Below the pieces are notes generated by a model. The model had not been told where the DNA came from, ran no database searches, and saw nothing but the letters and a program-made list of their open reading frames with translations. From positions 9,272 to 73,271 of the forward strand of contig JABHBK010000069.1 in NCBI GenBank assembly GCA_018673915.1: a stretch of DNA of 64,000 nucleotides. Direction: 5' to 3'. Made by a program: the position numbers and the translations under genes. How positions within the stretch are numbered: position 1 is the stretch's first letter; every line of letters starts with the position of its first letter. This DNA comes from Nitrospina sp. Its GTDB lineage: Bacteria; Nitrospinota; Nitrospinia; Nitrospinales; VA-1. Below are positions 1 to 64,000 of this stretch, piece by piece.

Positions 1-504
1 CATTTGGCAATGGTCAACAGCGGACCGGACCATGGCCTCTACGGAATCATCTTTATAGCGTTCTTTATAATCGGGGTCTACCGAACCACAGTTGACTCCG
101 ATGCGAATCGCGCAATCATTTTCCTTCGCCGCGTTGACAATAAACGCCACCTTCTCGCGAATGGTCTTGTCTTTTTCCAAATGGAACAGATGGCCTGGGT
201 TGTACCGAATCTTATTTACCAAGGGCGCAACAATCGGCGCCAGCTTATAATTTTCTTGAATATCTACCGACCACACACTTTCTGGGAACTGTTGACGCAA
301 GACCCGTAATGCCTCCACATCTTGCTCACTATCTACAGCAATGCGAATGACATCCGCCTGAGCCGCTTCCAAAACTTCTATCTGCCTGGCAGTGGCTTCC
401 AAGTTCTGAGTTTGGGTTGCCGCCATACTTTGTACAGCAATGGGGGAATCACCACCAATTTCAACTCTTCCTATACGTATTTTTCGTGTTTTTCTGGGAT
501 TCAT
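1..504 (-). CDS. ispG: 4-hydroxy-3-methylbut-2-en-1-yl diphosphate synthase (5' part; runs off window)
   Basis: Not in the ORF track. Manual translation from ATG at 504 gives MNPRKTRKIRIGRVEIGGDSPIAVQSM...KIRYNPGH...IRIGVNCGS, which are IspG/GcpE motifs. Confidence 0.93.
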   Translation of the reverse strand, partial: MNPRKTRKIRIGRVEIGGDSPIAVQSMAATQTQNLEATARQIEVLEAAQADVIRIAVDSEQDVEALRVLRQQFPESVWSVDIQENYKLAPIVAPLVNKIRYNPGHLFHLEKDKTIREKVAFIVNAAKENDCAIRIGVNCGSVDPDYKERYKDDSVEAMVRSAVDHCQM

Positions 505-621
505 TCTTTCACATTCCTAATGGGATTCTTCCAACCTCGGCGGGCCTAAAAGTATCAAAGGTAAAGGTTAACAAATAAAGGGTTCCAGAACAAGGTGAGG
601 ATTCCTTTATCCTGATAATTG

Positions 622-1629
622 TCAAATATCCTGACCGACAATATTGTTATGCGTACAATCTAAGGGAAAAGGGTTATCCGTATTGTCAAAATCCGGCAAA
701 TTATGCACTGCCGCTTCCATGGATTGAAGGTACAAATTTTCAAAACCCAGATCCCTCGCCATGGCAATGGCTTTTTCATATTCCTCAGAGGTGATTTCTC
801 TGCTCAAGGAAGACCGGGCTTTATGAACCGGGCGGTATTGACTCATTAGGCTCAAAGGAACGCTGGGAGACAATTCGAGAGCGACAAAACATAGGGTTTC
901 CCAGGTCCCTGCAAGATCTTCGGGCAATATCAGATGACGCACCAACAACCCCCGTTCAGCCAAACCATCCTCTCCCAAGACCAAAGGACCCACCTGCCGA
1001 TACATTTCCTGCACAGCCTGGCGGGAAAATTCCGGGTATTCCTTAATATGGGATATTTCCTTAGCCGTAGATGAATGGGCATATTTCAAATCTGGTAAAT
1101 AAATGTCTACCACTCCATCCAGAAGCTTCAAGGAAGACAGAGAATCATAAGCATTGGTATTATAGATAATTGGAATTTTCAGACCCATTTTTCGGGCGAT
1201 ACAAAGACTTTGCAAAAGTCCCGGAACCACATGAGAAGGAGAAATCCAGCCGATGAAATGCACTCCCTCCTCCTGAAGTCGAACCATTTGTCGGGCTACG
1301 TCTTCATAAGAATGTTTTGGGCTAAGGGTGTCTAGTGGATTTTTCCATTGCTGAGAAATTTGAAAATTCTGGCAATAATCACAACGCATATTGCATGAAG
1401 TGACAAAAAGATTGCCCACCCCACCCTGCCCGACCAGTGGCGGTTCTTCACCAAAATGCCGAACGCTGGATGAAACCCTCAAAAGATCGGTCTGACCACA
1501 AAACCCGGTTTCACCTTGAGTTCGGTCCACTCCGCAAGCATGAGGACACACCCGGCACTCCCTATAAATCTCATAAGCTTGTTGAGCTTTAAACTCTAAT
1601 TCAGACTGGCTTAATTCAAGATAACCCAA
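622..1629 (-). CDS. pflX: Radical SAM protein, PflX-like (putative PFL-activating enzyme family)
   Basis: N-terminal CRVCPHAC..R...G.C, HFGEEPPL, CNMRCDYCQN radical-SAM motif, DIYLPDLKY, LVRHLILP. Confidence 0.8.
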   Translation of the reverse strand: MGYLELSQSELEFKAQQAYEIYRECRVCPHACGVDRTQGETGFCGQTDLLRVSSSVRHFGEEPPLVGQGGVGNLFVTSCNMRCDYCQNFQISQQWKNPLDTLSPKHSYEDVARQMVRLQEEGVHFIGWISPSHVVPGLLQSLCIARKMGLKIPIIYNTNAYDSLSSLKLLDGVVDIYLPDLKYAHSSTAKEISHIKEYPEFSRQAVQEMYRQVGPLVLGEDGLAERGLLVRHLILPEDLAGTWETLCFVALELSPSVPLSLMSQYRPVHKARSSLSREITSEEYEKAIAMARDLGFENLYLQSMEAAVHNLPDFDNTDNPFPLDCTHNNIVGQDI

Positions 1630-1697
1630 TTTAGTTTGTTCTCACTTAAAGATTTAAGAATGGTAATATAGTAAAAAACAATCAACCTCTATATACC

Positions 1698-3560
1698 ATG
1701 ACAAAATTTTTTTCTTTCATCCTCCTCCTGCTAATCATTGCTCAACAAGCATGGGGAGCTCCTCAGCATGGGCTTTCATTATATGGCCCTGAGGACCTGA
1801 AATACAAATCTGGACAGCATTATGACCACGCTAACCCCAATGCCCCCAAAGGCGGCAGTCTGGTTCTATCCGATTTTGGGGCTTTCACCAAATTGAACCC
1901 GGCTTCTCTCAAGGGCGTGATCGCCCCAGGTATCAGTCAGTTGGTATTTCAAACCGCTATGGACAGTTCCACAGACGATAAGGAAGCCTTTTCAATATAT
2001 GGTCATCTTGTGGAAAAAGTCGAACTTGCAGAGGATCGGCTCTCCATGACCTATACCCTCTATAAACAGGCAAGGTTTTCAGATGGACACCCTCTGACCG
2101 CCGATGATTTTGTTTTCTCATTTAACTTGATTAAAGATCCAGAATATCATCCCTTCTTTAAAGAGTATTTCAAGGATATCAAGTCCATCGAAAAAATAGA
2201 TGCGCATACGGTCCGCTACCATTTCTCAATTTATAATCAGGAACTCCCCTTGATAACCGGACAAATGGTGATTTTCCCAAAACATATATATGGCGCCAAG
2301 AAAAAATCTTTTGGTGCTGATTTCGATGACATCGCCATCGCCAGTGGTCCATACACAGTAGAAAAATATGAATACGGTAAATACATAACTTTCAAACGCG
2401 ATCCCAATTGGTGGGGCAACGATATCGCTATCAACCAGGGGCGTTATAATTTCGACAGGGTGACTTACAAAATCTACCTTGATCCCGTTGCCCAGCGCGA
2501 AGCTTTCAAGGGTGAGGAGTTCGACATGCAGTTGATCAACAGTTCCCGCGACTGGGCCCTCGACTATAAAGGGGATTTTGTCAAAAAAGGATATTACATC
2601 CGCGGCGAATTTCCTCATTCCCGAGTTGCTGGAATGCAAGGATTCGCTATGAATATGAGAAACGAGATTTTTCAGTCCCGCAAAGTTAGGGCCGCAGTCG
2701 CCATGGCTTTCGACTTTGAGTGGAGTAACAAAAATTTATTTTATGGACAATACACGCGAAACGAATGCTATTTCGACAACAATCCGGAAATGAAAGCCCA
2801 GGGCCTGCCACAAGGTGAGGTCAAAGCTCTTCTTCTTGACTTAAGGAAAAAACATAAAAGCCATGTTCCTAAAACCGCACTCACCAAACCGGTAGGGGCA
2901 CCGGGGCAAGGCCAATCGGCCGCCAAAAATAATCAGGTTGCCAACGCTTTACTGGATTCAGCCGGATGGAAAATCGGTGCTGATGGAATTCGTACCAAAG
3001 GCAACCAGCGACTGCAGTTTGAGCTTCTTTTAGCTGGCCCAGGATTTCAGCGTATCGCTGAACCCTATAAAATTAATTTAAAAAAGATCGGGGTCCATCT
3101 TGATATCAAGGTCGTGCAAATTGCAGAGTATGAAGAACGCCTGCGCAATTTCAAATATGACATGATCGTTGCCAGCTTTATGCAAAGCCGGTCACCGGGA
3201 AACGAGCAACGCTCCTTGTGGGGAGGTGAAGCCGCCATAATGCCCGGAAGCAGAAATTATATGGGCATTAAAAATCCCGCAATCGATGAATTGATCGATG
3301 GGATCATCAAAGCTAAAACCCGAAAAGATCTGATCATTCATATTCACGCGCTGGATCGGATTCTCACGCATCAGTTTTACATGGTTCCGCATTGGTATAT
3401 ATCCTATGACCGGGCCGTTTATTGGAACAAATTCAGCCGCCCAAAAATAAACCCTTCTCAAAGTTCCATTCTCAACAATCTCCTGCAATGGTGGTGGTGG
3501 GATGACAAGAAAGCTCAAAAACTCGAGAGTGCGAAGTCTAAAGGAAATACTCTTCAATAA
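1698..3560 (+). CDS. yejA: ABC transporter substrate-binding protein, YejA/family 5
   Basis: Signal peptide, HG..LYG...Y...ANPNAPKGG, ARFSDG.P.TADD, WWWD C-terminus. Confidence 0.88.
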   Translation: MTKFFSFILLLLIIAQQAWGAPQHGLSLYGPEDLKYKSGQHYDHANPNAPKGGSLVLSDFGAFTKLNPASLKGVIAPGISQLVFQTAMDSSTDDKEAFSIYGHLVEKVELAEDRLSMTYTLYKQARFSDGHPLTADDFVFSFNLIKDPEYHPFFKEYFKDIKSIEKIDAHTVRYHFSIYNQELPLITGQMVIFPKHIYGAKKKSFGADFDDIAIASGPYTVEKYEYGKYITFKRDPNWWGNDIAINQGRYNFDRVTYKIYLDPVAQREAFKGEEFDMQLINSSRDWALDYKGDFVKKGYYIRGEFPHSRVAGMQGFAMNMRNEIFQSRKVRAAVAMAFDFEWSNKNLFYGQYTRNECYFDNNPEMKAQGLPQGEVKALLLDLRKKHKSHVPKTALTKPVGAPGQGQSAAKNNQVANALLDSAGWKIGADGIRTKGNQRLQFELLLAGPGFQRIAEPYKINLKKIGVHLDIKVVQIAEYEERLRNFKYDMIVASFMQSRSPGNEQRSLWGGEAAIMPGSRNYMGIKNPAIDELIDGIIKAKTRKDLIIHIHALDRILTHQFYMVPHWYISYDRAVYWNKFSRPKINPSQSSILNNLLQWWWWDDKKAQKLESAKSKGNTLQ

Positions 3561-3587
3561 CTGGAACAAATTTCCCTGAATAGTTTC

Positions 3588-4727
3588 ATGACTGCTTACA
3601 TCCTACGCCGACTTCTATTGATGTTCCCGACCCTGATTGGGATTATCACCATTACTTTCATCGCGACCCAATTCGTTCCCGGAGGTCCAATAGACCAGAT
3701 GAAATCACTTTTAAGTGGCCACGGTAGCACCTTGACAGAAGCAGGTGGTGGAGCCTTGACATATCCCGGAAAAAAATTCGGTGCGTTAGACCCCAAGCAT
3801 ATGGAGCAATTAAAAAAAATCTACCACCTCGATAGACCGCTTTGGGAAAGATATTTGCGTACATTTCTATGGTACTCACCTGAGGGTAAAGATGCTTCCG
3901 TTATAGAGAGTGTTTTAAATTATGATAATTGGGAAGGTTTTCTGGTATTCAAATTCGGCAACTCGTTTTATCGAAACAAATCCGTTCTTGAACTTATCAA
4001 GGAAAAGTTACCGGTTTCCGCGTCACTGGGTGTCACCAGCTTTTTCTTGACCTACACCATCTGCATTATCCTCGGTATCGCTAAAGCAGTAAAACACGGC
4101 ACCCGTTTTGATACCGCTACCAGCTTGATCGTACTCATCGGCTACAGTGTTCCGGGTTTTGTTTTGGCAATTTTCATCATTGTTCTTTTTGGTCCCGGAG
4201 ATGGTGCCATCGCCCATCTAATACCCATCGCCGGACTTACATCTGCAGGGACCCCCGGTTACGAAACCTGGTCCTTTTGGGATAAGCTGACCGATTACCT
4301 GCATCATTTGGCGGCTCCCTTATTGTGCTATGTGCTAGGCGGATTCGCCACATTGACCCTGCTGACCAAAAACGCTTTTCTGGAAGAAATGCGCAAGCAA
4401 TATGTTTTGACTGCAAGAGCTAAAGGCTTGCCGGAAAAACAAGTATTGTTCAAGCATGTCCTGAAAAATTCTCTCATTCCTCTTGTGACGGGATTTCCCA
4501 TCGCTTTTCTAGCCATGTTTTTCAGCGGCTCTTTGCTATTGGAACAAATTTTTACTTTGGATGGGCTGGGCCTCCTTTCCTATCAAGCTGTAATACAGAG
4601 GGATTATCCTATTGTCCTTGGCACCTTGTTCATTTTCTCGCTCATGGCACTGGTCGGTCAATTATTAACCGATCTATCGTACGTTTTAATCGACAAGAGA
4701 ATTTCTTTTGATGAATCACAGGGTTGA
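3588..4727 (+). CDS. yejB: ABC transporter permease YejB
   Basis: MTAYILRRLLLMFPTL..QFVPGGP, TARAKGL, RDYPIV; in operon with yejA. Confidence 0.88.
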   Translation: MTAYILRRLLLMFPTLIGIITITFIATQFVPGGPIDQMKSLLSGHGSTLTEAGGGALTYPGKKFGALDPKHMEQLKKIYHLDRPLWERYLRTFLWYSPEGKDASVIESVLNYDNWEGFLVFKFGNSFYRNKSVLELIKEKLPVSASLGVTSFFLTYTICIILGIAKAVKHGTRFDTATSLIVLIGYSVPGFVLAIFIIVLFGPGDGAIAHLIPIAGLTSAGTPGYETWSFWDKLTDYLHHLAAPLLCYVLGGFATLTLLTKNAFLEEMRKQYVLTARAKGLPEKQVLFKHVLKNSLIPLVTGFPIAFLAMFFSGSLLLEQIFTLDGLGLLSYQAVIQRDYPIVLGTLFIFSLMALVGQLLTDLSYVLIDKRISFDESQG

Positions 4728-5977
4728 AAATGTTGAAATTGAATAAAGAATTGAAAGTTAAGCAGGAAATATTCAAAAAGGATATACGTGCCTACACCAG
4801 TTTTTTAATTCTGACTTTTCTTTTTCTAGCCACCCTGCCCGCCGAATTGATCTGTAATGTGCGTCCCATTATGATCGTTGTAGAGGGGAAATTTTATTTC
4901 CCCATCACTTTCACTTACAGTGAGAAAGAGTTTGGCGGCACCTTGCCCAGCGAACCCGATTATAAGTCCGCCCGATTTTTGCAGATATTAAAAGGAATGC
5001 CCGAGGCAACACAGCTAGATACAAAAAACGCATTTGGCTTGGAGATCGGTGATTTTGAGGAAGATAATTTCAGTATCGGTCTGGATGATTTTGAAGACAG
5101 TGAAGAGTCCATTACCCCACCTGCTGAAATCATGCCCACAACAGAAACTCTACTAGAGCCCAGGGAATTCTGGGCTCTTTGGCCTCCTATACGCTATGAC
5201 TACCAATATATTCCGACAGAATCAAATACCGGAAATGTAGTGCTTGCGGCACCCTATCGCACGCCTACTCCCAGCGGTGAAGGTTTCATCGAGTCCTCCT
5301 GGGAAGATGGACACTATCTTGGAACAGATGACCGGGGCCGCGATGTATTGGCACGCTTGATTTACGGCTTCCGCATCTCCATGCTTTTTGGAGCTTCACT
5401 GGCGATCACCGGAACCCTGATTGGATGCCTGATGGGAGGAACTCAAGGATTTTTTGGCGGGTGGGTGGACCTTGTTGGTCAGCGGTTAACAGAAATCTGG
5501 GGATCGATTCCCCGCCTCTATATTTTGATAATTTTGAGTTCATTTTTGGTTCCATCAGCATTATTGTTATTTTTGATTTTGAACCTTACAGCATGGATGG
5601 GAATTGCCGCCTATATTCGCGCGGAATTTTTAAAAGTTCGCAACTTTGAATTTGTCAAAGCGGCTAAAGGGTTGGGAGTTTCTAATTTCACCATCATGCG
5701 CAAACATATTCTTCCCAATGCGCTAACCCCTGTGGTCACATTCTTTCCATTTGAAGTCACTGCAGGAATTCTCGCACTGGTAAGCCTGGACTACCTAAAC
5801 CTGGGTGTGCCCAGTCCCGCACCCAGCATGGGAGAACTGCTGGCGCAAGGAAAGAATAACCTACAGGCACTATGGATATTGTTGCCGACCTTCACCGCTC
5901 TCACTTCAATGATAGTTTTATTAACGTTTATCGGAGAAGGCATTCGCAACGCTTTCGACCCGAGGAAAACACTTTAA
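4724..5977 (+). CDS. yejE: ABC transporter permease YejE
   Basis: HYLGTDDRGRDVLARLIYGFRIS, HILPNA, GEGIRNAFDPRK; 4-bp overlap with yejB. Confidence 0.88.
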   Translation: MKMLKLNKELKVKQEIFKKDIRAYTSFLILTFLFLATLPAELICNVRPIMIVVEGKFYFPITFTYSEKEFGGTLPSEPDYKSARFLQILKGMPEATQLDTKNAFGLEIGDFEEDNFSIGLDDFEDSEESITPPAEIMPTTETLLEPREFWALWPPIRYDYQYIPTESNTGNVVLAAPYRTPTPSGEGFIESSWEDGHYLGTDDRGRDVLARLIYGFRISMLFGASLAITGTLIGCLMGGTQGFFGGWVDLVGQRLTEIWGSIPRLYILIILSSFLVPSALLLFLILNLTAWMGIAAYIRAEFLKVRNFEFVKAAKGLGVSNFTIMRKHILPNALTPVVTFFPFEVTAGILALVSLDYLNLGVPSPAPSMGELLAQGKNNLQALWILLPTFTALTSMIVLLTFIGEGIRNAFDPRKTL

Positions 5978-6037
5978 AAAATATCACTAATAATGATAAG
6001 GCCTTCACCTTGCCATTGAATCAAAAAATTTCTTCAA

Positions 6038-8068
6038 ATGCTTTTATCGGTTAAAAATCTAGCTACTCATTTCCATGCCGGTCCGGGAAAAATTGCCCGG
6101 GCAGTGGATGGCATCTCTTTTGATCTTGAGCAGGGCAAAACTCTGGCTCTGGTTGGGGAGTCCGGTTGTGGGAAAACTCAGACCGCATTTTCAATTATCC
6201 GCCTCATTGCTGAAAACGGTTATCACCCCACGGGAGAAATTCGGTTTCAAGGACAGGACCTGTTCCAATTGAACCCCGAGGAAATGCGCAATCTGAGGGG
6301 AAACGATATCTCCATGATCTTTCAGGAGCCGATGACCTCCTTGAATCCCTTATTCCGCATTGGCGATCAACTTGAAGAGCCTTTGAAGCAACATTTGAAA
6401 GTTGCAAAAGGAGATTCTCGGAAACAAGCTATTCAACTACTCGATCGGGTGGGGATTCCCGATCCTCACAAGCGCATCGATGATTATCCCCATCAACTTT
6501 CAGGAGGGATGAAGCAAAGAGTTATGATTGCCATGGCCTTGGCTTGTGAACCTAAATTGCTCATCGCAGATGAACCCACCACGGCCCTGGATGTCACCAT
6601 TCAAGCTCAGGTCCTGGGTTTGATGAGTGATCTACAAAAACAAACTGGCATGGCTATCCTGTTGATCACCCACGATATGGGAATCGTCAACCAGATGGCT
6701 GATGACTTATGCATCATGTATGGAGGCCAGATGGCAGAATATGGAAGTCGGGAACAGATCTTTAGCAATATGACCCACCCGTACACACAAAAACTTTTCA
6801 GTTCCATTCCAAAACTTGAAAAAGCTGAAGCTCTGCTCAACACCATTCCGGGCATGGTCCCTTCCGCAACGGAATATGGAAAAGGATGCCGATTTGCCGA
6901 CCGTTGCTCTGAAGTCATGACTATTTGCCATGAGAAAGAAAGTCGAGCCCATCAAATCAGCAAGAACCATCAAAGCGTTTGCCACTTATTGGAAAAAGGA
7001 CCTAGGACATCCCAAAATCAAATCAGTAAAGGTGAGCCCATACCAACCCGAAATTTTGAGGACAAGCCCATTGTGCGGATAAGGAATTTAAAAACCTATT
7101 TCCCCGTCCGCAAAGGAGTGTTTTTGCGGGTTGCCAACCATATTCGCGCAGTGGATCAGATTGACCTGGATATTCCTAAAGGGTCAACCGTTGCTCTGGT
7201 GGGTGAGTCCGGTTGTGGAAAAACCACTCTGGGGGAATCCATACTGCAATTGGTACCCGATGCGCGAGGAGAAGTATTTTTCAACGATCAAAACATCATG
7301 AAACTGAAAGGTGAAACTTTGAAGCGGTTTCGCAAGTATATGCAGATTGTATTTCAGGATCCTTTCGGCTCCCTGCAACCTCGAATGACCATCGAAAGAA
7401 TAGTGGGAGAAGGATTGGAGGTTCACCAGCCTTTACTTTCTTCTGATGAACGGATTCAAAAAATTGCCCAGGTTTTGGAAGAAGTGGGACTGGGAGCATC
7501 CATTCTGGAACGTTATCCCCATGAGTTTTCCGGGGGTCAGCGGCAACGCATCGCCATTGCACGAGCCTTGATTCTGGAACCGGAATTTCTGGTGCTGGAT
7601 GAACCCACAAGTGCCTTGGACGTATCGGTGCAGGCCCAGGTTCTTAATCTACTGAAAGAATTGCAAGCGCGGCACAAGCTGACTTACCTATTCATCAGTC
7701 ACAACCTAAGTGTAGTACGTTATATGGCTGACACGGTAGCCATTATGTATCTGGGGAAAATTGTGGAGCAGGCTCCAGTCGATGATCTCTTTAAAAATCC
7801 TCGTCACCCTTATACAAAATCACTTCTCGAATCCGTTCCCATCCTGGAAGCCCGCAAACCCTTTAAGCCACTATTAGGAGATGTGCCCTCGCCGCTTAAC
7901 CCTCCATCCGGCTGCCACTTTCACCCTCGATGCCCCATTTTCCTTAATGAAGAACAGGGATCCGTATTATCCCAAAAATGCCCCAGCCAATATCCTGAAA
8001 AAACTGGCGATAGCAATTCCTTTGTATCCTGCCACCATAGCGCGCCCAATATTACGGCTCCAAAATAA
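6038..8068 (+). CDS. yejF: Fused double ATP-binding subunit of peptide ABC transporter (YejF/OppDF-like)
   Basis: Two GESGCGKT Walker A motifs, LSGG/FSGG signatures, DEPT motifs, two Cys-containing oligopeptide C-terminal domains. Confidence 0.85.
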   Translation: MLLSVKNLATHFHAGPGKIARAVDGISFDLEQGKTLALVGESGCGKTQTAFSIIRLIAENGYHPTGEIRFQGQDLFQLNPEEMRNLRGNDISMIFQEPMTSLNPLFRIGDQLEEPLKQHLKVAKGDSRKQAIQLLDRVGIPDPHKRIDDYPHQLSGGMKQRVMIAMALACEPKLLIADEPTTALDVTIQAQVLGLMSDLQKQTGMAILLITHDMGIVNQMADDLCIMYGGQMAEYGSREQIFSNMTHPYTQKLFSSIPKLEKAEALLNTIPGMVPSATEYGKGCRFADRCSEVMTICHEKESRAHQISKNHQSVCHLLEKGPRTSQNQISKGEPIPTRNFEDKPIVRIRNLKTYFPVRKGVFLRVANHIRAVDQIDLDIPKGSTVALVGESGCGKTTLGESILQLVPDARGEVFFNDQNIMKLKGETLKRFRKYMQIVFQDPFGSLQPRMTIERIVGEGLEVHQPLLSSDERIQKIAQVLEEVGLGASILERYPHEFSGGQRQRIAIARALILEPEFLVLDEPTSALDVSVQAQVLNLLKELQARHKLTYLFISHNLSVVRYMADTVAIMYLGKIVEQAPVDDLFKNPRHPYTKSLLESVPILEARKPFKPLLGDVPSPLNPPSGCHFHPRCPIFLNEEQGSVLSQKCPSQYPEKTGDSNSFVSCHHSAPNITAPK

Positions 8069-8279
8069 AGATATTAACCAGAATATTTCCTACAACTCTT
8101 TGTATTAAAAGATACTCTAAAACTTCGTTACATTCCTGATTTTAGCCCTTAAAAAAACAGTCTTCCAGCAACTTGAATTTTTTAGCCTTATACGTTCCAT
8201 CTTTACAGGTGGACTGAGCAAGGCTATAGTTTCCTTCGATTCAGGGAACCGGTTTACCAAAACGGTAAAGGCAGATTTC

Positions 8280-8960
8280 ATGAAAAAAATAGTGGCTTTC
8301 ATAGTGAGTGTGATTTTTTATACCGCCAGTTCTTCAGCATTATCGAAGGAAGAAATCGCGTCAGTGATGTCAATGAAAGCCGCATTGAAAATTCAGCCGG
8401 AAAATGCCGCCCTCCTCTCGGAACTGGGTCTTGCCTATATCAAAAACAGACAGTTTCAGGAAGCAATTCCCCCTCTGGAGCATTCACTAAAAATCCAGGC
8501 AAATGATTTTAAATCACATTTTTATCTGGCCTTGGCCTTTGGTGCTGTGGGGCGTCACCATGAAAAACTAATAGAACTGCAAGAAGCCCTTCGTATCAAT
8601 CCAGAGTTTGCCGAAGCCAATTTCAAAATTGGACTGGCCCATGCAGCTTTAAACAGACACCATGAAGCAAGTGAATATTACCAAAAAGCCATCAAACTGG
8701 AGCCAGAAAATTTTGACACCTATTATTTTTTAGCGTTGTCCTGCATTCTATCGAACCGATATCAGGAGGCCCTTTCGGCTATCAATGAATCTATCCGTCT
8801 CAATCCTTATAATGCAGAAGCGCATTATACTTTAGGTCAAATTTATATGAAAATGGGACGCTACAATAAGGCTATTCAGCCACTACAAACCGCAATGAAC
8901 ATTCACCCTGGTCTACCGCAAAAAAAGCATCAGAACTCAATGCATCAGAACCTACCGTAA
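8280..8960 (+). CDS. Exported TPR-repeat protein
   Basis: Signal peptide followed by about five 34-aa TPR units (A...LG..Y...EA...AL.I.P). Confidence 0.8.
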   Translation: MKKIVAFIVSVIFYTASSSALSKEEIASVMSMKAALKIQPENAALLSELGLAYIKNRQFQEAIPPLEHSLKIQANDFKSHFYLALAFGAVGRHHEKLIELQEALRINPEFAEANFKIGLAHAALNRHHEASEYYQKAIKLEPENFDTYYFLALSCILSNRYQEALSAINESIRLNPYNAEAHYTLGQIYMKMGRYNKAIQPLQTAMNIHPGLPQKKHQNSMHQNLP

Positions 8961-9112
8961 ATCAATAATTTTTCAGAGAATAATCATTCCGCCAACATCT
9001 TTCTGTAATTAAATTTATATTCCTGCGACTGATATTCAGTTATTTAACCCGAATGATTTTGGTATCATAATAAATCAGGACTCAAACCGTGGATATATTA
9101 AGGATGATTATC

Positions 9113-10258
9113 ATGAATAAATTCTATGCAGCCTTTCTGATATTTATCAGTTATTTTCTTCTTGTAACTTTTTTACCCAAAAATGTAGACAGTGCTTCGA
9201 AGCAAACTAGAACTGCAACGAAAGTATCTGACGCATCCGGCAATACAGAAATAGCGATTCTTGCGGGAGGTTGCTTCTGGTGTATGGAGCACCCTTATGA
9301 AGACCTACCCGGAATCTCAAAGGCCATTTCGGGATATACAGGCGGGAAAAAGAAAAATCCTACTTACAAAGAAGTCGCATCCGGCTCTACCAGCCATGTC
9401 GAAGCTGTAGAGATCCATTATGATCCAGCAATAATTTCGTTCAATGATATCCTCGAAGTTTTCTGGAGGAATATTGATCCAACGGATGCAGGCGGGCAAT
9501 TTGTCGACCGGGGAAATCAATACACATCCGGAATCTATTACCTAGACAAGAAACAAAAACAAGTGGCTGAGGAATCAAAAAAACGCATGGAGGCCAGCAA
9601 ACGATTCAGCAAAAAAATTCTAACGAAACTGGTAAAGGCAGGGACATTTTATCGCGCAGAAGAATATCATCAGGATTTTTTCAAGAAAAACTATATTCGC
9701 TATAAAGTTTACCGCGCAGGCTCAGGGAGGGACGAGTTCATAGCCAAAGTTTGGGGTGATGATCGGGAATACAAAATATCTAAAACAAGTTTCGATGAGG
9801 CTAATACACCCCAATTCACCTTGATAGGCAATAAAACCAAGTCCAAAGCTAGCCTGACCCCATTACAATATAAAGTCACCCAAAAAAAAGGTACCGAACC
9901 GCCCTTCAGGAATGAGTATTGGGATAACAAACAACCTGGAATCTACGTAGACATCGTTTCTGGAGAACCTCTGTTCAGCTCTAAAGACAAGTTCAAGTCT
10001 GGGACAGGTTGGCCTTCATTCACCCGACCGCTGGTCCAGGAAAACATAGTTGAAGAAAGAGATACCAGCTATAATATGACACGAGTCGAATTGCGGTCAA
10101 AAAATGCCGATTCGCATTTAGGACACCTGTTCAAAGACGGTCCCAAACCCACGGGATTAAGGTATTGCATCAACTCGGCTTCTTTAAGATTTATTCACGC
10201 AGAAAGCTTGGCAAAAGAAGGATATGAAGATTTTAAATCTTTATTCAGAAAACAATAA
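9113..10258 (+). CDS. msrAB: Bifunctional peptide methionine sulfoxide reductase MsrA/MsrB, exported
   Basis: AGGCFWC and AEEYHQ (MsrA); [25 protein letters not shown] (MsrB). ATG 9113 follows AAGGA; the ORF track starts at GTG 9089. Confidence 0.93.
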
Positions 10259-10268
10259 TGGGCTTTAA

Positions 10269-10592
10269 ATGACAAGCGGGGCCTCCAACTCTAAACCCCA
10301 GCAATGGCACCTGTATATGATAAGAACTAATCAGGGCCATCTTTATACAGGAATCACTCAGGATGTCAGTCGGCGTTTTTTGGAGCATCAGGAAGGTGGG
10401 AAAAAAGCAGCAAAGTATCTTCGGGGTAAAGGTCCGCTAAAGCTGGTATTTGAGCAGGAAATTGGAAGCCGGTCTTCCGCATTAAAAGCAGAAAGTTCGA
10501 TTAAAAAATTACCCAAGCTGAAAAAAGAAAACCTTACAAAAAACCCAGGAGCGTTTAATTTTGACACTCCAAAAACCTCGCAAAACAAATAA
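10269..10592 (+). CDS. GIY-YIG nuclease family protein (UPF0213/YhbQ-like)
   Basis: HLYMI...[22 protein letters not shown]; A.KAE..IKKL. Confidence 0.85.
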
Positions 10593-10619
10593 ACGGGAAT
10601 TTCAAATTATCAGGAACAC

Positions 10620-11273
10620 TTACTGGACAAGATTATTCTTGAAAGCATAATTAGTGATTTGAGCATTATTTTTCAAAGTGGTTTTTGTCAGAATCCGGCT
10701 TCGATAGGTTCCAACTGTTCCCACTCCCAGGTTAAGCTCACCCGCAATTTCGGTCAGGGTTTTTCCCGAACCAATCATACAAAATATTTGTAATTCTCTC
10801 GGTGACAAGTTTTCGTGCAATGCCATATCTGAATCACTCTTAAGACCCGTAACCATTTTTTCAGCGAATTTCTGGCTGACATAAACCCCACCCTCTGCAA
10901 CTTTTCGAATGGCTTCGACAAGCTGCTCCGGAGCACTGTCTTTAGTTAAATAACCTGAGGCGCCCGCTTTATAAAATTGTTTGGCATAATTTTCTTCTGA
11001 AGAAATACTGAGAATAACTACTTTAATATCAGGATAATCTAGATGAACTTTTTGCATGACCTCCCAACCGGTTTGGCCTGGCATATTTATATCCAGCAAC
11101 AATATGTCAACATCCCGATTGGATAGTTTGGCCAAAACTTCATTGCCATCACCAGCCTGATCGATTAATTGCAAATCCGGGGTTTCATCAATAATCTGAA
11201 TCAATCCCTTGCGCACAACAGCATGATCATCAGCAATAATAATCTTAATTGTCTTCAAAGTATTACTTACCAT
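10620..11273 (-). CDS. NarL/UvrY-family response regulator
   Basis: IADDHAVVR, LLDINMP, GYLTK, LSPRE HTH. Confidence 0.92.
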   Translation of the reverse strand: MVSNTLKTIKIIIADDHAVVRKGLIQIIDETPDLQLIDQAGDGNEVLAKLSNRDVDILLLDINMPGQTGWEVMQKVHLDYPDIKVVILSISSEENYAKQFYKAGASGYLTKDSAPEQLVEAIRKVAEGGVYVSQKFAEKMVTGLKSDSDMALHENLSPRELQIFCMIGSGKTLTEIAGELNLGVGTVGTYRSRILTKTTLKNNAQITNYAFKNNLVQ

Positions 11274-13467
11274 TATTTACTTTCGGAATTTCAACTTTTA
11301 ATAAAGTTCCCTCACCCACAACGCCCTTGATTTCGACCTTACCCTGCCAAGCAAGAACTCGCTCACGAATACCCAATAATCCCAGGGAGTTCAAATGATT
11401 TATTTGGGCCAAATCTATGCCTATCCCATCATCTAAGACCCTTAATTCATACTCGGACTTCCTTTCAAAAAAGTCAACCTTAACGTTCTTTGCTTGAGAG
11501 TGGCGTGAAATATTAGTCAGGGTTTCCTGAAATACTCGGAACAAATCTGTTGATAGTTCCGGTTCTACCCGTATGCCTTGCGGTTCAATATGTAATTCAC
11601 AATTCACATCAGTATTCTCCATAAATTTTTCACTCTGCCATTGTAAAGCCTCACAAAATCCCATTACATCCAGCACTTGAGGCCTTAATTCCGTTGAGAT
11701 TCTTCGTACAGTTTTGATGGAATCATCCAAACACAAATAAATAGAGTTTACTTTATCGCGCATGCGAGTCTCAGATAAGTCCACTCTTTTCTCTAGCCAG
11801 GAAAGATCCAACTTAATAGCCGTCAACATTTGACCCAATTCATCATGTATCTCACGGGAAATGTGTTTTCTCTCTTCCTCGCGAACTTTCTCAACTCTGT
11901 TGTACAGATTCCTCAACTCTTCGTTCAATTTATTTCTTTCATCCGCCAACTTAGCTATGTTGTCATAGTGAAACTTTGCTTTCTTATTGTAATAGACCAG
12001 CAAACTAAAGATTATTGAAAGAAGAATTCCGGCAACACCAATAACTGTAGGAAATCCGGATTTATAGTTTGAAAAAAAACTATCCTCAAATATAATATTT
12101 ACACCAAAGCTTATGTTCCTAAAATCTATTTGCGTCCGATACTGCAAATGATTAGATGGGCTATCTTTGAGAACCCCCTCACTATCAACAAGTCCCTTCT
12201 CAGAGTCATAATATTCAATAGATAGCCCTTCTAATTCCCGAATTTGGGCGTAAGAGCTTAGCAATTTATTAATCTCAAAAACCCCCAAAATGAAGCCCCC
12301 AAACTTATCTTCAGCAAATATTGGAGAAACGATAAGAAAACCCAACCCCCCTTGCACAAACTCAACCACATCGGTTACTTGGGTCTTGCCATTTTGTTTG
12401 GCAAAATCCAGTGTTCGCTTACGGTTTTCCTCAAAAGACAGATCCAAATCTTTAGCAGATTCATTACCTCTTATAGGCTCTAACCATCGGACGACATAAT
12501 TCTCATCCACCCATTCGACCGCTAATAATTCTTTTTTATCTTTGATGTAATTTCTTGCGTCTTTCAACCACTGCTCTTGATTTAAATACATTCTGTTTTG
12601 CCAGCGATATTTCAGGCGATCTAATGAAAGAATATCCTGGTTAATTCTATGAGTGAGAAGACTTTTAAGATGCAGGACTTCATTATTCCTTATACTTTCA
12701 ATATTTTTATATTCTTCAACATTGAGGGCTTTCCAAAAGGATATGGAGACCACCAGCAACCCTACTGCTAAAAATACTGGTAATCCAGGAACTCCGCCTT
12801 CCTCTAAATTCGGGAACTTATATATAATCAGTCCAAATCCCACAACACAAAACCCTATTGAGGTATGTATGGCCATCCTAACCTGACTACCCCAACCAGA
12901 TGCATACTCTATGTCAAATAAGTATCCGACCAGAGCGACCAAAGCTAAACCCGTAATTACTGCCCCAAAAGTCTCTAAGGGTTGGAAGAGTCCAATTAAT
13001 TTAGTTTTTCTATGTATTGGGTTAACAAGGACAAGAGCCAAACCACTTAACAAAAAACATAATGCCGTATTGGGAGCCATTCGCCCTGGGTGGGAGGTCA
13101 TGACCGTTACATAGCCCTCCATAAACAATTCGTCTAGCCCAGTATTTAATCCCCATAGATACTCTGCGAGAGTAATCATTCCTATGAGCAATGTTATTGC
13201 CCCAAAAAAACTTCCCAAAATCAATTTTTCAAGGTTTATACAAATAAGCCCAAGGCCAAAAAATAAAAACCCCAACGCAGTGTTGTACTGCATTGGGGCG
13301 AAGGAGAAATGTATTTGAATTAATTGATGGGATTGGGTGTGCCAACCATAAATAACGATGCTCCCTAATAAAACGCAAAGATAGCCAGAAACATTGGATA
13401 GAAGGGTTTTTCGAGCATCCACTGACTGCACCCAAGTTTTAAGTAAATAAAGGAAAATGCTTCCCAA
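11263..13467 (-). CDS. Membrane sensor histidine kinase (multi-TM + CHASE-like + HisKA_3); true start probably 13569, interrupted by an in-frame TAA
   Basis: EIHDELGQ H-box, QETLTNI..H N-box, DDGIG, GLLGIRER; periplasmic CHASE-like region; overlaps the response regulator. Confidence 0.88.
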   Translation of the reverse strand: MGSIFLYLLKTWVQSVDARKTLLSNVSGYLCVLLGSIVIYGWHTQSHQLIQIHFSFAPMQYNTALGFLFFGLGLICINLEKLILGSFFGAITLLIGMITLAEYLWGLNTGLDELFMEGYVTVMTSHPGRMAPNTALCFLLSGLALVLVNPIHRKTKLIGLFQPLETFGAVITGLALVALVGYLFDIEYASGWGSQVRMAIHTSIGFCVVGFGLIIYKFPNLEEGGVPGLPVFLAVGLLVVSISFWKALNVEEYKNIESIRNNEVLHLKSLLTHRINQDILSLDRLKYRWQNRMYLNQEQWLKDARNYIKDKKELLAVEWVDENYVVRWLEPIRGNESAKDLDLSFEENRKRTLDFAKQNGKTQVTDVVEFVQGGLGFLIVSPIFAEDKFGGFILGVFEINKLLSSYAQIRELEGLSIEYYDSEKGLVDSEGVLKDSPSNHLQYRTQIDFRNISFGVNIIFEDSFFSNYKSGFPTVIGVAGILLSIIFSLLVYYNKKAKFHYDNIAKLADERNKLNEELRNLYNRVEKVREEERKHISREIHDELGQMLTAIKLDLSWLEKRVDLSETRMRDKVNSIYLCLDDSIKTVRRISTELRPQVLDVMGFCEALQWQSEKFMENTDVNCELHIEPQGIRVEPELSTDLFRVFQETLTNISRHSQAKNVKVDFFERKSEYELRVLDDGIGIDLAQINHLNSLGLLGIRERVLAWQGKVEIKGVVGEGTLLKVEIPKVNNGK

Positions 13468-13476
13468 CGCTAAATA

Positions 13477-13569
13477 TTAATCTGTGTTCCACTCCGTAAA
13501 GAAATAATAAATCAATGTAACGGTAAAAACACCCGCCAGACCCACCGTTATAATGCAGCTTAAATTCAT
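13477..13569 (-). CDS. 30-aa hydrophobic ORF in frame with the kinase (detached first TM helix or small protein)
   Basis: GGAG RBS upstream of ATG; MNLSCIITVGLAGVFTVTLIYYFFTEWNTD then TAA at 13477-13479; the same frame continues YLALGSIF into the kinase. Confidence 0.5.
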   Translation of the reverse strand: MNLSCIITVGLAGVFTVTLIYYFFTEWNTD

Positions 13570-13918
13570 TTTTTTCTCCACTTTGAGAATGTGATTAGAA
13601 TGCTTCGCATTTTATATAAAAATCTACCCAAAAAGCAACGAGCCCGTGTATTTTTCAAGCATTTATATTGCTTAAAAAAAACATAATCGCTAGTCAGGAT
13701 CCGGAAAAAGCAAAAATGGTCAATCTTTTACCATTTCAATCAATGATGAGGTGAGCCATTGGTTTCTTTTTTCTGTTGAGTTTTCTCTCTGAGAAATAAA
13801 TATTGAATTTAAATATTATTAAACTAATATAATCTTAGCATTTAGTCGTGGAGAGGACTCCACATTTCTAAGTTGTATTCAATGAAAGTTAGAAATATTC
13901 CTACAAAGTAAATCATTA

Positions 13919-14812
13919 ATGAATTTTGACCCAAACTGTTTGTGCCCTCTTTGTGGCTCCAACCCTGAAAAGGTCTTCTATCCCTATTCCACCAAATTCA
14001 ATAATATTCACTTTAACTATTTAAAGTGTAGCAAGTGCCCCAGTGTCTTTGTCCATCCAATTCCTGACAGCGCAACTCTGGATCTCATGTACTCGAAAAC
14101 GGCTTACCATGATAAATATTCTAATGATAATGAGGAAATAGATTTTACGCTTTCGATAAACTTATTAAAACAGTATGCACAAGACAATGCCTAGGTGCTT
14201 GACTATGGTTGCGGGGTAGGAGCGTTTTTAAAAGTATTGAGTTCCAACGGATTTTTTCCATTTGGAGTGGAGTATGGCTCAGATGTAGCCAAACATGCCA
14301 GAGATATTACTGCATGTGAGGTGATGTCTGTTGAAAAATTTTTAGCCTTATCTCCCAAACCAAGCTTCGATGTAATTTATTTGGGGGATGTGCTGGAACA
14401 TCTTTCAAACCCTATCGATAGTCTTAACACAATATTACCTTTTCTAAAAACCGGCGGCATTTTGTTTGTGGAAGGCCCATTGGAGGACAATCCAAGCCTG
14501 GTTTACTGGGCATCATTAGTATATGGTTGGTTAAAGTATTCATTGCGTTCTGATCTAATCATGTTTCATTCTCCATTCCATCTTTTTCGTACTGAATCAA
14601 AACAACAACTTGCCTTTTTTGGCCGAGTCAGCACTTCTCTTGAGCTAAAACATATGAATATTTTTGAAACAGGATTTCCCTATTCACATGGGGGTTATAT
14701 CAAACGATTTATTGCAAATATTTCAATTATTTTGAGCGGAAAACCCTTTTTTGGCAGAACTTTTGGCAACAGGTTTCAAATGATATTCACAAAGAATGGT
14801 GATAAAATTTAA
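13919..14812 (+). pseudogene. Class I SAM methyltransferase with N-terminal Zn ribbon, split by an in-frame TAG
   Basis: CPLC...CSKC ribbon in ORF 13919-14194; TAG 14192-14194 sits directly before VLDYGCGVG (motif I); DVLEHL later in the same frame. Confidence 0.8.
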
Positions 14813-14870
14813 GGTCCAATATCTACCTCACAACATTGTACTGAGTTAAAAATATCAACTCCTAGAGCTT

Positions 14871-15914
14871 ATGCCCACCCGAACATATAATAAATCCGGC
14901 TTGATTTTAAAACGCGGTTCAAGCTCAGCATCTAAAATGCAGATCAAAGATTTGCAAAGAGATCTCCGGCAATTGGGTTATCTGTATCGCTGGATTGATA
15001 GTGGTTTTGGGCTGGGCACAGAACGAGCCGTCAAAGCTTTGCAGTATGACCTTCTCAACAACCAAGGTCAAAGTACTCGCAATGATGGAGAAGCTCCAGT
15101 AGCTGTAGCCGATTACAATCAGGGGCGGGTAACCGATGTAAATGGTATCGTTAACCAGAATCTGGTCCAATGTATTTCAGACATGCTGGACGATGCTAAG
15201 TATCCCAAACTTCCTTTTGCCGAGAATCCGCAAGAAGCCAATGATGAAGTCATCCAACAATTGGATGCCCTGCGTTCTTCTCAAGTCTCCATCCCCTTCT
15301 TAAAAGCAATCTTCAAACAAGAGTCCAATCTAAAGCACTTCTATGTTCCTCGTGGTAGGGATGATGATAGCTATATAGTTGTGGGGATGGACATCAATGC
15401 AGGAGAAAAACATGTCATCACTTCGCGTGGGTACGGTTTAGGACAATTTACTCTGTTTCATCACCCACCTACAAAGAGCGAAATTAAAAACTTCATGGTG
15501 GCAATAGAGGGAAATATCAGCAAGGCAATTGCAGAACTTAAGGATAAATTTGAAAACTTTGTCACAGGCCCGCCTGGAGGAAGACGTGCAGATGATCGAT
15601 TTGCCGATGGCAGAACTCGAAAGGAACCGATAATCTGCCAATATGATGAAAACGACTCACGTCATTTAACAGATTGCAAAAACTGCGCACAGAATGTTAA
15701 CAAACAAAATATCGTGGCTGACAAAACTCCCTACTACAAGGGTTCTAAAAATAAATTCCAGAAAACCAAATACCACGAAGGTTCTTTTGAAGATGTGCCT
15801 GCCCGTAAGGACTTCCCCTGCGACTGGCCTTATGCCATGCGCCGATATAACGGCTCCGGTGTAAACTCCTACAATTACCAAGCCCGAGTACTAAAGCGTT
15901 TGGCTAATTTGTAA
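14871..15914 (+). CDS. Peptidoglycan-binding-domain protein with lytic transglycosylase/lysozyme-like domain
   Basis: LKRG...IKDLQRDLRQLGY...DSGFG.GTERAVKALQ (PG_binding_1); IFKQESN, GYGLGQ and RRYNG resemble SLT motifs. Confidence 0.7.
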   Translation: MPTRTYNKSGLILKRGSSSASKMQIKDLQRDLRQLGYLYRWIDSGFGLGTERAVKALQYDLLNNQGQSTRNDGEAPVAVADYNQGRVTDVNGIVNQNLVQCISDMLDDAKYPKLPFAENPQEANDEVIQQLDALRSSQVSIPFLKAIFKQESNLKHFYVPRGRDDDSYIVVGMDINAGEKHVITSRGYGLGQFTLFHHPPTKSEIKNFMVAIEGNISKAIAELKDKFENFVTGPPGGRRADDRFADGRTRKEPIICQYDENDSRHLTDCKNCAQNVNKQNIVADKTPYYKGSKNKFQKTKYHEGSFEDVPARKDFPCDWPYAMRRYNGSGVNSYNYQARVLKRLANL

Positions 15915-15933
15915 AACACAAATTAACCGGCAA

Positions 15934-17568
<1,635 letters not shown>

Positions 17569-17592
17569 TCAAATATCCTCATCAATTTCAGT

Positions 17593-18375
17593 TCAGGGTA
17601 AAACCGCCGCCAAATGTTTCTCTATAATCGCCAAATCTGCTTCACAATCGACTCCTATTGAGTCTATATTTGTTTCAACAACTTTAATTTTGAATCCACC
17701 CTCAAGGATGCGCAATTGTTCGAGTTTTTCAATTTTTTCAAGACCCGAATCAGGCAAACTCCCAAAACCCATTAGAAATTTTTTCCTGTATGCGTACAGC
17801 CCAATATGTTTATACCAGAAAGATTTCAATGGGTCGAACGATGAATATTCAATCGAATCACCCCCCCATTTATCTCTATCCCAGGGAATGGGAGCTTTTG
17901 AAAAATACAAGGCTGAGTTGGAATTATCGACCACAACCTTGGTAACATTTCGATCCATCAGCTCTTCACAGCTTTTAATTAAAATCCTTAACGTGACTGT
18001 TGACTCTATAGCGTTTTCTAATAAAGGGCGCACGACTCGGTCTATATTCTCGGGGGCAATAAGTGGCTCGTCCCCTTGCACATTAACCACAACCTCACAT
18101 TCTCGATCACGAACCACCTCTGCTATACGGTCTGTTCCGGACTCATGATCCGCAGAAGTCATGACGGCGTTACCGCCAAATCCATTTACAGCTTCCAAAA
18201 TCCGGTTATCATCGGTGGCAACAATCACCTCTGAGATACTTTTTGCTTTGCTGGCCTGCTCAAAAACCCATTGCACCATTGGCTTTCCTTTGATGAGGGC
18301 AAGAGGTTTTCCAGGAAACCGCGAGGAAGCCCACCGTGCAGGAATTACGGCTATGACTTTTGAATCAGTAGGCAT
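17593..18375 (-). CDS. kdsB: 3-deoxy-manno-octulosonate cytidylyltransferase
   Basis: IPARWASSRFPGKPL, NVQGDEP, EKLEQLR. Confidence 0.96.
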   Translation of the reverse strand: MPTDSKVIAVIPARWASSRFPGKPLALIKGKPMVQWVFEQASKAKSISEVIVATDDNRILEAVNGFGGNAVMTSADHESGTDRIAEVVRDRECEVVVNVQGDEPLIAPENIDRVVRPLLENAIESTVTLRILIKSCEELMDRNVTKVVVDNSNSALYFSKAPIPWDRDKWGGDSIEYSSFDPLKSFWYKHIGLYAYRKKFLMGFGSLPDSGLEKIEKLEQLRILEGGFKIKVVETNIDSIGVDCEADLAIIEKHLAAVLP

Positions 18376-19777
18376 GCCGGTTGATCAATCCTTTCCATAT
18401 GGTCATGACAAGAATTTTCAAATCAAACAATAAAGACCAGTTTTTAATATAATATAAGTCACACTCAATCCTTTTTTCCAAAGAGGTATTTCCCCTCCAA
18501 CCATTTACTTGAGCCCACCCAGTTAACCCCGCCTTCATCTTCAATCGCAACATATAAAAAGGAATGGATTTCTTGAACTCTTCTACAAACACTGGTCGTT
18601 CAGGACGTGGACCCACCAAGCTCATTTGCCCGCTAAAAACATTAAATAATTGAGGCAGTTCATCCAGGCTAGTCTGCCTTAAAATCGTACCAACTCGGGT
18701 GCGCCTGTCATCATTCTCCTTCGCCCAAACTGGTCCAGTTTGATTCTCCGCCTCAGTGGTCATGGATCGAAACTTGTACATCCAGAAAACGTTTCGGTCT
18801 AACCCCATGCGCTCTTGCCGATAAAATAAGGGTCCTTGAGATTCCAGTTTAAGAATTATTCCAATGAGAACCATAAGAGGAAAAGCAATAATAAGGGCAA
18901 ACCCAGAAAGAACAATATCTGAAAACCGCTTCAATACAATATTCCATCCATAAAGGGGAGATTCAAATAGGTTGATCAGTGGCATCCCATCAAGCTCTTC
19001 TACCCCTGAATGCAAATCCATATATCGTAAAAGATCGGGCACTAGTTTGATGTCAACGGTTTCCTCTCCTAAAGAGGTTAAAATTTCTTCGAGTTGATCA
19101 TGAGCCTTATACGGCAACGCGATGAAAAGCTGGTCCACTTCGTTTTCTCGAATAACCCGAACCACATCTTGATAAGCACCCAAAACTGTATGGCCCCTAA
19201 ATAACTTTCCCACATTTTCGGGAGAATCGGATAAATAGCCCACTACTGAAAAACCAATTTCGGGATTTTTCACCAACCTTTCCACAACCTTCTGCCCAAG
19301 CTCTTCTGCCCCGATTACCAAAACTTTTTTTAGGTTAACCCCCTTGGCATGCATCTCTTTAATCAACAGACCCGCTAGTTGATGGGAAAAAAACAACATA
19401 ATAGTAGCGATTAGCCAGAAGTATACGACCATGATCCGGGAAAAGGTTAAGTCACGGATAAAAAACGTAGCTGCCATGAGCATAAGAACCGACAAAGTGG
19501 CTAATTTCAAAGCCCCTAAGGCCTGACTCATCTTCGATTGTTTACTGGACTGATAAGCAAACCCAAGCACCCGACCATTAATAAGAAATACTATCCAAAT
19601 AGGCGCTATTGCATACAAGTACATATTTTCACTCGGTATAGGACCGGAGGGAGCAATTAGTTGTAATTTAAACCGGATTAAATAAGCAAACAACCAGGAG
19701 AGAGTTACTGCCAAAGCATCAAGAAAAAATAAGACCGTCAGGTAAAGTTGACCATGTTTCCGAATCATATATGACAA
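18365..19777 (-). CDS. wcaJ: Undecaprenyl-phosphate glucose phosphotransferase
   Basis: KFRSM, SLDELPQLFNV, GPRPERP, GLTGWAQVNGWRG. Confidence 0.88.
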   Translation of the reverse strand: MSYMIRKHGQLYLTVLFFLDALAVTLSWLFAYLIRFKLQLIAPSGPIPSENMYLYAIAPIWIVFLINGRVLGFAYQSSKQSKMSQALGALKLATLSVLMLMAATFFIRDLTFSRIMVVYFWLIATIMLFFSHQLAGLLIKEMHAKGVNLKKVLVIGAEELGQKVVERLVKNPEIGFSVVGYLSDSPENVGKLFRGHTVLGAYQDVVRVIRENEVDQLFIALPYKAHDQLEEILTSLGEETVDIKLVPDLLRYMDLHSGVEELDGMPLINLFESPLYGWNIVLKRFSDIVLSGFALIIAFPLMVLIGIILKLESQGPLFYRQERMGLDRNVFWMYKFRSMTTEAENQTGPVWAKENDDRRTRVGTILRQTSLDELPQLFNVFSGQMSLVGPRPERPVFVEEFKKSIPFYMLRLKMKAGLTGWAQVNGWRGNTSLEKRIECDLYYIKNWSLLFDLKILVMTIWKGLINRHAY

Positions 19778-20061
19778 AAGAAATCGCTTCCTTCTCTTTA
19801 TATCTTTCCTGCGAGAATTTTAATTTCCCGAAGAAATAAAGAATTCTGGACAAATATTATTTGAAAAACATTAGGGTTTTATCTGAAGAAATGGAGCCTT
19901 AAACCACCAGAGCCGACAGGGATTTCAGATCAGGCGATCAGGAATTTGATATCAGGAAATGCCTGCATACAAAGACCTGTATGGAAGGAGAATAACCCAA
20001 AATTTAACTGGCTTCAACCGATAAGTGGGGAAGTGAAGGCAAAAGGTTGCAAAGCGGCTAA

Positions 20062-21057
20062 CTACTGAATCTGGTTTAATTGGGCAAGAATTTTCCCTCG
20101 TACCTCGGCAGGAGGATTTTTTTTCAACGCACCCTCTAGAACTTCAATTGCACGGCTGGTTTCACCTTTTTTAGAATAGGTCATACCAAGCATATATCGG
20201 GAATCGTGCGCCTTATTCCCTCTTGGAAATTTATTTAAAACTGTCTCAAACTGAAGAACCGCATCATCATACATTTCCAATGCCACATAATTGGTGCCAA
20301 TCCAAAAAGCAATATTATCTTTAAGTTTATTGGGAGGATTACTCAGGTCCAGATTTTGAAACAACAAAATTGACTCATCATAATTCCTATTCCGATAAGC
20401 AGCTAGAGCTTTGTCATATTCGGGAGGATTCTTTGCCGATGCTCTGCGAGTCCTCTTTTTATGAACAGGCCTTGCTTGGGATTTTTGCATTTTTATTCGG
20501 GCAATCTCTTCATTGAGCCGGGCCATCTGCGCCTTTAAATCTTCAACCTCAGGCTCCAGAAAGTCAGACGAGTCTGTAACCGATGAGACGCCACTCTCCA
20601 GCCTTTCACTTGCTGCATTAATTTTAGGTTCCAATGTACTCAACACCTCTTCAAGCTCTCGAACCTTGCTAATCAATGCCTCTTGCTGGCTTTGCAGACT
20701 TTCCACATCCCCCTTCAGCTCGCTCCTATCAGTACGTTGATCAACACTGGCAAAGCCATCCGGATCCCCATCTATAAAACCATCTTCCCCTTCATCTATT
20801 TCTGAGAAACCTTTATCCTCGGAAAAGAAATCATCTTCATCGGAACCGCCTCTATCATCATCCCTACCACGACGCCTATCATCACGAGCCATTTCTCTAT
20901 CATCTTCAAATGGGAAATCTTCTTCAAAAGCCAGGTCATCATCATCTTCAGCCATCCAGGGAAGATAGCTACAACCATTAAAAAACAATGAAAAAAGAAG
21001 TACCAATGCAAGAATGAGGCGGGTGAAAATGTGGGTGGGCGACATGTTTAACTCCAT
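20062..21057 (-). CDS. CpoB/YbgF-like lipoprotein with acidic N-terminal region, coiled coil and TPR
   Basis: Lipobox FFNGC, D/E/F-rich tract, heptad coiled coil, C-terminal Y..AL..Y / FWIG / KFP.G.K TPRs. Confidence 0.7.
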   Translation of the reverse strand: MELNMSPTHIFTRLILALVLLFSLFFNGCSYLPWMAEDDDDLAFEEDFPFEDDREMARDDRRRGRDDDRGGSDEDDFFSEDKGFSEIDEGEDGFIDGDPDGFASVDQRTDRSELKGDVESLQSQQEALISKVRELEEVLSTLEPKINAASERLESGVSSVTDSSDFLEPEVEDLKAQMARLNEEIARIKMQKSQARPVHKKRTRRASAKNPPEYDKALAAYRNRNYDESILLFQNLDLSNPPNKLKDNIAFWIGTNYVALEMYDDAVLQFETVLNKFPRGNKAHDSRYMLGMTYSKKGETSRAIEVLEGALKKNPPAEVRGKILAQLNQIQ

Positions 21058-21180
21058 CGTATTTCAATAAGGATAAATTACCCCTTAATAATCAATGAAT
21101 TATATGGTTTTGACCTAAAAATGTCAACCTCATATATGAATGATTTGTTCTTCTCAAAATATTCTATTATTTATCGAATT

Positions 21181-22371
21181 TTAAAGGGATTTCATTAATT
21201 TTTTATTATTCATTTCTTTAGAAAATCCCACCCGGTTTAATAATACTGTCTCCTCCAAAACCTTAGCGGCTTCTTCGACTTCCGCCAATGTATTACCCCA
21301 ACCAAAACTGAAACGAATGGATGAGTTGATTTTATCCAGGGGTATTCCCATTGCTGTTAACACCGGTGAAGGCAACCCACTTCCCGAACTGCACGCTGAT
21401 CCCGTAGAAACTGCCACTCCAGCCATATCTAAACCAATCAGTAACGTATCCCCTTCAACCTCATCGAATCCCAGGTTCAGAGTATTAGGGAGCCTGTTTT
21501 CCAAATCACCAAAGATCTCCACCCCTGAAATCTGATTAGAGATCAATTTATAAAAATGCTCTCGCAAAGAAGAAAGGCTTGAAGATTCTTGGGAAACTAA
21601 ATGTTTCTGTGCAAGCTCGCAAGCTTTACCAAAACCCGCTATTCCCGCCACATTTTCGGTCCCTCCTCTTCTCTTTTTCTCCTGACCTCCCCCACAAATG
21701 GGTGAAAATAATTCAGGGCTTCCCCTCTTTAAATAGAGGGCTCCAACCCCCTTAGGACCATTCAACTTATGCGCTGAAATGGATAACATGTCGATCGGAG
21801 CATCTTGAACCTCAACCTGAATTTTACCTACACTTTGCACCGCATCGGTGTGAAACAACACTCCCTTTTTCCTTGCGATCTCTCCAATTTTTTCAATGTC
21901 CTGTAATACCCCCGTCTCACTGTTGGCATGTTGCAAGGAAAGCAGCAAAGTCGACTCTGTCAAGCAATCTTCCAAAGCATCCAAGTCAATTCGCCCCAAC
22001 TTATCGACCTTTAGCAGATCCACATTAAAGCCCAGGTTCTCCAATTGCCTGCAGGGATTCAAAATCGATGGGTGTTCCACTTGACTGGTAACGATATGCC
22101 CCCCACCTTTCCCCAATCCTAAAGCCACTCCTAATAAGGCAAAATTATTTGCCTCTGTCCCTCCACTAGTAAAAACTATTTCCGATGGAGAAGCTCCAAT
22201 AAGGTTGGCCACATGTTCCCGAGACTCATCCACTAAAACGCGGGCTGACCTCCCTATAGAGTGAACACTGGAAGGATTCCCAACCTGTTTCTCCAAAACA
22301 TTCGTTACGATATCCAGAACTTCTGGAGCAACCGGCGTGGTAGCATTATGATCAAGATAAATTTTATTCAA
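21181..22371 (-). CDS. iscS: Cysteine desulfurase (IscS/NifS)
   Basis: IYLDHNATT, HTDAVQ, SAHKLNGPKG, STGSACSSG. Confidence 0.92.
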   Translation of the reverse strand: MNKIYLDHNATTPVAPEVLDIVTNVLEKQVGNPSSVHSIGRSARVLVDESREHVANLIGASPSEIVFTSGGTEANNFALLGVALGLGKGGGHIVTSQVEHPSILNPCRQLENLGFNVDLLKVDKLGRIDLDALEDCLTESTLLLSLQHANSETGVLQDIEKIGEIARKKGVLFHTDAVQSVGKIQVEVQDAPIDMLSISAHKLNGPKGVGALYLKRGSPELFSPICGGGQEKKRRGGTENVAGIAGFGKACELAQKHLVSQESSSLSSLREHFYKLISNQISGVEIFGDLENRLPNTLNLGFDEVEGDTLLIGLDMAGVAVSTGSACSSGSGLPSPVLTAMGIPLDKINSSIRFSFGWGNTLAEVEEAAKVLEETVLLNRVGFSKEMNNKKLMKSL

Positions 22372-22473
22372 TTTAAAATACCTACAAGAATTATCCGCTA
22401 AACCAAGGTGCGAAGAAAGGGTTCGGGTTTAATCAGGAAGCAACAGAGCCTGTGTTTCGCCAATTATCTAAAT

Positions 22474-23205
22474 TCAGGATTTAGACTGGCCGGAGACCCG
22501 TTTTATATTGGAAGGATCCATTGCAACTGGTTTTGCAGGTGCGGGGTCAATTCCCTTCTGCCCCAGGGTTTCCTTTAGTTGGCGGATTTCTTTTTCCATT
22601 CGAGGCAAACTATCCAACATGCACTCAATTGCCCGAGCCACTGGATCAGGAAAGGATTCCAGACCCTCATTGTCTTCCATATCAGAAGAAATACCGGAAA
22701 AAACCACCCTTCCAGGAACTCCTATAACGGTGGAATATTCTGGAACATCTTGGAGAACTACCGACCCGGAACCTATTTTCGTGTTACGACCCACATGGAT
22801 AGGACCCAAAACCTTTGCCCCAGCACCAATGACAACATCGTTAGCGATGGTAGGGTGACGTTTGACTTTTTTGGTTGCAAATCCCCCTAAGGTCACTCCT
22901 TGATAGATAAATACATTATCACCTACCTCTGCAGTTTCTCCAATCACAACGCCCATTCCATGATCGATAAAAAAACGATGCCCAATTTTTGCAGCGGGAT
23001 GAATCTCAATTCCCGTTATCCATCTTGAAAATTGGGATAAGGCCCTGGCTAAAAACTTGAATCCCAAATTCCACAACCCATGAGCCAAGCGATAGCCGAT
23101 CAGAGCATGAACTCCAGGATACAAAATCACTACCTCAAGGAAGTTCCTCGCGGCAGGATCTTTTTCTAAAGCAACCCGGACATCTTCTTTAATTAGACGG
23201 AGCAT
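22474..23205 (-). CDS. cysE: Serine O-acetyltransferase
   Basis: [32 protein letters not shown]. Start placed at ATG 23205; the ORF track starts at 23256. Confidence 0.95.
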
Positions 23206-23398
23206 AGATTTGGGCTTGGGGTATAAGTTATTGTTTATTGTAATATTATACTCCACTCAACACCAAACAAAAAGCCCCCTTTCCAAATAGTTCCCTTCAG
23301 CACCCTTTCTAAAGCTGAGAAAGGCAATGCCCCTTTCAACCCGGGTATTTCTATATTTACTAAAAAGAGCTCTGTAGAGAGGGCCAACAGATGCAGAT

Positions 23399-24076
23399 CT
23401 ACTTATACATGAGGGAAACTAATTGAGAGCGAGCGTGAACTCGAAACTTGGAATATATCTTCTTAAGATGGTCTTTGACGGTGTGATGACTCAAGTCTAA
23501 CATTTTGGCTATCTCCTTGTCGCTCAGGCCTTCACAAATCAGACGGGCAACATCAGCTTCCCGGCTTGTCAATCCGGCTTCCTGCATTAAGTATTTTGTA
23601 TGCTCTTCAAGTTTGACTTCACCTTCCACCTGATGGGATCGAACCCTTCCCGAGTCTTGAGATTCAAGGATTTTTAAATTTTCCCTTGCCCGGAAGGAAA
23701 GTGTTTTCATGATAGCCATCAAGACATCAGGACTCGCAGATAATTTAGTCTGAAATTGTTCCTGTGTAATTTCCAACAACAGGCTGGGTACCGCTGATTT
23801 AACGGTGGCAGAACGGGGTTGGGATTCAATCAATGCCATCTCTCCCAGATAATCTCCTTTTGTTCTACGCGCAATCTCTATTCCATTTTTGGAAACTATC
23901 AACTCCCCGGAAAGTATGACATACATGGAGCGACCCTCTTCCCCATCTGAAAACAAAACCGCTCCTACATCCAGATCCCTCAACTGACATTCAGAGGCCA
24001 AGCATTCCAGTGTATCCGTGGAAGCCTTTGTTAAAAAATCAATTTTTCTCAGAAAATCTAAATTTTTATTTTCCAC
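23399..24076 (-). CDS. Cyclic-nucleotide-binding domain fused to LuxR-type HTH regulator
   Basis: GDYLGEMALIESQPRSATV phosphate-binding cassette; LTSREADV...GLSDKEIA..L.LS..TVK.H...IY.K. Confidence 0.9.
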   Translation of the reverse strand: MENKNLDFLRKIDFLTKASTDTLECLASECQLRDLDVGAVLFSDGEEGRSMYVILSGELIVSKNGIEIARRTKGDYLGEMALIESQPRSATVKSAVPSLLLEITQEQFQTKLSASPDVLMAIMKTLSFRARENLKILESQDSGRVRSHQVEGEVKLEEHTKYLMQEAGLTSREADVARLICEGLSDKEIAKMLDLSHHTVKDHLKKIYSKFRVHARSQLVSLMYK

Positions 24077-24169
24077 ACTTCGCCTTATTCGTCTGAGATT
24101 TTCATCTGCTCAAAACAGTAGTCCCCCGCAGAATTATAACACTATTTGGCATAGGGCAATTAACTTCAA

Positions 24170-25654
24170 TTAATAAAAAAAATTGAATTTCAATGTTAGA
24201 AGATTTTGTTTGGAGTCAACCGATACTAAATTTGAATTGTTGAGGTTGTATTGAAAGTCGAGATCAATGTTCAGGAACTCTAAAACCGGATGAGTAATTG
24301 TGAATTGGACTGTTTGTTTTTCATCCCGCCTATTCTTTCCAATACTTTCCGTAACATTTTCATAAAGCAATAGGTTGTACAAGTAGGAAAGCTGAAATTT
24401 CGTTTTATCTGGACCAGAGAAATTATACCCCGCGCTGATGAGATTCCCGACATAGTCAAATTCACTTCCCTTCGTATTTTCATCATAATACCTGTAAGTC
24501 ACGAATGCGTACGCCTTGCTCTCCGCGAAAAACAGGTATTGGTCAAAACCGATGGAAACATTGAGGGCATTACGCAATTCGTCCCCTAAAAAGGTGGTCT
24601 CTGAAATGACTGCACTAATATTGGTGTAGAGTTCGGGTTGAAGCGAGAAACCAATACGCGGGACAACACTGTGAGAGGTCAGGTAATCCTTTTCATCTAA
24701 GAAACTGTAGTTATAGTAGTAGTCTAGTCCGGCGTCCCAGTTTTTATCATTATGAGTCCCCCCCAGCGAAAAGGTGTTGGATATATAATTAAACTCAGCC
24801 GCGTCTGTCCAGGCATTCTGGTAATAATCATATCCCAATCGGAGCTCGACAATAGGGGTAGAATAGAATTTGTAACCTGTCGACAACTCAAAGGTAGCCG
24901 CCGTATCGGATTGGTTGGAAACGATATCCTGGCTGGTCACTGACACGTTATCGTCATATTGAAATCCTTGCTTGGCTAAGAACCACCAGTTTTTTTTGCT
25001 TTTACTTGTTTTCTCTCCTAATTCATTCAACAGGATTTCAACCTGATCGGCGGTTTCCGATTCCGGATTCTTTTCCAATGCCATGTTCAGCGCAAACTTA
25101 GCGTCTTCTTTCTGCCCTAATTCAAAATAGGCCAGCCCAATTTGAAACAGGGCTAATTGCTCAAGGTCAGGGTCCAAACTTAATACGGTTTGAAAATAAA
25201 TGAGAGATTCCTTGTATTGTTCTTTTTGCTGCAAGGTAAAACCTAGATATAAATAGGCGGAGGCATCTTGAGGATCTAGATCAATGGATTTTTTCAATGC
25301 CTCGAGAGCCAGGTCACTGGATTCAAGATTAAAATAAACGATACCAAGATTACGGTGGGCACCACTATATGCGGGGTCCAGCTCAAGGACCTTTTTAAAA
25401 GGTGCAACCGCTTCAGTATTTTTTTCAGCTTTAAGGAAGGTCAGACCCCGATAATAATGCGCCTCAATATTGGAAGGATCTTTGGCCAAAACCTTTGAGA
25501 ATTCACTGAGGGCCTGGTCAAACTTAGCCTCATTATAAAATTGCAAACCACGGATTATAGAGGGGGCGCTGGCTTCCTGGGCTTGAATATTATTCAGGCA
25601 GAAGAACAGTGAAAGAAATAGAAATGAGAAGAATTTCTGCACAATAAAAGGCAA
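24170..25654 (-). CDS. TPR-repeat outer-membrane beta-barrel protein (Slam/DUF560-like architecture)
   Basis: Signal peptide, about 5 TPRs, GFQYDDNV barrel start, amphipathic strands, C-terminal aromatic beta-signal LKFNFFY. Confidence 0.8.
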   Translation of the reverse strand: MPFIVQKFFSFLFLSLFFCLNNIQAQEASAPSIIRGLQFYNEAKFDQALSEFSKVLAKDPSNIEAHYYRGLTFLKAEKNTEAVAPFKKVLELDPAYSGAHRNLGIVYFNLESSDLALEALKKSIDLDPQDASAYLYLGFTLQQKEQYKESLIYFQTVLSLDPDLEQLALFQIGLAYFELGQKEDAKFALNMALEKNPESETADQVEILLNELGEKTSKSKKNWWFLAKQGFQYDDNVSVTSQDIVSNQSDTAATFELSTGYKFYSTPIVELRLGYDYYQNAWTDAAEFNYISNTFSLGGTHNDKNWDAGLDYYYNYSFLDEKDYLTSHSVVPRIGFSLQPELYTNISAVISETTFLGDELRNALNVSIGFDQYLFFAESKAYAFVTYRYYDENTKGSEFDYVGNLISAGYNFSGPDKTKFQLSYLYNLLLYENVTESIGKNRRDEKQTVQFTITHPVLEFLNIDLDFQYNLNNSNLVSVDSKQNLLTLKFNFFY

Positions 25655-25887
25655 TTAAAGGTGAAACAAGGATATTACCTATAATTTTTGTATAAATCCA
25701 ATATTAATCAGTGAGTTGGGGTTTTTAATTGCTTATTATTTAGGCAGGCTTGGTGATTAGGAGGATTGGTGCAAATGCTTTAGGGGACCCACTAACTAAA
25801 AAAATAGGCCATTCTATTTAAAGAATGACCCATTTCATTAAAATTCCAATTATTTTGGTAGGCGCAACGAGCAAAGCTATAAGCCCG

Positions 25888-27342
25888 CTAACTGGGAGGT
25901 CCGCCTCCTTTACCAGGGGGAGGTCCACCGCCGCCACCGGGATTACCACCACCGGGATTACCACGCGGTATAGTGCTGGTATCAGGCCTGCCCGGCCTTA
26001 TGCCTACAGGTGGTTTGTGTCCACCTCCTGGGCCTCTTGCAATTCTTTCTCTTACTGGGGGTGGATTTATTCCACCTTTAGGTCCTTTTAGTCCTGATCC
26101 TTTGGGTCCTTTGGGTCCTTTGGCGGTGACAAGTTTACCGCCGCCGCCAGTACCTTTTCCTCCTCTTTCAATTCTATCTGAGGCGTTTCCAAGAAATGAA
26201 CCCGTGGTCGCAACATTTGCTGTTTTTCTTGTAACGGTGGTGGAGGTTTTACCTTTCTTTGCTGGAGGCCCCTTTTGTTTATCTGCCTGCTTCATCAAAC
26301 CAGCCGGCAAGTTCCCTGCCTCAGCCATTTTCAGGAGCCCTGGGGGGAAAGTTCCATTTTTGGCCATCGCCAGTAATCCAGGTGGAAGCGCATCGTTCGC
26401 TGCCAAGTCAACTATAAGCGGAGGAAGATTCTGAATATCGGACACCACACCATTTTTCAAAACACCCAGCATTTTCCCCTTGGTAAGTACCGATTGCGGT
26501 CCCAGGCCTCCGCCGGAAAGCTTCGGGGCAGTATCGATACTACCTTCAATATTAATGAAAGTAGTCTTGCCATTTGGCTGAACCGTCACCACAAATTCTG
26601 TTCCCCGCACTCCCGCCACAGCGGTGGGCGTCACTACCTTGAAGGCCGAACCCTTCGATTTACCTTTAGTAACCACAAACCGCACAGTTCCCAAAGCTAC
26701 ATTCACCACAGTTTGCCGCAGATCTTTTTCGGGATCATATATATGCTTTTTAATATTGACGGAAGCATTTTCTCCTAGGGTCAATGAACTCTTATCATCA
26801 AAGGTAAAAGTGGCTTTTGATTCCGGCTTGGTTTTTATATGGTCATTCATAAAAACCGGGGAAGCCAACTTAACATCTGTTGAAGTATTCTGCCCTTTAT
26901 GAGTCTGAAGAATCTCCCCTTCAACCCCCGTGGTGATGCCAATGTCGGCTGATTTGACTATTCCCTGCTGTTTCAAAAATTGTTTTTGCTCAAATAAGTT
27001 TTTGCCTGGGGGTTCGCCGGATAATGCGTAGGTAACCCGAACAAATTCCTGATCGGTCAACGCGCCTTTTGCGTCCTTTTCACTCAGAACTTTAAATCCT
27101 CGAATTTTTAAAATTTTGGCAGTTTTAGCATACAAGTCCTCTTGCGATAACTCCGCATGATTTTTAGGAAGGAGGGGGTGATCAGGTTGATTTTGGGCAA
27201 CAATCGCCACAAACTCAGCCCTGCTGACCTGCGAGTTATTTTGGGTAGCTGACACGATAAACAGAAAAGAAAAACCTATTGCTACCAACAGGAAAAAGCG
27301 TGTCAACAACACTTTATTTTTGGTGAAAAATTTCGAACTCAT
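25888..27342 (-). CDS. FecR-domain protein with SLH-like N-terminus, 13-aa repeats and Gly/Pro/Lys tail
   Basis: D.IKT..ES.A...F.D.S.LTLGEN and VVTPTAVAGVRGTEF (FecR); N-terminal TM/signal segment. Confidence 0.85.
   Translation of the reverse strand: MSSKFFTKNKVLLTRFFLLVAIGFSFLFIVSATQNNSQVSRAEFVAIVAQNQPDHPLLPKNHAELSQEDLYAKTAKILKIRGFKVLSEKDAKGALTDQEFVRVTYALSGEPPGKNLFEQKQFLKQQGIVKSADIGITTGVEGEILQTHKGQNTSTDVKLASPVFMNDHIKTKPESKATFTFDDKSSLTLGENASVNIKKHIYDPEKDLRQTVVNVALGTVRFVVTKGKSKGSAFKVVTPTAVAGVRGTEFVVTVQPNGKTTFINIEGSIDTAPKLSGGGLGPQSVLTKGKMLGVLKNGVVSDIQNLPPLIVDLAANDALPPGLLAMAKNGTFPPGLLKMAEAGNLPAGLMKQADKQKGPPAKKGKTSTTVTRKTANVATTGSFLGNASDRIERGGKGTGGGGKLVTAKGPKGPKGSGLKGPKGGINPPPVRERIARGPGGGHKPPVGIRPGRPDTSTIPRGNPGGGNPGGGGGPPPGKGGGPPS
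26272..26427 (-). repeat. Four tandem 13-aa (39-nt) PPGL-type repeats in the FecR protein
   Basis: LPPLIVDLAANDA / LPPGLLAMAKNGT / FPPGLLKMAEAGN / LPAGLMKQADKQK. Confidence 0.75.
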
Positions 27343-27365
27343 GACTCACTCCTTAACTTTCTACT

Positions 27366-29495
27366 TCACAAATCTTTTTGAAGTAAAAGTTTCAGTTTTT
27401 CCGGTGACAACGGTTTACCAACAAAATAACCTTGAGCCCAGTCACATTCAGTATGCTCCAATAATTTCTTTTGTTCAATCGTTTCCACTCCCTTTGCAAC
27501 CGTCTTCAAGTTCAAGCTTTTCCCAATGCCTATAATCGTGTTAGTGATGGTGGAATTAATCCCCGCAGAGAGACCTCGAATCAGTTTAGGATCAATATTC
27601 AAGGTATTTAAAGGGATACGGGCGAGATTATTTAATGAAGACAGTCCCATGCCAAAATTATCCAAAGCCAGCTTGGAGCCAAAGTCGTGAAGATCCATTA
27701 AGTTTTTATGCGCTGGAGTTTGTTGCAAAGCTATTTCAGGTATTTCAAACTCAAACATATTCGGTTCCAGACTAAAGTTACTCAGGCAACTCTCAATTTT
27801 TTCCGCCAACTTTCCCTGAAGCAACTGGGTTTGACTGAGGTTGATGGAAACAGGTACCAAAGGGATCCCTTCCTGTTTCCAGGCTTGAATTTGTTTACAT
27901 ACGGACTGCATCACCCAATCTCCTATCGAAACTATCAAACCGCTGTCCTCGGCTACAGGAAGAAATTCAGCAGGAAGCACCAATCCTCTGTCAGGATCCT
28001 TCATCCTTAAAAAGACTTCAAGCCTTTGGTATTCACCGGTTTTGATATCAATTTTTGGTTGATAGTCTAATTGGAAATCATCATTCTCAAGCGTTCGCCC
28101 AATAAGGGTCTTCAACTCTAATCGGTTATGGGCCAAAGAAAGCATTTTAGGATCATGCACAAAATACGAGTTTTTTCCCTGCTCTTTCGCACGGTACATC
28201 GCCGTATCCGCACATTTAAACAGCGTTTCTACATCCTTGCCATCGTTGGGATAAAGTGCGATTCCTATACTAAAGCTTGAATAAATTTCATGCGTATCAA
28301 TTTTGAATACAGGTTTGAGAGCTGAGATAATCCTTTCTGCCAACCGGGTGGAGTAGTTATCATCTTTCAAGCCAGTTAAAAGAATTACAAACTCATCGCC
28401 CCCAATCCTCGCCACCGAATCCTCACCACGCAATAAACTTGTCAAACGTTTGGCCACCTCTTTTAGCAACTCATCTCCAATAGAATGACCCAGAGAGTCG
28501 TTCACGGATTTGAAATCATCCATATCCAGAAACAATAAGGCAAAGTTTTGCTCATTCCGTTCTGCATGGGCAAGTGCCAAGGTGATGCGGTCATTGATCA
28601 TGTTGCGGTTGGGCAGCCCGGTCAAAGAATCGAAAAACGCCATGCGCTTTATTTTTGATTCCAACAGACGCGACTCTGACAAATCCTGAACTACGGCCAA
28701 CAAAGCCATCGTTTTGCTAAAAAGGACTAACTTTAATTTAACCTGTACCGGATAAACCGTTCCATCCTTTCTCTTTTGCAGAGCTTCAAAAACTTGAAGT
28801 AGTTTTTTTCCCGTTCGAAGCGGTTCTACAAACAACTCAAACTCTAAGAGAGACTGGTCTTCCCAAAATTCGTATAACGCTTTGCTACAAATCTGAGTTT
28901 TGCTGTAACCCAGGCTTCGGGAAGCAGCCGCGTTGGTTTGGGTAATCTTGTAGTTTTCAGTATCTAGAATGTAAGTTTCGTTGCTGGTGCCATCGAGTAT
29001 CTGTGAAAATTTCTCAGCATTATCTTCTGCCAAGGTCAATTCCCCCTTCATCTCGTCCATGACATCTAAATCTTTTCGGGACCTTACTGAAAGGGTTTTG
29101 AGAAGAGCAAACAGAGCTTGAGCTTGAAGATCAAATTCTTTATGAAATCTTTCTGCGGTAATTTCCAGCAATTGTGTTTGTGTTTCTGCTCGAATGGATG
29201 CAGACCGGGGCTCAGATTCTATCAAGCCCATTTCCCCGATGTATTCACTGGGTTTTCTTCTTGCGATCACTTTATTTTTTTTATATACCAGCAATTCCCC
29301 GGAAAGAATGATGTACATGGAGTTGGAAACATCCCCTTCTTCAAATAGCACTTCAAAAGGAGAGAGAGAAATTACCTTGCAAGAACGGGCCAGTTTTTCC
29401 AGAGTCTCATCAGAAAAAAAGCCGAGAAAATCGACGCCTCTTAACTGCTCCAATATTTTTACTTCATCCATTGCTAAGGTCATAACTTGATTCAC
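27366..29495 (-). CDS. cNMP-PAS-GGDEF-EAL(degenerate) protein
   Basis: GEMGLIESEPRSAS cassette, PAS (RKDGTVYPV), RGEDSVARIGGDEF, EAL-like domain with EVF/DNFGMG/AKGVE. Confidence 0.92.
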   Translation of the reverse strand: MNQVMTLAMDEVKILEQLRGVDFLGFFSDETLEKLARSCKVISLSPFEVLFEEGDVSNSMYIILSGELLVYKKNKVIARRKPSEYIGEMGLIESEPRSASIRAETQTQLLEITAERFHKEFDLQAQALFALLKTLSVRSRKDLDVMDEMKGELTLAEDNAEKFSQILDGTSNETYILDTENYKITQTNAAASRSLGYSKTQICSKALYEFWEDQSLLEFELFVEPLRTGKKLLQVFEALQKRKDGTVYPVQVKLKLVLFSKTMALLAVVQDLSESRLLESKIKRMAFFDSLTGLPNRNMINDRITLALAHAERNEQNFALLFLDMDDFKSVNDSLGHSIGDELLKEVAKRLTSLLRGEDSVARIGGDEFVILLTGLKDDNYSTRLAERIISALKPVFKIDTHEIYSSFSIGIALYPNDGKDVETLFKCADTAMYRAKEQGKNSYFVHDPKMLSLAHNRLELKTLIGRTLENDDFQLDYQPKIDIKTGEYQRLEVFLRMKDPDRGLVLPAEFLPVAEDSGLIVSIGDWVMQSVCKQIQAWKQEGIPLVPVSINLSQTQLLQGKLAEKIESCLSNFSLEPNMFEFEIPEIALQQTPAHKNLMDLHDFGSKLALDNFGMGLSSLNNLARIPLNTLNIDPKLIRGLSAGINSTITNTIIGIGKSLNLKTVAKGVETIEQKKLLEHTECDWAQGYFVGKPLSPEKLKLLLQKDL

Positions 29496-29792
29496 CTGGC
29501 TCTTGCTCCCTCTAACACAACTCTTTAACCTCTATGTTCTTATTGTTAAGCAAGATCGAATAATTTAAAACCCCCATAATCAGGGTATACATAAAAACCG
29601 ACCATATCCCCATACCAATAATCATTGTAATGCGCTACTTTATAAAGAAAAAATATACCACCCATCAAACTTTTGTACCAATTTTATTACATTTCTTAGA
29701 GCCACTATTGGAGTTCCTTGCCCTTGTTCAAATCAAAAACTTATTCAATAATGTGAAATAGGATTACACATACTCAAAAGGCATCTAATTAA

Positions 29793-32066
29793 TTGATCTT
29801 TTTAGCCAAAAAATATTCCTCTATTTCCTGCGGGTTACTGGTCACCGCACTTTGCTTGTTTATCTACAATCAATCCCCCTCTTCAATGGAGCCATTGGAG
29901 AATATTGTTCAAAACACCCACTTCAAATTGCGCGGTCCCCTCTCCCCCAACTCTGATGTCGTCATTGCAAAAATTGATGAGAAGAGTCTGGACACACTGG
30001 GTCGTTGGCCCTGGCCAAGACAAACTATGGCGAAGCTTGTTCAAAGACTTCATGAATATGAAGCAGAAGTAATTGGATTCGATATTATTTTTTCTTCGCC
30101 CCAGATTAATTCCGACCATGAGGCCTTAATAAAATTACAAAATATAATTAGTCCTACTCAGAACCCTGAAGCCGTAGAATATTTAAACCAATTATTGCGG
30201 GAAACAAATGCCGATATCCAGTTTTCCCAAGCTCTATCCAAAGGTTCCAAGTCTGTGTTGGGTTACTTCTTCCACTTTTCACCCGAGGGGCTGGAACATT
30301 TAACCCCTACCCAGCGACACCTATATTTTGAAGATATAAAAACATCCCGGTTCAATGGGTTTCTTCGTTCTAGTGAAAACCTCAAACTATCTAACCTGAC
30401 TTTCCCCACTGCATTTGCAGTCGAGTCTAATATTTCATCCATTTCGCGAACAGCCAGCCGATCCGGTTATCTGAGTTTTGATCTTGAATCCGACGGATCG
30501 GTAAAACAACTTCCACTCATTGTCCGATATGTTGACAATGGGAAGGATCATTATTTCCCTCCATTTTCTCTAAGGATTCTCGAACAATATCTACAAGGCA
30601 CCCTTCTCTTCAGGGTCAATGAATTGGGGATGGAAGAAGTCATTCTGGATAACGATAATCCTATTGTTATCCCAACTAACTCAAAAGGAGAAATGGAGGT
30701 CAATTATTTGGGCCCGCGGAAAACATTCCCTGGAATTTCCATTAGCGATCTTTTAGATAAGAATTTAAGTAGTGCAATCAAAGAACGAGTACGGAATAAA
30801 ATAGTGCTAATAGGTGCCACAGCAACTGCTCTTGAAGATTTAAAGCCGACCCCTTTTGATCCGGCCTTACCAGGAGTAGAAATTCACGCAACGATTATCG
30901 ACAATATTTTAAGCCATCGTTTTCTCACTAAGCCTTCCTGGACAGCGGTTGTCGATTCTCTATATTTATTGTTGATAGGAGTAGTCTTAACTGTGGTGTA
31001 CTCCCGCATCAAACCTCTGATGAGTCTCATGGTCTGGTCAGTATGTGTCTGCGCTTCTTTTTATTTAAGCCATTGGCTATTCATTAACAAGGGATTCTGG
31101 TTAACGGATGTCTATCCATTAATAGAGAATACTGGGATTGCCGCCTTGATCATGCTGGATCGTTTTGTTAAAGAGGAAAAGCAAAAACTTTTTATCAAAA
31201 AGGTTTTTGGTCAATATCTCTCACCCCGGGTCGTAAAAGAACTGATCAATGATCCTTCAAAACTAAAGCTGGGAGGAGAACAAAAAGAACTTACGGCTCT
31301 ATTCACCGATCTGGAAGGATTCACCACTTTCTCTGAAAAGCTTGGCGCTACAGAACTGGTTGACCTTTTAAATACCTACCTCACCGAAATGACGGACATC
31401 CTTCTGCAATACGATGGCACCTTGGATAGATATGATGGCGATGCAATTAAAGCGTTTTTTGGGGCTCCGATTTATTTCGATGATCATGCAAAACGGGCCT
31501 GCTGGGTATGTATAGATATGCAAAACAAGCTCAAAGATATGCGTGTGAAATTTAAAGAAGAAGGCAAGCCAGAATTACTCATGCGGGTAGGCCTCAATAC
31601 CGGATCAATGGTAATCGGAAACATGGGCTCAACCACCCGCATGATGTATGGAATGAACGGCGACTCGGTTAATCTATGCGCCCGTCTCGAAGGAGCCAAC
31701 AAACAATACGGAACTTACTCTCTGATCAGCGAGTTCACTTACCAGGCCGCCAAAGAATTCATCGAGGTCCGGAAATTAGATATTATTCGTGTCGTAGGCC
31801 GTGCAACACCTATTAATATTTATGAGCTTTTAGGAAAACGGGGAGAGATAGATGATCTCCTAAAAAAAGCTTTACCCGATTATAACCAGGGCTTGAAAAG
31901 TTATCAAAATCGCGAATGGACCGAAGCCAAAAGATATTTTGAAAATGCCTTGAAAATACGTCCCGAAGATGGCCCCTCAAAAATTTATTTGAAGAGATGC
32001 GAAAATTTCATCCTTCAACCTCCCGCCAAAGACTGGGATGGCGTTTTCAATCTCAGCACAAAATAA
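29793..32066 (+). CDS. CHASE2-domain class III nucleotide cyclase with C-terminal TPR
   Basis: IDEKSL..LGRWPWPR, GFDIIF, PGVEIHA (CHASE2); 3 TMs; FTDLEGFT, GDA, GLNTG, GDSVNLCARLEG; TPR tail. Confidence 0.93.
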   Translation: MIFLAKKYSSISCGLLVTALCLFIYNQSPSSMEPLENIVQNTHFKLRGPLSPNSDVVIAKIDEKSLDTLGRWPWPRQTMAKLVQRLHEYEAEVIGFDIIFSSPQINSDHEALIKLQNIISPTQNPEAVEYLNQLLRETNADIQFSQALSKGSKSVLGYFFHFSPEGLEHLTPTQRHLYFEDIKTSRFNGFLRSSENLKLSNLTFPTAFAVESNISSISRTASRSGYLSFDLESDGSVKQLPLIVRYVDNGKDHYFPPFSLRILEQYLQGTLLFRVNELGMEEVILDNDNPIVIPTNSKGEMEVNYLGPRKTFPGISISDLLDKNLSSAIKERVRNKIVLIGATATALEDLKPTPFDPALPGVEIHATIIDNILSHRFLTKPSWTAVVDSLYLLLIGVVLTVVYSRIKPLMSLMVWSVCVCASFYLSHWLFINKGFWLTDVYPLIENTGIAALIMLDRFVKEEKQKLFIKKVFGQYLSPRVVKELINDPSKLKLGGEQKELTALFTDLEGFTTFSEKLGATELVDLLNTYLTEMTDILLQYDGTLDRYDGDAIKAFFGAPIYFDDHAKRACWVCIDMQNKLKDMRVKFKEEGKPELLMRVGLNTGSMVIGNMGSTTRMMYGMNGDSVNLCARLEGANKQYGTYSLISEFTYQAAKEFIEVRKLDIIRVVGRATPINIYELLGKRGEIDDLLKKALPDYNQGLKSYQNREWTEAKRYFENALKIRPEDGPSKIYLKRCENFILQPPAKDWDGVFNLSTK

Positions 32067-32076
32067 TACACAAATT

Positions 32077-32937
32077 TTAATACAGGCATTCAGGTTGTGG
32101 TGAAGTCAGATAACTATATCTTGGCATAAAAAAACGTTTAAGCGCATCTCTGATCCAATTATTTGCTTCAATGGCCTTATCAACTTCGTCTTGACCCATT
32201 TCTTTTTTGATATTTTTCCCGCCAAAATAAAAGCTGACTAACTTTGTTTTACTGTTTTCAATGGCTTTGTAAACATTCTTTAAGTTGTGCAATTTATCAT
32301 CGACAAAGATAATTTTTTTGTAGTTTAGATCGTTATACCTTAAAAATTCCGTCAAAGATTTTCCTTTATCGGCACCCGCAACCATCATCAACCCTGCCCT
32401 GTAAACAATTTCAGCTTTTCTATTTTCAGCATGAATGATAGCAGACCAATCATTCTGAGAAGGGAGTCGATCATTTCTAGAAAAAAAATATTTATTTCGC
32501 AACAACTCTCTTTCAGTTGCAGATCGCTGTTTATTTGACCTTGCTGTGAGCAGCATCACATGGTTATTTTGAATTGCATTAAACCTGTCATTCAAATTGG
32601 GTTCGGTAGGAACCATGGTGCCAATTTCGTAGAGCATGCTTGCCACATCAAACCTGCAAGGAAGTAATTGGTGCTTCGTTTGGTTATTTTTGTACCACTG
32701 AACCCATCTTTCACTTCCTAATAATTGTTCTGAAGTTAGCAGAGTGTCATCAATATCAAACACTATTAGAAGTTCATTTTGTTTTGTTTGGGAATTTTTT
32801 ATTTCACTAAAAACAGGATTGAAGTTATCTACCGCTATGGGGTTAAAATCTGTTTTTTGGTTTGATAAACTAACGGTTCCAGCGCAGGAGACCAGAAAAG
32901 TTATAGAAAAAATAAGGAAATAGATTAGTCGATTCAC
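32077..32937 (-). CDS. DUF2608-like HAD-superfamily lipoprotein
   Basis: Lipobox LVSC, VFDIDDTLL, LTAR, KG, IIFVDD. Confidence 0.75.
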   Translation of the reverse strand: MNRLIYFLIFSITFLVSCAGTVSLSNQKTDFNPIAVDNFNPVFSEIKNSQTKQNELLIVFDIDDTLLTSEQLLGSERWVQWYKNNQTKHQLLPCRFDVASMLYEIGTMVPTEPNLNDRFNAIQNNHVMLLTARSNKQRSATERELLRNKYFFSRNDRLPSQNDWSAIIHAENRKAEIVYRAGLMMVAGADKGKSLTEFLRYNDLNYKKIIFVDDKLHNLKNVYKAIENSKTKLVSFYFGGKNIKKEMGQDEVDKAIEANNWIRDALKRFFMPRYSYLTSPQPECLY

Positions 32938-32962
32938 TTAAATTTCCCTATGGCATGACAAC

Positions 32963-33751
32963 TCAGATATCAGAAGATTCTGAATCTATGCTGCGGTGAT
33001 ATTCTTCCAGAATCGTATCCTGAGTATCCTGGTCGGCGGCCTTGTAGATTCGGATGGTTTCAAAGTGGTTGGTTTGTTGGATGCGTAATAATTTAAGACG
33101 CATTAATTCCAGCACAGCAAGAAAAGTCACTATGATTTCCTGCTTACTATTTAAAACGGTGAAAAGAGAATCAAACGTAACACTTTCGGAAGCATTAAGA
33201 ATTTCCATGATGTGCTGAATCCGGTCTGTGACCGACATTTCCGTAATTTCAATCTCGTAATCTTTTTCAAACGATTTGGTATCCAGAATTTTCTGGTAGG
33301 CTTTAAACAAATCAAAAACCGTTGCCTCAACCAGTTCTTTGTCTTCCGAACTCTGCTCAATTTCAATTTGCCCACCCCGCACAAAAATCTGTTGCTGGTC
33401 ATGTTCTTTCATTCTTAATTCGAACGCCGCATCCCGATAGCGCTGGTACTCACGTAACCGGCGCATCAATTCTGCTCTGGGGTCGACTCCGCCTCCGTCA
33501 TCCCATTCTTCATCCGTTTCAGGAGTCGGAAGCAGAATTTTTGATTTGATACGAGCCAATTCAGCGGCCATGACCAAATACTCCCCGACCAGTTCAAGAT
33601 TCAACTCCTGCATCAACTCCAGATATCCCATATACTGCCGGGTAATTTCGGCAATGGGGATATCATAGATATCCATCTTTTGCTCTTTAACCAGATGAAG
33701 AAGCAGGTCCAAGGGGCCTTCAAAAATTTCAAGTTTACATCGATAGGTCAT
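32963..33751 (-). CDS. scpA: Segregation and condensation protein A
   Basis: FEGPLDLLLHL, DIYDIPIA.IT.QY, IVTFLAVLEL. Confidence 0.95.
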   Translation of the reverse strand: MTYRCKLEIFEGPLDLLLHLVKEQKMDIYDIPIAEITRQYMGYLELMQELNLELVGEYLVMAAELARIKSKILLPTPETDEEWDDGGGVDPRAELMRRLREYQRYRDAAFELRMKEHDQQQIFVRGGQIEIEQSSEDKELVEATVFDLFKAYQKILDTKSFEKDYEIEITEMSVTDRIQHIMEILNASESVTFDSLFTVLNSKQEIIVTFLAVLELMRLKLLRIQQTNHFETIRIYKAADQDTQDTILEEYHRSIDSESSDI

Positions 33752-33835
33752 AGTCGGATTATAGATTTAAAGTTTTCATCATGAGTTCAACTCGCACTCA
33801 ATAATAACCAAGTTATTAAAATTGAGCTTATATTT

Positions 33836-34582
33836 CTACAAGTCACCCCAACGTGACTGCAATAGGGCTAAAGCTACAACAGGGGCTGTTTCCGCCCGGA
33901 GAATCCGTGGGCCCAAGCTCACTGTTTGAAATCCAAATTCACGGACCGTTTCGATCTCAGCCTGGCTGAATCCCCCTTCGGGTCCAATCAAAACAGCAAC
34001 AGAGCGTGGTTCCACATCCAGATCAATATCTTTAAGAATTTTTGTATCCTCCATTTCCCAAAAAACCAACTTAAGATCCTGACACTCATTTTTGCGGCAA
34101 AAATTTTCCAGAGTTTGAATATTCTCCGCCACAATTGGAACCTGAGAACGACCACATTGCTTAGAGCTTTCCAAGGCAATTTTCTTCCAGCGCCCGATTT
34201 TCTTTTCCATCTCAGTCCGATGTATTTTTACCACGCATCGCTCGGTGGTTAAAGGGGTAACAGAACGCACTCCCAATTCTACGGACTTTCTCAATGTCAT
34301 ATCGAACTTATTCGCTTTGGTTAATGCCTGCCCCAAGTGAATCGCTAAAGGAGATTCCAAATTGATCGTTTCAGAAGCAATGACTTCTCCATGAACCTCC
34401 TTCGCCTTGACCTCAACCAGCTTAACAGTGAGCCATTTATCTGAATCGCTGATTACCTGTATTGAGTCCCCTGCTTTCAATCTCAATACTGTTCTGATAT
34501 GCGAGACATCCGATCCGGTAAGAGTCAGCCTTTTATTAATAATTTGTTCTTTGGGAACAAAAAATTTATGCAGGGAACTCAT
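33836..34582 (-). CDS. rsmE: 16S rRNA m3U1498 methyltransferase
   Basis: HIRTVLR, KSVELGV, IGPEGGF, LGPRILRAETA; ATGA overlap with the upstream gene. Confidence 0.95.
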   Translation of the reverse strand: MSSLHKFFVPKEQIINKRLTLTGSDVSHIRTVLRLKAGDSIQVISDSDKWLTVKLVEVKAKEVHGEVIASETINLESPLAIHLGQALTKANKFDMTLRKSVELGVRSVTPLTTERCVVKIHRTEMEKKIGRWKKIALESSKQCGRSQVPIVAENIQTLENFCRKNECQDLKLVFWEMEDTKILKDIDLDVEPRSVAVLIGPEGGFSQAEIETVREFGFQTVSLGPRILRAETAPVVALALLQSRWGDL

Positions 34583-35295
34583 GCATTTACCCAATGAATC
34601 TGCAATAAATCTTCCAGTGAGCTTAATTCATAATCAGGGGATATATCAGTCTGTTCCTTTTTACGGTTAATCCAGGCCGTTTTCATTCCCACGCTTTGGG
34701 CACCCAGAATATCTGTGGAAGGGCTATCTCCCACAAAAATAATTTCGGAAGGTGGCAACTGAAACTGGCTTATCGCCAATTGAAAAATAGAAGGATGCGG
34801 TTTGCGAAAAGGAAACCCTGAAGAATAAATCGCAAAATCAAAATACTTTTTCAAGCCAGAGTTTTTCAGTTCCAATTCTTTTATGGCAACAGGGTTCGTG
34901 GTGTTTGAAATAATTCCCATAGAAACACCGCTTAATTTTTTTAGAACAGTTTCCACTTCGGGATAAACCCTTCTTTCCAGAAAAACTTCTCTATAATAAA
35001 CTTCCAGAATTTCCTGAATAGAGACCTGCCCCTCCCATGGAACTTTAAAATAGAAGAGTAAATATTGTAAAACTTCCTCGTAACGTGCCTCCCGATGTGT
35101 AGTTCGAGATAACTCAATCATGGATTTAAATAATTCTCTGGATTTTCCCAGACATTCTTCAAAGTCTGGCAAGGCGATTTGCTTCGTCTGTAGAAAAGAA
35201 AAAACTTTTTCCAGAGGCTTCCTGTCATCTTCTTCTCCCAAGTCGACCAGGGTATGCGCCCAATCAAAACCAATTGCTTTAAATGGAAAATTCAT
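34579..35295 (-). CDS. HAD-family hydrolase
   Basis: GFDWAHTL, ISNT, RKPHPSIF, FVGDS..DI.GA. Confidence 0.85.
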   Translation of the reverse strand: MNFPFKAIGFDWAHTLVDLGEEDDRKPLEKVFSFLQTKQIALPDFEECLGKSRELFKSMIELSRTTHREARYEEVLQYLLFYFKVPWEGQVSIQEILEVYYREVFLERRVYPEVETVLKKLSGVSMGIISNTTNPVAIKELELKNSGLKKYFDFAIYSSGFPFRKPHPSIFQLAISQFQLPPSEIIFVGDSPSTDILGAQSVGMKTAWINRKKEQTDISPDYELSSLEDLLQIHWVNA

Positions 35296-35531
35296 TCACC
35301 ACCTATAGTTGCTGTATTCCAACCCGTAAAATTTGGGAGATTAACATTAAGAAATGAAAAACGATAATCCTTTATTTATCAATAGATAGTTTGATATTTG
35401 CACGATAGGTGGATGCCCAATCTTTTCAGGGACACCTTCAGTTATCAGGAAGCAAGTTCTTGCCTTGACCTTTAGCTCTATCCACTAAATAATAACAGCA
35501 CCAAGAAGATAAAGGAACAGCAGAAAAAATC

Positions 35532-36071
35532 ATGGTCCCTGAAAACGTAAAAGCCCTACCTGGAAATATTTGCTCGAATCAGGAATTGATTCAGGAAGCA
35601 ATTAACTTAGGATGCACCAAGGCCAAAGTGATTTTGACCAAGACTATATCCATGGCCCATTGGATGAAACTGCAGTGCCAATATGGATGTTCCCACTATG
35701 GCTCTCTCCTGACCTGTCCGCCCTACACCCCCAATGCAGATGAAATGGCTGACATTCTTCCTGAGTATGATAAAGCCCTGCTCATCAACGCCAGTCCAGA
35801 AACAAATGTAGGGGAAATTGTAGTTCATTTGGAAAATTATTTAAAAGAGAAAGGCTTTAGCAAAGCTTTCGCCTTATCTGCTCAGCCTTGCAATCTGTGT
35901 ATACCCTGTACCATTGATACAAACTGCCAGCATCCCGATAAAGCCCGGCCCACTTTGCAAGCCTGCGGCATTGATGTAAATGAAACCGTCCATAATAATG
36001 GATGGGATGATTTAGGCCAACAAACCCCCTGCACTCCAACCCATGCCATTGGTTTGGTCCTTCTTGCTTGA
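35532..36071 (+). CDS. DUF2284 Cys-rich metal-binding protein
   Basis: CQYGCSHYG...CPP, PCNLC..C....C.HP..ARP.LQACGIDV. Confidence 0.8.
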   Translation: MVPENVKALPGNICSNQELIQEAINLGCTKAKVILTKTISMAHWMKLQCQYGCSHYGSLLTCPPYTPNADEMADILPEYDKALLINASPETNVGEIVVHLENYLKEKGFSKAFALSAQPCNLCIPCTIDTNCQHPDKARPTLQACGIDVNETVHNNGWDDLGQQTPCTPTHAIGLVLLA

Positions 36072-36112
36072 TATTCGGATATAATAACCTCCTCTTAATC
36101 ACCCGACCTTAA

Positions 36113-37291
36113 TTGACTGTGGGTTATCGTTACGCAATCCTTGGAGCTGGCCGACAAGGCCTATCTGCCGCCTTTGATCTGGCCCGTTTTGGGTCTGCAA
36201 AGGAAATCCTTCTCTGCGATCTCAATCTGGAAGCTGCAAAGGAGGGAGCAGAAAAACTACGCACCCTGCTTTCACAAGATTTGTTCAAACCAGTAAGTCT
36301 GGATGCAGGGAATCTGAAACAACTCCATAAGGTGTTAAAGGAAGTCGACTCCGCCATCAGCGCAGTTCCCTTCCCCCTCAACTTGGATATCACCAAAACA
36401 GCAATCGAATGTAAAACCCACCTTTGCGATCTGGGCGGACACACCGAAACCGTTCTCAAGCAATTGGCCCTTGATCCGTCTGCCAAAACTTCCGATATCA
36501 CCATTGTTCCCGACTGCGGCATGGGACCGGGACTCAACATTTCTCTGGGAGTTTTAGCCATGAGTTTCCTGGAAAAGCCTATCAACCTTTTTATATGGGA
36601 CGGCGGTTTACCGCTTAACCCGGTTCCTCCTTGGAATTATGTCTCTACATTCCATATCAACGGCCTGACCAACGAGTACGAGGGACCTGCCTGGTTCATT
36701 AGGGATGGCAAACCTACTCAAGTCCCTTGCCTGAGTGAGGTGGAGGAGTTGGATTTCCCTGCCCCTTTAGGACTTTTGGAAGCGGCAGTTACATCAGGAG
36801 GACTTTCTACCGCTCCCTGGACATTTGCGGGCAAACTCCAACGCCTGGAAAATAAAACCTTGCGCTATCCAGGCCACTGGCAAACTTTTCAAGCATTCCA
36901 GCAGCTGGGTTTGTTTGAGCAAACTCCGGTGGCGATGAAAGAAGATCGCTTCATCCCCAGAGAAGTGTTCCACACTCTTCTTCAACCCAAAATCTCCAGT
37001 GACACAATTCGGGATATCTGCGTAATCCGTGTCCGCTGTGAAGGAGAAATCGATGGAAAAAGTGCCGTCTGTACCCTGGACCTATGCGAAACTTTTGATG
37101 AAGAAACTCATTTCACAGCCATGGAAAAATTTACCGGCTGGCACGCTAGCATGGTCGCCATACTTTCGGCGCAGGGAAAACTGCCCAAAGGTGCGATTCC
37201 CATCGAAAAAGCACTATCAGGAGAAATGTTAAAGGAAGAGGCAAAAAAAAGGGGATGGGTTATAAAAAACAATGCGTTATTGGGAGTCTAA
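36113..37291 (+). CDS. Saccharopine dehydrogenase / lysine 6-dehydrogenase family
   Basis: GAGRQG, DLGG, PDCGMGPG, GGLP, KTLRYPGH. Confidence 0.85.
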   Translation: MTVGYRYAILGAGRQGLSAAFDLARFGSAKEILLCDLNLEAAKEGAEKLRTLLSQDLFKPVSLDAGNLKQLHKVLKEVDSAISAVPFPLNLDITKTAIECKTHLCDLGGHTETVLKQLALDPSAKTSDITIVPDCGMGPGLNISLGVLAMSFLEKPINLFIWDGGLPLNPVPPWNYVSTFHINGLTNEYEGPAWFIRDGKPTQVPCLSEVEELDFPAPLGLLEAAVTSGGLSTAPWTFAGKLQRLENKTLRYPGHWQTFQAFQQLGLFEQTPVAMKEDRFIPREVFHTLLQPKISSDTIRDICVIRVRCEGEIDGKSAVCTLDLCETFDEETHFTAMEKFTGWHASMVAILSAQGKLPKGAIPIEKALSGEMLKEEAKKRGWVIKNNALLGV

Positions 37292-37395
37292 ATAGGCAAG
37301 TAAAAAAGATTGTCTAAAACAATCGGTATTTGATTTACAACTGATGAAAATTATAATAGCATAAACAGAATAATCAATGCCAAGGGGAGAATTCT

Positions 37396-37776
37396 ATGGA
37401 AACCATTCGTTCTCAAATGACCACTCCGGTTATTAGCATTTATTCCGAAGCAACCGCACAGGAAGCCGCACAATTAATGGTGGAAAAAGAAATCGGTTCC
37501 TTGCTAGTAAAGGGTTGCCAGGGTTATGTCGGCATTCTGGCTGAACGGGACTTGGTACACAGAATAGTAAGTGAAGGCTTGGATCCAAAGACTACCCCTC
37601 TCTCTTCAATTATGGAGGAGTCCATTCTATCCATTGACCTGAATGCCACCACTTGCGAGGCAGGCACATTAATGAAGGAATACAATCTCAGTCATCTAAC
37701 CGTGACAGATAATGAAGAGATAACAGGAATTCTTTCCCTCAGAGATCTTGTCCATAAAAATAAAGTTCCCGCTTAA
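37396..37776 (+). CDS. CBS-domain protein
   Basis: Two CBS units (MTTPVISI...GILAERDL; IM....SI...GILSLRDL); GGAG RBS. Confidence 0.88.
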   Translation: METIRSQMTTPVISIYSEATAQEAAQLMVEKEIGSLLVKGCQGYVGILAERDLVHRIVSEGLDPKTTPLSSIMEESILSIDLNATTCEAGTLMKEYNLSHLTVTDNEEITGILSLRDLVHKNKVPA

Positions 37777-37796
37777 CCCTACATCTATTGCCCCTA

Positions 37797-39038
37797 TTAT
37801 TTTGTAGGCCAGGATTGAACTTTGCCACCCCGCACCACCTCATCTAATTCCTGAAGATCTGCACCATTAATACCCAAAAAATAAAGGATTAATTTTAAAT
37901 TAGACTGATTAATACTGGCTAGTGCTTGGCGTTGCACAATGGGTTTGGCGTTGAAGGCAATTCCCAATCCAGCCCGGGCCAGCATCTTGATATCGTTGGC
38001 GCCATCCCCCACAGCCACTACTTGGCGTAGCGAGAATCCCTCTTTTTTAGCAAGCGAAACCAGTGTATTTTCTTTGGCCTCGGCATCAATGATTTGCCCT
38101 TCCAACTCTCCTGAAACTTGCCCGTTTTCTATCTTCAATTGATTGGCAAACCCGTAATCCAACCCATAGTTATCGCAAATCTTATCGATAAAATACTGGA
38201 ACCCGCCACTGACCAAAGCAATTTTATATCCCAGGTGCTTCAAGATATTTACCAGAGTTTCCGCTCCAGGAGTTAGAGGCAGAGAGTTGGATAGCTGGTG
38301 CAGGCTTTCTACCGGAAGACCTTTTAACAGTTTCACTCGTTGCAGCAAAGCTGATTTAAAGTCTATTTCACCATTCATGGCCTGTCTGGTGATTCCCTCC
38401 ATTTTTTCACCCACCCCAGCGAGTTTGCCTAGCTCATCAATGACTTCACATTGCAGAAAGGTCATATCGGCATCCAGCACAATCAATCTTTTATTACGCC
38501 GAAAATAGGTTTCCTCCTGAACAGCGATGTCGACTCCATATTTTTCCTTGAACTTCACCAGAGCATTCAAAACTTCCTCAGAGGAGTGCGCCTCGCGGGT
38601 TCCGATAATAAACTCCAGAGCATGGACATCCCCAGAGTCCAGTTGTTCAATACGCAAAATATTTATATCCAGTTCAGCAAATATCTGAGTAATTTCAAGA
38701 AAACCAGAAGATGGAATGGAATCGCAAAGCAAGGACACTACCGAACGGTGCGCATAGGGAGCATCTGGGCGGGTGGCCGTCTCCCAAGGATAAATGGTGG
38801 CATTAAAATCCATTTTCTCCGCATAATCAGACAATGCTTCACGCAGAGGAAGAATATGCTTGTCATCGCAACCATCAAGCAGAATGGAAAGATTGAGCAA
38901 CCCGTTAAATACAAATTGCTTGATATCCACAACATTCCAACCCGTCTTAACGATAAACGCCAGGGTTTCAGCTAAAATTCCCGGTCGGTCTTGCGCGGAG
39001 ATATGAACGTGCAGTTGGCTGGAGGAAGAAAAAGACAT
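37797..39038 (-). CDS. serB: Phosphoserine phosphatase with ACT domains
   Basis: DRPGI ACT, DADMT, SGGF, GDGAND, AFNAKP. Confidence 0.93.
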   Translation of the reverse strand: MSFSSSSQLHVHISAQDRPGILAETLAFIVKTGWNVVDIKQFVFNGLLNLSILLDGCDDKHILPLREALSDYAEKMDFNATIYPWETATRPDAPYAHRSVVSLLCDSIPSSGFLEITQIFAELDINILRIEQLDSGDVHALEFIIGTREAHSSEEVLNALVKFKEKYGVDIAVQEETYFRRNKRLIVLDADMTFLQCEVIDELGKLAGVGEKMEGITRQAMNGEIDFKSALLQRVKLLKGLPVESLHQLSNSLPLTPGAETLVNILKHLGYKIALVSGGFQYFIDKICDNYGLDYGFANQLKIENGQVSGELEGQIIDAEAKENTLVSLAKKEGFSLRQVVAVGDGANDIKMLARAGLGIAFNAKPIVQRQALASINQSNLKLILYFLGINGADLQELDEVVRGGKVQSWPTK

Positions 39039-39041
39039 GGA

Positions 39042-39500
39042 TCAGGTTTGCGGCTTATAACGCCACCCTTCCCTTTTTTTGCAGGTCCAGCCATCATTGA
39101 TCTGAAAGGTCGATAAGCTCTCAAGCGTTTGTGAATTAAATAAGGCTGTTACGCCTTCTCCCTGTATTGGGTTGCCTTTTAAATGTAGGCGTTTGAGCTT
39201 ATCAAGATGCTTTGCTTTGGCTAGAAACTTCAAACCTTCATCACTAACATGATTCTGATTGAGGTTTAAATATTGAATGTTTTCCAAAAATGCACATTCG
39301 ACCAATTCCTGGACTCCCAGATCCCCAAGATTGTTATCATCCAGATCCAGCCAGCTAATTTCCATCATTTTGGGTGCCTGCCATAAGAGCCTCGCTTCTT
39401 CAAAGCTTAGACCCTTTCCACTGAGCATCAATTGATTACCCCGCAAGCGACCTTCAAAAATTTCCTCAACACTTTTAAACCTACAGTTCTCGCTCATCAC
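39042..39500 (-). CDS. Small leucine-rich-repeat protein
   Basis: LDLDDNNLGDLG / LNLNQNHVSDEG / LHLKGNPIQGEG at about 28-aa spacing. Confidence 0.8.
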   Translation of the reverse strand: MMSENCRFKSVEEIFEGRLRGNQLMLSGKGLSFEEARLLWQAPKMMEISWLDLDDNNLGDLGVQELVECAFLENIQYLNLNQNHVSDEGLKFLAKAKHLDKLKRLHLKGNPIQGEGVTALFNSQTLESLSTFQINDGWTCKKREGWRYKPQT

Positions 39501-39559
39501 AAATCCTTAATTAAATCCTATCGGTGCTTTCTATATCATGAAGAGCAGAACCCGCCAAT

Positions 39560-40822
39560 TCATTTTTTTCCAAAAGGGGGAACATAACGCCTGCCCTTTA
39601 ATTGATTCGGCAAGTATTCCTGTTCCTCAGAGTCCTCATCATGAGGGTATTTGTAATCCACACCAAATCCATATTTGGACTTAGCGTCCTTATAATGAGT
39701 ATCCTTCAAATGATCAGGAACGGGATAAGATAATCCCTTTTTCTGGATATCGTTTAAAGCCTGATCAATAGCCACAATAGCAGAATTTTCCTTGGGAGCC
39801 TGGGCAACATAAATCACTGCTTGAGCAAGAGGAATACGGGCTTCTGGAAAACCCAGTTTTTCCACTGCGTTGGCCACAGCCTGCACTAAAATAAATGCGT
39901 TAGGATCTGCATTGCCCACATCTTCGGCCGCCGTGACCAGCAATCGCCGGACAATAAAACGTGGATCTTCTCCACCCGAAATCATTTTGGCTAGCCAGTA
40001 TATCGCCGCATCCGCATCTGAACCACGTAGGCTTTTCTGGAATGCAGAAGCATGATCATAATGCTCCGTGCCTTTTTTATCGTAAAGTGTAGCGGCTTTT
40101 TGAATTATCCCCTCAATGATTGTCAAGTTAACGTGTTTATCCTCTCGCGAGGAAACCACATCGTGAGCCGCCTCCAACACATTGAGAGCCCGGCGAGCGT
40201 CACCATTGGCATGACTGACAATCAAACCCATCGCCTCTCCAGACAATTGAAGTGAGGATTTTCCTAAACCTTTTTCTGAATCTATCAGTGCCCTGTCCAG
40301 AATATCCCTGATTTGTGCCCGCTCCAAGGACTCCAAACGAAAAGTCTGACACCGTGAGCGAAGTGCGGGAATGACTTCAAAGGAAGGATTTTCTGTGGTA
40401 CTGCCTATCAGGCGAATCGTTCCATTTTCAATATGGGGAAGGACGGCATCCTGCTGGGCCTTATTGAACCGGTGAATTTCATCGATGAATAATACTGTTC
40501 CCTTATTATTCGATTTCCAAGCTTGGCGTGCAACCTCGATAACCTTACGGATATCTGCCACCCCGGCATTCACTGCACTGATTTCACAAAACTCGCTTTC
40601 GGTCAACCGGGCAGCAATCCGGGCAAGGGTAGTTTTACCAGCACCAGGTGGCCCCCATAAAATAAAGGATAACCGTGATCCAGATTCAATCAAGTCCCTT
40701 AGCGGCAGACCTTCCCCCACAAGATGCTCCTGTCCGGCAAAACCTTTCCAGCTTTCAGGGCGAAGGCGGTCCGCCAGCGGTGCAAGGGGTGCTTTTATTT
40801 CAAACTCAGGAAACAATTCCAT
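39560..40822 (-). CDS. rarA: Replication-associated recombination protein A (MgsA)
   Basis: [40 protein letters not shown]. Confidence 0.95.
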
Positions 40823-40841
40823 AATTTTTCATTTATAAACA

Positions 40842-42518
40842 TTAAATATCCCTGGTGCTTAGAGAACGGACACCCAACCGCAAAGGAATATGGGAAACCG
40901 CCCAAGTGAGAACAAGTATCAGCATATAACAAATGGGAACCTCTAGCCCACCAATTGATTTAAAAAGAAATTTCTCATTAAAGTGCACATAAAGCGGACG
41001 AGCTCCCAACATTAACACCAACCCGATATAACTCAACGCTAAAATCATAAACAACACGCCGCCGGAGCTAGATGAAATTTCTGAAATATTTTCATGATCA
41101 AATTTAGGATAAAGGGTTCCGAGCCCCAGCCCTAAACTGGTCAAACCAAAAGTTAATAGAAAGACGCCTGCAACAGAAACTTTCATCACAAAGGCATCCA
41201 CCTCCAACAACTGGTTGGAAACCACCACCAGCAATTCGGCAATAAATAAAAGTGGTGGGAAAAACATCCAGAATTTACTCGAAAGAAAACTCTGCATGGT
41301 CACAGGCCGGGTATAAATTAGCCAGAAACTCTTGCCCTCGACACTCGTTGAAGTGAACACAAAGCGGGATATCAAGGCCGCCATTACAAAACCCACTAAG
41401 CCAACATTCAAAACAGAAACCACATCCCGCAAAACTTTATTTTCCAAAGGAAGATGCATGATATTAAAAATATACACACAGACCAGAGCAAATAATATAA
41501 AAAGTTGCGACCATTGCTCCGGGTCACGAATAAAGACTTTAAAATCCTTATTCAACAAAGCTCTGCCATGATCAGACATAGGCAGATATTGAAAAAAGTT
41601 TTTTCTTTGAGCCGCCCGTCGCCCTCCATCCAAAGGAGCACTTCGAACCTCTTGGGTCAGGCACCAACCCTGGAAATAAATCCGCGAACCTACCCACAAA
41701 AGCAATGCGAATAATCCACTCGCAACCGCCCATAATGTTAGAGACGTCAATATTTCTCTTTGTCCCGTAGCCCAACCCGTAATCCCTCGGGTTATCCAGT
41801 TGCTAGGAAGAAATGGGTAATCGGGTGCCCTAAGACTTACCACAAACGCCATGATCTGTTCATCGGAGACATCCTGGCCAAAAAATTTATCCTGAGACAA
41901 AAACCTTAAATACACCACCACACCAACCAGAAAAAATAAACCCATGAAAGTTAATATCTGGTGCGTTTTGTGGGTAGGGTAAAATTTCATTAAAACCATC
42001 ATCACTAAAATGGCGAGCAAACAAGGAATAGATAAAAAAGGAAACAAATTGAATACCAAATACAGGTAGTAACCCCACGAAACATTAAAGTAAGAACCAT
42101 ATGCAGTAAACATCGGCAGGGAAAATAGTAAAACCATCCAGGAGCTATTTGCCATACACTGAAAGTATCGAGCTGTGATCACCGACCGGATAGGAATCGG
42201 CAGGGAGTGGAGAAGTTCCAGGTCGCGAGATAAAAAATAGACCGAGAGGGAAACGATCAGGCTCGAAAAAAGAACCATCATAAACAGGGTGATGAAAACC
42301 AGGTTGACCAATTGAACGATCAACTCATCGCCCACTCTGAATGGCAATCCATCCAAATAAACAATCACCCTGTGAAAAAACCAGTAATCCCCTATGACAA
42401 ACAACGTCCCCATTACAAAAATAGAAATCGGACGTAAGGCCTTTTTTAACCCAAACCTTTTAAAGAAATTGGTTTGAGCCCTCAATCTGAATTTTAAAAG
42501 AAGCCATACCCTACTCAT
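40842..42518 (-). CDS. Putative ABC-2-type permease (multi-TM)
   Basis: About 12 TMs, S.DLELL.SLP, KD.K.F.RD, EGKSFW; ATG 42518 overlaps the stop of the upstream gene. Confidence 0.7.
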   Translation of the reverse strand: MSRVWLLLKFRLRAQTNFFKRFGLKKALRPISIFVMGTLFVIGDYWFFHRVIVYLDGLPFRVGDELIVQLVNLVFITLFMMVLFSSLIVSLSVYFLSRDLELLHSLPIPIRSVITARYFQCMANSSWMVLLFSLPMFTAYGSYFNVSWGYYLYLVFNLFPFLSIPCLLAILVMMVLMKFYPTHKTHQILTFMGLFFLVGVVVYLRFLSQDKFFGQDVSDEQIMAFVVSLRAPDYPFLPSNWITRGITGWATGQREILTSLTLWAVASGLFALLLWVGSRIYFQGWCLTQEVRSAPLDGGRRAAQRKNFFQYLPMSDHGRALLNKDFKVFIRDPEQWSQLFILFALVCVYIFNIMHLPLENKVLRDVVSVLNVGLVGFVMAALISRFVFTSTSVEGKSFWLIYTRPVTMQSFLSSKFWMFFPPLLFIAELLVVVSNQLLEVDAFVMKVSVAGVFLLTFGLTSLGLGLGTLYPKFDHENISEISSSSGGVLFMILALSYIGLVLMLGARPLYVHFNEKFLFKSIGGLEVPICYMLILVLTWAVSHIPLRLGVRSLSTRDI

Positions 42519-43519
42519 GATTTGTCCCCGACCTTTTGCAATTGCTGAATCCATTCCAATACAGCATAGTCCATCCATCTTCGATCGCCATGAGGTGTGA
42601 CATATTTGGATATATACCCCATGTGTCCCCCCTGCTCAGGTTTATGCAATGTCACATTATTACTCATCTCTACTCGGCCAAAAACTTCACTCGGAATAAA
42701 AGGATCATCCTCGGCACATAATATGGAAGCAGGAATTCCTATTCCCTTCAAATAATGCATGGAACTGCACCGATCATAATAATCATCAACATCATTAAAT
42801 CCGCCTGCGGGAGCGGTGTAGCTGACATCAAAATCCCATATCGTTTTCAGATTTTTGAGAGGACTCAATGCAGACGGGAAATGTTTCATAAGGGCAACCG
42901 CCTGATTTCGAATCAACCTCATATAATACTGATTGAACAAGGCACAACCCCATTTTCTCGAAATTATCGCACTTGATACTCTTAAATCTACAGGAGGGTT
43001 TACCGCGAGAGCCCCTAACACATTGTCTGGAATCGTTCGGCCTTCACCTAAATATTTTAAAAGAACATTTGCACTCAAAGAAAAACCAATCGGCAACAGA
43101 GGCTTTTCTGGTTTCTGCTGAATTACAAAGTCAATCATTTTTGCCAAATCGTCACTGGCACCCCCATTCCACAATCGTGGACTTAGACCCATACCCGGCC
43201 CACAACCTTGATGATTAATCAAAATCACCCCATAACCCCGCATCCAGAGCTTTGTGGAAATCCGCCTAATATAACTGGACTCGGAACATCCACCCATACC
43301 ATGAGCTAGAAGAATAATAGGTTTGGTTTTATCTTTTGGTTCAATTTCGTACAAAATGATCTTCGCCTGTTCATCCAATTGCAGTTCATGCATGATACGT
43401 GGAGGACAAGGCAATTGCCCCCCCTTTAGCTGAGAGCCAACAATCGTCTGGACAATGCCTCCCGGAATGCCCCAATGCGCTTCAAATGCTTCCATGTCTT
43501 GGACAACCCTTAAATTCAT
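42515..43519 (-). CDS. YheT-family alpha/beta hydrolase
   Basis: HGMGG.S.S.Y, GFSLSAN nucleophile elbow, DDPF, GGHMG. Confidence 0.85.
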   Translation of the reverse strand: MNLRVVQDMEAFEAHWGIPGGIVQTIVGSQLKGGQLPCPPRIMHELQLDEQAKIILYEIEPKDKTKPIILLAHGMGGCSESSYIRRISTKLWMRGYGVILINHQGCGPGMGLSPRLWNGGASDDLAKMIDFVIQQKPEKPLLPIGFSLSANVLLKYLGEGRTIPDNVLGALAVNPPVDLRVSSAIISRKWGCALFNQYYMRLIRNQAVALMKHFPSALSPLKNLKTIWDFDVSYTAPAGGFNDVDDYYDRCSSMHYLKGIGIPASILCAEDDPFIPSEVFGRVEMSNNVTLHKPEQGGHMGYISKYVTPHGDRRWMDYAVLEWIQQLQKVGDKS

Positions 43520-43717
43520 TCTTCAGCAAAATTAATATTTTCCGTAAAAATTTTATCGCGGGAAACCAAAAATCAACTTCCCCCTAAAAACAATGCAACT
43601 CTATGGAATTTTTGGCCCCCTACAAGTATCTAACAATTGCTTTGAGTCTAAAAAGGTAGAGTTGACACTCCACTTAAGTATTGCTAAATTGCCAAATTCA
43701 TCAATCATATTACCAAA

Positions 43718-45115
43718 GTGAAAACTATTAAATCCAAATATATCCAGAGCTTCTTAATATTCTGCGTAGCCCTTGTATTGTCGTGCCCATTAGTTTTTGG
43801 TGCTACTGATAAGGATGCTAAAGCCCTCTATGAAAACGCACTGAATTTTAGCCAGAAAAAAGATTGGGATAATGCTGTGGCCGAATTCTTAAAAGCTGCA
43901 GAACTCGCCCCAAAAGACAGCCTGATTCAAGCAAACCTTGGGGTCGCCTTCAGCCAAACGGGGAAATACAAGCAAGCCTTACTATCATTCGAAAAAGCGT
44001 TGAGACTAGGATATGATTCCCCCGGTCTGCGCTACAACCGGGGGGTTTCCTTTGCTCGTGTTAAATTGTTGGACGAGGCCGTCCATGAATTGGAAACTGC
44101 ATTGAAAATGGACCACAGAATGGTAAGAGCAGAATATGATCTGGGGGTTTTATACAATTTGCAGGGAAAACGCGAAAAAGCTTTAGAAAAGGTTGATACT
44201 TTATTCAAAAGAAACAACAAACTCTCAAAAAAACTATTTGACCAGATTGACTCTCCTTACACTGTCGTTTCAGTAGACAATGGTGGCACGTTAAAAGGCC
44301 GTGTCACACTTTCGGGTCCAGTTCCCCGGGTTCGCTCTTTTCACCTGATCCACGCGCCGAATATAGAATTCTGCTCAAGAATTTCCGATGGAAAAGGTCA
44401 TCGACTCCTTTTCGATTTCACCGTCTCAAGAAATCGGGGGCTGAAAGATACCGTCATCCATTTGGTGAATGTTGAAAAAGGAAAACCGTTTTACCCCAAA
44501 ATGCAAATTTTCCATATTGACCGTTGCCGGGCCAATAAATATGTTATTGGCGCACAGAATGGTGAAAACATTATGGTGGAAAACACTGATCCCATCCAGC
44601 ATGAGATAGCGACTTATGAAGTTCGAAATATTTATTCAGACCAGACCAGCAACCGCCCTCTTCCTGAAAAATCCAGTCAGGTACGAAGTGTTTTTGTACG
44701 CAAAGATGCAGAGGAATTTATCATCAAATGTAATCTTCATCCGTTCCTCCAAACTCACGCCTACCTGATACAAAACCCTTATTACACGATTTCAGATTCC
44801 GATGGCAATTTCAGCATCGAAAATATACCCCCCGGCACTTACGAGGTAGTCGCCTGGCATCCATATATAGCTAAGCAAAGAGGAACAATCACTATTCCCC
44901 AAAAAGGAGAAGCCAGCATAGATTTCGACTTTAGAGGGGAAGATGAAAAAAGAAAACTATATCACGATGACATTGAAGGCTACCGATTCAACACCTGGTT
45001 CGACAGTAAAGAAAAGTTTTATGGCGGACCAAGAATAGATGATGCCGTAGAAGAGTTACAAGTCTTCTGTGATGAAGACCATCTTTGTGGTCATTATAAG
45101 GCCCGGGAAAATTGA
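43718..45115 (+). CDS. Exported TPR + cupredoxin-like + carboxypeptidase-regulatory-like protein
   Basis: Signal peptide, 3-4 TPRs, GG.LKG.V, CNLHPF, NPYY....G.F.I..IPPG.Y...AWHP. Confidence 0.7.
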   Translation: MKTIKSKYIQSFLIFCVALVLSCPLVFGATDKDAKALYENALNFSQKKDWDNAVAEFLKAAELAPKDSLIQANLGVAFSQTGKYKQALLSFEKALRLGYDSPGLRYNRGVSFARVKLLDEAVHELETALKMDHRMVRAEYDLGVLYNLQGKREKALEKVDTLFKRNNKLSKKLFDQIDSPYTVVSVDNGGTLKGRVTLSGPVPRVRSFHLIHAPNIEFCSRISDGKGHRLLFDFTVSRNRGLKDTVIHLVNVEKGKPFYPKMQIFHIDRCRANKYVIGAQNGENIMVENTDPIQHEIATYEVRNIYSDQTSNRPLPEKSSQVRSVFVRKDAEEFIIKCNLHPFLQTHAYLIQNPYYTISDSDGNFSIENIPPGTYEVVAWHPYIAKQRGTITIPQKGEASIDFDFRGEDEKRKLYHDDIEGYRFNTWFDSKEKFYGGPRIDDAVEELQVFCDEDHLCGHYKAREN

Positions 45116-45136
45116 TCTCGCTATTAAATCATCCAC

Positions 45137-45763
45137 CTAGTTAGTTTTACTTACTACCACCGCATTAAGTTTATAATCGTTTTTGGCCAGGAGGGCTGCT
45201 TCCTGCGCTTTTTTTTCATCCGCATACCTTCCGAGAAAAACCCGGTACCAGGTATTCCCTGTGACTTTAGTTTGCATCAAAAACGCATCGAAACCTTTTT
45301 TCTGAAGACGTATTTTCAAAGCACCTGCCCGACCCTCATCCCGGAATGAACCCACTTGCACCGCGTAACGCGGTAGACCTTCAACAATAGGAACAGAACG
45401 AATTTCTTTCTTCTGTTTCTTTTCAGGTTTTGCGGCAGGTTCTGAATCTTCGATTTTCTCTACAGGAGGGGGAGTAGTAGAAATTTTTGCAGGAACCACC
45501 GGTGAGGTGGTGCTTTGTGCAGGCTCCGGCAAAAACTTGCCATTGAGGCCCACATACCGGGTCATGGTAGGATCATTCAGAGTCTCAAAAAATGTATAAA
45601 CAGGTATTTCAGGCTCTTTGATTTTCTCACGCTTGGGTTTGACGGCACTTATTTTTTTTACTGATGCCTTCTTTCCCTGAAATCCAGCCGTTAAGTCGAA
45701 ACCGGAAAAATGTATCCCCGCCGCAGAAGCCATCAAAAAAAACATTCCAAGAAGAAGTCTCAT
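45137..45763 (-). CDS. SPOR-domain cell-division protein (FtsN-like)
   Basis: YTFFETL, Pro/Lys linker, YAVQVGSF...WYRVFLG; downstream of argS. Confidence 0.85.
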   Translation of the reverse strand: MRLLLGMFFLMASAAGIHFSGFDLTAGFQGKKASVKKISAVKPKREKIKEPEIPVYTFFETLNDPTMTRYVGLNGKFLPEPAQSTTSPVVPAKISTTPPPVEKIEDSEPAAKPEKKQKKEIRSVPIVEGLPRYAVQVGSFRDEGRAGALKIRLQKKGFDAFLMQTKVTGNTWYRVFLGRYADEKKAQEAALLAKNDYKLNAVVVSKTN

Positions 45764-45792
45764 AAATTAAAGGCGTCTATAAATCTAAGTGG

Positions 45793-47451
45793 TTACATTT
45801 TTTCTGGAGACGAAATACCCATCAGTTCGAAACCATTACGAATTGTGATTCTCAAAGCATCCAGCAAGAATAAACGCGCAAGTGTGAGCGCTTTATCATC
45901 TGAGATAACCCGATGTCTGCTGTAATAGCCATGAAACCGAGAAACCAAGTCAAGCAGGTAATGGGAAATCCGATGTACCTCCATAGCCCGAGCACTTTTT
46001 TCTACCACCTCAGGAAAAGCTAAAATAGAGCGGATAATGGCGAACTCCTCGTCTTCAGTTAGAAGTGTGAGATCGAATTCGTTAGACTGGTTCCACACCA
46101 CGCCACCTTCTTCAGCGGTGCGAAAGATACTGCATATCCGGGCATGAGCATACTGAATATAAAATACGGGATTTTCCGGGGTCTCCGCTTTGGCAAGCTC
46201 AAGATCAAAATCCAAATGCGTGTCGGAACTACGCATCAGGAAGTAATAACGCGCCGCATCGACACCCACTTCATTGACCACATCTGCAAGTGTTTCGAAC
46301 TCACCAGACCGGGTGGACATGGAAACTGTTTCACCGGCCCGCAAAAGACTGACAAACTGAACCAAAAGGATTTTAAAAATTTTCTTGTCATACCCCATGG
46401 CTTGCAAAACTGCCTCCATACGGGGCACATAGCCATGATGGTCGGCACCCATCAGGTTGATGAGTTTTTTGAATCCGCGGTTAATTTTGTTCTGGTGATA
46501 GGCGATGTCTGAGCAAAAATAAGTCTTCTCTCCAGATTGTTTGACGATGACCCTGTCCTTGTCATCATCGAATGCAGATGATTTCAGCCAAACCGCTCCA
46601 TCTTTTTCATAGATATGACCTTTGTCCTTCAACCATTCAATAGCCTTTTCTACCGAGTTATCGTCGTACAAGGATTCTTCACTGAACCAATTATCAAAAT
46701 TTACCCGGAACTCGGCAAGGTCGCTTTCAATTCCTTTAAGAATATTATCCTTAGCAAATTTTCTAAAAAAAGGCAGGCACTCCTCCTCAGGCTTATTTAA
46801 AAACTCATCCCCGCTCTGGTCAATTATTAGTTGGGCAATATCTTTGATATATTCCCCTCTGTAGTGATCTTCAGGAAAATCAAGAGTCTCCCCCAGGAGT
46901 TCACGATAACGGAGCCAGGCGGAACGGCCGAGAAAGTTCATCTGGTTCCCCACATCATTGATGTAGTATTCGGTGCTCAAATCGTACCCGGCTTTTTTCA
47001 AAATCCTACCCAAGGCATCCCCGACAGCTGCCCCTCTACCATGCCCGACATGCAAAGGGCCCGTGGGGTTCGCGCTGACAAACTCGACCAGGATTTTAAT
47101 GCCCTGCCCGGCATCAGACTGACCGAAATCATCTCCCTGCTGAACAGCATTTTTTAAGCGCTCAAGAAAAAACTTGTTAGACATTTTCAGGTTGATGAAT
47201 CCCGGCCCCGCAATTTCAACCAGACTTAAATCTCCATTTTTGAGATAACGGGCAACACTTTCTGCAATAATTTTTGGTTTCTTGCGTTCACTCTTTGCCA
47301 TCGTCATGGCAACATTGGTAGAAAAATCTCCCATTTTTTCGTCTTTGGGATTTTCCACTACAATATCTGGAAATGGAGAAAGTTCTAGATCCCCTGCTTC
47401 CTGTGCTTTCTCCAGCGCATCGTGAATAATTTTTTTTATCTCAGTTTTCAT
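45793..47451 (-). CDS. argS: Arginine--tRNA ligase
   Basis: EFVSANPTGPLHVGH, GADHHGY, MSTRSG, YIQYAHARI. Confidence 0.98.
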   Translation of the reverse strand: MKTEIKKIIHDALEKAQEAGDLELSPFPDIVVENPKDEKMGDFSTNVAMTMAKSERKKPKIIAESVARYLKNGDLSLVEIAGPGFINLKMSNKFFLERLKNAVQQGDDFGQSDAGQGIKILVEFVSANPTGPLHVGHGRGAAVGDALGRILKKAGYDLSTEYYINDVGNQMNFLGRSAWLRYRELLGETLDFPEDHYRGEYIKDIAQLIIDQSGDEFLNKPEEECLPFFRKFAKDNILKGIESDLAEFRVNFDNWFSEESLYDDNSVEKAIEWLKDKGHIYEKDGAVWLKSSAFDDDKDRVIVKQSGEKTYFCSDIAYHQNKINRGFKKLINLMGADHHGYVPRMEAVLQAMGYDKKIFKILLVQFVSLLRAGETVSMSTRSGEFETLADVVNEVGVDAARYYFLMRSSDTHLDFDLELAKAETPENPVFYIQYAHARICSIFRTAEEGGVVWNQSNEFDLTLLTEDEEFAIIRSILAFPEVVEKSARAMEVHRISHYLLDLVSRFHGYYSRHRVISDDKALTLARLFLLDALRITIRNGFELMGISSPEKM

Positions 47452-47545
47452 TCAGGTATTACCTAAAAAACAAAAATGTAGTTATATAGAAAATATAAGA
47501 TCGGGGAAAATGAGGGTTGTTTTTAGATTCAGGCAGGTAACAGGG

Positions 47546-47854
47546 TTAATTTTTCCGGCTACGGGCAACTTCTTTTTCCATTTCATCTTCCAAAGCTTTT
47601 TTATCCGCTCGGAACTGCTTTTCTAATTCTGCTTTTACAGCTTCGACCTCGTCTGGAGGGATCTGCTCCGGCAATTTGCGCATTTTTTCCTGAAACATCA
47701 CATCTCGGTCCGCAATCTTGGCGGCATATTCATTTCGAATCTCAGCAATTTCCTGTTTTTGCTTTTTAGTCAGCTTCTTCTGACTTTTCAACTCTGGGGC
47801 CAACTTATCCGAACGTTCCAAGCTTAATTCCAAAGCACTCTTCAATCCTGACAT
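47546..47854 (-). CDS. Small coiled-coil hypothetical protein
   Basis: LKSALELSLER N-terminus, charged helical composition, GAGA upstream of ATG. Confidence 0.65.
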   Translation of the reverse strand: MSGLKSALELSLERSDKLAPELKSQKKLTKKQKQEIAEIRNEYAAKIADRDVMFQEKMRKLPEQIPPDEVEAVKAELEKQFRADKKALEDEMEKEVARSRKN

Positions 47855-47974
47855 TTTTATCTCTCAAAAAAATTGATTAACTATTTAATTATAAAGGAAT
47901 TATAAATCAGACTCAATAGGCATATGAATCTGATTGATACAAAATTCTCAATTAAAAGAGACCCTGCTCTGGTT

Positions 47975-48739
47975 TTAATGAGTGGGAGAAAGGACCATTT
48001 GGAAATCAGAAAATTTGAAGACATGCGTCTGCAAAACATAACCGTCCTGCTTGAGAGTCTGATCAATCCGCGAAACCATCCAAACACCCTCAATCTTTTT
48101 ATATTTATAGCGTGTGACTTCAAAATACTCCTGCCCTCTGACCTTGAAACTTGAACGGCTTTCAGAGATTGCGAATTTTCCCTCCAACCTTAAATAGCTC
48201 ATTTCTCCTTGCACATTTTCAGGAGAACTTGTTTGCTGAAATTTCACTTTCCTAATCACCCACTCTTTAGAGTCGACCAGAAGCTTATAGTTTTGACCAG
48301 AATCTACTATGGGGTTTAATTCAATCATCAGTTTGTCCCCTTTTAATTTGCGGACCTGGTCTTTAAAGTCTGCAAATTTTTGCTTCAAAAATAATGGGAC
48401 AATCAACTCGCGGTAGGATTTAATTTGCTGGACTAATTCTTGGAAGCGGCCTTCATCCTGCCCTTTCGCCAATCTAAAATTCCCAAGTCCATCAACAGAA
48501 CTATGCTTCCAGCTAAATATGAAGTCAGGATTTCGTAGAAACTTTCCGGAACTGGAAGCCACATCCAACTGTTCCCATTGAACCCGGACAGAAAGGCTTT
48601 TTAATCCCTGCTTCTGAGGGTAATAATAGTTTTGATCAAGTTTGGAAAGGGCTGACTGGAAGGGTTGGCCCCAAGCAGAGCTTATAACCAGCCCCACAAG
48701 GATCGGCGCAAGCAACAAAGGAATTCTAAATCGAATCAT
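47975..48739 (-). CDS. Exported hypothetical protein (beta-rich)
   Basis: Signal peptide (..SSAWG); last gene of the tightly spaced 51345-47975 run. Confidence 0.7.
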   Translation of the reverse strand: MIRFRIPLLLAPILVGLVISSAWGQPFQSALSKLDQNYYYPQKQGLKSLSVRVQWEQLDVASSSGKFLRNPDFIFSWKHSSVDGLGNFRLAKGQDEGRFQELVQQIKSYRELIVPLFLKQKFADFKDQVRKLKGDKLMIELNPIVDSGQNYKLLVDSKEWVIRKVKFQQTSSPENVQGEMSYLRLEGKFAISESRSSFKVRGQEYFEVTRYKYKKIEGVWMVSRIDQTLKQDGYVLQTHVFKFSDFQMVLSPTH

Positions 48740-48750
48740 AAAGGAAAGGT

Positions 48751-49341
48751 TTAATCTACGCGCATGGAAAACCGTTCCACTGGCAAATCATTTGACGAAC
48801 CGTCATCCTTCAAAGACAAAAACAAGTCCTGTGAATCCGGGCTGTCCCAGGCTCTTGCCCCGGAAGCATAACCCCGGATTTTACCTTCACCATCGATCAA
48901 GTAGCTGGTAGGGAGTCCCATGACGTGATATTGCTTTCTGACTTTCTGGTCCTGATCCAGAAGCACCGAAAAAGTATAATTATTGACCTTCACGTATTCC
49001 TGAATCCTATCCTCATTCCATCGATCTATGGAGACTGCAAGCACTTCCACACCCTCAGCCTGAAGAGAAGTGTGGAGGTTTTGCATGGAAGCCATTTCCT
49101 CTCTGCACGCACCGCACCAGGTAGCCCAGAAATTAAGCAAAAGAACTTTCCCTTTAAAGTCAGAAAGTTTGACCATCTTTCCCTTTAAATTCCTCACCAG
49201 AAAATCGGGTGCTGACTGGGAAATTTTTGGCGGCACCACTCCCATCTTGCCAAAGGAGTCATGTTCTGCATACCCCGCGGCAGGAGCCAGTAAAAGTACT
49301 GATATAAAAACCATCCAAATAATATTATTCATTGGTCTCAT
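48751..49341 (-). CDS. TlpA/ResA-family thiol-disulfide oxidoreductase
   Basis: LNFWATWCGACREE, GLPTSYLID; ATG 49341 after GAGG, followed by a signal peptide. Confidence 0.9.
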   Translation of the reverse strand: MRPMNNIIWMVFISVLLLAPAAGYAEHDSFGKMGVVPPKISQSAPDFLVRNLKGKMVKLSDFKGKVLLLNFWATWCGACREEMASMQNLHTSLQAEGVEVLAVSIDRWNEDRIQEYVKVNNYTFSVLLDQDQKVRKQYHVMGLPTSYLIDGEGKIRGYASGARAWDSPDSQDLFLSLKDDGSSNDLPVERFSMRVD

Positions 49342-49351
49342 AATAGCTTCC

Positions 49352-49633
49352 TCATCTTCCGTTCCTATGTAAATAATCCTGGAGCAGTTTTCTTTCCTGG
49401 GCCGGGAATTGCATTCCCTTCTCCTGCATAAAACCATCCATCATTACTAAAAGGTGATCCCATTGCTCCGGTGTATGACGCTTGGGTCCCGGCAGTCCAT
49501 GGCATTTGGTACATCGTTCTTTGAATAATCTGGCACCGGGACTATCCGGCTCCGGGATCGTTTGTGTCCCGGCGCAAGCCATCAGAAATAGCGCGACCAA
49601 AATTACCCCTACTTCTTTACAACCAAAAAGCAT
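49352..49633 (-). CDS. Monoheme cytochrome c lipoprotein
   Basis: Lipobox LMAC, CTKCH heme motif, W...V.MM distal ligand region. Confidence 0.85.
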   Translation of the reverse strand: MLFGCKEVGVILVALFLMACAGTQTIPEPDSPGARLFKERCTKCHGLPGPKRHTPEQWDHLLVMMDGFMQEKGMQFPAQERKLLQDYLHRNGR

Positions 49634-49635
49634 TA

Positions 49636-50781
49636 TTAGAATCCTAGCTCTTTAGGCGGATTAAAGCCTTTATAACGCCGACTCTTTTTCGTTGGAATCT
49701 CGACATAATAAGACAGTTGCATCATCCAGTTATCCCTTAATTGCGGTCCCGACAGATCCTGATGAATGGGCAATGTCGCAGTCAGTTCCAGGATATGAAG
49801 TGGAATGGGCTGGTATTGAAAACCCAGACTCACTGCCATTTTATGACCGCCATAGTTTTGTGGATCAAACAAAGGGCTCAAAAATGGATTCCCTGCAACT
49901 TTATTGGTATGGCCTTCGCCATTGACCCGTCCGTTAAAAGGCTCCCGGCTAAAGCTTCCTTCATACCATCCATTTAATTGAGCTTGAAGCACCCAGTTGT
50001 CATGAACCTGTTTCATGGCATAAAAATCATACCGAAACTCCTGGCCTCGATGGTAACCCTGCTCATTATCATAGACATGCGCTTCCAATTGAGTGTTGAG
50101 TCCCCACCAGTACGGATCGCGTGAAGACTGATAGGTCAATCCGACAATGGGGTCGACCGTACCACTGCCCAATTGCATCTTGAAAGGAAGAAGAATGCCA
50201 TTTACACCATTGGGTGTAGCATTAGTAAATTTCCTTTCAATGGACCCGGTGGGTAAAGACAAGCCATACAAAACTGAAAACTGCTTGGTGGGAGCAAGGT
50301 TGTCATTGGCATGCAAACGGGACTTCGCCAGCAAGGTGATATCCCCTAATCCAGCCGATGTCATAGTAAAGTTACTACCTTGAGCAGGAAGGATTTCCAT
50401 CGGCATTTCGTTGACGGTGAAGTTGGTCATCGCCATCACAGCAAAATCATCCGTAAAAGAATAAGCTCCGCCGATCATGGTCATATATTGCGTCATGGAA
50501 CGTGGAACGGCAGGAAACTTAGTTGGATCAACACCGGGATTCCCCACAAGGTCAGTCGACAAAATATCAGTAGTACCATCACGGAGAGGGCCCATTTTCA
50601 TGATCATCTCACTCATCTTGAACCGAAACTCATGTGGCTCTGGAATGCCACCACCAGTAAGATTGAGCGGCATATTTCCCCCACAATGGGCACAACACAG
50701 CCCTATATAAGCCTGGGCCAATGAAACCCAAACCAACATCACAATATTTAGAGTCAATATAAAAACATTTTTCCTGAACAT
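49636..50781 (-). CDS. Outer-membrane beta-barrel transporter (MetA-pathway/phenol-degradation-like) with CCAHC motif and Met-rich strands
   Basis: Signal peptide, GLGDI.L, GLSLPTG, QLGSGT.D family motifs; ATG 50781 after GAGG. Confidence 0.75.
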   Translation of the reverse strand: MFRKNVFILTLNIVMLVWVSLAQAYIGLCCAHCGGNMPLNLTGGGIPEPHEFRFKMSEMIMKMGPLRDGTTDILSTDLVGNPGVDPTKFPAVPRSMTQYMTMIGGAYSFTDDFAVMAMTNFTVNEMPMEILPAQGSNFTMTSAGLGDITLLAKSRLHANDNLAPTKQFSVLYGLSLPTGSIERKFTNATPNGVNGILLPFKMQLGSGTVDPIVGLTYQSSRDPYWWGLNTQLEAHVYDNEQGYHRGQEFRYDFYAMKQVHDNWVLQAQLNGWYEGSFSREPFNGRVNGEGHTNKVAGNPFLSPLFDPQNYGGHKMAVSLGFQYQPIPLHILELTATLPIHQDLSGPQLRDNWMMQLSYYVEIPTKKSRRYKGFNPPKELGF

Positions 50782-50834
50782 GAACACACCTCAAAAAAAT
50801 AGAGTTTGAATGAAAAGGTGAATTACTAAAGATC

Positions 50835-50900
50835 TGACAGGAGGAGCAGAAATAATAGAATCTACGCTCCGGTAGAGCACAGAACAATTGCTACCTGTCA
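50835..50900 (-). promoter_or_regulatory. Structured intergenic RNA between leader ORF and transporter
   Basis: TGACAGG(50835-41)/CCTGTCA(50894-900), GGAGC(50843-47)/GCTCC(50866-70), TCTAC(50861-65)/GTAGA(50872-76), GGTAG(50871-75)/CTACC(50891-95). Confidence 0.45.
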
Positions 50901-50907
50901 ATTATGT

Positions 50908-51345
50908 TCAGATGAATTGGGGGGGATGATCGATAAGTCGGAGAAGCTTTTGGTGTTTATCGTAAGTCAATAAATCTACTTCCTGAGAATTTGAATCCGG
51001 CGAGAATTCAAAGTAAGATGTTATTTTGGATAAATCCTTGGTGTTGCTGGAAGAGTTCGAAGAGCCAGAATGAGTCCCACAGTCTGGGCGTAACTCACTG
51101 TTTCCTACCGTCCCTTTCTGCTTGTCGTGAGGACAGGGAGCATTTCGAAAATGCTGATGCATATTAAAAACACAATGCACGGGTTTCACTTCTTTATTAA
51201 AAGGAGATATCACATCAGATTTTCCAGGGTGATGATGATGCGATGTTCCGGCTTGTGCCACAGAAGCCATAAACAAGGCCATGCAAAACAGAAGCGAAAT
51301 CGGGAAAAGCCTAATTTTTAGTCGACAGCTCATTAAAACTCTCAA
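50908..51345 (-). CDS. His/Cys-rich exported leader protein, DUF2946-like, ending IDHPPQFI
   Basis: Hydrophobic N-terminus, HHHH, HC..NMHQH, CPH, DCG, Ser-rich spacer, C-terminal HPP. Confidence 0.65.
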   Translation of the reverse strand: MRVLMSCRLKIRLFPISLLFCMALFMASVAQAGTSHHHHPGKSDVISPFNKEVKPVHCVFNMHQHFRNAPCPHDKQKGTVGNSELRPDCGTHSGSSNSSSNTKDLSKITSYFEFSPDSNSQEVDLLTYDKHQKLLRLIDHPPQFI

Positions 51346-51519
51346 TAAACGGCAATCTTAAACAGGTCCATCCTGGATATCGTCTATTTGAACCTATATA
51401 GACTTTAAATTCAAGTGTAATCATATAGATAGACTTGAAATGCTATTTATTCCCTAGTTTATAAAGATATCCATATTGGTTTGTCAAATTTGTGCCTGTT
51501 TGCTATTCTGGGCGTTATT

Positions 51520-52242
51520 ATGGAAACTCGAAAACAAGAGCTAAGAGAATTAAAAAACTATCTCATCCATTTAAAGGACTTGGGATATACAGAAATTCCC
51601 TGTGAGGCAGAATTACTTAATAATTCAGCATTTCAAAAAACAAATCCTTCTAATTCGGCAAATAATATGGCCTCAAAAAAAAGCAACTCTCTGGCTGCCG
51701 TGCAAAAAGTGTTGGGCGATTGTACCCGTTGCAAACTTTCTGAGGGGAGAAAGAATATCGTTTTCGGCTCAGGCAACCCCAATGCAGATCTTGTTTTTGT
51801 GGGAGAAGGGCCAGGTGCTGATGAGGACGAACAAGGACTCCCTTTCGTAGGTCGATCTGGAAAAAAGCTGACAGAAATTATTGAAAAGGGAATGGGCCTG
51901 AATCGGGAAAAAGACACCTATATATGCAATATCGTCAAATGTCGTCCACCCGGTAATCGGGACCCCGAAGCGGATGAGGTTTCTGCATGCAAACCCTTCC
52001 TCATCCAACAATTGCAAGCCATCAAACCCAAAGTCATTGTAGCTTTAGGCAAACCCGCATCTTCAACCCTGTTGGGAAGAACCGTGCCCATCGTCAAAGA
52101 GCGCGGAACCTGGCATGAATACGAAGGCATCAAGCTAATGCTTACCTTTCATCCGTCCTATCTGATTCGTTTCTATACGCTGGAGAATCGCAAGGCGGTC
52201 CATGAAGATATGAAGAAAGTATTAAAAGAGCTTAAGAAATGA
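51520..52242 (+). CDS. Uracil-DNA glycosylase family 4
   Basis: CTRCKL, VGEGPGADED.QG.PFVG, NIVKCRPPGNR, TFHPSYL. Confidence 0.93.
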   Translation: METRKQELRELKNYLIHLKDLGYTEIPCEAELLNNSAFQKTNPSNSANNMASKKSNSLAAVQKVLGDCTRCKLSEGRKNIVFGSGNPNADLVFVGEGPGADEDEQGLPFVGRSGKKLTEIIEKGMGLNREKDTYICNIVKCRPPGNRDPEADEVSACKPFLIQQLQAIKPKVIVALGKPASSTLLGRTVPIVKERGTWHEYEGIKLMLTFHPSYLIRFYTLENRKAVHEDMKKVLKELKK

Positions 52243-53177
52243 ATTCGATACAGGAAAAAGTAAATCGGCTCAAAAAGAATATTGAGCAGGTTATATTTGG
52301 AAAAGGCGAGACTATTGAGTTTGTAATCACCTGTCTCCTCGCCAAGGGTCACCTGCTCATTGAAGATGTTCCCGGTGTTGGCAAAACCTCTCTTGCCCAT
52401 TGTCTGGCCAGCTCACTCCAGCTGGAATTCAAACGCATCCAGTTTACCAACGACCTTTTGCCTGCCGACATTACGGGTGTTTCCATTTACGATCAGCAAG
52501 AAAAAAGTTTCCATTTCAAACAAGGCCCCTTGTTCGCAAACATTGTACTGGCAGATGAAATCAATCGTTCCACACCGCGAACCCAAAGTGCCCTGCTTGA
52601 GGCAATGAACGAAAAACAGGTTTCTGTCGACAACAACACCCATATTCTTGAAGAACCCTTTATGGTTATTGCCACGCAAAACCTGATAGAAAGTCAGGGA
52701 ACCTATCCCCTGCCAGAATCGCAATTAGATCGATTCATGTTCTACATTTCTATGGGCTATCCGTCCCAGGATGACGAAAGGCGTTTATTGCAGGACCAAT
52801 CCTTCCGGCCCAACCCGGCAAACATTGAGACAGTTCTGGAAAGAGAAGAAGTTTTAGAACTTCAGGCCATAGTTAATTCAGTCCGAATAGAACCGGTCTT
52901 GACCGACTATATTCTTAACATCATCAACGCTACAAGAGAAGATCCTAATTTATCCCTTGGCGTGAGTCCCCGCGGAGGGTTGATCTTCCAGCAAGCACTC
53001 CGAGCAAGAGCACTCGTTTGCGGACGAGATTACTGCACCCCTGATGACGTGAAACACCTAGCCATCCCGGTATTGTGCCACCGTGTCATTCCTCAGTCGC
53101 ACAACCTTTCAAGGCGTTTTGCCGATACGGCTTCCCTCATCAGTCAGATTTTAGAAAAAGTTTCCGTTCCCGTTTAA
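52239..53177 (+). CDS. moxR: MoxR-family AAA+ ATPase
   Basis: LLIEDVPGVGKT, RIQFT.DLLPAD, LADEINR, GTYPLPESQLDRF. Confidence 0.93.
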   Translation: MNSIQEKVNRLKKNIEQVIFGKGETIEFVITCLLAKGHLLIEDVPGVGKTSLAHCLASSLQLEFKRIQFTNDLLPADITGVSIYDQQEKSFHFKQGPLFANIVLADEINRSTPRTQSALLEAMNEKQVSVDNNTHILEEPFMVIATQNLIESQGTYPLPESQLDRFMFYISMGYPSQDDERRLLQDQSFRPNPANIETVLEREEVLELQAIVNSVRIEPVLTDYILNIINATREDPNLSLGVSPRGGLIFQQALRARALVCGRDYCTPDDVKHLAIPVLCHRVIPQSHNLSRRFADTASLISQILEKVSVPV

Positions 53178-53200
53178 AATGGCAACGCCCAGAGGTTGAA

Positions 53201-54142
53201 ATGACCATCGCCCGTTCTGTTTTCACCCTCACTCTGCATAACCGGACACTGAAATTAACCCGGGAAGGATTTGGGTTCATCGTAATTCTGTTTGGGGTGG
53301 GACTCGGTGCCATCAACACTGGAAACAACCTTTTGTATTTGGTGCTGGCGATGTGTTGCAGTTTCATCGCCGTTTCAGGAGTGTTGTCAGAAATGAGCTT
53401 GAAAAAACTTAGTGTTCAAGGCGAGGTACCCGCTTATCTTTACGCTCAGGAACCCGGCTCCTTGAAGATAAAACTCACCAATCATAAAAAATGGGCACCA
53501 TCCTATTCCATTCGCGTTAAGGGGGCTAATTCCCACCAGCCTTTCCTTCTGGACCCGGAACCCTATTTCTTTTTCATCCCATCCGGAAAAACAATTGGAA
53601 TACCTGTTTTACTGACAGCGCAAAAACGCGGACCTTTAAAGGTTGCCGCATGCCGACTGGCAACCCGTTTTCCCTTCGGATTTTTCTATAAGACAAAAAC
53701 TATCCCATTAAAATTAGAGACTGTAGTTTTTCCTGCCATACACCCGGTCAAACTCCCTCAGCATTCCGATGCTGGGCAGGAAGGTGATGGCATTGTGGAA
53801 CGAAGAGGAGATGAACTTTACGCAATTCGAGAATTCCAGCCCGGTGATTCATTGAGTTCCGTGCACTGGAAATCCTCAGCTAAATCAGGGCGACTCCGAG
53901 TAAAGGAATTCCAGAGCCAAAACAGCTATACAATTTTTCTAACCCTCACCGACCCCGCTACCAACCAGCCTGTTCATGCAGAAATCCTGGAAGAACGAGT
54001 GAGTGAAGCCGCATCATTAATCTATCATCTCGTACAAAGAGGCCATGAAGTAAGTTTAAAAACGGAAGACACGCAAACTGCATTTGGCAACTCTCAGGCA
54101 CATTTGATTGATCTGATGCACCTACTAGCTTTTATCCACTAG
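53201..54142 (+). CDS. DUF58 membrane protein (MoxR partner)
   Basis: AINTGNNLLY, FPFGFF, IREFQPGD...VHWKSSAK...VKEF. Confidence 0.88.
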   Translation: MTIARSVFTLTLHNRTLKLTREGFGFIVILFGVGLGAINTGNNLLYLVLAMCCSFIAVSGVLSEMSLKKLSVQGEVPAYLYAQEPGSLKIKLTNHKKWAPSYSIRVKGANSHQPFLLDPEPYFFFIPSGKTIGIPVLLTAQKRGPLKVAACRLATRFPFGFFYKTKTIPLKLETVVFPAIHPVKLPQHSDAGQEGDGIVERRGDELYAIREFQPGDSLSSVHWKSSAKSGRLRVKEFQSQNSYTIFLTLTDPATNQPVHAEILEERVSEAASLIYHLVQRGHEVSLKTEDTQTAFGNSQAHLIDLMHLLAFIH

Positions 54143-54229
54143 CCATTGGAAAACTTCCAGTAACTGGTAGCTTTCAATACTAAACAAATTTATTTTGGCT
54201 GAAAAAACTATTGCGAAGGAATTCGATTT

Positions 54230-54997
54230 CTATCGCTTCAGAATACTCTGCGAAAAATATTTAGCGGGGATATCGACATCAAATTTGATGACATCAAATT
54301 TATAGGTGGTTTGGGTATTTTCTTTGAGCATATCGCGAAAGACCATAGTGCGGGGAAACAGGCGGGTTTCAATTTTTTCGTAGTCCTTGAACAATATAGT
54401 TTTTAGCAGTTTTCCGCTTTTTGCAAAACGTTCTTCCTTTAAGACAATCCGGTCCTCTGGAGTGATCCAGACCTTACGGGTCTGGTAAGTCGTTTTCTTG
54501 TCCCTGGCAACCAAATGCAAAATGGCACACCGGGTACCGGCAAGCTCATCAAACCCTTCCAAGGTAGCAGAATAAGAATGGCTCAACTTATGGTCCTCCA
54601 TCATGTCCTCATAAGAGAGGTCGCTACCCATCATCGACTGCCGGAGTAGATGTCCAGCAATTAATATTTTCCTGTCAGTTCGTGGAGTATACATCCATAG
54701 CTTGCCAGCTATCTTGAGCATTTTAGTGCCCTTCTCACGGGCCGGCGACTTGTAACGACTGTAAGAACGTTCTACTCCCTGCATCCAAGAGTCTTGAGTC
54801 AAAGTACGCACTTTGCGTCCGTTATCGATGATCAACCGTCCTGTTATAAATTTTGTATTGGCCCATAAATTTTCGTCCACCTGCTCCAACAGTTTTTGAG
54901 GGTTTATTTCTTCTGCATAGCATGGGTTTACAAAAGTAAACATGCAGAAAAGCAAAATATTCATTGCTATAATAATTTTATTCTTCATGATTATCAC
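54230..54997 (-). CDS. LolA-like outer-membrane lipoprotein-sorting protein
   Basis: SPAREKGTKML, LWMY.P, MMGSDLSYED, SGKLLK; signal peptide. Confidence 0.82.
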   Translation of the reverse strand: MIIMKNKIIIAMNILLFCMFTFVNPCYAEEINPQKLLEQVDENLWANTKFITGRLIIDNGRKVRTLTQDSWMQGVERSYSRYKSPAREKGTKMLKIAGKLWMYTPRTDRKILIAGHLLRQSMMGSDLSYEDMMEDHKLSHSYSATLEGFDELAGTRCAILHLVARDKKTTYQTRKVWITPEDRIVLKEERFAKSGKLLKTILFKDYEKIETRLFPRTMVFRDMLKENTQTTYKFDVIKFDVDIPAKYFSQSILKR

Positions 54998-56289
54998 CCT
55001 GCTTCCAGTTCACGGAATAAATTTGCCTCCGAGCGTTTAAAAATCGCCATGCTGGCTACAAGTGTTCCAGCGACACTGGCAAAAATTCCTGGCACAATAC
55101 CTTGGATGAAACCGCCCACCGTCACACGGGCTCTTACAATATCGTTGATCATCAATCCACTTTGAGCGAAACTATCTCCCATGTTCAATCCCACTTCCTG
55201 AAGATACCAGGCGAACGATCCGCCCAATAATGACCCGGCCAACGACCCCAGAATACCAACCCACAACCCTTCCATTGCCAGAGTTAGAATCAACTTCCAA
55301 TGCGGTTCGCCAAAAGCCAGGCGCAATCCCATTTCTCCGTAGCGGTGAATACCACTTAGAATACCAGCATTCCAAAGCACCAGAATCATAAGAAACGTAA
55401 AAACACCTACCACAAACCCTTTGATGACCTGAAATTTATCCATAATCGCGCCGATGTTCTGCTGGTCGCGAATACTAAGTATTATGGGAGAATCGTCTTT
55501 CGCCCAATCTTTCGGTGGGCTCCAATTCGCAAGTCCCACTTTCATGCTTCCTTTGACTTCCTCGTAATGGTCAAAATTAACCCCGGAAGGAAAATAACCC
55601 AACCAGTCTGTCACCATATCTTCCATATAAAAAGTGCTCTGCGCAGAGGCTAAATCTATCAATACCATTTTTTTATCCATGGCGGTGATCCCAAACCGGA
55701 CCAAACCTACAACTTGATAATTATCCGCCACCAAACCGCCATCGAAAGACTGTCCAATTAATGTTATGGGCTGGCCCACCGACACATCAAGAACTTCTGC
55801 CAGTTGAAATCCCATCAACATCTCATTGGATCCTTTAGGGAGAGTTCCCTGGACTAGAGAGGATTTTAACCGGAGTCTTTGTATCTCTTCCGAGTCTGGA
55901 GATTTTAAATCCATCGCCATCCCTACTACTGGAGTTTGGGAGCGCGTTTCGCTTTTTTCATCGGGAACATCCAATATGGCCCCCCAGCGAATTCTAGGTG
56001 CCCAATCCACTTCAGGGTCAGAGTGCTTTACCAGCCAGTCACGAGTCTCGCGCTGATTAGCTAGGGAACGATCCAAAGGGCGCAAGTGTTCCTCATCATA
56101 AAAAGACTGGTTCACCAGACGCAAATGACCGGAGTCAAGATTAGCGGTCATGTCGATCATGCCCATGAAAACACCCTCCATGAATCCCACCAAACAAACC
56201 ACTAAAGCCACCCCAATCGTCACGACAGTGAACGGAAATAAAAATCGTGCTTTATCGCGGATCATTCCGCGAAACCAAAAGCTGATCAA
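54994..56289 (-). CDS. FtsX/LolC-E-like ABC permease
   Basis: 4-TM MacB/FtsX layout with large periplasmic domain; R..EMG...A.G. Confidence 0.82.
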   Translation of the reverse strand: MISFWFRGMIRDKARFLFPFTVVTIGVALVVCLVGFMEGVFMGMIDMTANLDSGHLRLVNQSFYDEEHLRPLDRSLANQRETRDWLVKHSDPEVDWAPRIRWGAILDVPDEKSETRSQTPVVGMAMDLKSPDSEEIQRLRLKSSLVQGTLPKGSNEMLMGFQLAEVLDVSVGQPITLIGQSFDGGLVADNYQVVGLVRFGITAMDKKMVLIDLASAQSTFYMEDMVTDWLGYFPSGVNFDHYEEVKGSMKVGLANWSPPKDWAKDDSPIILSIRDQQNIGAIMDKFQVIKGFVVGVFTFLMILVLWNAGILSGIHRYGEMGLRLAFGEPHWKLILTLAMEGLWVGILGSLAGSLLGGSFAWYLQEVGLNMGDSFAQSGLMINDIVRARVTVGGFIQGIVPGIFASVAGTLVASMAIFKRSEANLFRELEAG

Positions 56290-57455
56290 GTGATCGCCCT
56301 CCCTCGTAATGCCAGAGTTGGATCAAGCCGGGTAATTTTTTTTACGGGTAGCCATGCTGAAGCAATGATCAATGTCAGAACAATGAGGACGGAAACTAAA
56401 ATTTCTCTGGGATGGTAATCTGGATATATAGTTTCCCGGATTGGGAACGATGCTTCACTTAAATGCGACACATCGAATCCAACACCTTGAAACCAGATAA
56501 AAAAAGGTACCCCTAGAACCACTGCAAAAAACAAGGCCCACAAAGCCGCAAGAACTCCCTCCAAGGTAAAAATTTTCACAACTTGCTGTGGTTCCATGCC
56601 CAGCGCCATCAAGGTTCCTATTTCTTTCTGTCTTTTAAAGATATTCAATATCTGAGTGTTAAAAACACTGGTGCAGACCAGAACCATCAATATGCCCCAA
56701 AGGATTTTAGAGTTGATTCGATCCTGGCGTAAAAGTGCCAGGAGGTCAGCCATAAGCAGCTCTATTCCGTGAAATTCAAAACCTTCCACCGAGCCCAAAT
56801 ACTTACGGACAGCCACCCAACTCACTTCACCTTTGCGGTCAGTCATGGCTTGCAAATGGTCCAACCGCAACCAGACCACGCCATCATCAATTCTCGGGTT
56901 AACAATATCCCCCACATCGACAATCAAAACATCACGGGCATCTACCGCCCCTCCCTTATCGCGCCATTTCAAAACTACCGTGTCACCTTTTTTTAAATGG
57001 GCTTTTCTAGCCATTTTCACACCCACAACAGCAGGAATATTTTCTCCAAGTTCATTTTCAAAAGATTCTAATCCAGCAAGCGGTAGACGAAGAAGCGACT
57101 GATCCATTTCGATACCTCGCAATTGTACCGGGTATAATCGGCGGTTAGGGTATATCTGGCCTTGCTGGATCAATACTTCGGATTTGTCTTTGGCCGGAAG
57201 ATCACTCAATACCTCGGGAACGGAAATTGTAAAGTCTTCCCACTCCGTTGGTGTGAGAATATCAAACCCAGGCGCACGGTAATGGCCACCCCCAACATCT
57301 GTCGACACAAGGTTTCTTGTTGCCTGCGCCTGGAAGCCGTTTAACAAGGACAACATAAAAATAAGTGCAATGATAGATAAAGCCGCTACCAGTACATTCA
57401 AAAATGCCCGTAACCCCTGACGGTAAAAATTTTTAGCCGCAATTCCCCAGTTCAA
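56286..57455 (-). CDS. FtsX/LolC-E-like ABC permease
   Basis: A.KNF.R...R, R.KEIGTLMALG, LDP..ALR. Confidence 0.85.
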   Translation of the reverse strand: MNWGIAAKNFYRQGLRAFLNVLVAALSIIALIFMLSLLNGFQAQATRNLVSTDVGGGHYRAPGFDILTPTEWEDFTISVPEVLSDLPAKDKSEVLIQQGQIYPNRRLYPVQLRGIEMDQSLLRLPLAGLESFENELGENIPAVVGVKMARKAHLKKGDTVVLKWRDKGGAVDARDVLIVDVGDIVNPRIDDGVVWLRLDHLQAMTDRKGEVSWVAVRKYLGSVEGFEFHGIELLMADLLALLRQDRINSKILWGILMVLVCTSVFNTQILNIFKRQKEIGTLMALGMEPQQVVKIFTLEGVLAALWALFFAVVLGVPFFIWFQGVGFDVSHLSEASFPIRETIYPDYHPREILVSVLIVLTLIIASAWLPVKKITRLDPTLALRGRAIT

Positions 57456-58162
57456 GTTTCTATCTCCGTGCCGTTTCTAGGTTTGTCCCAACTTATTCTG
57501 CCATCTTCCAGCTTCACTTCCCGGCGGATATAGCGAGTCACCTTTTCATCGTGGGTAGAAAAAATAACCGCCGCCTTAAATTCCTGATTGAGTGTTTGCA
57601 TTAGATTTAAAATCTGATGCGAGTTCTCCGAATCAAGGTTTGCGGTGGGTTCGTCAGCGAGAATCAACAAAGGGTCCTTGACTAACGCTCGAGCTATGGC
57701 AACTCTCTGGCATTGCCCCCCCGACAATTGCGCCGGCTTTTTATTGATCTGGTCTTGTAAACCTACCTTTGCAACCATGGCCTCAACGCGTTCCCGAACC
57801 TGGTTTTCTTTGAGCCCATTAAGAATTAAAGGAAAGAGAACGTTTTCATATACCGAGTAAACCGGCAATAAATTATAGGTTTGAAATATGAAGCCAATGT
57901 TTTCCCTGCGGTAAGCCGCTAATTTGTCACGGCTCATATTTTCCAGATCAGTTCCCTTAAAAAGTACTTTTCCGGTAGTTGGGCGATCCAGTCCACCTAT
58001 CAAATTCAACAAGGTGGTTTTTCCAGAACCAGAAGGACCGACGAATGACATGAAGGCTCCCTTGCTCACCTCAAGACTGACATCATTCAAGGCGGAAAAG
58101 TTTTCCTCTCCTACCCTGTAAACCTTTGATACATGTTCAAGGGTGATTAAATTTTCACTCAT
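57452..58162 (-). CDS. LolD-like ABC ATP-binding protein
   Basis: GPSGSGKT, IGFIFQ..NL, LSGGQ.QRVAIARAL, ADEPTANLD. Confidence 0.93.
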   Translation of the reverse strand: MSENLITLEHVSKVYRVGEENFSALNDVSLEVSKGAFMSFVGPSGSGKTTLLNLIGGLDRPTTGKVLFKGTDLENMSRDKLAAYRRENIGFIFQTYNLLPVYSVYENVLFPLILNGLKENQVRERVEAMVAKVGLQDQINKKPAQLSGGQCQRVAIARALVKDPLLILADEPTANLDSENSHQILNLMQTLNQEFKAAVIFSTHDEKVTRYIRREVKLEDGRISWDKPRNGTEIET

Positions 58163-58204
58163 TTCAAGAAACTCTCAATTTATATAGACGGTGTAATATA
58201 ATAC

Positions 58205-59332
58205 CTAAAAATAATTCACCAGCGTTATGCCCACAGCAGGTTCTGTTCCGTTAAATTCATCCGTCTTACGAAACAAGCGTCCATCCTTTTTTCCTTTCTT
58301 CAAAGATCCCCCTACCCGTCCATGAGCGTAAAGAAACAAAGAGTCGGTCAAGGCATATTCAATTTGAGGAATCCATTGAAAACTTTCATCACGCAAATCA
58401 TAAAGCCCAAACAACTGCCATTTGAGATCAATCCCCACGGGCTGATCAAAAGAAATCCCAATTTGCTGATAGGTTCGGTGCCCCTTAAGGTCGGTCAGGC
58501 TAAATTCTCTTTGCCGGGTAGTGAGAAAATATTCCATCAAAACATGCAAGCCCTCACCGATATCAAAAGTATAATCAATTCCCAAAACAGTATCGAACTG
58601 CATGGGAGCAGAAGGTTTCATTTCAATATCCAAACGGCTTTCATTCCAGAAGCCAAGTTCACTTTCCCCTTTTAAATGATATCCCATCTGTATCATTTCC
58701 TGGTCAAAACCAGGTAGGTTCTCTAAGTCAGACTCAGGGTGATATTGAAACACAACACCGGCTTCGATATCTTCTATCAACATCTCACCACGTATTCCAA
58801 AAATCATTGCGCTCCCCTTTTTCGCCGGGACCAACCAACCCTCTATCAGAGCCGTCTCAGACTGAAAATTGGTGGCACGCACTCCATTCACGCCCCGAGT
58901 TTCGGGAACAACACCGGTAACATCTCGGGTATCAAAAAGTCCCAATGGTCGGTATATGGTTCCAGAACCAAAAAGAATTTTTTGACGCCCACCTCTAATT
59001 TTGAACTTCCCATTATCCAAACGGAGCCATGCACGAAAAAAATCTACATCTGTTTTTCGGCGAAGCCCTGACTGCTCACTTGGACCATCAGCCTGTTTTG
59101 CGTCCACTGACAACTCGTAATCCAGAACCCAATTACCTTTTTCAAAAAAGCCTCCCAGTGCTCCCAGCCGAAACTCCAGCTCACTGTCAAAATCTTTACG
59201 AAAGGAAGGGCTGTCAAAAACAAACTGACTGCCCACCTTTAATCGCCCTTCAAAACTTACGTCAAACGCCGCCGAATTAAACGGCAGGAACAACGATAGA
59301 AGAAGTGATAGCTTTAGAAGCCTTATTATCAA
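58205..59332 (-). CDS. Outer-membrane beta-barrel protein
   Basis: Signal peptide, RAWL, GRQKI.FG.G, alternating strands, terminal NYF. Confidence 0.75.
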   Translation of the reverse strand: MIIRLLKLSLLLSLFLPFNSAAFDVSFEGRLKVGSQFVFDSPSFRKDFDSELEFRLGALGGFFEKGNWVLDYELSVDAKQADGPSEQSGLRRKTDVDFFRAWLRLDNGKFKIRGGRQKILFGSGTIYRPLGLFDTRDVTGVVPETRGVNGVRATNFQSETALIEGWLVPAKKGSAMIFGIRGEMLIEDIEAGVVFQYHPESDLENLPGFDQEMIQMGYHLKGESELGFWNESRLDIEMKPSAPMQFDTVLGIDYTFDIGEGLHVLMEYFLTTRQREFSLTDLKGHRTYQQIGISFDQPVGIDLKWQLFGLYDLRDESFQWIPQIEYALTDSLFLYAHGRVGGSLKKGKKDGRLFRKTDEFNGTEPAVGITLVNYF

Positions 59333-59477
59333 AATATAAAATTGAGTTTAATAATGGGAGAATCACCAAAGTGCTACATATAAAATAAGCGGAGGAAGCT
59401 AAAAGACCACCTTTAAATTTTGAAACAGGGCTATGGCATACCAAACCCAAAGTAAATTCCCATCTCGTTTAATGGAA

Positions 59478-60524
59478 CTATTTAATCAGTTTTTTCACAC
59501 AATCTTTAACATGGTAAATCATTCGCATTAAAAATACCCCGTTAAAACGACGCAATCGAAAACCCAAATATATTTTGAGAAATGATTTTTGAAGCCACAT
59601 CAATGATTTGGAGAAACCTATCACAAGTCTATCTACAACATTATTCCCAGAAACAGCTTGTTTAAAAAACGACAATGATTCATTTTGATCCGAATCCATT
59701 TTATCAAAGATTGCATTTCCGAATGTGGCAAGCTCCCGCCTTTTAAATTCTTCTACAAAACAGGAAGGGAAAAGACTCCTTGGGTGATTGATCATTATTT
59801 CTTCCACCCGAGTAATGAGTTTCAGACTGCGTTCTGGATTCAGCCGGGTTTTGCCTGAAAAACCAGACGATGTCACGGTCCATGTATGCAAAACTTCCGG
59901 GATGAAACATGCTCCATATTCCAGTCCCATTTCGAAAAATTTATACGTGTCCGTCAATGAACCCAATTCGGCAGGAGCAAAACCTCCCGACTCCATATAA
60001 GGTTCCCGGCGCCAAAAAGTTACAGCCCCGTTGTACCAGCACCCATAGCTAATATAAGTACTCAAAAAATTTTCAGCTGATAAATAACAAGCATTTTTTG
60101 ACATATAAGGAGGGCTCGGCTCTACATGTAATTTTTTATTCTCTATGTCATAACATTGAACGACCGCAGAACATAAACCCGCTTGAGGATATTGAGAAAC
60201 TAGTTTCATAGATTTCTCATAGAACCCAGGCAACACCAAATCGTCCGTACCAACAAGATGAAAATAGTCACAGGACGCCTCATGAACAATCCGGTTTAGG
60301 GTATAACACGCACCCATGTTTTTTTCATTTTGTATAAAACGAATTTTCGGTTCTTCTTTTAATATTTCCTTGATTATTGCCACGCTATTATCCGTCGAGC
60401 AATCATCAATAATTATAATTTCATCAGGACACAAGGATTGACTTAAAACTGCTTGCAGGGTCTTTTTTATATAGGAGCCTTTATTGTAATTACCCAAAAG
60501 CACTGAAAATGTCGGAAGACTCAC
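59478..60524 (-). CDS. GT2-family glycosyltransferase
   Basis: SVL...YN....I..TL..VL.Q, IIIDDCSTDNS, N.G, TDD. Confidence 0.88.
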   Translation of the reverse strand: MSLPTFSVLLGNYNKGSYIKKTLQAVLSQSLCPDEIIIIDDCSTDNSVAIIKEILKEEPKIRFIQNEKNMGACYTLNRIVHEASCDYFHLVGTDDLVLPGFYEKSMKLVSQYPQAGLCSAVVQCYDIENKKLHVEPSPPYMSKNACYLSAENFLSTYISYGCWYNGAVTFWRREPYMESGGFAPAELGSLTDTYKFFEMGLEYGACFIPEVLHTWTVTSSGFSGKTRLNPERSLKLITRVEEIMINHPRSLFPSCFVEEFKRRELATFGNAIFDKMDSDQNESLSFFKQAVSGNNVVDRLVIGFSKSLMWLQKSFLKIYLGFRLRRFNGVFLMRMIYHVKDCVKKLIK

Positions 60525-60536
60525 AATAATCCTCTA

Positions 60537-61883
60537 TTAATTTTGCAGATGCCATTGCAAGCGGCATCGATACCAGATAACTGTTCCCATTGGAATACAA
60601 ATCAAACTCATGGCGGCCAAATAGCCAATAGATGCCCCCAAGGCACCCCATTGCCTGCCTAAGCCCCAAACTAACAACCCATTTGCCAGACTGTATACAA
60701 TATTTAAAACTAAGAAGGGCTCTTTTTTATGCGCCCGCAAATAAGCCGACTGACATTGTGACACCTGCCCTAAAACAATACCCAGAAAAAACAGGCCCGC
60801 GGGCAGAGGCTCTAATAATCTCTCCGCCATAGGATGCTGGGCCTGGTTCAACCCATAAATCAATATCCAAAGAACCAGGGCACCTCCGCCAATCACGACA
60901 AGCGAAACGCTTGAGGTCCTGAAAAATAAACGGTCCAGTTCCACAAATTTCTTTTGTGAAATGAGGATACCAAAACGCGGCACCTTTGTGGCCACCCATG
61001 CCATGGCAAGGGAACTTAAAGCTATTATCAAATGCCAGGTCATCCCCATTCGACCTGCGGCCGCAGAACCATGATAATGAAAAATGACCGGTGTGTAGAG
61101 AGAAACAAGAAAATAATTTAATATGCCTGCTACCGCAAGACGCCATTGCATGGGCCATATCTCTTCGCCCCAATGAATACCAGTGCTTCCGGTAGCTTTA
61201 TAAAAGGGTTCAAAAAACTTCCGATAGTACACTAATAAAAGCAATGAGCTGACCACCACACCCATTGCAGAACTAACAATGATCATCCACAGGCCCATTC
61301 CTAACGACATAGCCAACCACAAAGCGCAGGCCCCAGCAACTCCTTGAACCAACCTGAAGCAATTAATAGTTTTTACTTGGTTGCAACCTTCCAGTAGTGA
61401 AATAAATGGCAACATCCATAATTGCAAACCCGACAACAATACTAAAGCAAACCAGGGTTGGACCCAGATAATGCCCGGATCTGAAGACTGAGATAAAAAA
61501 ACATACCCTCCTGTCCCCACAAGCAGGATAAAAATAGCAGACGCACCTGCATACCATTTGAAAACGAGGCGACCCAGACTGATTAAGCGAAATAAAGCTG
61601 GAGAGTCACCTTTAATTCTTCTCTCATTATCAAGTTCCAAGTTTGCCCATTCATGGCTGGCGAACTGGGTAATGACAATATAAAAACCTAGCTCTACAAA
61701 AGATTGCAGGGCAATCAGGCTCAAGAAGGTGTAATAAAATCCCTGTATCTCAGGGGAAAGATAAATGGAAATAAGATATAAAGTAATAGGACCCGCAAAT
61801 AAGGACCATATCTTAGACAGAATCGCATACGCCACTGCGCGGTCCACCTCAATCCACCTTAAGAATTTAATGAACGAGTCCAA
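60537..61883 (-). CDS. Wzx-like polysaccharide flippase
   Basis: About 12 TMs, LSPE.QG.YYTF, LRAHK.EP; located in a glycosyltransferase cluster. Confidence 0.75.
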   Translation of the reverse strand: MDSFIKFLRWIEVDRAVAYAILSKIWSLFAGPITLYLISIYLSPEIQGFYYTFLSLIALQSFVELGFYIVITQFASHEWANLELDNERRIKGDSPALFRLISLGRLVFKWYAGASAIFILLVGTGGYVFLSQSSDPGIIWVQPWFALVLLSGLQLWMLPFISLLEGCNQVKTINCFRLVQGVAGACALWLAMSLGMGLWMIIVSSAMGVVVSSLLLLVYYRKFFEPFYKATGSTGIHWGEEIWPMQWRLAVAGILNYFLVSLYTPVIFHYHGSAAAGRMGMTWHLIIALSSLAMAWVATKVPRFGILISQKKFVELDRLFFRTSSVSLVVIGGGALVLWILIYGLNQAQHPMAERLLEPLPAGLFFLGIVLGQVSQCQSAYLRAHKKEPFLVLNIVYSLANGLLVWGLGRQWGALGASIGYLAAMSLICIPMGTVIWYRCRLQWHLQN

Positions 61884-61934
61884 TAGAGATGAAGTTCCTT
61901 TTTTAAAGATAAGGTGGTGAAGAAGCTAGCGGTG

Positions 61935-63878
61935 TCAACGGCTATGAAGCCAAGACTGAAAAGACAAAATATTCCAGAGAAAATATTGCCAGTTATATTG
62001 GCCTGAAGCATGCTCCTTCCATTTTCGCAGAATAGGGACTGGATCTAAAAATCCATCCTGGCGAAGCGTCGATTCATTCAACAAATCACCCGCCCATTCT
62101 TTTAAAGGCCCTCTCAACCAGATATCCAGAGGCACACCAAAACCCATTTTAGGACGGTCTACCAACTGCCGAGGCACATATTTTTGAAGGACCTGTTTGA
62201 GTATCCACTTTGATTGGCCATCATGAACTTTCATAGCCAAAGGAAGCCTCCAACTGAACTCGACCACACGATGATCGAGCATAGGGACTCTTGCTTCCAA
62301 CCCGACTCCCATACTGGCACGATCCACCTTAGTGAGAATATCATCCGGCAAATAGTGCGTACCGTCAAGGAACATCATTTTCATTTCTGGTGCAGAAAAA
62401 TCTCCCCAAGAAGAAATCTGGTTCAAAATAATATCTGGCTCTTCGGCCCCCAGTACCAGAGAACCCGGCCCCACCCAATGGGAAATGCCCTGAAGATAAA
62501 AACCTTCAGGCCCACCTGCTGCCAAAGCATTTCCAAGCCTGTTAGACCGCTCGCTCAAATTTCCTATACGTCCAAATCGGTCAAACATACGGCTGATGGA
62601 AGGACCCCCCGCATCTAAAACATCAGCAGGCATTGCTTTAATGAGGCCTGTTAAAAGCTTACGGCAAGGTTCTGGAATCCAATGAAATTTATTCCACCAT
62701 TTTTTCCATGAAGAATATCGGTCATAGCCACAGAACAACTCATCTCCCCCATCTCCGGAAAGGCTGACTGTCACATTTTGTCGGGTTAGATGAGAAAGTA
62801 AATAAGTCGGAATCTGAGAAGAGTCCGCAAAAGGTTCATCGTACAAGTTTGGCAAACGCGGGATTATGGACATTGCATCTTGGGATGAAACATAATGTTC
62901 CGTATGATCCGTTCCCAGATGCTTTGCGACCCTCCGGGCATATGGCGCCTCGTCAAAACCTTTTTCCTCAAAACCGATGGAAAACGTTTTAATAGCTTGC
63001 GGGCTTTGCTTCTGCATTAAAGCTGCAATCGTAGAGGAATCGATTCCTCCGGAAAGAAAAGCACCCAAAGGAACATCCGAAGCCATCTGGAGCTTAACTG
63101 CAGAACCTAACAAGGAGTCCAGTTGATCGACGGCCTCTTCTCGAGTTCCGTCAAACCCATCTTGGACGCCTTGCCGGGCGGTTTCCTCAAATGACCAATA
63201 AGTAGTTGGCGATGAATCCATTTCGCCAGCCTTCACCGTCAGGAACATTCCAGGTTGGAGCTTAAAAACATTTTGGTAGATAGAACGAGGCGCAGGAATA
63301 TAGTTAAAACGCATGAGCAGGGAAAGTGACTCCCGATCTACCCTGCCTTCAAATTCGGGATGCGCTTTCAAAGCTTTTAATTCTGAGCCAAATAAAAATG
63401 TTGCCCCCATCCAACCGTAATAAAGCGGTTTGATTCCTATGCGATCCCGAGCCAGAGTTAAGGTCTGCATCTCTCGATCCCATAAAGCAAAGGCAAACAT
63501 GCCGTTAAATTTTTTCAACGCCTGGGGCAGTCCCCATTTTTCAATAGAAGCTAAAATCACTTCGGTGTCAGAGTGGCCCCGCCAATGCGAGTCCTCCGTC
63601 TGGTCAAGATTTTTTCTCAATTCAAGAAAATTATAAATCTCTCCGTTATATGTGATCACATACCTGCCACTGGCAGATATCATAGGCTGTCGGCCTTCGG
63701 AAGAAAGATCAATAACCGAAAGGCGTTGGTGAGCCAAGCCAACTCCAGCAGCAGGGTCCATCCAAACCCCATCATCATCCGGGCCACGATGGACCAAGGA
63801 CCGCCCCATTTTTCTTAGCAAATCTTCGGAGTTCGATTTTAAAGATGTCTTAGTGAGAAATCCGGCAAGACCGCACAT
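61935..63878 (-). CDS. asnB: Asparagine synthase (glutamine-hydrolysing) family amidotransferase
   Basis: MCG, HRGPD, NGEIYN, LSGGIDS, SGDGGDELF, KVDRASM; probably amidates the polysaccharide. Confidence 0.92.
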   Translation of the reverse strand: MCGLAGFLTKTSLKSNSEDLLRKMGRSLVHRGPDDDGVWMDPAAGVGLAHQRLSVIDLSSEGRQPMISASGRYVITYNGEIYNFLELRKNLDQTEDSHWRGHSDTEVILASIEKWGLPQALKKFNGMFAFALWDREMQTLTLARDRIGIKPLYYGWMGATFLFGSELKALKAHPEFEGRVDRESLSLLMRFNYIPAPRSIYQNVFKLQPGMFLTVKAGEMDSSPTTYWSFEETARQGVQDGFDGTREEAVDQLDSLLGSAVKLQMASDVPLGAFLSGGIDSSTIAALMQKQSPQAIKTFSIGFEEKGFDEAPYARRVAKHLGTDHTEHYVSSQDAMSIIPRLPNLYDEPFADSSQIPTYLLSHLTRQNVTVSLSGDGGDELFCGYDRYSSWKKWWNKFHWIPEPCRKLLTGLIKAMPADVLDAGGPSISRMFDRFGRIGNLSERSNRLGNALAAGGPEGFYLQGISHWVGPGSLVLGAEEPDIILNQISSWGDFSAPEMKMMFLDGTHYLPDDILTKVDRASMGVGLEARVPMLDHRVVEFSWRLPLAMKVHDGQSKWILKQVLQKYVPRQLVDRPKMGFGVPLDIWLRGPLKEWAGDLLNESTLRQDGFLDPVPILRKWKEHASGQYNWQYFLWNILSFQSWLHSR

Positions 63879-63898
63879 AGGGAAAGTAATCCAGAATA

Positions 63899-64000
63899 TT
63901 AACGTTTAATGGAGGGACAAGAGATTAAGTTCGACACCAGGTCTTCCCATGTCTGGCTTATTCTCTCTAATGAGTAGCGTTCCGTTATTTTCATGGCTTG
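63899..64000 (-). CDS. C-terminal end of a probable GT4 glycosyltransferase (partial)
   Basis: Manual translation: QAMKITERYSLERISQTWEDLVSNLISCPSIKR*, resembling the final helix of GT-B enzymes. Confidence 0.55.
   Translation of the reverse strand, partial: QAMKITERYSLERISQTWEDLVSNLISCPSIKR

What the first reader, a model, noticed from the sequence alone, without database searches (positions are those of the whole stretch)
23399..32066. Candidate self-contained trans-envelope cyclic-nucleotide relay: OM barrel -> FecR -> CHASE2 cyclase -> two cNMP effectors
Seen: four co-oriented genes (cNMP-PAS-GGDEF-EAL, FecR protein 23 bp later, TPR/beta-barrel, cNMP-LuxR) diverge across 297 bp from a CHASE2 class III cyclase, and the block sits among housekeeping genes. 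No ECF sigma factor or TonB receptor is present, although these are the usual FecR partners. Known: CHASE2 cyclases co-occur with FecR/TPR-barrel genes, and in Sinorhizobium meliloti the OM protein NsrA acts with a CHASE2 cyclase and the Crp-like Clr. Inference: an outside signal passes barrel -> periplasmic FecR -> CHASE2. The second messenger is then read in the same locus by a LuxR-type (not Crp-type) transcription factor and by a diguanylate cyclase. I do not recognise this combination of outputs as described.
Basis: partly seen in the sequence, partly recalled or inferred. Interest (0 to 1): 0.85.

Follow-up and report, generated by a model that had tools for sequence, protein, structure and literature searches.

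The report
Nitrospinota envelope-linked cyclic-nucleotide signalling gene cluster
A marine nitrite-oxidiser genome carries a conserved cluster in which a membrane cyclase sits beside a secreted FecR-type protein, an outer-membrane barrel and two cyclic-nucleotide-binding output proteins; the core is already described elsewhere, but the outputs and the swappable FecR-barrel pair are new details.

Summary
The five genes are real and the domain calls are right. The organism is a Nitrospinota MAG, judged from record titles of relatives.

- **Conservation:** across 120 Nitrospinota genomes there are 40 loci with the same cyclase type. A long FecR protein lies within 6 kb at 36 of 40, and the barrel within 10 kb at 27 of 40.
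- **Loss:** five relatives lost the block by deletion.
- **Recombination:** barrel plus FecR were exchanged as one cassette.
- **Outputs:** the GGDEF domain looks active and the EAL domain is degenerate. The cNMP-LuxR fusion occurs in two genera only.

No contact was shown, the signal direction is unknown, and "self-contained" is overstated: the genome has 24 cNMP-domain matches and 3 cyclases. The CHASE2 cyclase + FecR + TPR core is already reported in Campylobacterota (PMC9239204).

Verdict: a new variant of a known kind, of moderate interest.

The parts
23399..24076 (-). cNMP-binding domain fused to a LuxR/GerE helix-turn-helix (225 aa). Predicted cyclic-nucleotide-dependent transcription factor.
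   Evidence: Pfam cNMP_binding residues 35-112 and GerE residues 169-222. The phosphate-binding cassette GEMALIESQPRSAT is read from the translation. Full-length orthologues occur in 16 of 120 Nitrospinota genomes, in two genera only, and 14 of them lie next to the barrel gene.
24170..25654 (-). Secreted protein with about six TPR repeats (residues ~33-211) and a C-terminal 14-stranded outer-membrane beta-barrel (residues 223-493).
   Evidence: TPR Pfam hits. AF2 model pLDDT 87.5. CymA Z 22.2 and OmpG Z 20.9. N-terminal signal-peptide-like segment and C-terminal ...FNFFY, read by eye. PF04575 SlipAM hits 4 of 19 relatives and TPR_Slam hits 18 of 19 at E<=1.
25801..25836 (-). Terminator-like hairpin (15-pair stem followed by a T run) just after the FecR stop codon, in the 233-bp gap before the barrel gene.
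   Evidence: Consensus scan. The total number of such sites in the region does not exceed that in shuffled sequence, so this is only a hint that GGDEF-EAL + FecR form one transcription unit.
25888..27342 (-). Secreted FecR-domain protein. Layout: signal-peptide-like N-terminus, conserved helical subdomain (~38-135, possibly SLH-like), FecR beta domain (~136-300), then a hypervariable, strongly basic Gly/Pro/Lys-rich tail (~306-484).
   Evidence: Pfam FecR residues 167-268. Alignment A5. Model residues 164-296 match the PupR cell-surface-signalling domain, Z 13.2. Residues 34-130 match SLH domains, Z 8.5, 7.6 and 5.6. The tail has net charge +16 to +58 in 12 of 12 orthologues.
27366..29495 (-). 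cNMP-binding - PAS - GGDEF - EAL protein (709 aa). Predicted cNMP-regulated diguanylate cyclase with an intact I-site and a non-catalytic EAL domain.
   Evidence: Pfam. GGDEF, RxxD and the other cyclase motifs are intact. The EAL domain reads EVF, DNFG (for DDFG), N for the catalytic Lys and K for the EGVE Glu, the last three identical in 5 of 5 orthologues. Shown by alignment to MorA and 5m3c and to orthologues.
29496..29792 (.). Divergent 297-bp promoter region. It holds a conserved palindrome TTATTCAATAA at 29741-29751, 42 bp upstream of the cyclase start codon.
   Evidence: Alignment of five relatives. The palindrome is found upstream of the cyclase in five species of the same subclade (G000, G014, G005, G020, G009); G022 has a variant elsewhere and the other loci held have none. 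There are 7 genome copies against 4.5 expected, so it is a local site and not a regulon motif.
29793..32066 (+). CHASE2 - 3 TM - class III nucleotide cyclase - C-terminal TPR (757 aa).
   Evidence: Pfam CHASE2 and Guanylate_cyc. Metal Asp residues and the Asn and Arg of the catalytic set are present. The substrate Lys position is Arg and the second specificity position is Gly.

Best explanation
The locus is a Nitrospinota-wide envelope-to-cytoplasm cyclic-nucleotide signalling module.

Sensor side:
- An inner-membrane class III cyclase carries a periplasmic CHASE2 domain.
- I infer that it works with a secreted FecR-domain protein, and in most loci also with an outer-membrane TPR + 14-strand barrel.
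- FecR and the barrel form a co-adapted pair. I propose they set or relay the envelope-side input to CHASE2. The direction and the contacts are inferred, not shown.

Output side:
- The cyclic nucleotide is most likely cAMP. cGMP is not excluded, because the specificity residues are Arg/Gly instead of Lys/Thr.
- It is read by cNMP-binding proteins encoded alongside.
- One is a cNMP-PAS-GGDEF protein that should make c-di-GMP. Its GGDEF domain and I-site are intact and its EAL domain is catalytically dead.
- The other, found in this genus and one more, is a cNMP-LuxR transcription factor.
- The module is part of a larger cNMP network in the cell and is not closed.
For: Domains and catalytic motifs.

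Linkage. Of 40 loci with this cyclase type (CHASE2 >=42% identical, E<=1e-90) in 34 of 120 genomes:
- 36 have the long FecR within 6 kb;
- 27 have the barrel within 10 kb on the same contig.
I counted these by hand from the coordinates. A ~710-750-aa cNMP protein lies beside the cyclase in genomes of three families.

Readers. Other families replace LuxR with cNMP-PAS-histidine-kinase or cNMP-only proteins at the same core.

Loss. Five relatives keep only deletion scars between the same flanking genes. Three of them have a LuxR fragment abutting a cyclase C-terminal fragment.

FecR-barrel coupling. Against its closest relative G014 (flanking genes 94-96% identical):
- CHASE2 89%, cyclase domain 87%, LuxR 90%, GGDEF-EAL 88%;
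- but FecR 71% and barrel 38%.
Both FecR and barrel group with G022, G003, G015 and G016 instead. AU tests reject the G000+G014 clade (p 6e-64 and 1.5e-95). The DNA break points at ~24100 and ~27400 frame exactly these two genes.

Charge. The FecR tail is basic in 12 of 12 orthologues, while the TPR domain, the barrel and the CHASE2 domain are acidic.

RNA libraries. Contigs at least 95% alike (79 of 82 at 99% or more) from four marine metatranscriptome runs lie on parts of all five genes. One bridges the GGDEF-EAL/FecR junction.

Literature (passages read):
- CHASE2 cyclase + FecR + TPR + phosphodiesterase clusters in Campylobacterota (PMC9239204).
- LysM-FecR + CHASE2 histidine kinase operons in Burkholderia (PMC5192318).
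- The outer-membrane barrel NsrA is needed for signalling to CHASE2 cyclases in S. meliloti (PMC13001267, PMC7529298).
Against: - No contact between any two of the proteins has been shown.
- In the complete genome G023 the cyclase (1.234 Mb), FecR (1.355 Mb) and barrel (5 kb) are unlinked.
- Six cyclase-FecR pairs have no barrel nearby: G071 C39, G069 C71, G073 C54, G068 C1:151k, G072 C1 and G074 C90.
- 6 of 15 barrel loci from the species collection have neither FecR nor CHASE2. They sit beside FGE-sulfatase, sulfatase, TPR or LytB genes.
- The cassette swap shows that CHASE2 does not co-vary with FecR and the barrel in this genome, so any CHASE2-FecR fit is not allele-specific.
- The genome has 24 cNMP_binding matches and 3 cyclases. 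Four other cNMP modules are nearly as close to the local ones as those are to each other. The readers therefore need not listen to this cyclase alone.
- Linkage among related genomes is not independent evidence, and one deletion of adjacent genes does not prove shared function.
- RNA-library contigs may include DNA.
Confidence: 0.6

Rival explanations
1. The TPR-barrel is a Slam-like (DUF560, type XI secretion-like) translocon and the FecR protein is its cargo. All or part of FecR, for example the basic disordered tail, is passed to or through the outer membrane. CHASE2 would then sense whether FecR is retained in the periplasm, as an envelope-integrity check comparable in logic to RcsF, or FecR would act at the cell surface.
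For: - The architecture is TPR + 14 strands.
- TPR_Slam hits 18 of 19 relatives and SlipAM hits 4 of 19, best E 4.6e-9.
- Barrel and FecR are inherited and exchanged as a pair.
- Barrel homologues sit beside varied other secreted-type genes in 6 of 15 loci, as expected of a translocon with changing cargo.
- The FecR tail keeps its charge but not its sequence in 12 of 12 orthologues.
- NCBIfam's best matches for the FecR protein are Leptospira FecR-domain lipoproteins and surface adhesins (LipL45, Lsa33, Lsa19), all far below cut-off.
Against: - The window's own barrel gives no SlipAM hit at E<=1.
- Known Slam cargo carries a C-terminal beta-barrel domain (recalled). FecR ends in a disordered tail instead.
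- Six cyclase-FecR pairs have no adjacent barrel.
- Surface exposure was not tested.
Confidence: 0.2
2. The genes are neighbours without a relay. CHASE2 senses its own, unknown ligand directly. FecR and the barrel serve a separate envelope function, structural or adhesive. The cNMP readers respond to the cell's pooled cNMP from all three cyclases.
For: - The three genes are dispersed in G023.
- Barrel homologues occur outside signalling contexts.
- There is a large cNMP reader repertoire and there are two further cyclases.
- CHASE2 and FecR/barrel have different histories in this genome.
Against: - FecR is linked at 36 of 40 loci across four families.
- Short FecR-domain genes also lie 2-5 kb from many cyclases of the paralogous type.
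- FecR + CHASE2 linkage recurs in Beta- and Gammaproteobacteria and in Campylobacterota with different output domains (PMC5192318, PMC9239204).
- cNMP readers recur at the same core with changing output domains.
Confidence: 0.15
3. The messenger is not cAMP. This cyclase clade carries Gly at the second specificity position, as the guanylyl cyclase Cya2 does, and in this genus Arg replaces the adenine-specifying Lys. The product could be cGMP or a mix, giving a channel separate from the canonical Lys/Thr paralogue in the same genome.
For: - Alignment to CyaB (3r5g: DKFVGD, YTIIG) and Cya2 (2w01: DEFMGD, YGVVG).
- Gly in 12 of 12 orthologues against Thr in 9 of 9 paralogues.
- Arg in 8 of 8 orthologues of the genus against Lys in the other 13 sequences.
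- The roles of these positions are recalled from the cyclase literature.
Against: - More distant orthologues keep Lys, which normally specifies ATP.
- No Glu, the hallmark of guanylyl cyclases, is present.
- Nothing in the cNMP domains distinguishes cAMP from cGMP (RSAT and RSAS cassettes).
Confidence: 0.2

Closest known systems
Campylobacterota cluster of CHASE2 adenylate cyclase, cAMP phosphodiesterase, FecR-domain protein and TPR protein (PMC9239204, passages read; its Fig. 4A and Table S6 were not visible to me)
   Same: A CHASE2 class III cyclase linked to a FecR-domain protein and a TPR protein, proposed to act in one pathway and to spread by gene transfer.
   Different: - No phosphodiesterase gene sits in this locus.
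- Two cNMP readers sit there instead (a GGDEF protein and LuxR).
- The TPR protein is shown here to carry a 14-strand barrel.
- Sequence-level relatedness to the Campylobacterota genes was not tested.
Sinorhizobium meliloti NsrA - CyaD1/CyaD2/CyaK - Clr pathway (PMC13001267 and PMC7529298, passages read; the NsrA paper PMC5952392 is not held)
   Same: An outer-membrane beta-barrel protein is needed for signal input to inner-membrane CHASE2 cyclases, and the cNMP is read by a transcription factor. The proposed signal there is a basic, unfolded protein that binds acidic barrel loops. Here a basic disordered tail is encoded beside an acidic TPR-barrel.
   Different: - NsrA is about 1200 aa, with its barrel at residues 600-1200 (figure legend). 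The protein here is 494 aa with a 280-aa barrel.
- The genes there are not described as one locus.
- Homology between the two barrels was not tested.
LysM-FecR + CHASE2 histidine kinase operon of Burkholderia and Pseudomonas (PMC5192318, passages read)
   Same: A secreted FecR-domain protein carrying an extra N-terminal module is encoded next to a CHASE2 sensor. That module is LysM there, which binds cell wall, and possibly SLH-like here.
   Different: The output there is a two-component system rather than a cyclase. There is no barrel. The N-terminal module is a different domain.
FecA-FecR-FecI / PupB-PupR cell-surface signalling
   Same: The FecR beta domain has the fold of the PupR periplasmic signalling domain (6ovm, Z 13.2, rmsd 2.6, 121 aligned). 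The logic is outer-membrane protein to periplasmic FecR to inner membrane.
   Different: - There is no TonB-dependent transducer and no ECF sigma factor on the contig.
- The protein has a signal-peptide-like N-terminus in place of a cytoplasmic anti-sigma domain plus a TM helix.
Bd1971 of Bdellovibrio (cNMP-EAL) and Lcd1 of Leptospira (GAF-GGDEF) (PMC6717892, passages read)
   Same: A cyclic mononucleotide sensor domain is fused directly to a c-di-GMP enzyme, so one messenger controls the other.
   Different: - The cNMP domain here sits in front of PAS-GGDEF with a dead EAL, so the predicted effect is on synthesis, not breakdown.
- Bd1971 has an active EAL and no GGDEF.
- Lcd1 senses cAMP through a GAF domain.
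Slam / DUF560 outer-membrane translocons (type XI secretion)
   Same: An N-terminal periplasmic TPR region followed by a 14-strand barrel, with weak Pfam matches in relatives.
   Different: The window's protein does not match PF04575. The neighbouring gene is not a typical Slam cargo.

Membership tests
CHASE2-class III nucleotide cyclase | Periplasmic CHASE2 domain between an N-terminal TM segment and further TM segments | tested here: met
   PF05226 at 1.8e-56 over residues 18-396. Hydrophobic segments before residue 28 and after residue 383 were read by eye.
CHASE2-class III nucleotide cyclase | Class III catalytic residues: two metal Asp, a transition-state Asn and Arg | tested here: met
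   FTDLEGFT, YDGDAI and VNLCARLE align to CyaB 3r5g and Cya2 2w01 and are conserved in 21 of 21 sequences.
CHASE2-class III nucleotide cyclase | Canonical adenine-specifying pair (Lys plus Asp or Thr) | tested here: not met
   The pair is Arg/Gly here. It is Lys/Gly in more distant orthologues and Lys/Thr in the paralogues. The meaning of these positions is recalled.
Fec-type cell-surface signalling (FecA/FecR/FecI) | ECF sigma factor and TonB-dependent transducer encoded alongside | tested here: not met
   No PF04542 or PF00593 match on contig C32.
Fec-type cell-surface signalling (FecA/FecR/FecI) | FecR with an N-terminal cytoplasmic anti-sigma domain and one TM helix | tested here: not met
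   The N-terminus is a 35-residue signal-peptide-like segment, followed by conserved small-residue cleavage-type motifs (VSA/SAS/SVS). No signal-peptide predictor was run.
Fec-type cell-surface signalling (FecA/FecR/FecI) | FecR periplasmic beta domain | tested here: met
   PF04773 at 4.9e-15. Matches 6ovm_R Z 13.2 and 4m0h Z 12.0. The model is of modest confidence there (pLDDT ~50-75).
Slam / DUF560 (type XI secretion) translocon | N-terminal TPR region plus 14-strand barrel | tested here: met
   AF2 model with 12 helices and 14 strands. CymA and OmpG are the best barrel matches.
Slam / DUF560 (type XI secretion) translocon | Match to the PF04575 SlipAM barrel model | tested here: inconclusive
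   The window's protein gives no hit at E<=1. 4 of 19 relatives hit, best 4.6e-9. TPR_Slam hits 18 of 19.
Slam / DUF560 (type XI secretion) translocon | Adjacent cargo with a C-terminal beta-barrel handle domain | tested here: not met
   The adjacent FecR protein ends in a disordered basic tail. The cargo rule is recalled.
CRP/FNR transcription factors (the name databases give the 225-aa protein) | C-terminal CRP-type winged helix-turn-helix | tested here: not met
   The C-terminal domain is GerE/LuxR, PF00196 at 9.5e-16. No Crp HTH family appears in the list.
Active EAL c-di-GMP phosphodiesterase | Conserved catalytic set: E of EAL, N, ExxE, DD, K, E of EGVE, Q | tested here: not met
   DDFG reads DNFG, the Lys is Asn and the EGVE Glu is Lys, in 5 of 5 orthologues. 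The paralogous type keeps all of them. Residue roles are recalled.
Active GGDEF diguanylate cyclase | GGDEF motif, metal- and substrate-binding Asp/Asn, RxxD I-site | tested here: met
   DMDDFKSVND, RGED-5 residues-GGDEF and YRAKEQGKN are present in 5 of 5 orthologues.
SLH (S-layer homology) cell-wall-binding domain | SLH fold and motif | tested here: inconclusive
   Structural matches 6bt4 Z 8.5, 6cwc Z 7.6 and 6qvm Z 5.6, with the next unrelated row at Z 4.4. The Pfam SLH model hits 0 of 12 members even at E<=10.
NsrA-type outer-membrane receptor of S. meliloti | Sequence or fold homology to NsrA | not tested
Only sizes could be compared: ~1200 aa there (PMC7529298 legend) and 494 aa here.

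The most novel reading that the evidence does not exclude
The FecR protein and the Slam-like TPR-barrel form an exchangeable, fast-evolving two-gene "probe" of the outer envelope. The barrel threads or exports the FecR protein's basic disordered tail, while an SLH-like module holds the FecR protein on the cell wall. CHASE2 reads whether this assembly is intact or occupied. That would finally give the CHASE2 domain a defined protein ligand. The cyclase, with its unusual Arg/Gly specificity pair, would emit a messenger kept apart from the canonical paralogue. That messenger would switch on c-di-GMP synthesis and a LuxR-type regulon in parallel.
Probability: 0.12. Interest if true: 0.8.

Novelty: new variant of a known kind. 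Interest (0 to 1): 0.5.

Why it matters
I found no ligand or mechanism for the CHASE2 domain in my literature searches. PMC5192318 (2016) states that the factors CHASE2 domains recognise are unknown. This phylum offers a clean natural data set for the question. There are 40 linked loci. The FecR-barrel pair recombines as a unit. The cyclase has a canonical paralogue for comparison, and the readers are encoded on the spot.

If the relay is real, three things would follow:
- CHASE2 sensors would be shown to be regulated by a protein partner, not by a small molecule.
- Envelope state would be tied to c-di-GMP in marine nitrite oxidisers, which matter for the ocean nitrogen cycle.
- A cNMP-dependent LuxR-type regulator would be added to the known cNMP effectors.

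If it is not real, the locus is an ordinary, if well conserved, signalling gene neighbourhood.

Tried and rejected
**Complex prediction.** I ran the CHASE2 periplasmic domain (residues 28-382, alignment A4) against the FecR globular part (residues 36-325, alignment A5). The score was 0.00 in two runs, below the mark, and the controls were not run. This is no verdict either way. The FecR-TPR pair could not be tried because the cap is one job.

**Foldseek and Pfam.**
- Foldseek on the barrel model mainly returned TPR proteins, BcsC and 14-18-strand porins, and no Slam structure.
- The Pfam SLH model does not hit the FecR proteins.
- NCBIfam gave only far-below-cut-off names.
- Rfam found nothing in the window at gathering scores.

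**The palindrome.** It is not enriched genome-wide (7 copies against 4.5 expected). It is absent from more distant LuxR-bearing loci such as L043, L054 and L019, so I do not claim it as the LuxR site.

**Promoter and terminator scan.** Counts do not exceed those in shuffled sequence.

**RNA libraries.** The metatranscriptome contigs left some bins uncovered, including 31958-32665 in all four runs. I draw nothing from that. Only contigs were available, so strand, transcript ends and expression levels are unknown.

**Literature.**
- Searches for a CHASE2/FecR mechanism found only the papers cited.
- Searches for a characterised cNMP-LuxR fusion returned nothing on such a protein in the rows listed (48 papers, 15 listed; 210 papers, 15 listed).
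- The search on Nitrospina signalling was too loose to be useful (26,288 papers, none of the 12 listed mentions Nitrospina).
- PMC11139211 held none of my four search terms. PMC2447327 gave one irrelevant passage.
Fig. 4A and Table S6 of PMC9239204 and the figures of the NsrA papers may hold gene-level details that I could not see.

**Caveats on the counts and tests.**
- The Atlas lists a second cNMP+GerE cluster in Pseudomonadota at score 0.75. That is a lead only and was not followed.
- The linkage counts (36 of 40, 27 of 40, 14 of 16) were made by hand from printed coordinates, not by a script.
- The clades tested were chosen after I had seen the identity table and the trees, so the p-values overstate the case.
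- Rows left out of the trees: genomes outside genera g1 and g20; G003 from the CHASE2 tree (the gene is split over two contigs); G011 from the barrel tree (none found).

Full report
**What is there.** The window lies on contig C32 of a 3.15-Mb, 75-contig assembly that is 92% complete. Public records of its relatives are titled Nitrospina sp., Nitrospinaceae or Nitrospinota MAGs, so the organism is a marine nitrite-oxidiser lineage. Four co-oriented genes on the minus strand diverge across 297 bp from one gene on the plus strand:
- 23399-24076: cNMP-LuxR
- 24170-25654: TPR-barrel
- 25888-27342: FecR protein
- 27366-29495: cNMP-PAS-GGDEF-EAL
- 29793-32066 (plus strand): CHASE2 class III cyclase

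The barrel, which Pfam does not call, is confirmed by an AlphaFold2 model: pLDDT 87.5, with 12 TPR helices and then 14 strands. Its best barrel matches are the 14-stranded CymA (Z 22.2, rmsd 3.7, 267 aligned) and OmpG (Z 20.9). The flanks are housekeeping-type genes. No ECF sigma factor or TonB-dependent receptor lies on the contig.

**The parts in detail: the cyclase.** It has both metal-binding Asp residues and the Asn and Arg of the catalytic set. At the position of the adenine-specifying Lys (CyaB DKFVGD; Cya2 DEFMGD) it has Arg. At the second specificity position it has Gly, as in Cya2 (YGVVG), not the Thr of CyaB (YTIIG).
- Gly is present in 12 of 12 orthologues and Thr in 9 of 9 paralogues.
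- Arg is present in 8 of 8 orthologues of this genus and Lys in the other 13 sequences.

The meaning of these positions is recalled from the cyclase literature. The product is therefore probably cAMP, but that is not certain.

**The GGDEF-EAL protein.** Its GGDEF domain is complete and has an RxxD I-site. Its EAL domain has lost three catalytic residues: DDFG reads DNFG, the Lys is Asn and the EGVE Glu is Lys. These three substitutions are the same in 5 of 5 orthologues. A paralogous type has an intact EAL and a variable GGDEF (SGDEF, GGDDF). It is found beside the cyclase in G022 and G015 and at the loci of G038 and G029. The window's protein is therefore best read as a cNMP-regulated diguanylate cyclase.

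**The cNMP domains.** Both have a canonical phosphate-binding cassette. They are each other's near-best match in the genome at 46% over 137 aa; one module on C57 matches the GGDEF-EAL module slightly better at 49%.

**The FecR protein.** It has four regions:
- A signal-peptide-like N-terminus.
- A conserved helical subdomain (residues 38-135).
- The FecR beta domain. In the model it matches the PupR cell-surface-signalling domain (6ovm, Z 13.2, rmsd 2.6, 121 aligned).
- A tail that is unalignable between orthologues yet strongly basic in 12 of 12 (net +16 to +58, pI 9.9-12.0).

The partner domains are acidic: TPR domain net -14, barrel -12, CHASE2 domain -8. The helical subdomain resembles SLH cell-wall-binding domains (6bt4 Z 8.5, 6cwc Z 7.6, 6qvm Z 5.6; next row Z 4.4). 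The model is only moderately confident (mean pLDDT 57, about 70-85 in that part), and the Pfam SLH model hits none of 12 members. I leave the SLH idea open.

**Conservation.** I scanned all 120 Nitrospinota species genomes held.
- The CHASE2 domain splits cleanly into an orthologous type (>=42% identity, E<=1e-90; 40 loci in 34 genomes), an intermediate set at 41% in class-level relatives (family f9), and paralogues at <=38%.
- Comparing printed coordinates by hand, the long-form FecR lies within 6 kb at 36 of the 40 loci. The exceptions are G020 and G090 (genes on different contigs), G060 (none found, 70% complete) and G023.
- The barrel lies within 10 kb on the same contig at 27 of 40.
- A ~710-750-aa cNMP protein sits beside the cyclase in genomes of three families.
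- Full-length cNMP-LuxR occurs in 16 of 120 genomes, one of them with an internal TGA. All are in genera g1 and g20, and 14 lie directly beside the barrel gene.
- Where LuxR is absent, other cNMP readers take its place at the same core: a cNMP-PAS-HisKA-HATPase-REC kinase (G038 and G024; the G024 copy is cut at the locus end) and a 173-aa cNMP-only protein.

**Loss within the genus.** G007, G013 and G019 keep a LuxR fragment (from residue ~41-47) abutting a cyclase C-terminal fragment (from residue ~664-679) between the same flanking genes. G002 and G001 keep only the cyclase remnant. The block is therefore dispensable and is lost as one piece.

**Evidence against a simple picture.**
- In the complete genome G023 the three envelope genes are far apart: cyclase at 1.234 Mb, FecR at 1.355 Mb and barrel at 5 kb.
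- Six cyclase-FecR pairs have no barrel nearby.
- A barrel-anchored scan of the species collection gave 15 loci, 6 with neither FecR nor CHASE2. Their neighbours are FGE-sulfatase, sulfatase, TPR or LytB genes.
- The genome holds 24 cNMP_binding matches, 3 class III cyclases and a second FecR gene. The locus is not a closed circuit.

**A recombining FecR-barrel cassette.** G014 is the closest relative, with flanking genes 94-96% identical. The window's identities to G014 and to G022 are:

| Part | vs G014 | vs G022 |
|---|---|---|
| CHASE2 domain | 89% | 60% |
| Cyclase domain | 87% | 84% |
| LuxR | 90% | 80% |
| GGDEF-EAL | 88% | 72% |
| FecR globular part | 71% | 89% |
| TPR domain | 61% | 71% |
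| Barrel | 38% | 69% |

- In the trees, CHASE2 of G000 pairs with G014 (support 99). FecR and barrel of G000 fall in a clade with G022, G003, G015 and G016 (support 97 and 100).
- AU tests reject G000+G014 for FecR (p 6e-64) and for the barrel (p 1.5e-95). They reject the alternative grouping for CHASE2 (p 4e-6). The clades were named after I had seen the data.
- A sliding DNA comparison puts the break points at about 24100 and 27400, exactly around these two genes.

FecR and barrel thus travel and diverge together, and far faster than the cytoplasmic parts. The barrel is 38% identical within a genus, the same as between families. This is the strongest evidence here that the two act as a pair. 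It also shows that CHASE2 tolerates a change of partner allele.

**Expression.** Contigs from four marine or seawater metatranscriptome runs, all at least 95% alike to the window and 79 of 82 at 99% or more, lie on parts of all five genes. One 1198-nt contig bridges the GGDEF-EAL/FecR junction. These are assembled contigs from RNA libraries. They show presence, not strand or level, and DNA carry-over cannot be excluded.

**How it most likely works.**
- Shown: the domain content, the catalytic motifs, the linkage, the co-loss and the cassette behaviour.
- Inferred: the CHASE2 cyclase takes its input from the envelope through the secreted FecR protein, which is coupled to the TPR-barrel in the outer membrane. 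The cNMP then activates a diguanylate cyclase and a LuxR-type regulator encoded alongside.

I give this 0.6. The main rival (0.2) treats the barrel as a Slam-like translocon with FecR as its cargo. It rests on the TPR + 14-strand architecture, weak SlipAM and TPR_Slam matches in relatives and the barrel's varied neighbours elsewhere. A null reading of neighbours without a relay gets 0.15. The identity of the messenger is a separate open point.

**Comparison with what is known.** The core is not new.
- PMC9239204 (passages read) reports that most Campylobacterota CHASE2 cyclases sit in a cluster with a cAMP phosphodiesterase, a FecR-domain protein and a TPR protein.
- PMC5192318 (passages read) describes LysM-FecR + CHASE2 kinase operons.
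- In S. meliloti the outer-membrane barrel NsrA is required for signalling to CHASE2 cyclases (PMC13001267 and PMC7529298, passages read; the original NsrA paper is not held).
- Direct control of c-di-GMP enzymes by cAMP is known from Bd1971 and Lcd1 (PMC6717892, passages read).

As far as my searches show, the following are new:
- the cNMP-LuxR reader, which databases label Crp/Fnr although its DNA-binding domain is GerE;
- the GGDEF-active, EAL-dead form of the fused reader;
- the 14-strand, Slam-like nature of the TPR protein;
- the layout of the FecR protein;
- the Arg/Gly specificity pair;
- the recombining FecR-barrel cassette.

**Verdict.** This is a new variant of a known kind, with interest 0.5.

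Noticed in passing
G000 contig C26:8899-11127 (locus L024) and contig C34:5808-7088: A second CHASE2 cyclase (40% identical, canonical Lys/Thr pair) lies downstream of an 1137-aa DUF5649-repeat protein that reaches the contig end. The genome's second FecR gene lies on C34 beside a 1860-aa ORF cut by that contig's start. The two contigs may join into a FecR - giant repeat protein - cyclase locus. In many other genomes a short FecR-domain ORF (~275-283 aa) lies 2-5 kb from this paralogous cyclase type.
   Followed up: partly
window 29741-29751: A perfect palindrome TTATTCAATAA lies 42 bp upstream of the cyclase start. It is conserved at that spot in the closest subclade (G000, G014, G005, G020, G009), with a variant in G022, and is not enriched genome-wide. 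It is a candidate operator of unknown regulator.
   Followed up: partly
L048 (G007), L049 (G013), L050 (G019), L051 (G002), L052 (G001): Deletion scars of the whole block. A truncated LuxR gene abuts the last ~80-100 codons of the cyclase between the hexapeptide-transferase/NifS-like genes and ScpA. The 177-aa LuxR remnant of G007 is present in protein databases as a called gene (P0097).
   Followed up: yes
L017/L053 (G022), L018/L054 (G015), L021/L039 (G038), L022/L040 (G029): A second type of cNMP-PAS-GGDEF-EAL gene (~40% identical) has an intact EAL and a variable GGDEF motif (SGDEF, GGDDF). It is a likely cNMP-regulated phosphodiesterase, paired in some genomes with the cyclase-type copy.
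   Followed up: partly
L039:483-2570 (G038), L023:10481-12001 (G024), L021:7639-8160 (G038): Other Nitrospinota families place cNMP-PAS-HisKA-HATPase(-REC) kinases and a 173-aa cNMP-only protein next to the same cyclase-FecR-barrel core. G038 and G029 also carry two tandem FecR genes.
   Followed up: partly
L033:1703-2749, L034:4688-5563, L042:1857-3419; also L024:5074-7605 in the window's own genome: Barrel homologues outside the signalling context sit next to FGE-sulfatase or sulfatase genes. An FGE-sulfatase/TPR/transglutaminase-like fusion also lies near the paralogous cyclase on C26. This is a recurring but unexplained association.
   Followed up: no
G000 contigs C57:92798-93220, C27:147125-147541, C36:34744-35163 and C36:35865-36272: Four further cNMP modules of the same subfamily as the two in the locus (38-49% identical). 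The C27 and C57 copies lie within ~3-9 kb of sigma-70-family genes.
   Followed up: no
window 32077-32937: The DUF2608/HAD-like gene between the cyclase and ScpA is present in G014 but absent in G005, G020, G015 and G016, where ScpA directly follows the cyclase.
   Followed up: no
G117:C32:396-1791, G118:C19:8315-9710, G119:C201:8322-9711: In class-level relatives (family f9) a distant barrel homologue (24-26% identical) lies directly beside a FecR-domain ORF, in the opposite gene order. The barrel-FecR pairing therefore seems older than the family.
   Followed up: no

What the first reader, a model, noticed from the sequence alone, without database searches (positions are those of the whole stretch)
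31290..31700. Cyclase keeps catalytic residues but has swapped its base-specifying residues - may not make cAMP
Seen: the metal-binding Asps (FTDLEGF, GD) and the transition-state N/R (VNLCAR) are intact. However, the usual DKY(I/E)GDAIMA reads DRYDGDAIKA (AGA at 31428-30), and the usual R.DYT.IGD reads RMMYGMNGD (GGA at 31650-52). Known: adenylyl cyclases use Lys plus Asp/Thr at these two positions, guanylyl cyclases use Glu plus Cys or a small residue, and pyrimidine cyclases (Pycsar PycC) alter residues around the same GD motif. Inference: several coordinated substitutions (K>R, M>K, D>M, T>G, hydrophobic>N) around the base pocket suggest a different product (cGMP, cUMP/cCMP or another) used for ordinary signalling. 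The sequence alone cannot say which.
Basis: partly seen in the sequence, partly recalled or inferred. Interest (0 to 1): 0.85.

Follow-up and report, generated by a model that had tools for sequence, protein, structure and literature searches.

The report
Receptor cyclase with a remodelled base pocket
A membrane sensor enzyme that makes a cyclic-nucleotide signal has an intact catalytic core but a rebuilt, conserved pocket for the nucleotide base and sits beside a protein that reads such signals, so its product needs a simple biochemical test.

Summary
ORF 29793-32066 (+) encodes a 757-aa CHASE2 receptor fused to a class III cyclase. The catalytic residues D506, D550, N627 and R631 are intact. 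R546 and G620 replace the usual Lys and Thr.

This is not drift. The gene belongs to one clade, seen only in Nitrospina-like genomes, whose pocket reads [K/R]-Y-D-G-D-A-I-K plus Y-G-[M/I]-N-G-D. Canonical Lys/Thr paralogues in the same genomes read K-[F/Y]-E-G-D-A-I-I plus Y-T-M-M-G-D. Gly, Asp, Lys and Asn are almost fixed across the clade, and Arg marks a subclade.

Of 37 clade members examined in genomes, 29 lie beside a gene for a cyclic-nucleotide-binding protein. Here that gene is a divergent CNBD-PAS-GGDEF-EAL gene at 27366-29495. None of 44 canonical paralogues has such a neighbour.

The product cannot be read from sequence. Two published Lys/Gly enzymes prefer ATP, and the Crp-like partners keep the adenine-contact residues of CRP, so cAMP is the single most likely product (about 0.5). 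The extra polar changes, an Arg at the same register as in a cCMP cyclase, and the receptor linkage keep cGMP or another nucleotide open (about 0.35-0.4 in total).

I rate it a new variant of a known kind, of moderate interest.

The parts
29793..32066 (+). Gene for the 757-aa CHASE2-receptor class III nucleotidyl cyclase (TTG start; stop codon included)
   Evidence: ORF list. Pfam CHASE2 plus Guanylate_cyc. Identical 757-aa cluster P0002.
29844..30980 (+). CHASE2 sensor domain (residues 18-396), presumed periplasmic
   Evidence: Pfam PF05226, E 1.8e-56. A strongly hydrophobic stretch at 381-410 follows it. Topology is inferred.
31284..31808 (+). Class III cyclase catalytic domain (residues 498-672)
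   Evidence: Pfam PF00211, 67 bits. PDB sequence hits: Cya2-derived 6fht 1.6e-37, CyaB 3r5g 8.4e-36, Cya2 2w01 1.8e-32. AF2 model pLDDT 93.2. Foldseek top hits 6fht, 2w01, 3r5g.
31308..31310 (+). D506, first metal-binding Asp (FTDLEGF)
   Evidence: Invariant in 120 of 120 homologues and 81 of 81 genome loci.
31428..31430 (+). R546 (AGA) at the substrate-specifying Lys position (-4 from D550)
   Evidence: R in 35 and K in 85 of 120 homologues. R in 6 of the 150 nearest 50% representatives, 7 of 151 with the window.
31434..31436 (+). D548 (-2), where canonical relatives carry Glu
   Evidence: D in 105 of 108 Gly-type homologues and Q in 3. D in 2 and E in 108 of 151 sequences: nearest representatives plus the window.
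31440..31442 (+). D550, second metal-binding Asp (GD)
   Evidence: Invariant. D506 to D550 is 44 residues, the same spacing as in EaPycC and AnPycC.
31449..31451 (+). K553 (+3), where canonical relatives carry Ile or Met. I infer it is the cross-strand neighbour of R546
   Evidence: K in 104 of 108 Gly-type homologues. K in 2 of 151 sequences: nearest representatives plus the window. Strands 543-548 and 551-556 in the model.
31650..31652 (+). G620 (GGA) at the second substrate-specifying position (Asp/Thr in adenylyl cyclases)
   Evidence: G in 108 of 120 homologues. Aligns with Gly562 of Cya2 (YGVVG) in the PDB alignment.
31656..31658 (+). N622 (two residues after G620), where canonical relatives carry Met
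   Evidence: N in 103 and S in 5 of 108 Gly-type homologues. N in 2 of 151 sequences: nearest representatives plus the window.
31671..31685 (+). N627 and R631, the transition-state residues (VNLCAR)
   Evidence: Invariant in 120 of 120 and 81 of 81.
31881..31970 (+). TPR-like repeat in the C-terminal tail (residues 697-726)
   Evidence: Pfam TPR_2, E 4.2e-4, below the curated cut-off. Helices at model residues 219-272. The tail is conserved in homologues.
27366..29495 (-). Divergently transcribed partner gene: CNBD-PAS-GGDEF-EAL, 709 aa, the candidate receptor of the cyclase's product
   Evidence: Pfam cNMP_binding 43-120, PAS, GGDEF, EAL. The adjacency is conserved in relatives.
25888..27342 (-). 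FecR-domain protein, 484 aa, downstream of the partner gene on the same strand
   Evidence: Pfam FecR. Homologues lie beside CHASE2 cyclases of both pocket types in other genomes (coordinates compared).
24170..25654 (-). TPR-repeat protein, 494 aa, same strand
   Evidence: Pfam TPR families. Membership in the system is inferred from position only.
23399..24076 (-). Second cyclic-nucleotide-binding protein: CNBD plus GerE/LuxR helix-turn-helix, 225 aa
   Evidence: Pfam cNMP_binding and GerE. A homologue stands at a matching position on the contig that carries the cyclase in G061. Membership is inferred from position only.

Best explanation
The gene encodes a catalytically competent, membrane-bound receptor cyclase. 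It has an N-terminal CHASE2 sensor, a membrane-spanning region (one strongly hydrophobic stretch scored at 381-410), a short transducer element (FGQY), a class III catalytic domain that should work as a homodimer, and a TPR-like tail. It belongs to a single-origin clade found only in Nitrospina-like genomes. In this clade the base pocket was rebuilt stepwise from a canonical Lys/Thr (class IIIb) ancestor: first a basic residue at +3, then Thr>Gly, Met>Asn and Glu>Asp, and finally Lys>Arg in the subclade that holds this gene. The enzyme converts a periplasmic signal into a 3',5'-cyclic mononucleotide. That nucleotide is read by the CNBD-PAS-GGDEF-EAL protein encoded divergently next door and so couples to c-di-GMP turnover. 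Polysaccharide genes lie further down that strand. Shown: domain content, intact catalytic residues, clade-wide conservation of the pocket, single origin, and gene linkage. Inferred: homodimer, topology, the signalling relay, and the product. The single most likely product is still cAMP, with the pocket changes tuning affinity, selectivity or regulation. I give this about even odds.
For: Enzyme and fold.

Catalytic residues: D, D, N, R are present in 120 of 120 homologues and 81 of 81 genome loci.

Clade:
- With the pocket columns removed, 36 Gly-type and 41 Lys/Thr full-length proteins separate on one branch with SH-aLRT 100 (4 of 81 rows shorter than 700 aa were dropped).
- A second tree of 90 rows gives 96 for the Gly clade. 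Its sister is a Lys/Thr group of 4 rows, 3 of which already carry Arg at +3.

Linkage:
- A CNBD gene lies within 600 bp of 12 of 15 R/G loci and 17 of 22 K/G loci, against 0 of 44 K/T loci.
- The partner's N-terminal identity to the window protein falls from 86% to about 30% while it keeps its position.

For cAMP:
- Cya2 E488K (Lys/Gly) is ATP-specific (PMC5995499 passages).
- Ma1120 D157G (Lys/Gly) has kcat/Km 1.98 for ATP against 0.006 for GTP, x10^6 per s per M (PMC4215837 table).
- 6 of 6 Crp-like partners of K/G members have Thr-Thr at CRP T127/S128, and their binding cassettes keep the Glu and Arg. PMC11224242 (passages) calls S128 the adenine-recognition position.
- Lys to Arg keeps the charge.
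- CHASE2 cyclases of Sinorhizobium meliloti signal with cAMP to a Crp-family regulator (PMC13001267 passages).
Against: - No enzyme with Arg/Gly, or with the added Asp(-2), Lys(+3) and Asn, has been assayed. I found none in 7 literature searches.
- The two published Lys/Gly enzymes keep hydrophobic residues where this clade has Lys and Asn. Among 151 sequences (150 nearest 50% representatives plus the window), the +3 position is I, M, V or L in 144 and the position two after Thr is M, I, L or V in 147. The analogy is therefore incomplete.
- The same genomes keep canonical Lys/Thr CHASE2 paralogues.
- Only the remodelled clade is linked to receptors, which fits a separate signal.
- The cCMP cyclase EaPycC uses Arg at the same -4 register and a polar residue at -2.
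- Two R/G genomes (G064, G069) lack the adjacent partner, and no partner orthologue was found in them with this query. The pairing is therefore not obligatory.
- All linkage counts come from one clade, so they amount to one evolutionary event retained, not many independent ones.
Confidence: 0.5

Rival explanations
1. The clade, or at least the Arg/Gly subclade, makes cGMP. Gly620 opens the pocket as in the guanylyl cyclase Cya2. Arg546 and Lys553 would read O6/N7 of guanine, and Asp548 and Asn622 would read N1/N2. The adjacent CNBD-GGDEF-EAL protein would be a cGMP receptor, as in Xanthomonas XC_0250/XC_0249.
For: - The closest solved structures are Cya2 and its derivative, which share the CHASE2 architecture and the Gly.
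- In Xanthomonas a class III guanylyl cyclase is encoded next to a CNBD-GGDEF protein that binds cGMP at 0.29 uM against 17.9 uM for cAMP (PMC3770947 passages).
- Only the remodelled clade is linked to CNBD genes: 29 of 37 loci against 0 of 44.
- The suggested residue roles are my inference from general chemistry, not a tool result.
Against: - The Glu that defines the characterised guanylyl cyclases listed in PMC6005667 and PMC4215837 is absent.
- The Tyr of Cya2 (VNLTYR), reported to enhance guanylyl cyclase activity, is Ala630 here.
- Lys/Gly enzymes prefer ATP.
- The Crp-like partners of K/G members look cAMP-type.
Confidence: 0.2
2. The enzyme makes a pyrimidine cyclic nucleotide (cCMP or cUMP) or is promiscuous, and uses it for ordinary signalling rather than phage defence.
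For: - EaPycC (cCMP) has metal Asp residues D102 and D146 and base-selecting residues F100, R142 and Q144. These correspond to Phe at -2 of the first Asp, Arg at -4 and a polar residue at -2 of the second Asp.
- The window protein has F504, R546 and D548 at the same spacing of 44 (PMC11224242 passages).
- AnPycC (cUMP) uses positions -2 and +3, both of which are changed here.
Against: - Not a defence locus: the neighbours are signalling and polysaccharide genes, and no PycTM or PycTIR effector is present.
- The PADLOC PycC model PDLC00734 scores 64-68 bits here but 90 and 83 bits for the canonical paralogues, so the match is generic homology.
- Gly620 enlarges the pocket rather than narrowing it.
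- The K/T paralogues also have Phe and an acidic residue at these positions.
- The register is inferred from residue numbers only. The paper's supplementary figures could not be seen.
Confidence: 0.15
3. The pocket changes have made the domain a poor or inactive enzyme that acts mainly as a nucleotide-binding or scaffolding module.
For: Loss of both canonical base contacts often lowers activity in mutants. Single and double Ma1120 mutants lose 25-94% of adenylyl cyclase activity, depending on the mutant and the pH.
Against: - All four catalytic residues are invariant in 120 of 120 and 81 of 81 sequences, over divergence down to about 60% identity.
- The new pocket residues are themselves nearly fixed. 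This indicates selection on a working site.
Confidence: 0.05

Closest known systems
Cya2 of Synechocystis PCC 6803 (CHASE2-regulated guanylyl cyclase; PDB 2w01; E488K adenylyl cyclase variant in 6fht)
   Same: It has the same architecture: CHASE2, membrane region, transducer element, class III domain and a C-terminal extension. It is the best sequence and fold match. It carries Gly at the second specificity position.
   Different: Cya2 has Glu488 where this protein has Arg546. It has Tyr in VNLTYR where this protein has Ala630. It has hydrophobic residues at -2, +3 and two after the Gly (M, L, V) where this clade has Asp, Lys and Asn (alignment).
Canonical class IIIb (Lys/Thr) CHASE2 adenylyl cyclases, including the paralogue in the same genome (L001) and P. 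aeruginosa CyaB (3r5g)
   Same: The domains and tail are the same. Identity to the own-genome paralogue is 57% over the last 288 residues. The catalytic residues are identical. FecR-domain genes lie nearby in both types.
   Different: The canonical pocket is K-E-I/M plus T-M, against R-D-K plus G-N here. No CNBD gene lies beside any of 44 canonical loci.
Xanthomonas campestris XC_0250 / XC_0249 (guanylyl cyclase beside a CNBD-GGDEF cGMP receptor)
   Same: A class III cyclase with a TPR-containing C-terminal part is encoded next to a CNBD protein that controls c-di-GMP (PMC3770947 abstract and passages).
   Different: XC_0250 is soluble and lacks the transition-state Asn and Arg (L157, A161), whereas this protein keeps both. 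XC_0249 has no PAS or EAL domain. The guanine-binding N145/E146 pair has no counterpart here: the aligned positions read Asp-Leu.
Pycsar cytidylate cyclase EaPycC (clade E)
   Same: Arg stands four residues before the second metal Asp and a polar residue stands two before it, with the same 44-residue Asp-to-Asp spacing.
   Different: EaPycC is a soluble defence enzyme with a PycTM or PycTIR effector. This protein is a membrane receptor in a signalling locus. PADLOC PycC models score lower for it than for ordinary paralogues.
Bdellovibrio Bd1971 (cAMP-sensing CNBD-EAL phosphodiesterase)
   Same: This comparison concerns the partner gene: a CNBD fused to an EAL domain, so that a cyclic mononucleotide controls c-di-GMP hydrolysis (PDB hits 6hq2-6hq7; PMC6717892 title and abstract from the search listing).
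   Different: The partner here also carries PAS and GGDEF domains and is encoded beside its presumed cyclase.
Sinorhizobium meliloti CyaD1/CyaD2/CyaK with Clr
   Same: These are CHASE2 cyclases that signal to a Crp-family regulator (PMC13001267 passages), like the K/G members that sit beside a 228-aa Crp-like gene.
   Different: Their product is reported as cAMP. I did not examine their pocket residues. That cyaD1 lies next to clr is my recollection, not a tool result.

Membership tests
Class III nucleotidyl cyclase (Pfam PF00211) | Profile match above the curated cut-off, and the fold | tested here: met
   67 bits against 21.9. PDB sequence hits down to 1.6e-37. AF2 pLDDT 93.2 and Foldseek TM-score to Cya2 and CyaB chains of 0.86-0.90, normalised by target.
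Class III nucleotidyl cyclase (Pfam PF00211) | Two metal-binding Asp residues plus the transition-state Asn and Arg | tested here: met
   D506, D550, N627 and R631. Invariant in 120 of 120 and 81 of 81 relatives.
Adenylyl cyclase by the specificity-pair rule (Lys plus Asp/Thr) | Lys at -4 of the second metal Asp, and Asp or Thr before the GD of strand 5 | tested here: not met
   R546 and G620. This lowers the claim 'is a canonical adenylyl cyclase', not the claim 'makes cAMP', because Lys/Gly mutants stay ATP-selective.
Class IIIb subclass | Thr replaces the substrate-binding Asp | tested here: not met
   Gly620. The ancestor and paralogues are Thr-type. Subclass definition from PMC2613629 passages.
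Guanylyl cyclase by the specificity-pair rule (Glu plus Cys/Ser/Gly and others) | Glu at the first position | tested here: not met
   Arg546. Lys in the rest of the clade.
Guanylyl cyclase by the specificity-pair rule (Glu plus Cys/Ser/Gly and others) | A small residue (Gly in Cya2) at the second position | tested here: met
   G620 aligns with Gly562 of Cya2 (PMC6005667 table).
Pycsar PycC | Cyclase encoded with a PycTM or PycTIR effector in a defence locus | tested here: not met
   The neighbours are CNBD-PAS-GGDEF-EAL, a DUF2608/HAD-type protein and ScpA, with FecR, TPR and CNBD-GerE genes further along the minus strand. PADLOC PycC scores are lower than for the canonical paralogues.
Pycsar PycC | Product is cCMP or cUMP | not testable with these tools
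   Needs an enzyme assay.
Cyclic mononucleotide to c-di-GMP relay (XC_0250/XC_0249 type) | Cyclase gene adjacent to a gene for a CNBD fused to a c-di-GMP enzyme | tested here: met
   Window: 298 bp between divergent starts. 21 of 37 clade loci have a CNBD-PAS-GGDEF(-EAL) gene within 600 bp upstream.
Cyclic mononucleotide to c-di-GMP relay (XC_0250/XC_0249 type) | The CNBD binds the cyclase's product and changes c-di-GMP synthesis or hydrolysis | not testable with these tools
   The phosphate-binding cassette GEMGLIESEPRSA is intact. Binding and regulation need experiments.

The most novel reading that the evidence does not exclude
A clade of CHASE2 receptor cyclases restricted to Nitrospina-like bacteria has evolved a fourth kind of base pocket. 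Arg or Lys, Asp and Lys sit on the beta2-beta3 hairpin, and Gly and Asn sit on strand 5. The enzymes would make a nucleotide other than cAMP (cGMP, or a pyrimidine cyclic nucleotide used for housekeeping signalling). This would give the cell a private second messenger, read by dedicated CNBD-PAS-GGDEF-EAL and Crp-like receptors beside an ordinary cAMP system run by the Lys/Thr paralogues.
Probability: 0.3. Interest if true: 0.8.

Novelty: new variant of a known kind. Interest (0 to 1): 0.5.

Why it matters
Product specificity of class III cyclases is routinely predicted from two residues. This clade breaks the rule at both positions and at three further pocket positions, yet stays under clear purifying selection.

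It therefore offers a natural test of how far the two-residue rule holds. If the product is cAMP, the clade shows that the base pocket can be rebuilt almost entirely without changing the output, and that Lys/Gly and Arg/Gly should be read as adenylyl cyclases in annotation. If the product is not cAMP, it would be a new determinant set for cGMP or for a pyrimidine cyclic nucleotide outside phage defence, in abundant marine nitrite oxidisers.

The conserved pairing with CNBD-PAS-GGDEF-EAL proteins also gives a ready cyclase-receptor pair for studying how cyclic mononucleotides couple to c-di-GMP.

Tried and rejected
- Strain-specific drift is rejected. The pocket is conserved in 108 of the 120 nearest clusters and has a single origin.
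- A Pycsar defence cyclase is rejected on context and on PADLOC control scores.
- I tried to read the ligand from the partner's CNBD. The C-helix of the GGDEF-EAL partners reads Asp-Leu at CRP T127/S128, and the same R-x-R-x-[D/E]-L helix stands in several unlinked CNBD proteins of the own genome. It says nothing specific. Only the Crp-like partners aligned unambiguously with CRP.
- I looked in the divergent intergenic region 29496-29792 for a shared regulatory palindrome or clear promoters. There was one weak promoter-like site, no more than in shuffles, and no inverted repeat.
- Arg at the Lys position is not unique. 6 of the 150 nearest representatives also have it, among them a separate group of four long CHASE2 cyclases (RYEGDAIR) that keep Thr. 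Their taxonomy could not be obtained.
- CO2 or bicarbonate regulation as the reason for the changes was considered. Class IIIb enzymes are CO2-responsive, but the role of the Lys is disputed (PMC2613629 passages). I left this as a sub-case of the cAMP reading.
- A statistical test of the linkage across genomes was not attempted. The Gly-type clade has one origin, so there is only one independent contrast.
- I did not use complex prediction. A homodimer of a class III cyclase is textbook, and the tool does not score ligands.
- Papers and supplements: the original Cya2 structure paper (PMC2572937) is not held, so Cya2 details come from later papers. Supplementary figures of PMC11224242 showing the PycC pockets could not be seen, so the register mapping rests on residue numbers.
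Full report
**What is there.** The finding lies in ORF 29793-32066 (+), which encodes 757 aa.
- Pfam finds a CHASE2 sensor (residues 18-396, E 1.8e-56) and a class III cyclase domain (498-672, 67 bits against a cut-off of 21.9). It also finds a sub-threshold TPR repeat at 697-726.
- The quoted motifs and codons are exact. FTDLEGF holds D506. DRYDGDAIKA holds R546 (AGA, 31428-30), D548, D550 and K553. RMMYGMNGDSVNLCAR holds G620 (GGA, 31650-52), N622, N627 and R631.
- The nearest solved proteins by sequence are the Cya2-derived chimera 6fht (1.6e-37), P. aeruginosa CyaB (8.4e-36) and Cya2 itself (1.8e-32).
- In those alignments R546 pairs with Glu488 of Cya2 (Lys in the chimera and in CyaB). 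G620 pairs with the Gly of Cya2 (Thr in CyaB).
- An AlphaFold2 model of residues 470-757 is confident (mean pLDDT 93.2, pTM 0.91). Its best structural matches are the same three entries.

**Is it drift?** No.
- The assembly that holds the window (3.15 Mb, 75 contigs, 92% complete) has three class III cyclases.
- The other two are canonical. One is a 742-aa CHASE2 paralogue reading DKFEGDAIIA / RMDYTMMGD. The other is a 636-aa enzyme reading DKYIGDAIMA / LEYTCIGD.
- Among the 120 closest 90%-identity clusters, 35 are R/G (71-100% identical in the catalytic domain), 73 are K/G (63-73%) and 12 are K/T (61-68%). The sources that name them call them Nitrospina, Nitrospinaceae or Nitrospinae.
- All 120 keep the four catalytic residues.
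- Within the 108 Gly-type proteins, Asp at -2 occurs in 105, Lys at +3 in 104, and Asn two residues after the Gly in 103.
- The three proteins that lack Lys at +3 (Val instead) are the same three that have Gln for Asp at -2, and they form one small clade. This fits an Asp-Lys interaction, but it is a single event.

**Origin.** I fetched 80 genome loci from the phylum search and added the window. Aligned columns classed them as 15 R/G, 22 K/G and 44 K/T.
- A tree of the 77 full-length proteins, built without the pocket columns, puts the 36 Gly-type and 41 Lys/Thr proteins on either side of one branch (SH-aLRT 100).
- An earlier tree of 90 database proteins gives 96 for the Gly clade. It places a small Lys/Thr group as its sister (85). 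Three of that group's four rows already have Arg at +3.
- The likely order is therefore a basic residue at +3, then Thr>Gly, Met>Asn and Glu>Asp, then Lys>Arg.
- Arg needs one or two changes on the trees.
- At least 31 of the 120 genomes of the phylum carry a Gly-type gene, in three families.
- Many of them also carry a Lys/Thr CHASE2 paralogue.

**How unusual is the pocket?** I compared 151 sequences: the 150 nearest representatives of 1.84 billion 50%-identity clusters, plus the window.
- 142 are K/T.
- Only one representative (P0043) shares the Asp/Lys/Gly/Asn set.
- One representative is E/G, like Cya2.
- Arg at the Lys position occurs in six representatives. Four of them are long CHASE2 cyclases reading RYEGDAIR plus NFTM[Q/M]GD, which keep Thr.

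**Do the changed positions line the base pocket?**
- In the model, residues 543-548 and 551-556 form two strands joined by the two-residue turn G549-D550. I infer that this places R546 opposite K553 and puts D548 on the same face. Coordinates could not be inspected.
- Residues 619-622 (YGMN) form the strand before the helix that carries N627 and R631.
- The paper on Pycsar cyclases reports metal Asp residues D102/D146 and base-selecting F100, R142 and Q144 for the cCMP enzyme EaPycC. For the cUMP enzyme AnPycC it reports D62/D106 with F60, K104 and F109 (PMC11224242 passages).
- The Asp-to-Asp spacing is 44 in both enzymes and also here (D506 to D550). By register, positions -4, -2 and +3 are pocket positions, and EaPycC has Arg at -4.
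- This mapping rests on residue numbers only, because the supplementary figures were not available.

**Surroundings.** Divergently transcribed, 298 bp away, lies a 709-aa CNBD-PAS-GGDEF-EAL gene (27366-29495, minus strand).
- Downstream on that strand follow a FecR-domain protein, a TPR protein and a CNBD-GerE regulator. After them come a hexapeptide transferase, a class V aminotransferase, a TPR protein and a Bac_transf sugar transferase.
- A CNBD gene lies within 600 bp of 12 of 15 R/G loci. Ten have the divergent CNBD-PAS-GGDEF-EAL gene. Two have an extra paralogue inserted.
- The three R/G misses are one contig that starts inside the cyclase gene, plus G064 and G069. In those two a FecR-domain gene abuts the cyclase and no partner orthologue was found with this query.
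- A CNBD gene lies within 600 bp of 17 of 22 K/G loci. Nine have the divergent GGDEF-EAL type. Six have a convergent 228-aa Crp-like protein with a helix-turn-helix. Two are of other kinds.
- No CNBD gene lies beside any of the 44 K/T loci. Nine of those have less than 1 kb of upstream flank.
- The partner keeps its place while its N-terminal identity to the window protein falls from 86% to about 30%.
- Because the clade has one origin, this is one linkage retained for a long time, not many independent events.
- FecR-domain genes accompany CHASE2 cyclases of both pocket types, so they belong to the sensor side and not to the pocket story.
- The own genome has 24 matches to the CNBD family but only 3 cyclases.

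**What does the enzyme make?** Sequence cannot settle this.

Evidence for cAMP:
- The single change E488K turns Cya2 (Glu/Gly) into an ATP-specific enzyme with a Lys/Gly pair (PMC5995499 passages).
- Ma1120 D157G (Lys/Gly) has kcat/Km of 1.98 for ATP and 0.006 for GTP (x10^6 per s per M), more ATP-selective than the wild type at 1.25 and 0.11 (PMC4215837 table).
- The six Crp-like partners align unambiguously with E. coli CRP. All six have Thr-Thr at T127/S128, and their binding cassettes keep the Glu and Arg. S128 is described as the adenine-recognition position, replaced by Glu in the cGMP receptor XC_0249 and by Asn in the cUMP receptor PycTIR (PMC11224242 passages).
- CHASE2 cyclases of Sinorhizobium meliloti use cAMP with a Crp-family regulator (PMC13001267 passages).

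Evidence against cAMP:
- Neither published Lys/Gly enzyme has the added Asp, Lys and Asn, which replace hydrophobic pocket residues.
- Nothing is known for Arg/Gly.
- The cells keep canonical Lys/Thr paralogues.
- Only the remodelled clade is tied to receptors.
- The Xanthomonas guanylyl cyclase XC_0250 is also encoded next to its CNBD-GGDEF receptor (PMC3770947 passages).
- A cCMP cyclase uses Arg at the same register.

PADLOC's PycC models do match, but they score lower (64-68 bits) than for the canonical paralogues (90 and 83 bits). That match is generic homology.

My odds are cAMP about 0.5, cGMP 0.2, a pyrimidine or promiscuous product 0.15, and inactive 0.05. The remainder is undefined.

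**Comparison and novelty.**
- It fails the specificity-pair definitions of adenylyl cyclase, of subclass IIIb and of guanylyl cyclase.
- It is not a Pycsar cyclase.
- Seven literature searches turned up no description of this clade, of an Arg/Gly pair, or of cyclic-nucleotide signalling in Nitrospina.
- The library lacks most subscription journals, and one key paper (PMC2572937) was not held.
- I file it as a new variant of a known kind. The linkage to CNBD-PAS-GGDEF-EAL resembles known relays: XC_0249, and Bd1971 (PDB hits; listing).

**Limits.**
- The model's coordinates cannot be inspected, so pocket geometry is inferred from secondary structure and register.
- Only the top 80 cyclase matches were classified.

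Noticed in passing
window 25888-27342 (-), and coordinates compared: A FecR-domain protein is encoded near CHASE2 cyclases of both pocket types in many genomes of the phylum (58 of 120 genomes have a match). In G064 and G069 it directly abuts the R/G cyclase with no CNBD gene between them. It may be an accessory of the CHASE2 sensor.
   Followed up: partly
own genome G000: There are 24 matches to the cyclic-nucleotide-binding family PF00027, 23 of them above the curated cut-off. Several lie in one ORF, so there are fewer proteins than matches. The genome has only 3 class III cyclase genes, so there are many more readers than writers of cyclic nucleotides.
   Followed up: partly
window 18365-24076 (-): On the partner gene's strand, after the FecR and TPR genes, lie a CNBD-GerE/LuxR regulator (23399-24076) and polysaccharide-type genes. 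These are a hexapeptide transferase at 22474-23256, a class V aminotransferase at 21181-22371 and a Bac_transf sugar transferase at 18365-19777. This hints that the signal controls an exopolysaccharide.
   Followed up: no
proteins P0156, P0203, P0224, P0251: A separate group of long (936-1045 aa) CHASE2 cyclases has Arg at the Lys position and Arg at +3 (RYEGDAIR), with Gln or Met two residues after a retained Thr (NFTM[Q/M]GD). This may be a parallel pocket remodelling. Their taxonomy is unknown.
   Followed up: partly
L042, L044, L045 (G099, G105, G098) and L037, L039 (G059, G060): Several R/G loci carry a second, more distant CNBD-PAS-GGDEF-EAL paralogue (34-47% identical in the CNBD). It lies either just downstream of the cyclase or between the cyclase and the orthologous partner. 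Its binding cassette reads [I/V]-R-S-A instead of P-R-S-A.
   Followed up: partly
G101:C9:20800-21635, G012:C1:244674-245177, G016:C4:259022-262376: Some partner-gene homologues beside the cyclase contain in-frame stop codons (TGA or TAA) or are split. They may be decaying copies or assembly errors.
   Followed up: no
window 32077-32937 (-): A DUF2608 / HAD-type acid-phosphatase-like gene (286 aa, hydrophobic N-terminus) lies between the cyclase and scpA. In three relatives (L035, L036, L040) a 262-264-aa ORF follows the cyclase directly, so this gene may be a local insertion. The identity of those ORFs was not checked.
   Followed up: no
window 27366-29495 (-), partner protein: By eye, the partner keeps GGDEF with an RxxD site five residues upstream. 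Its EAL domain reads EVFLR and DNFGMG instead of the usual EALxR and DDFG(T/A)G. Whether it mainly synthesises or hydrolyses c-di-GMP is unclear. The motifs are compared from memory.
   Followed up: no
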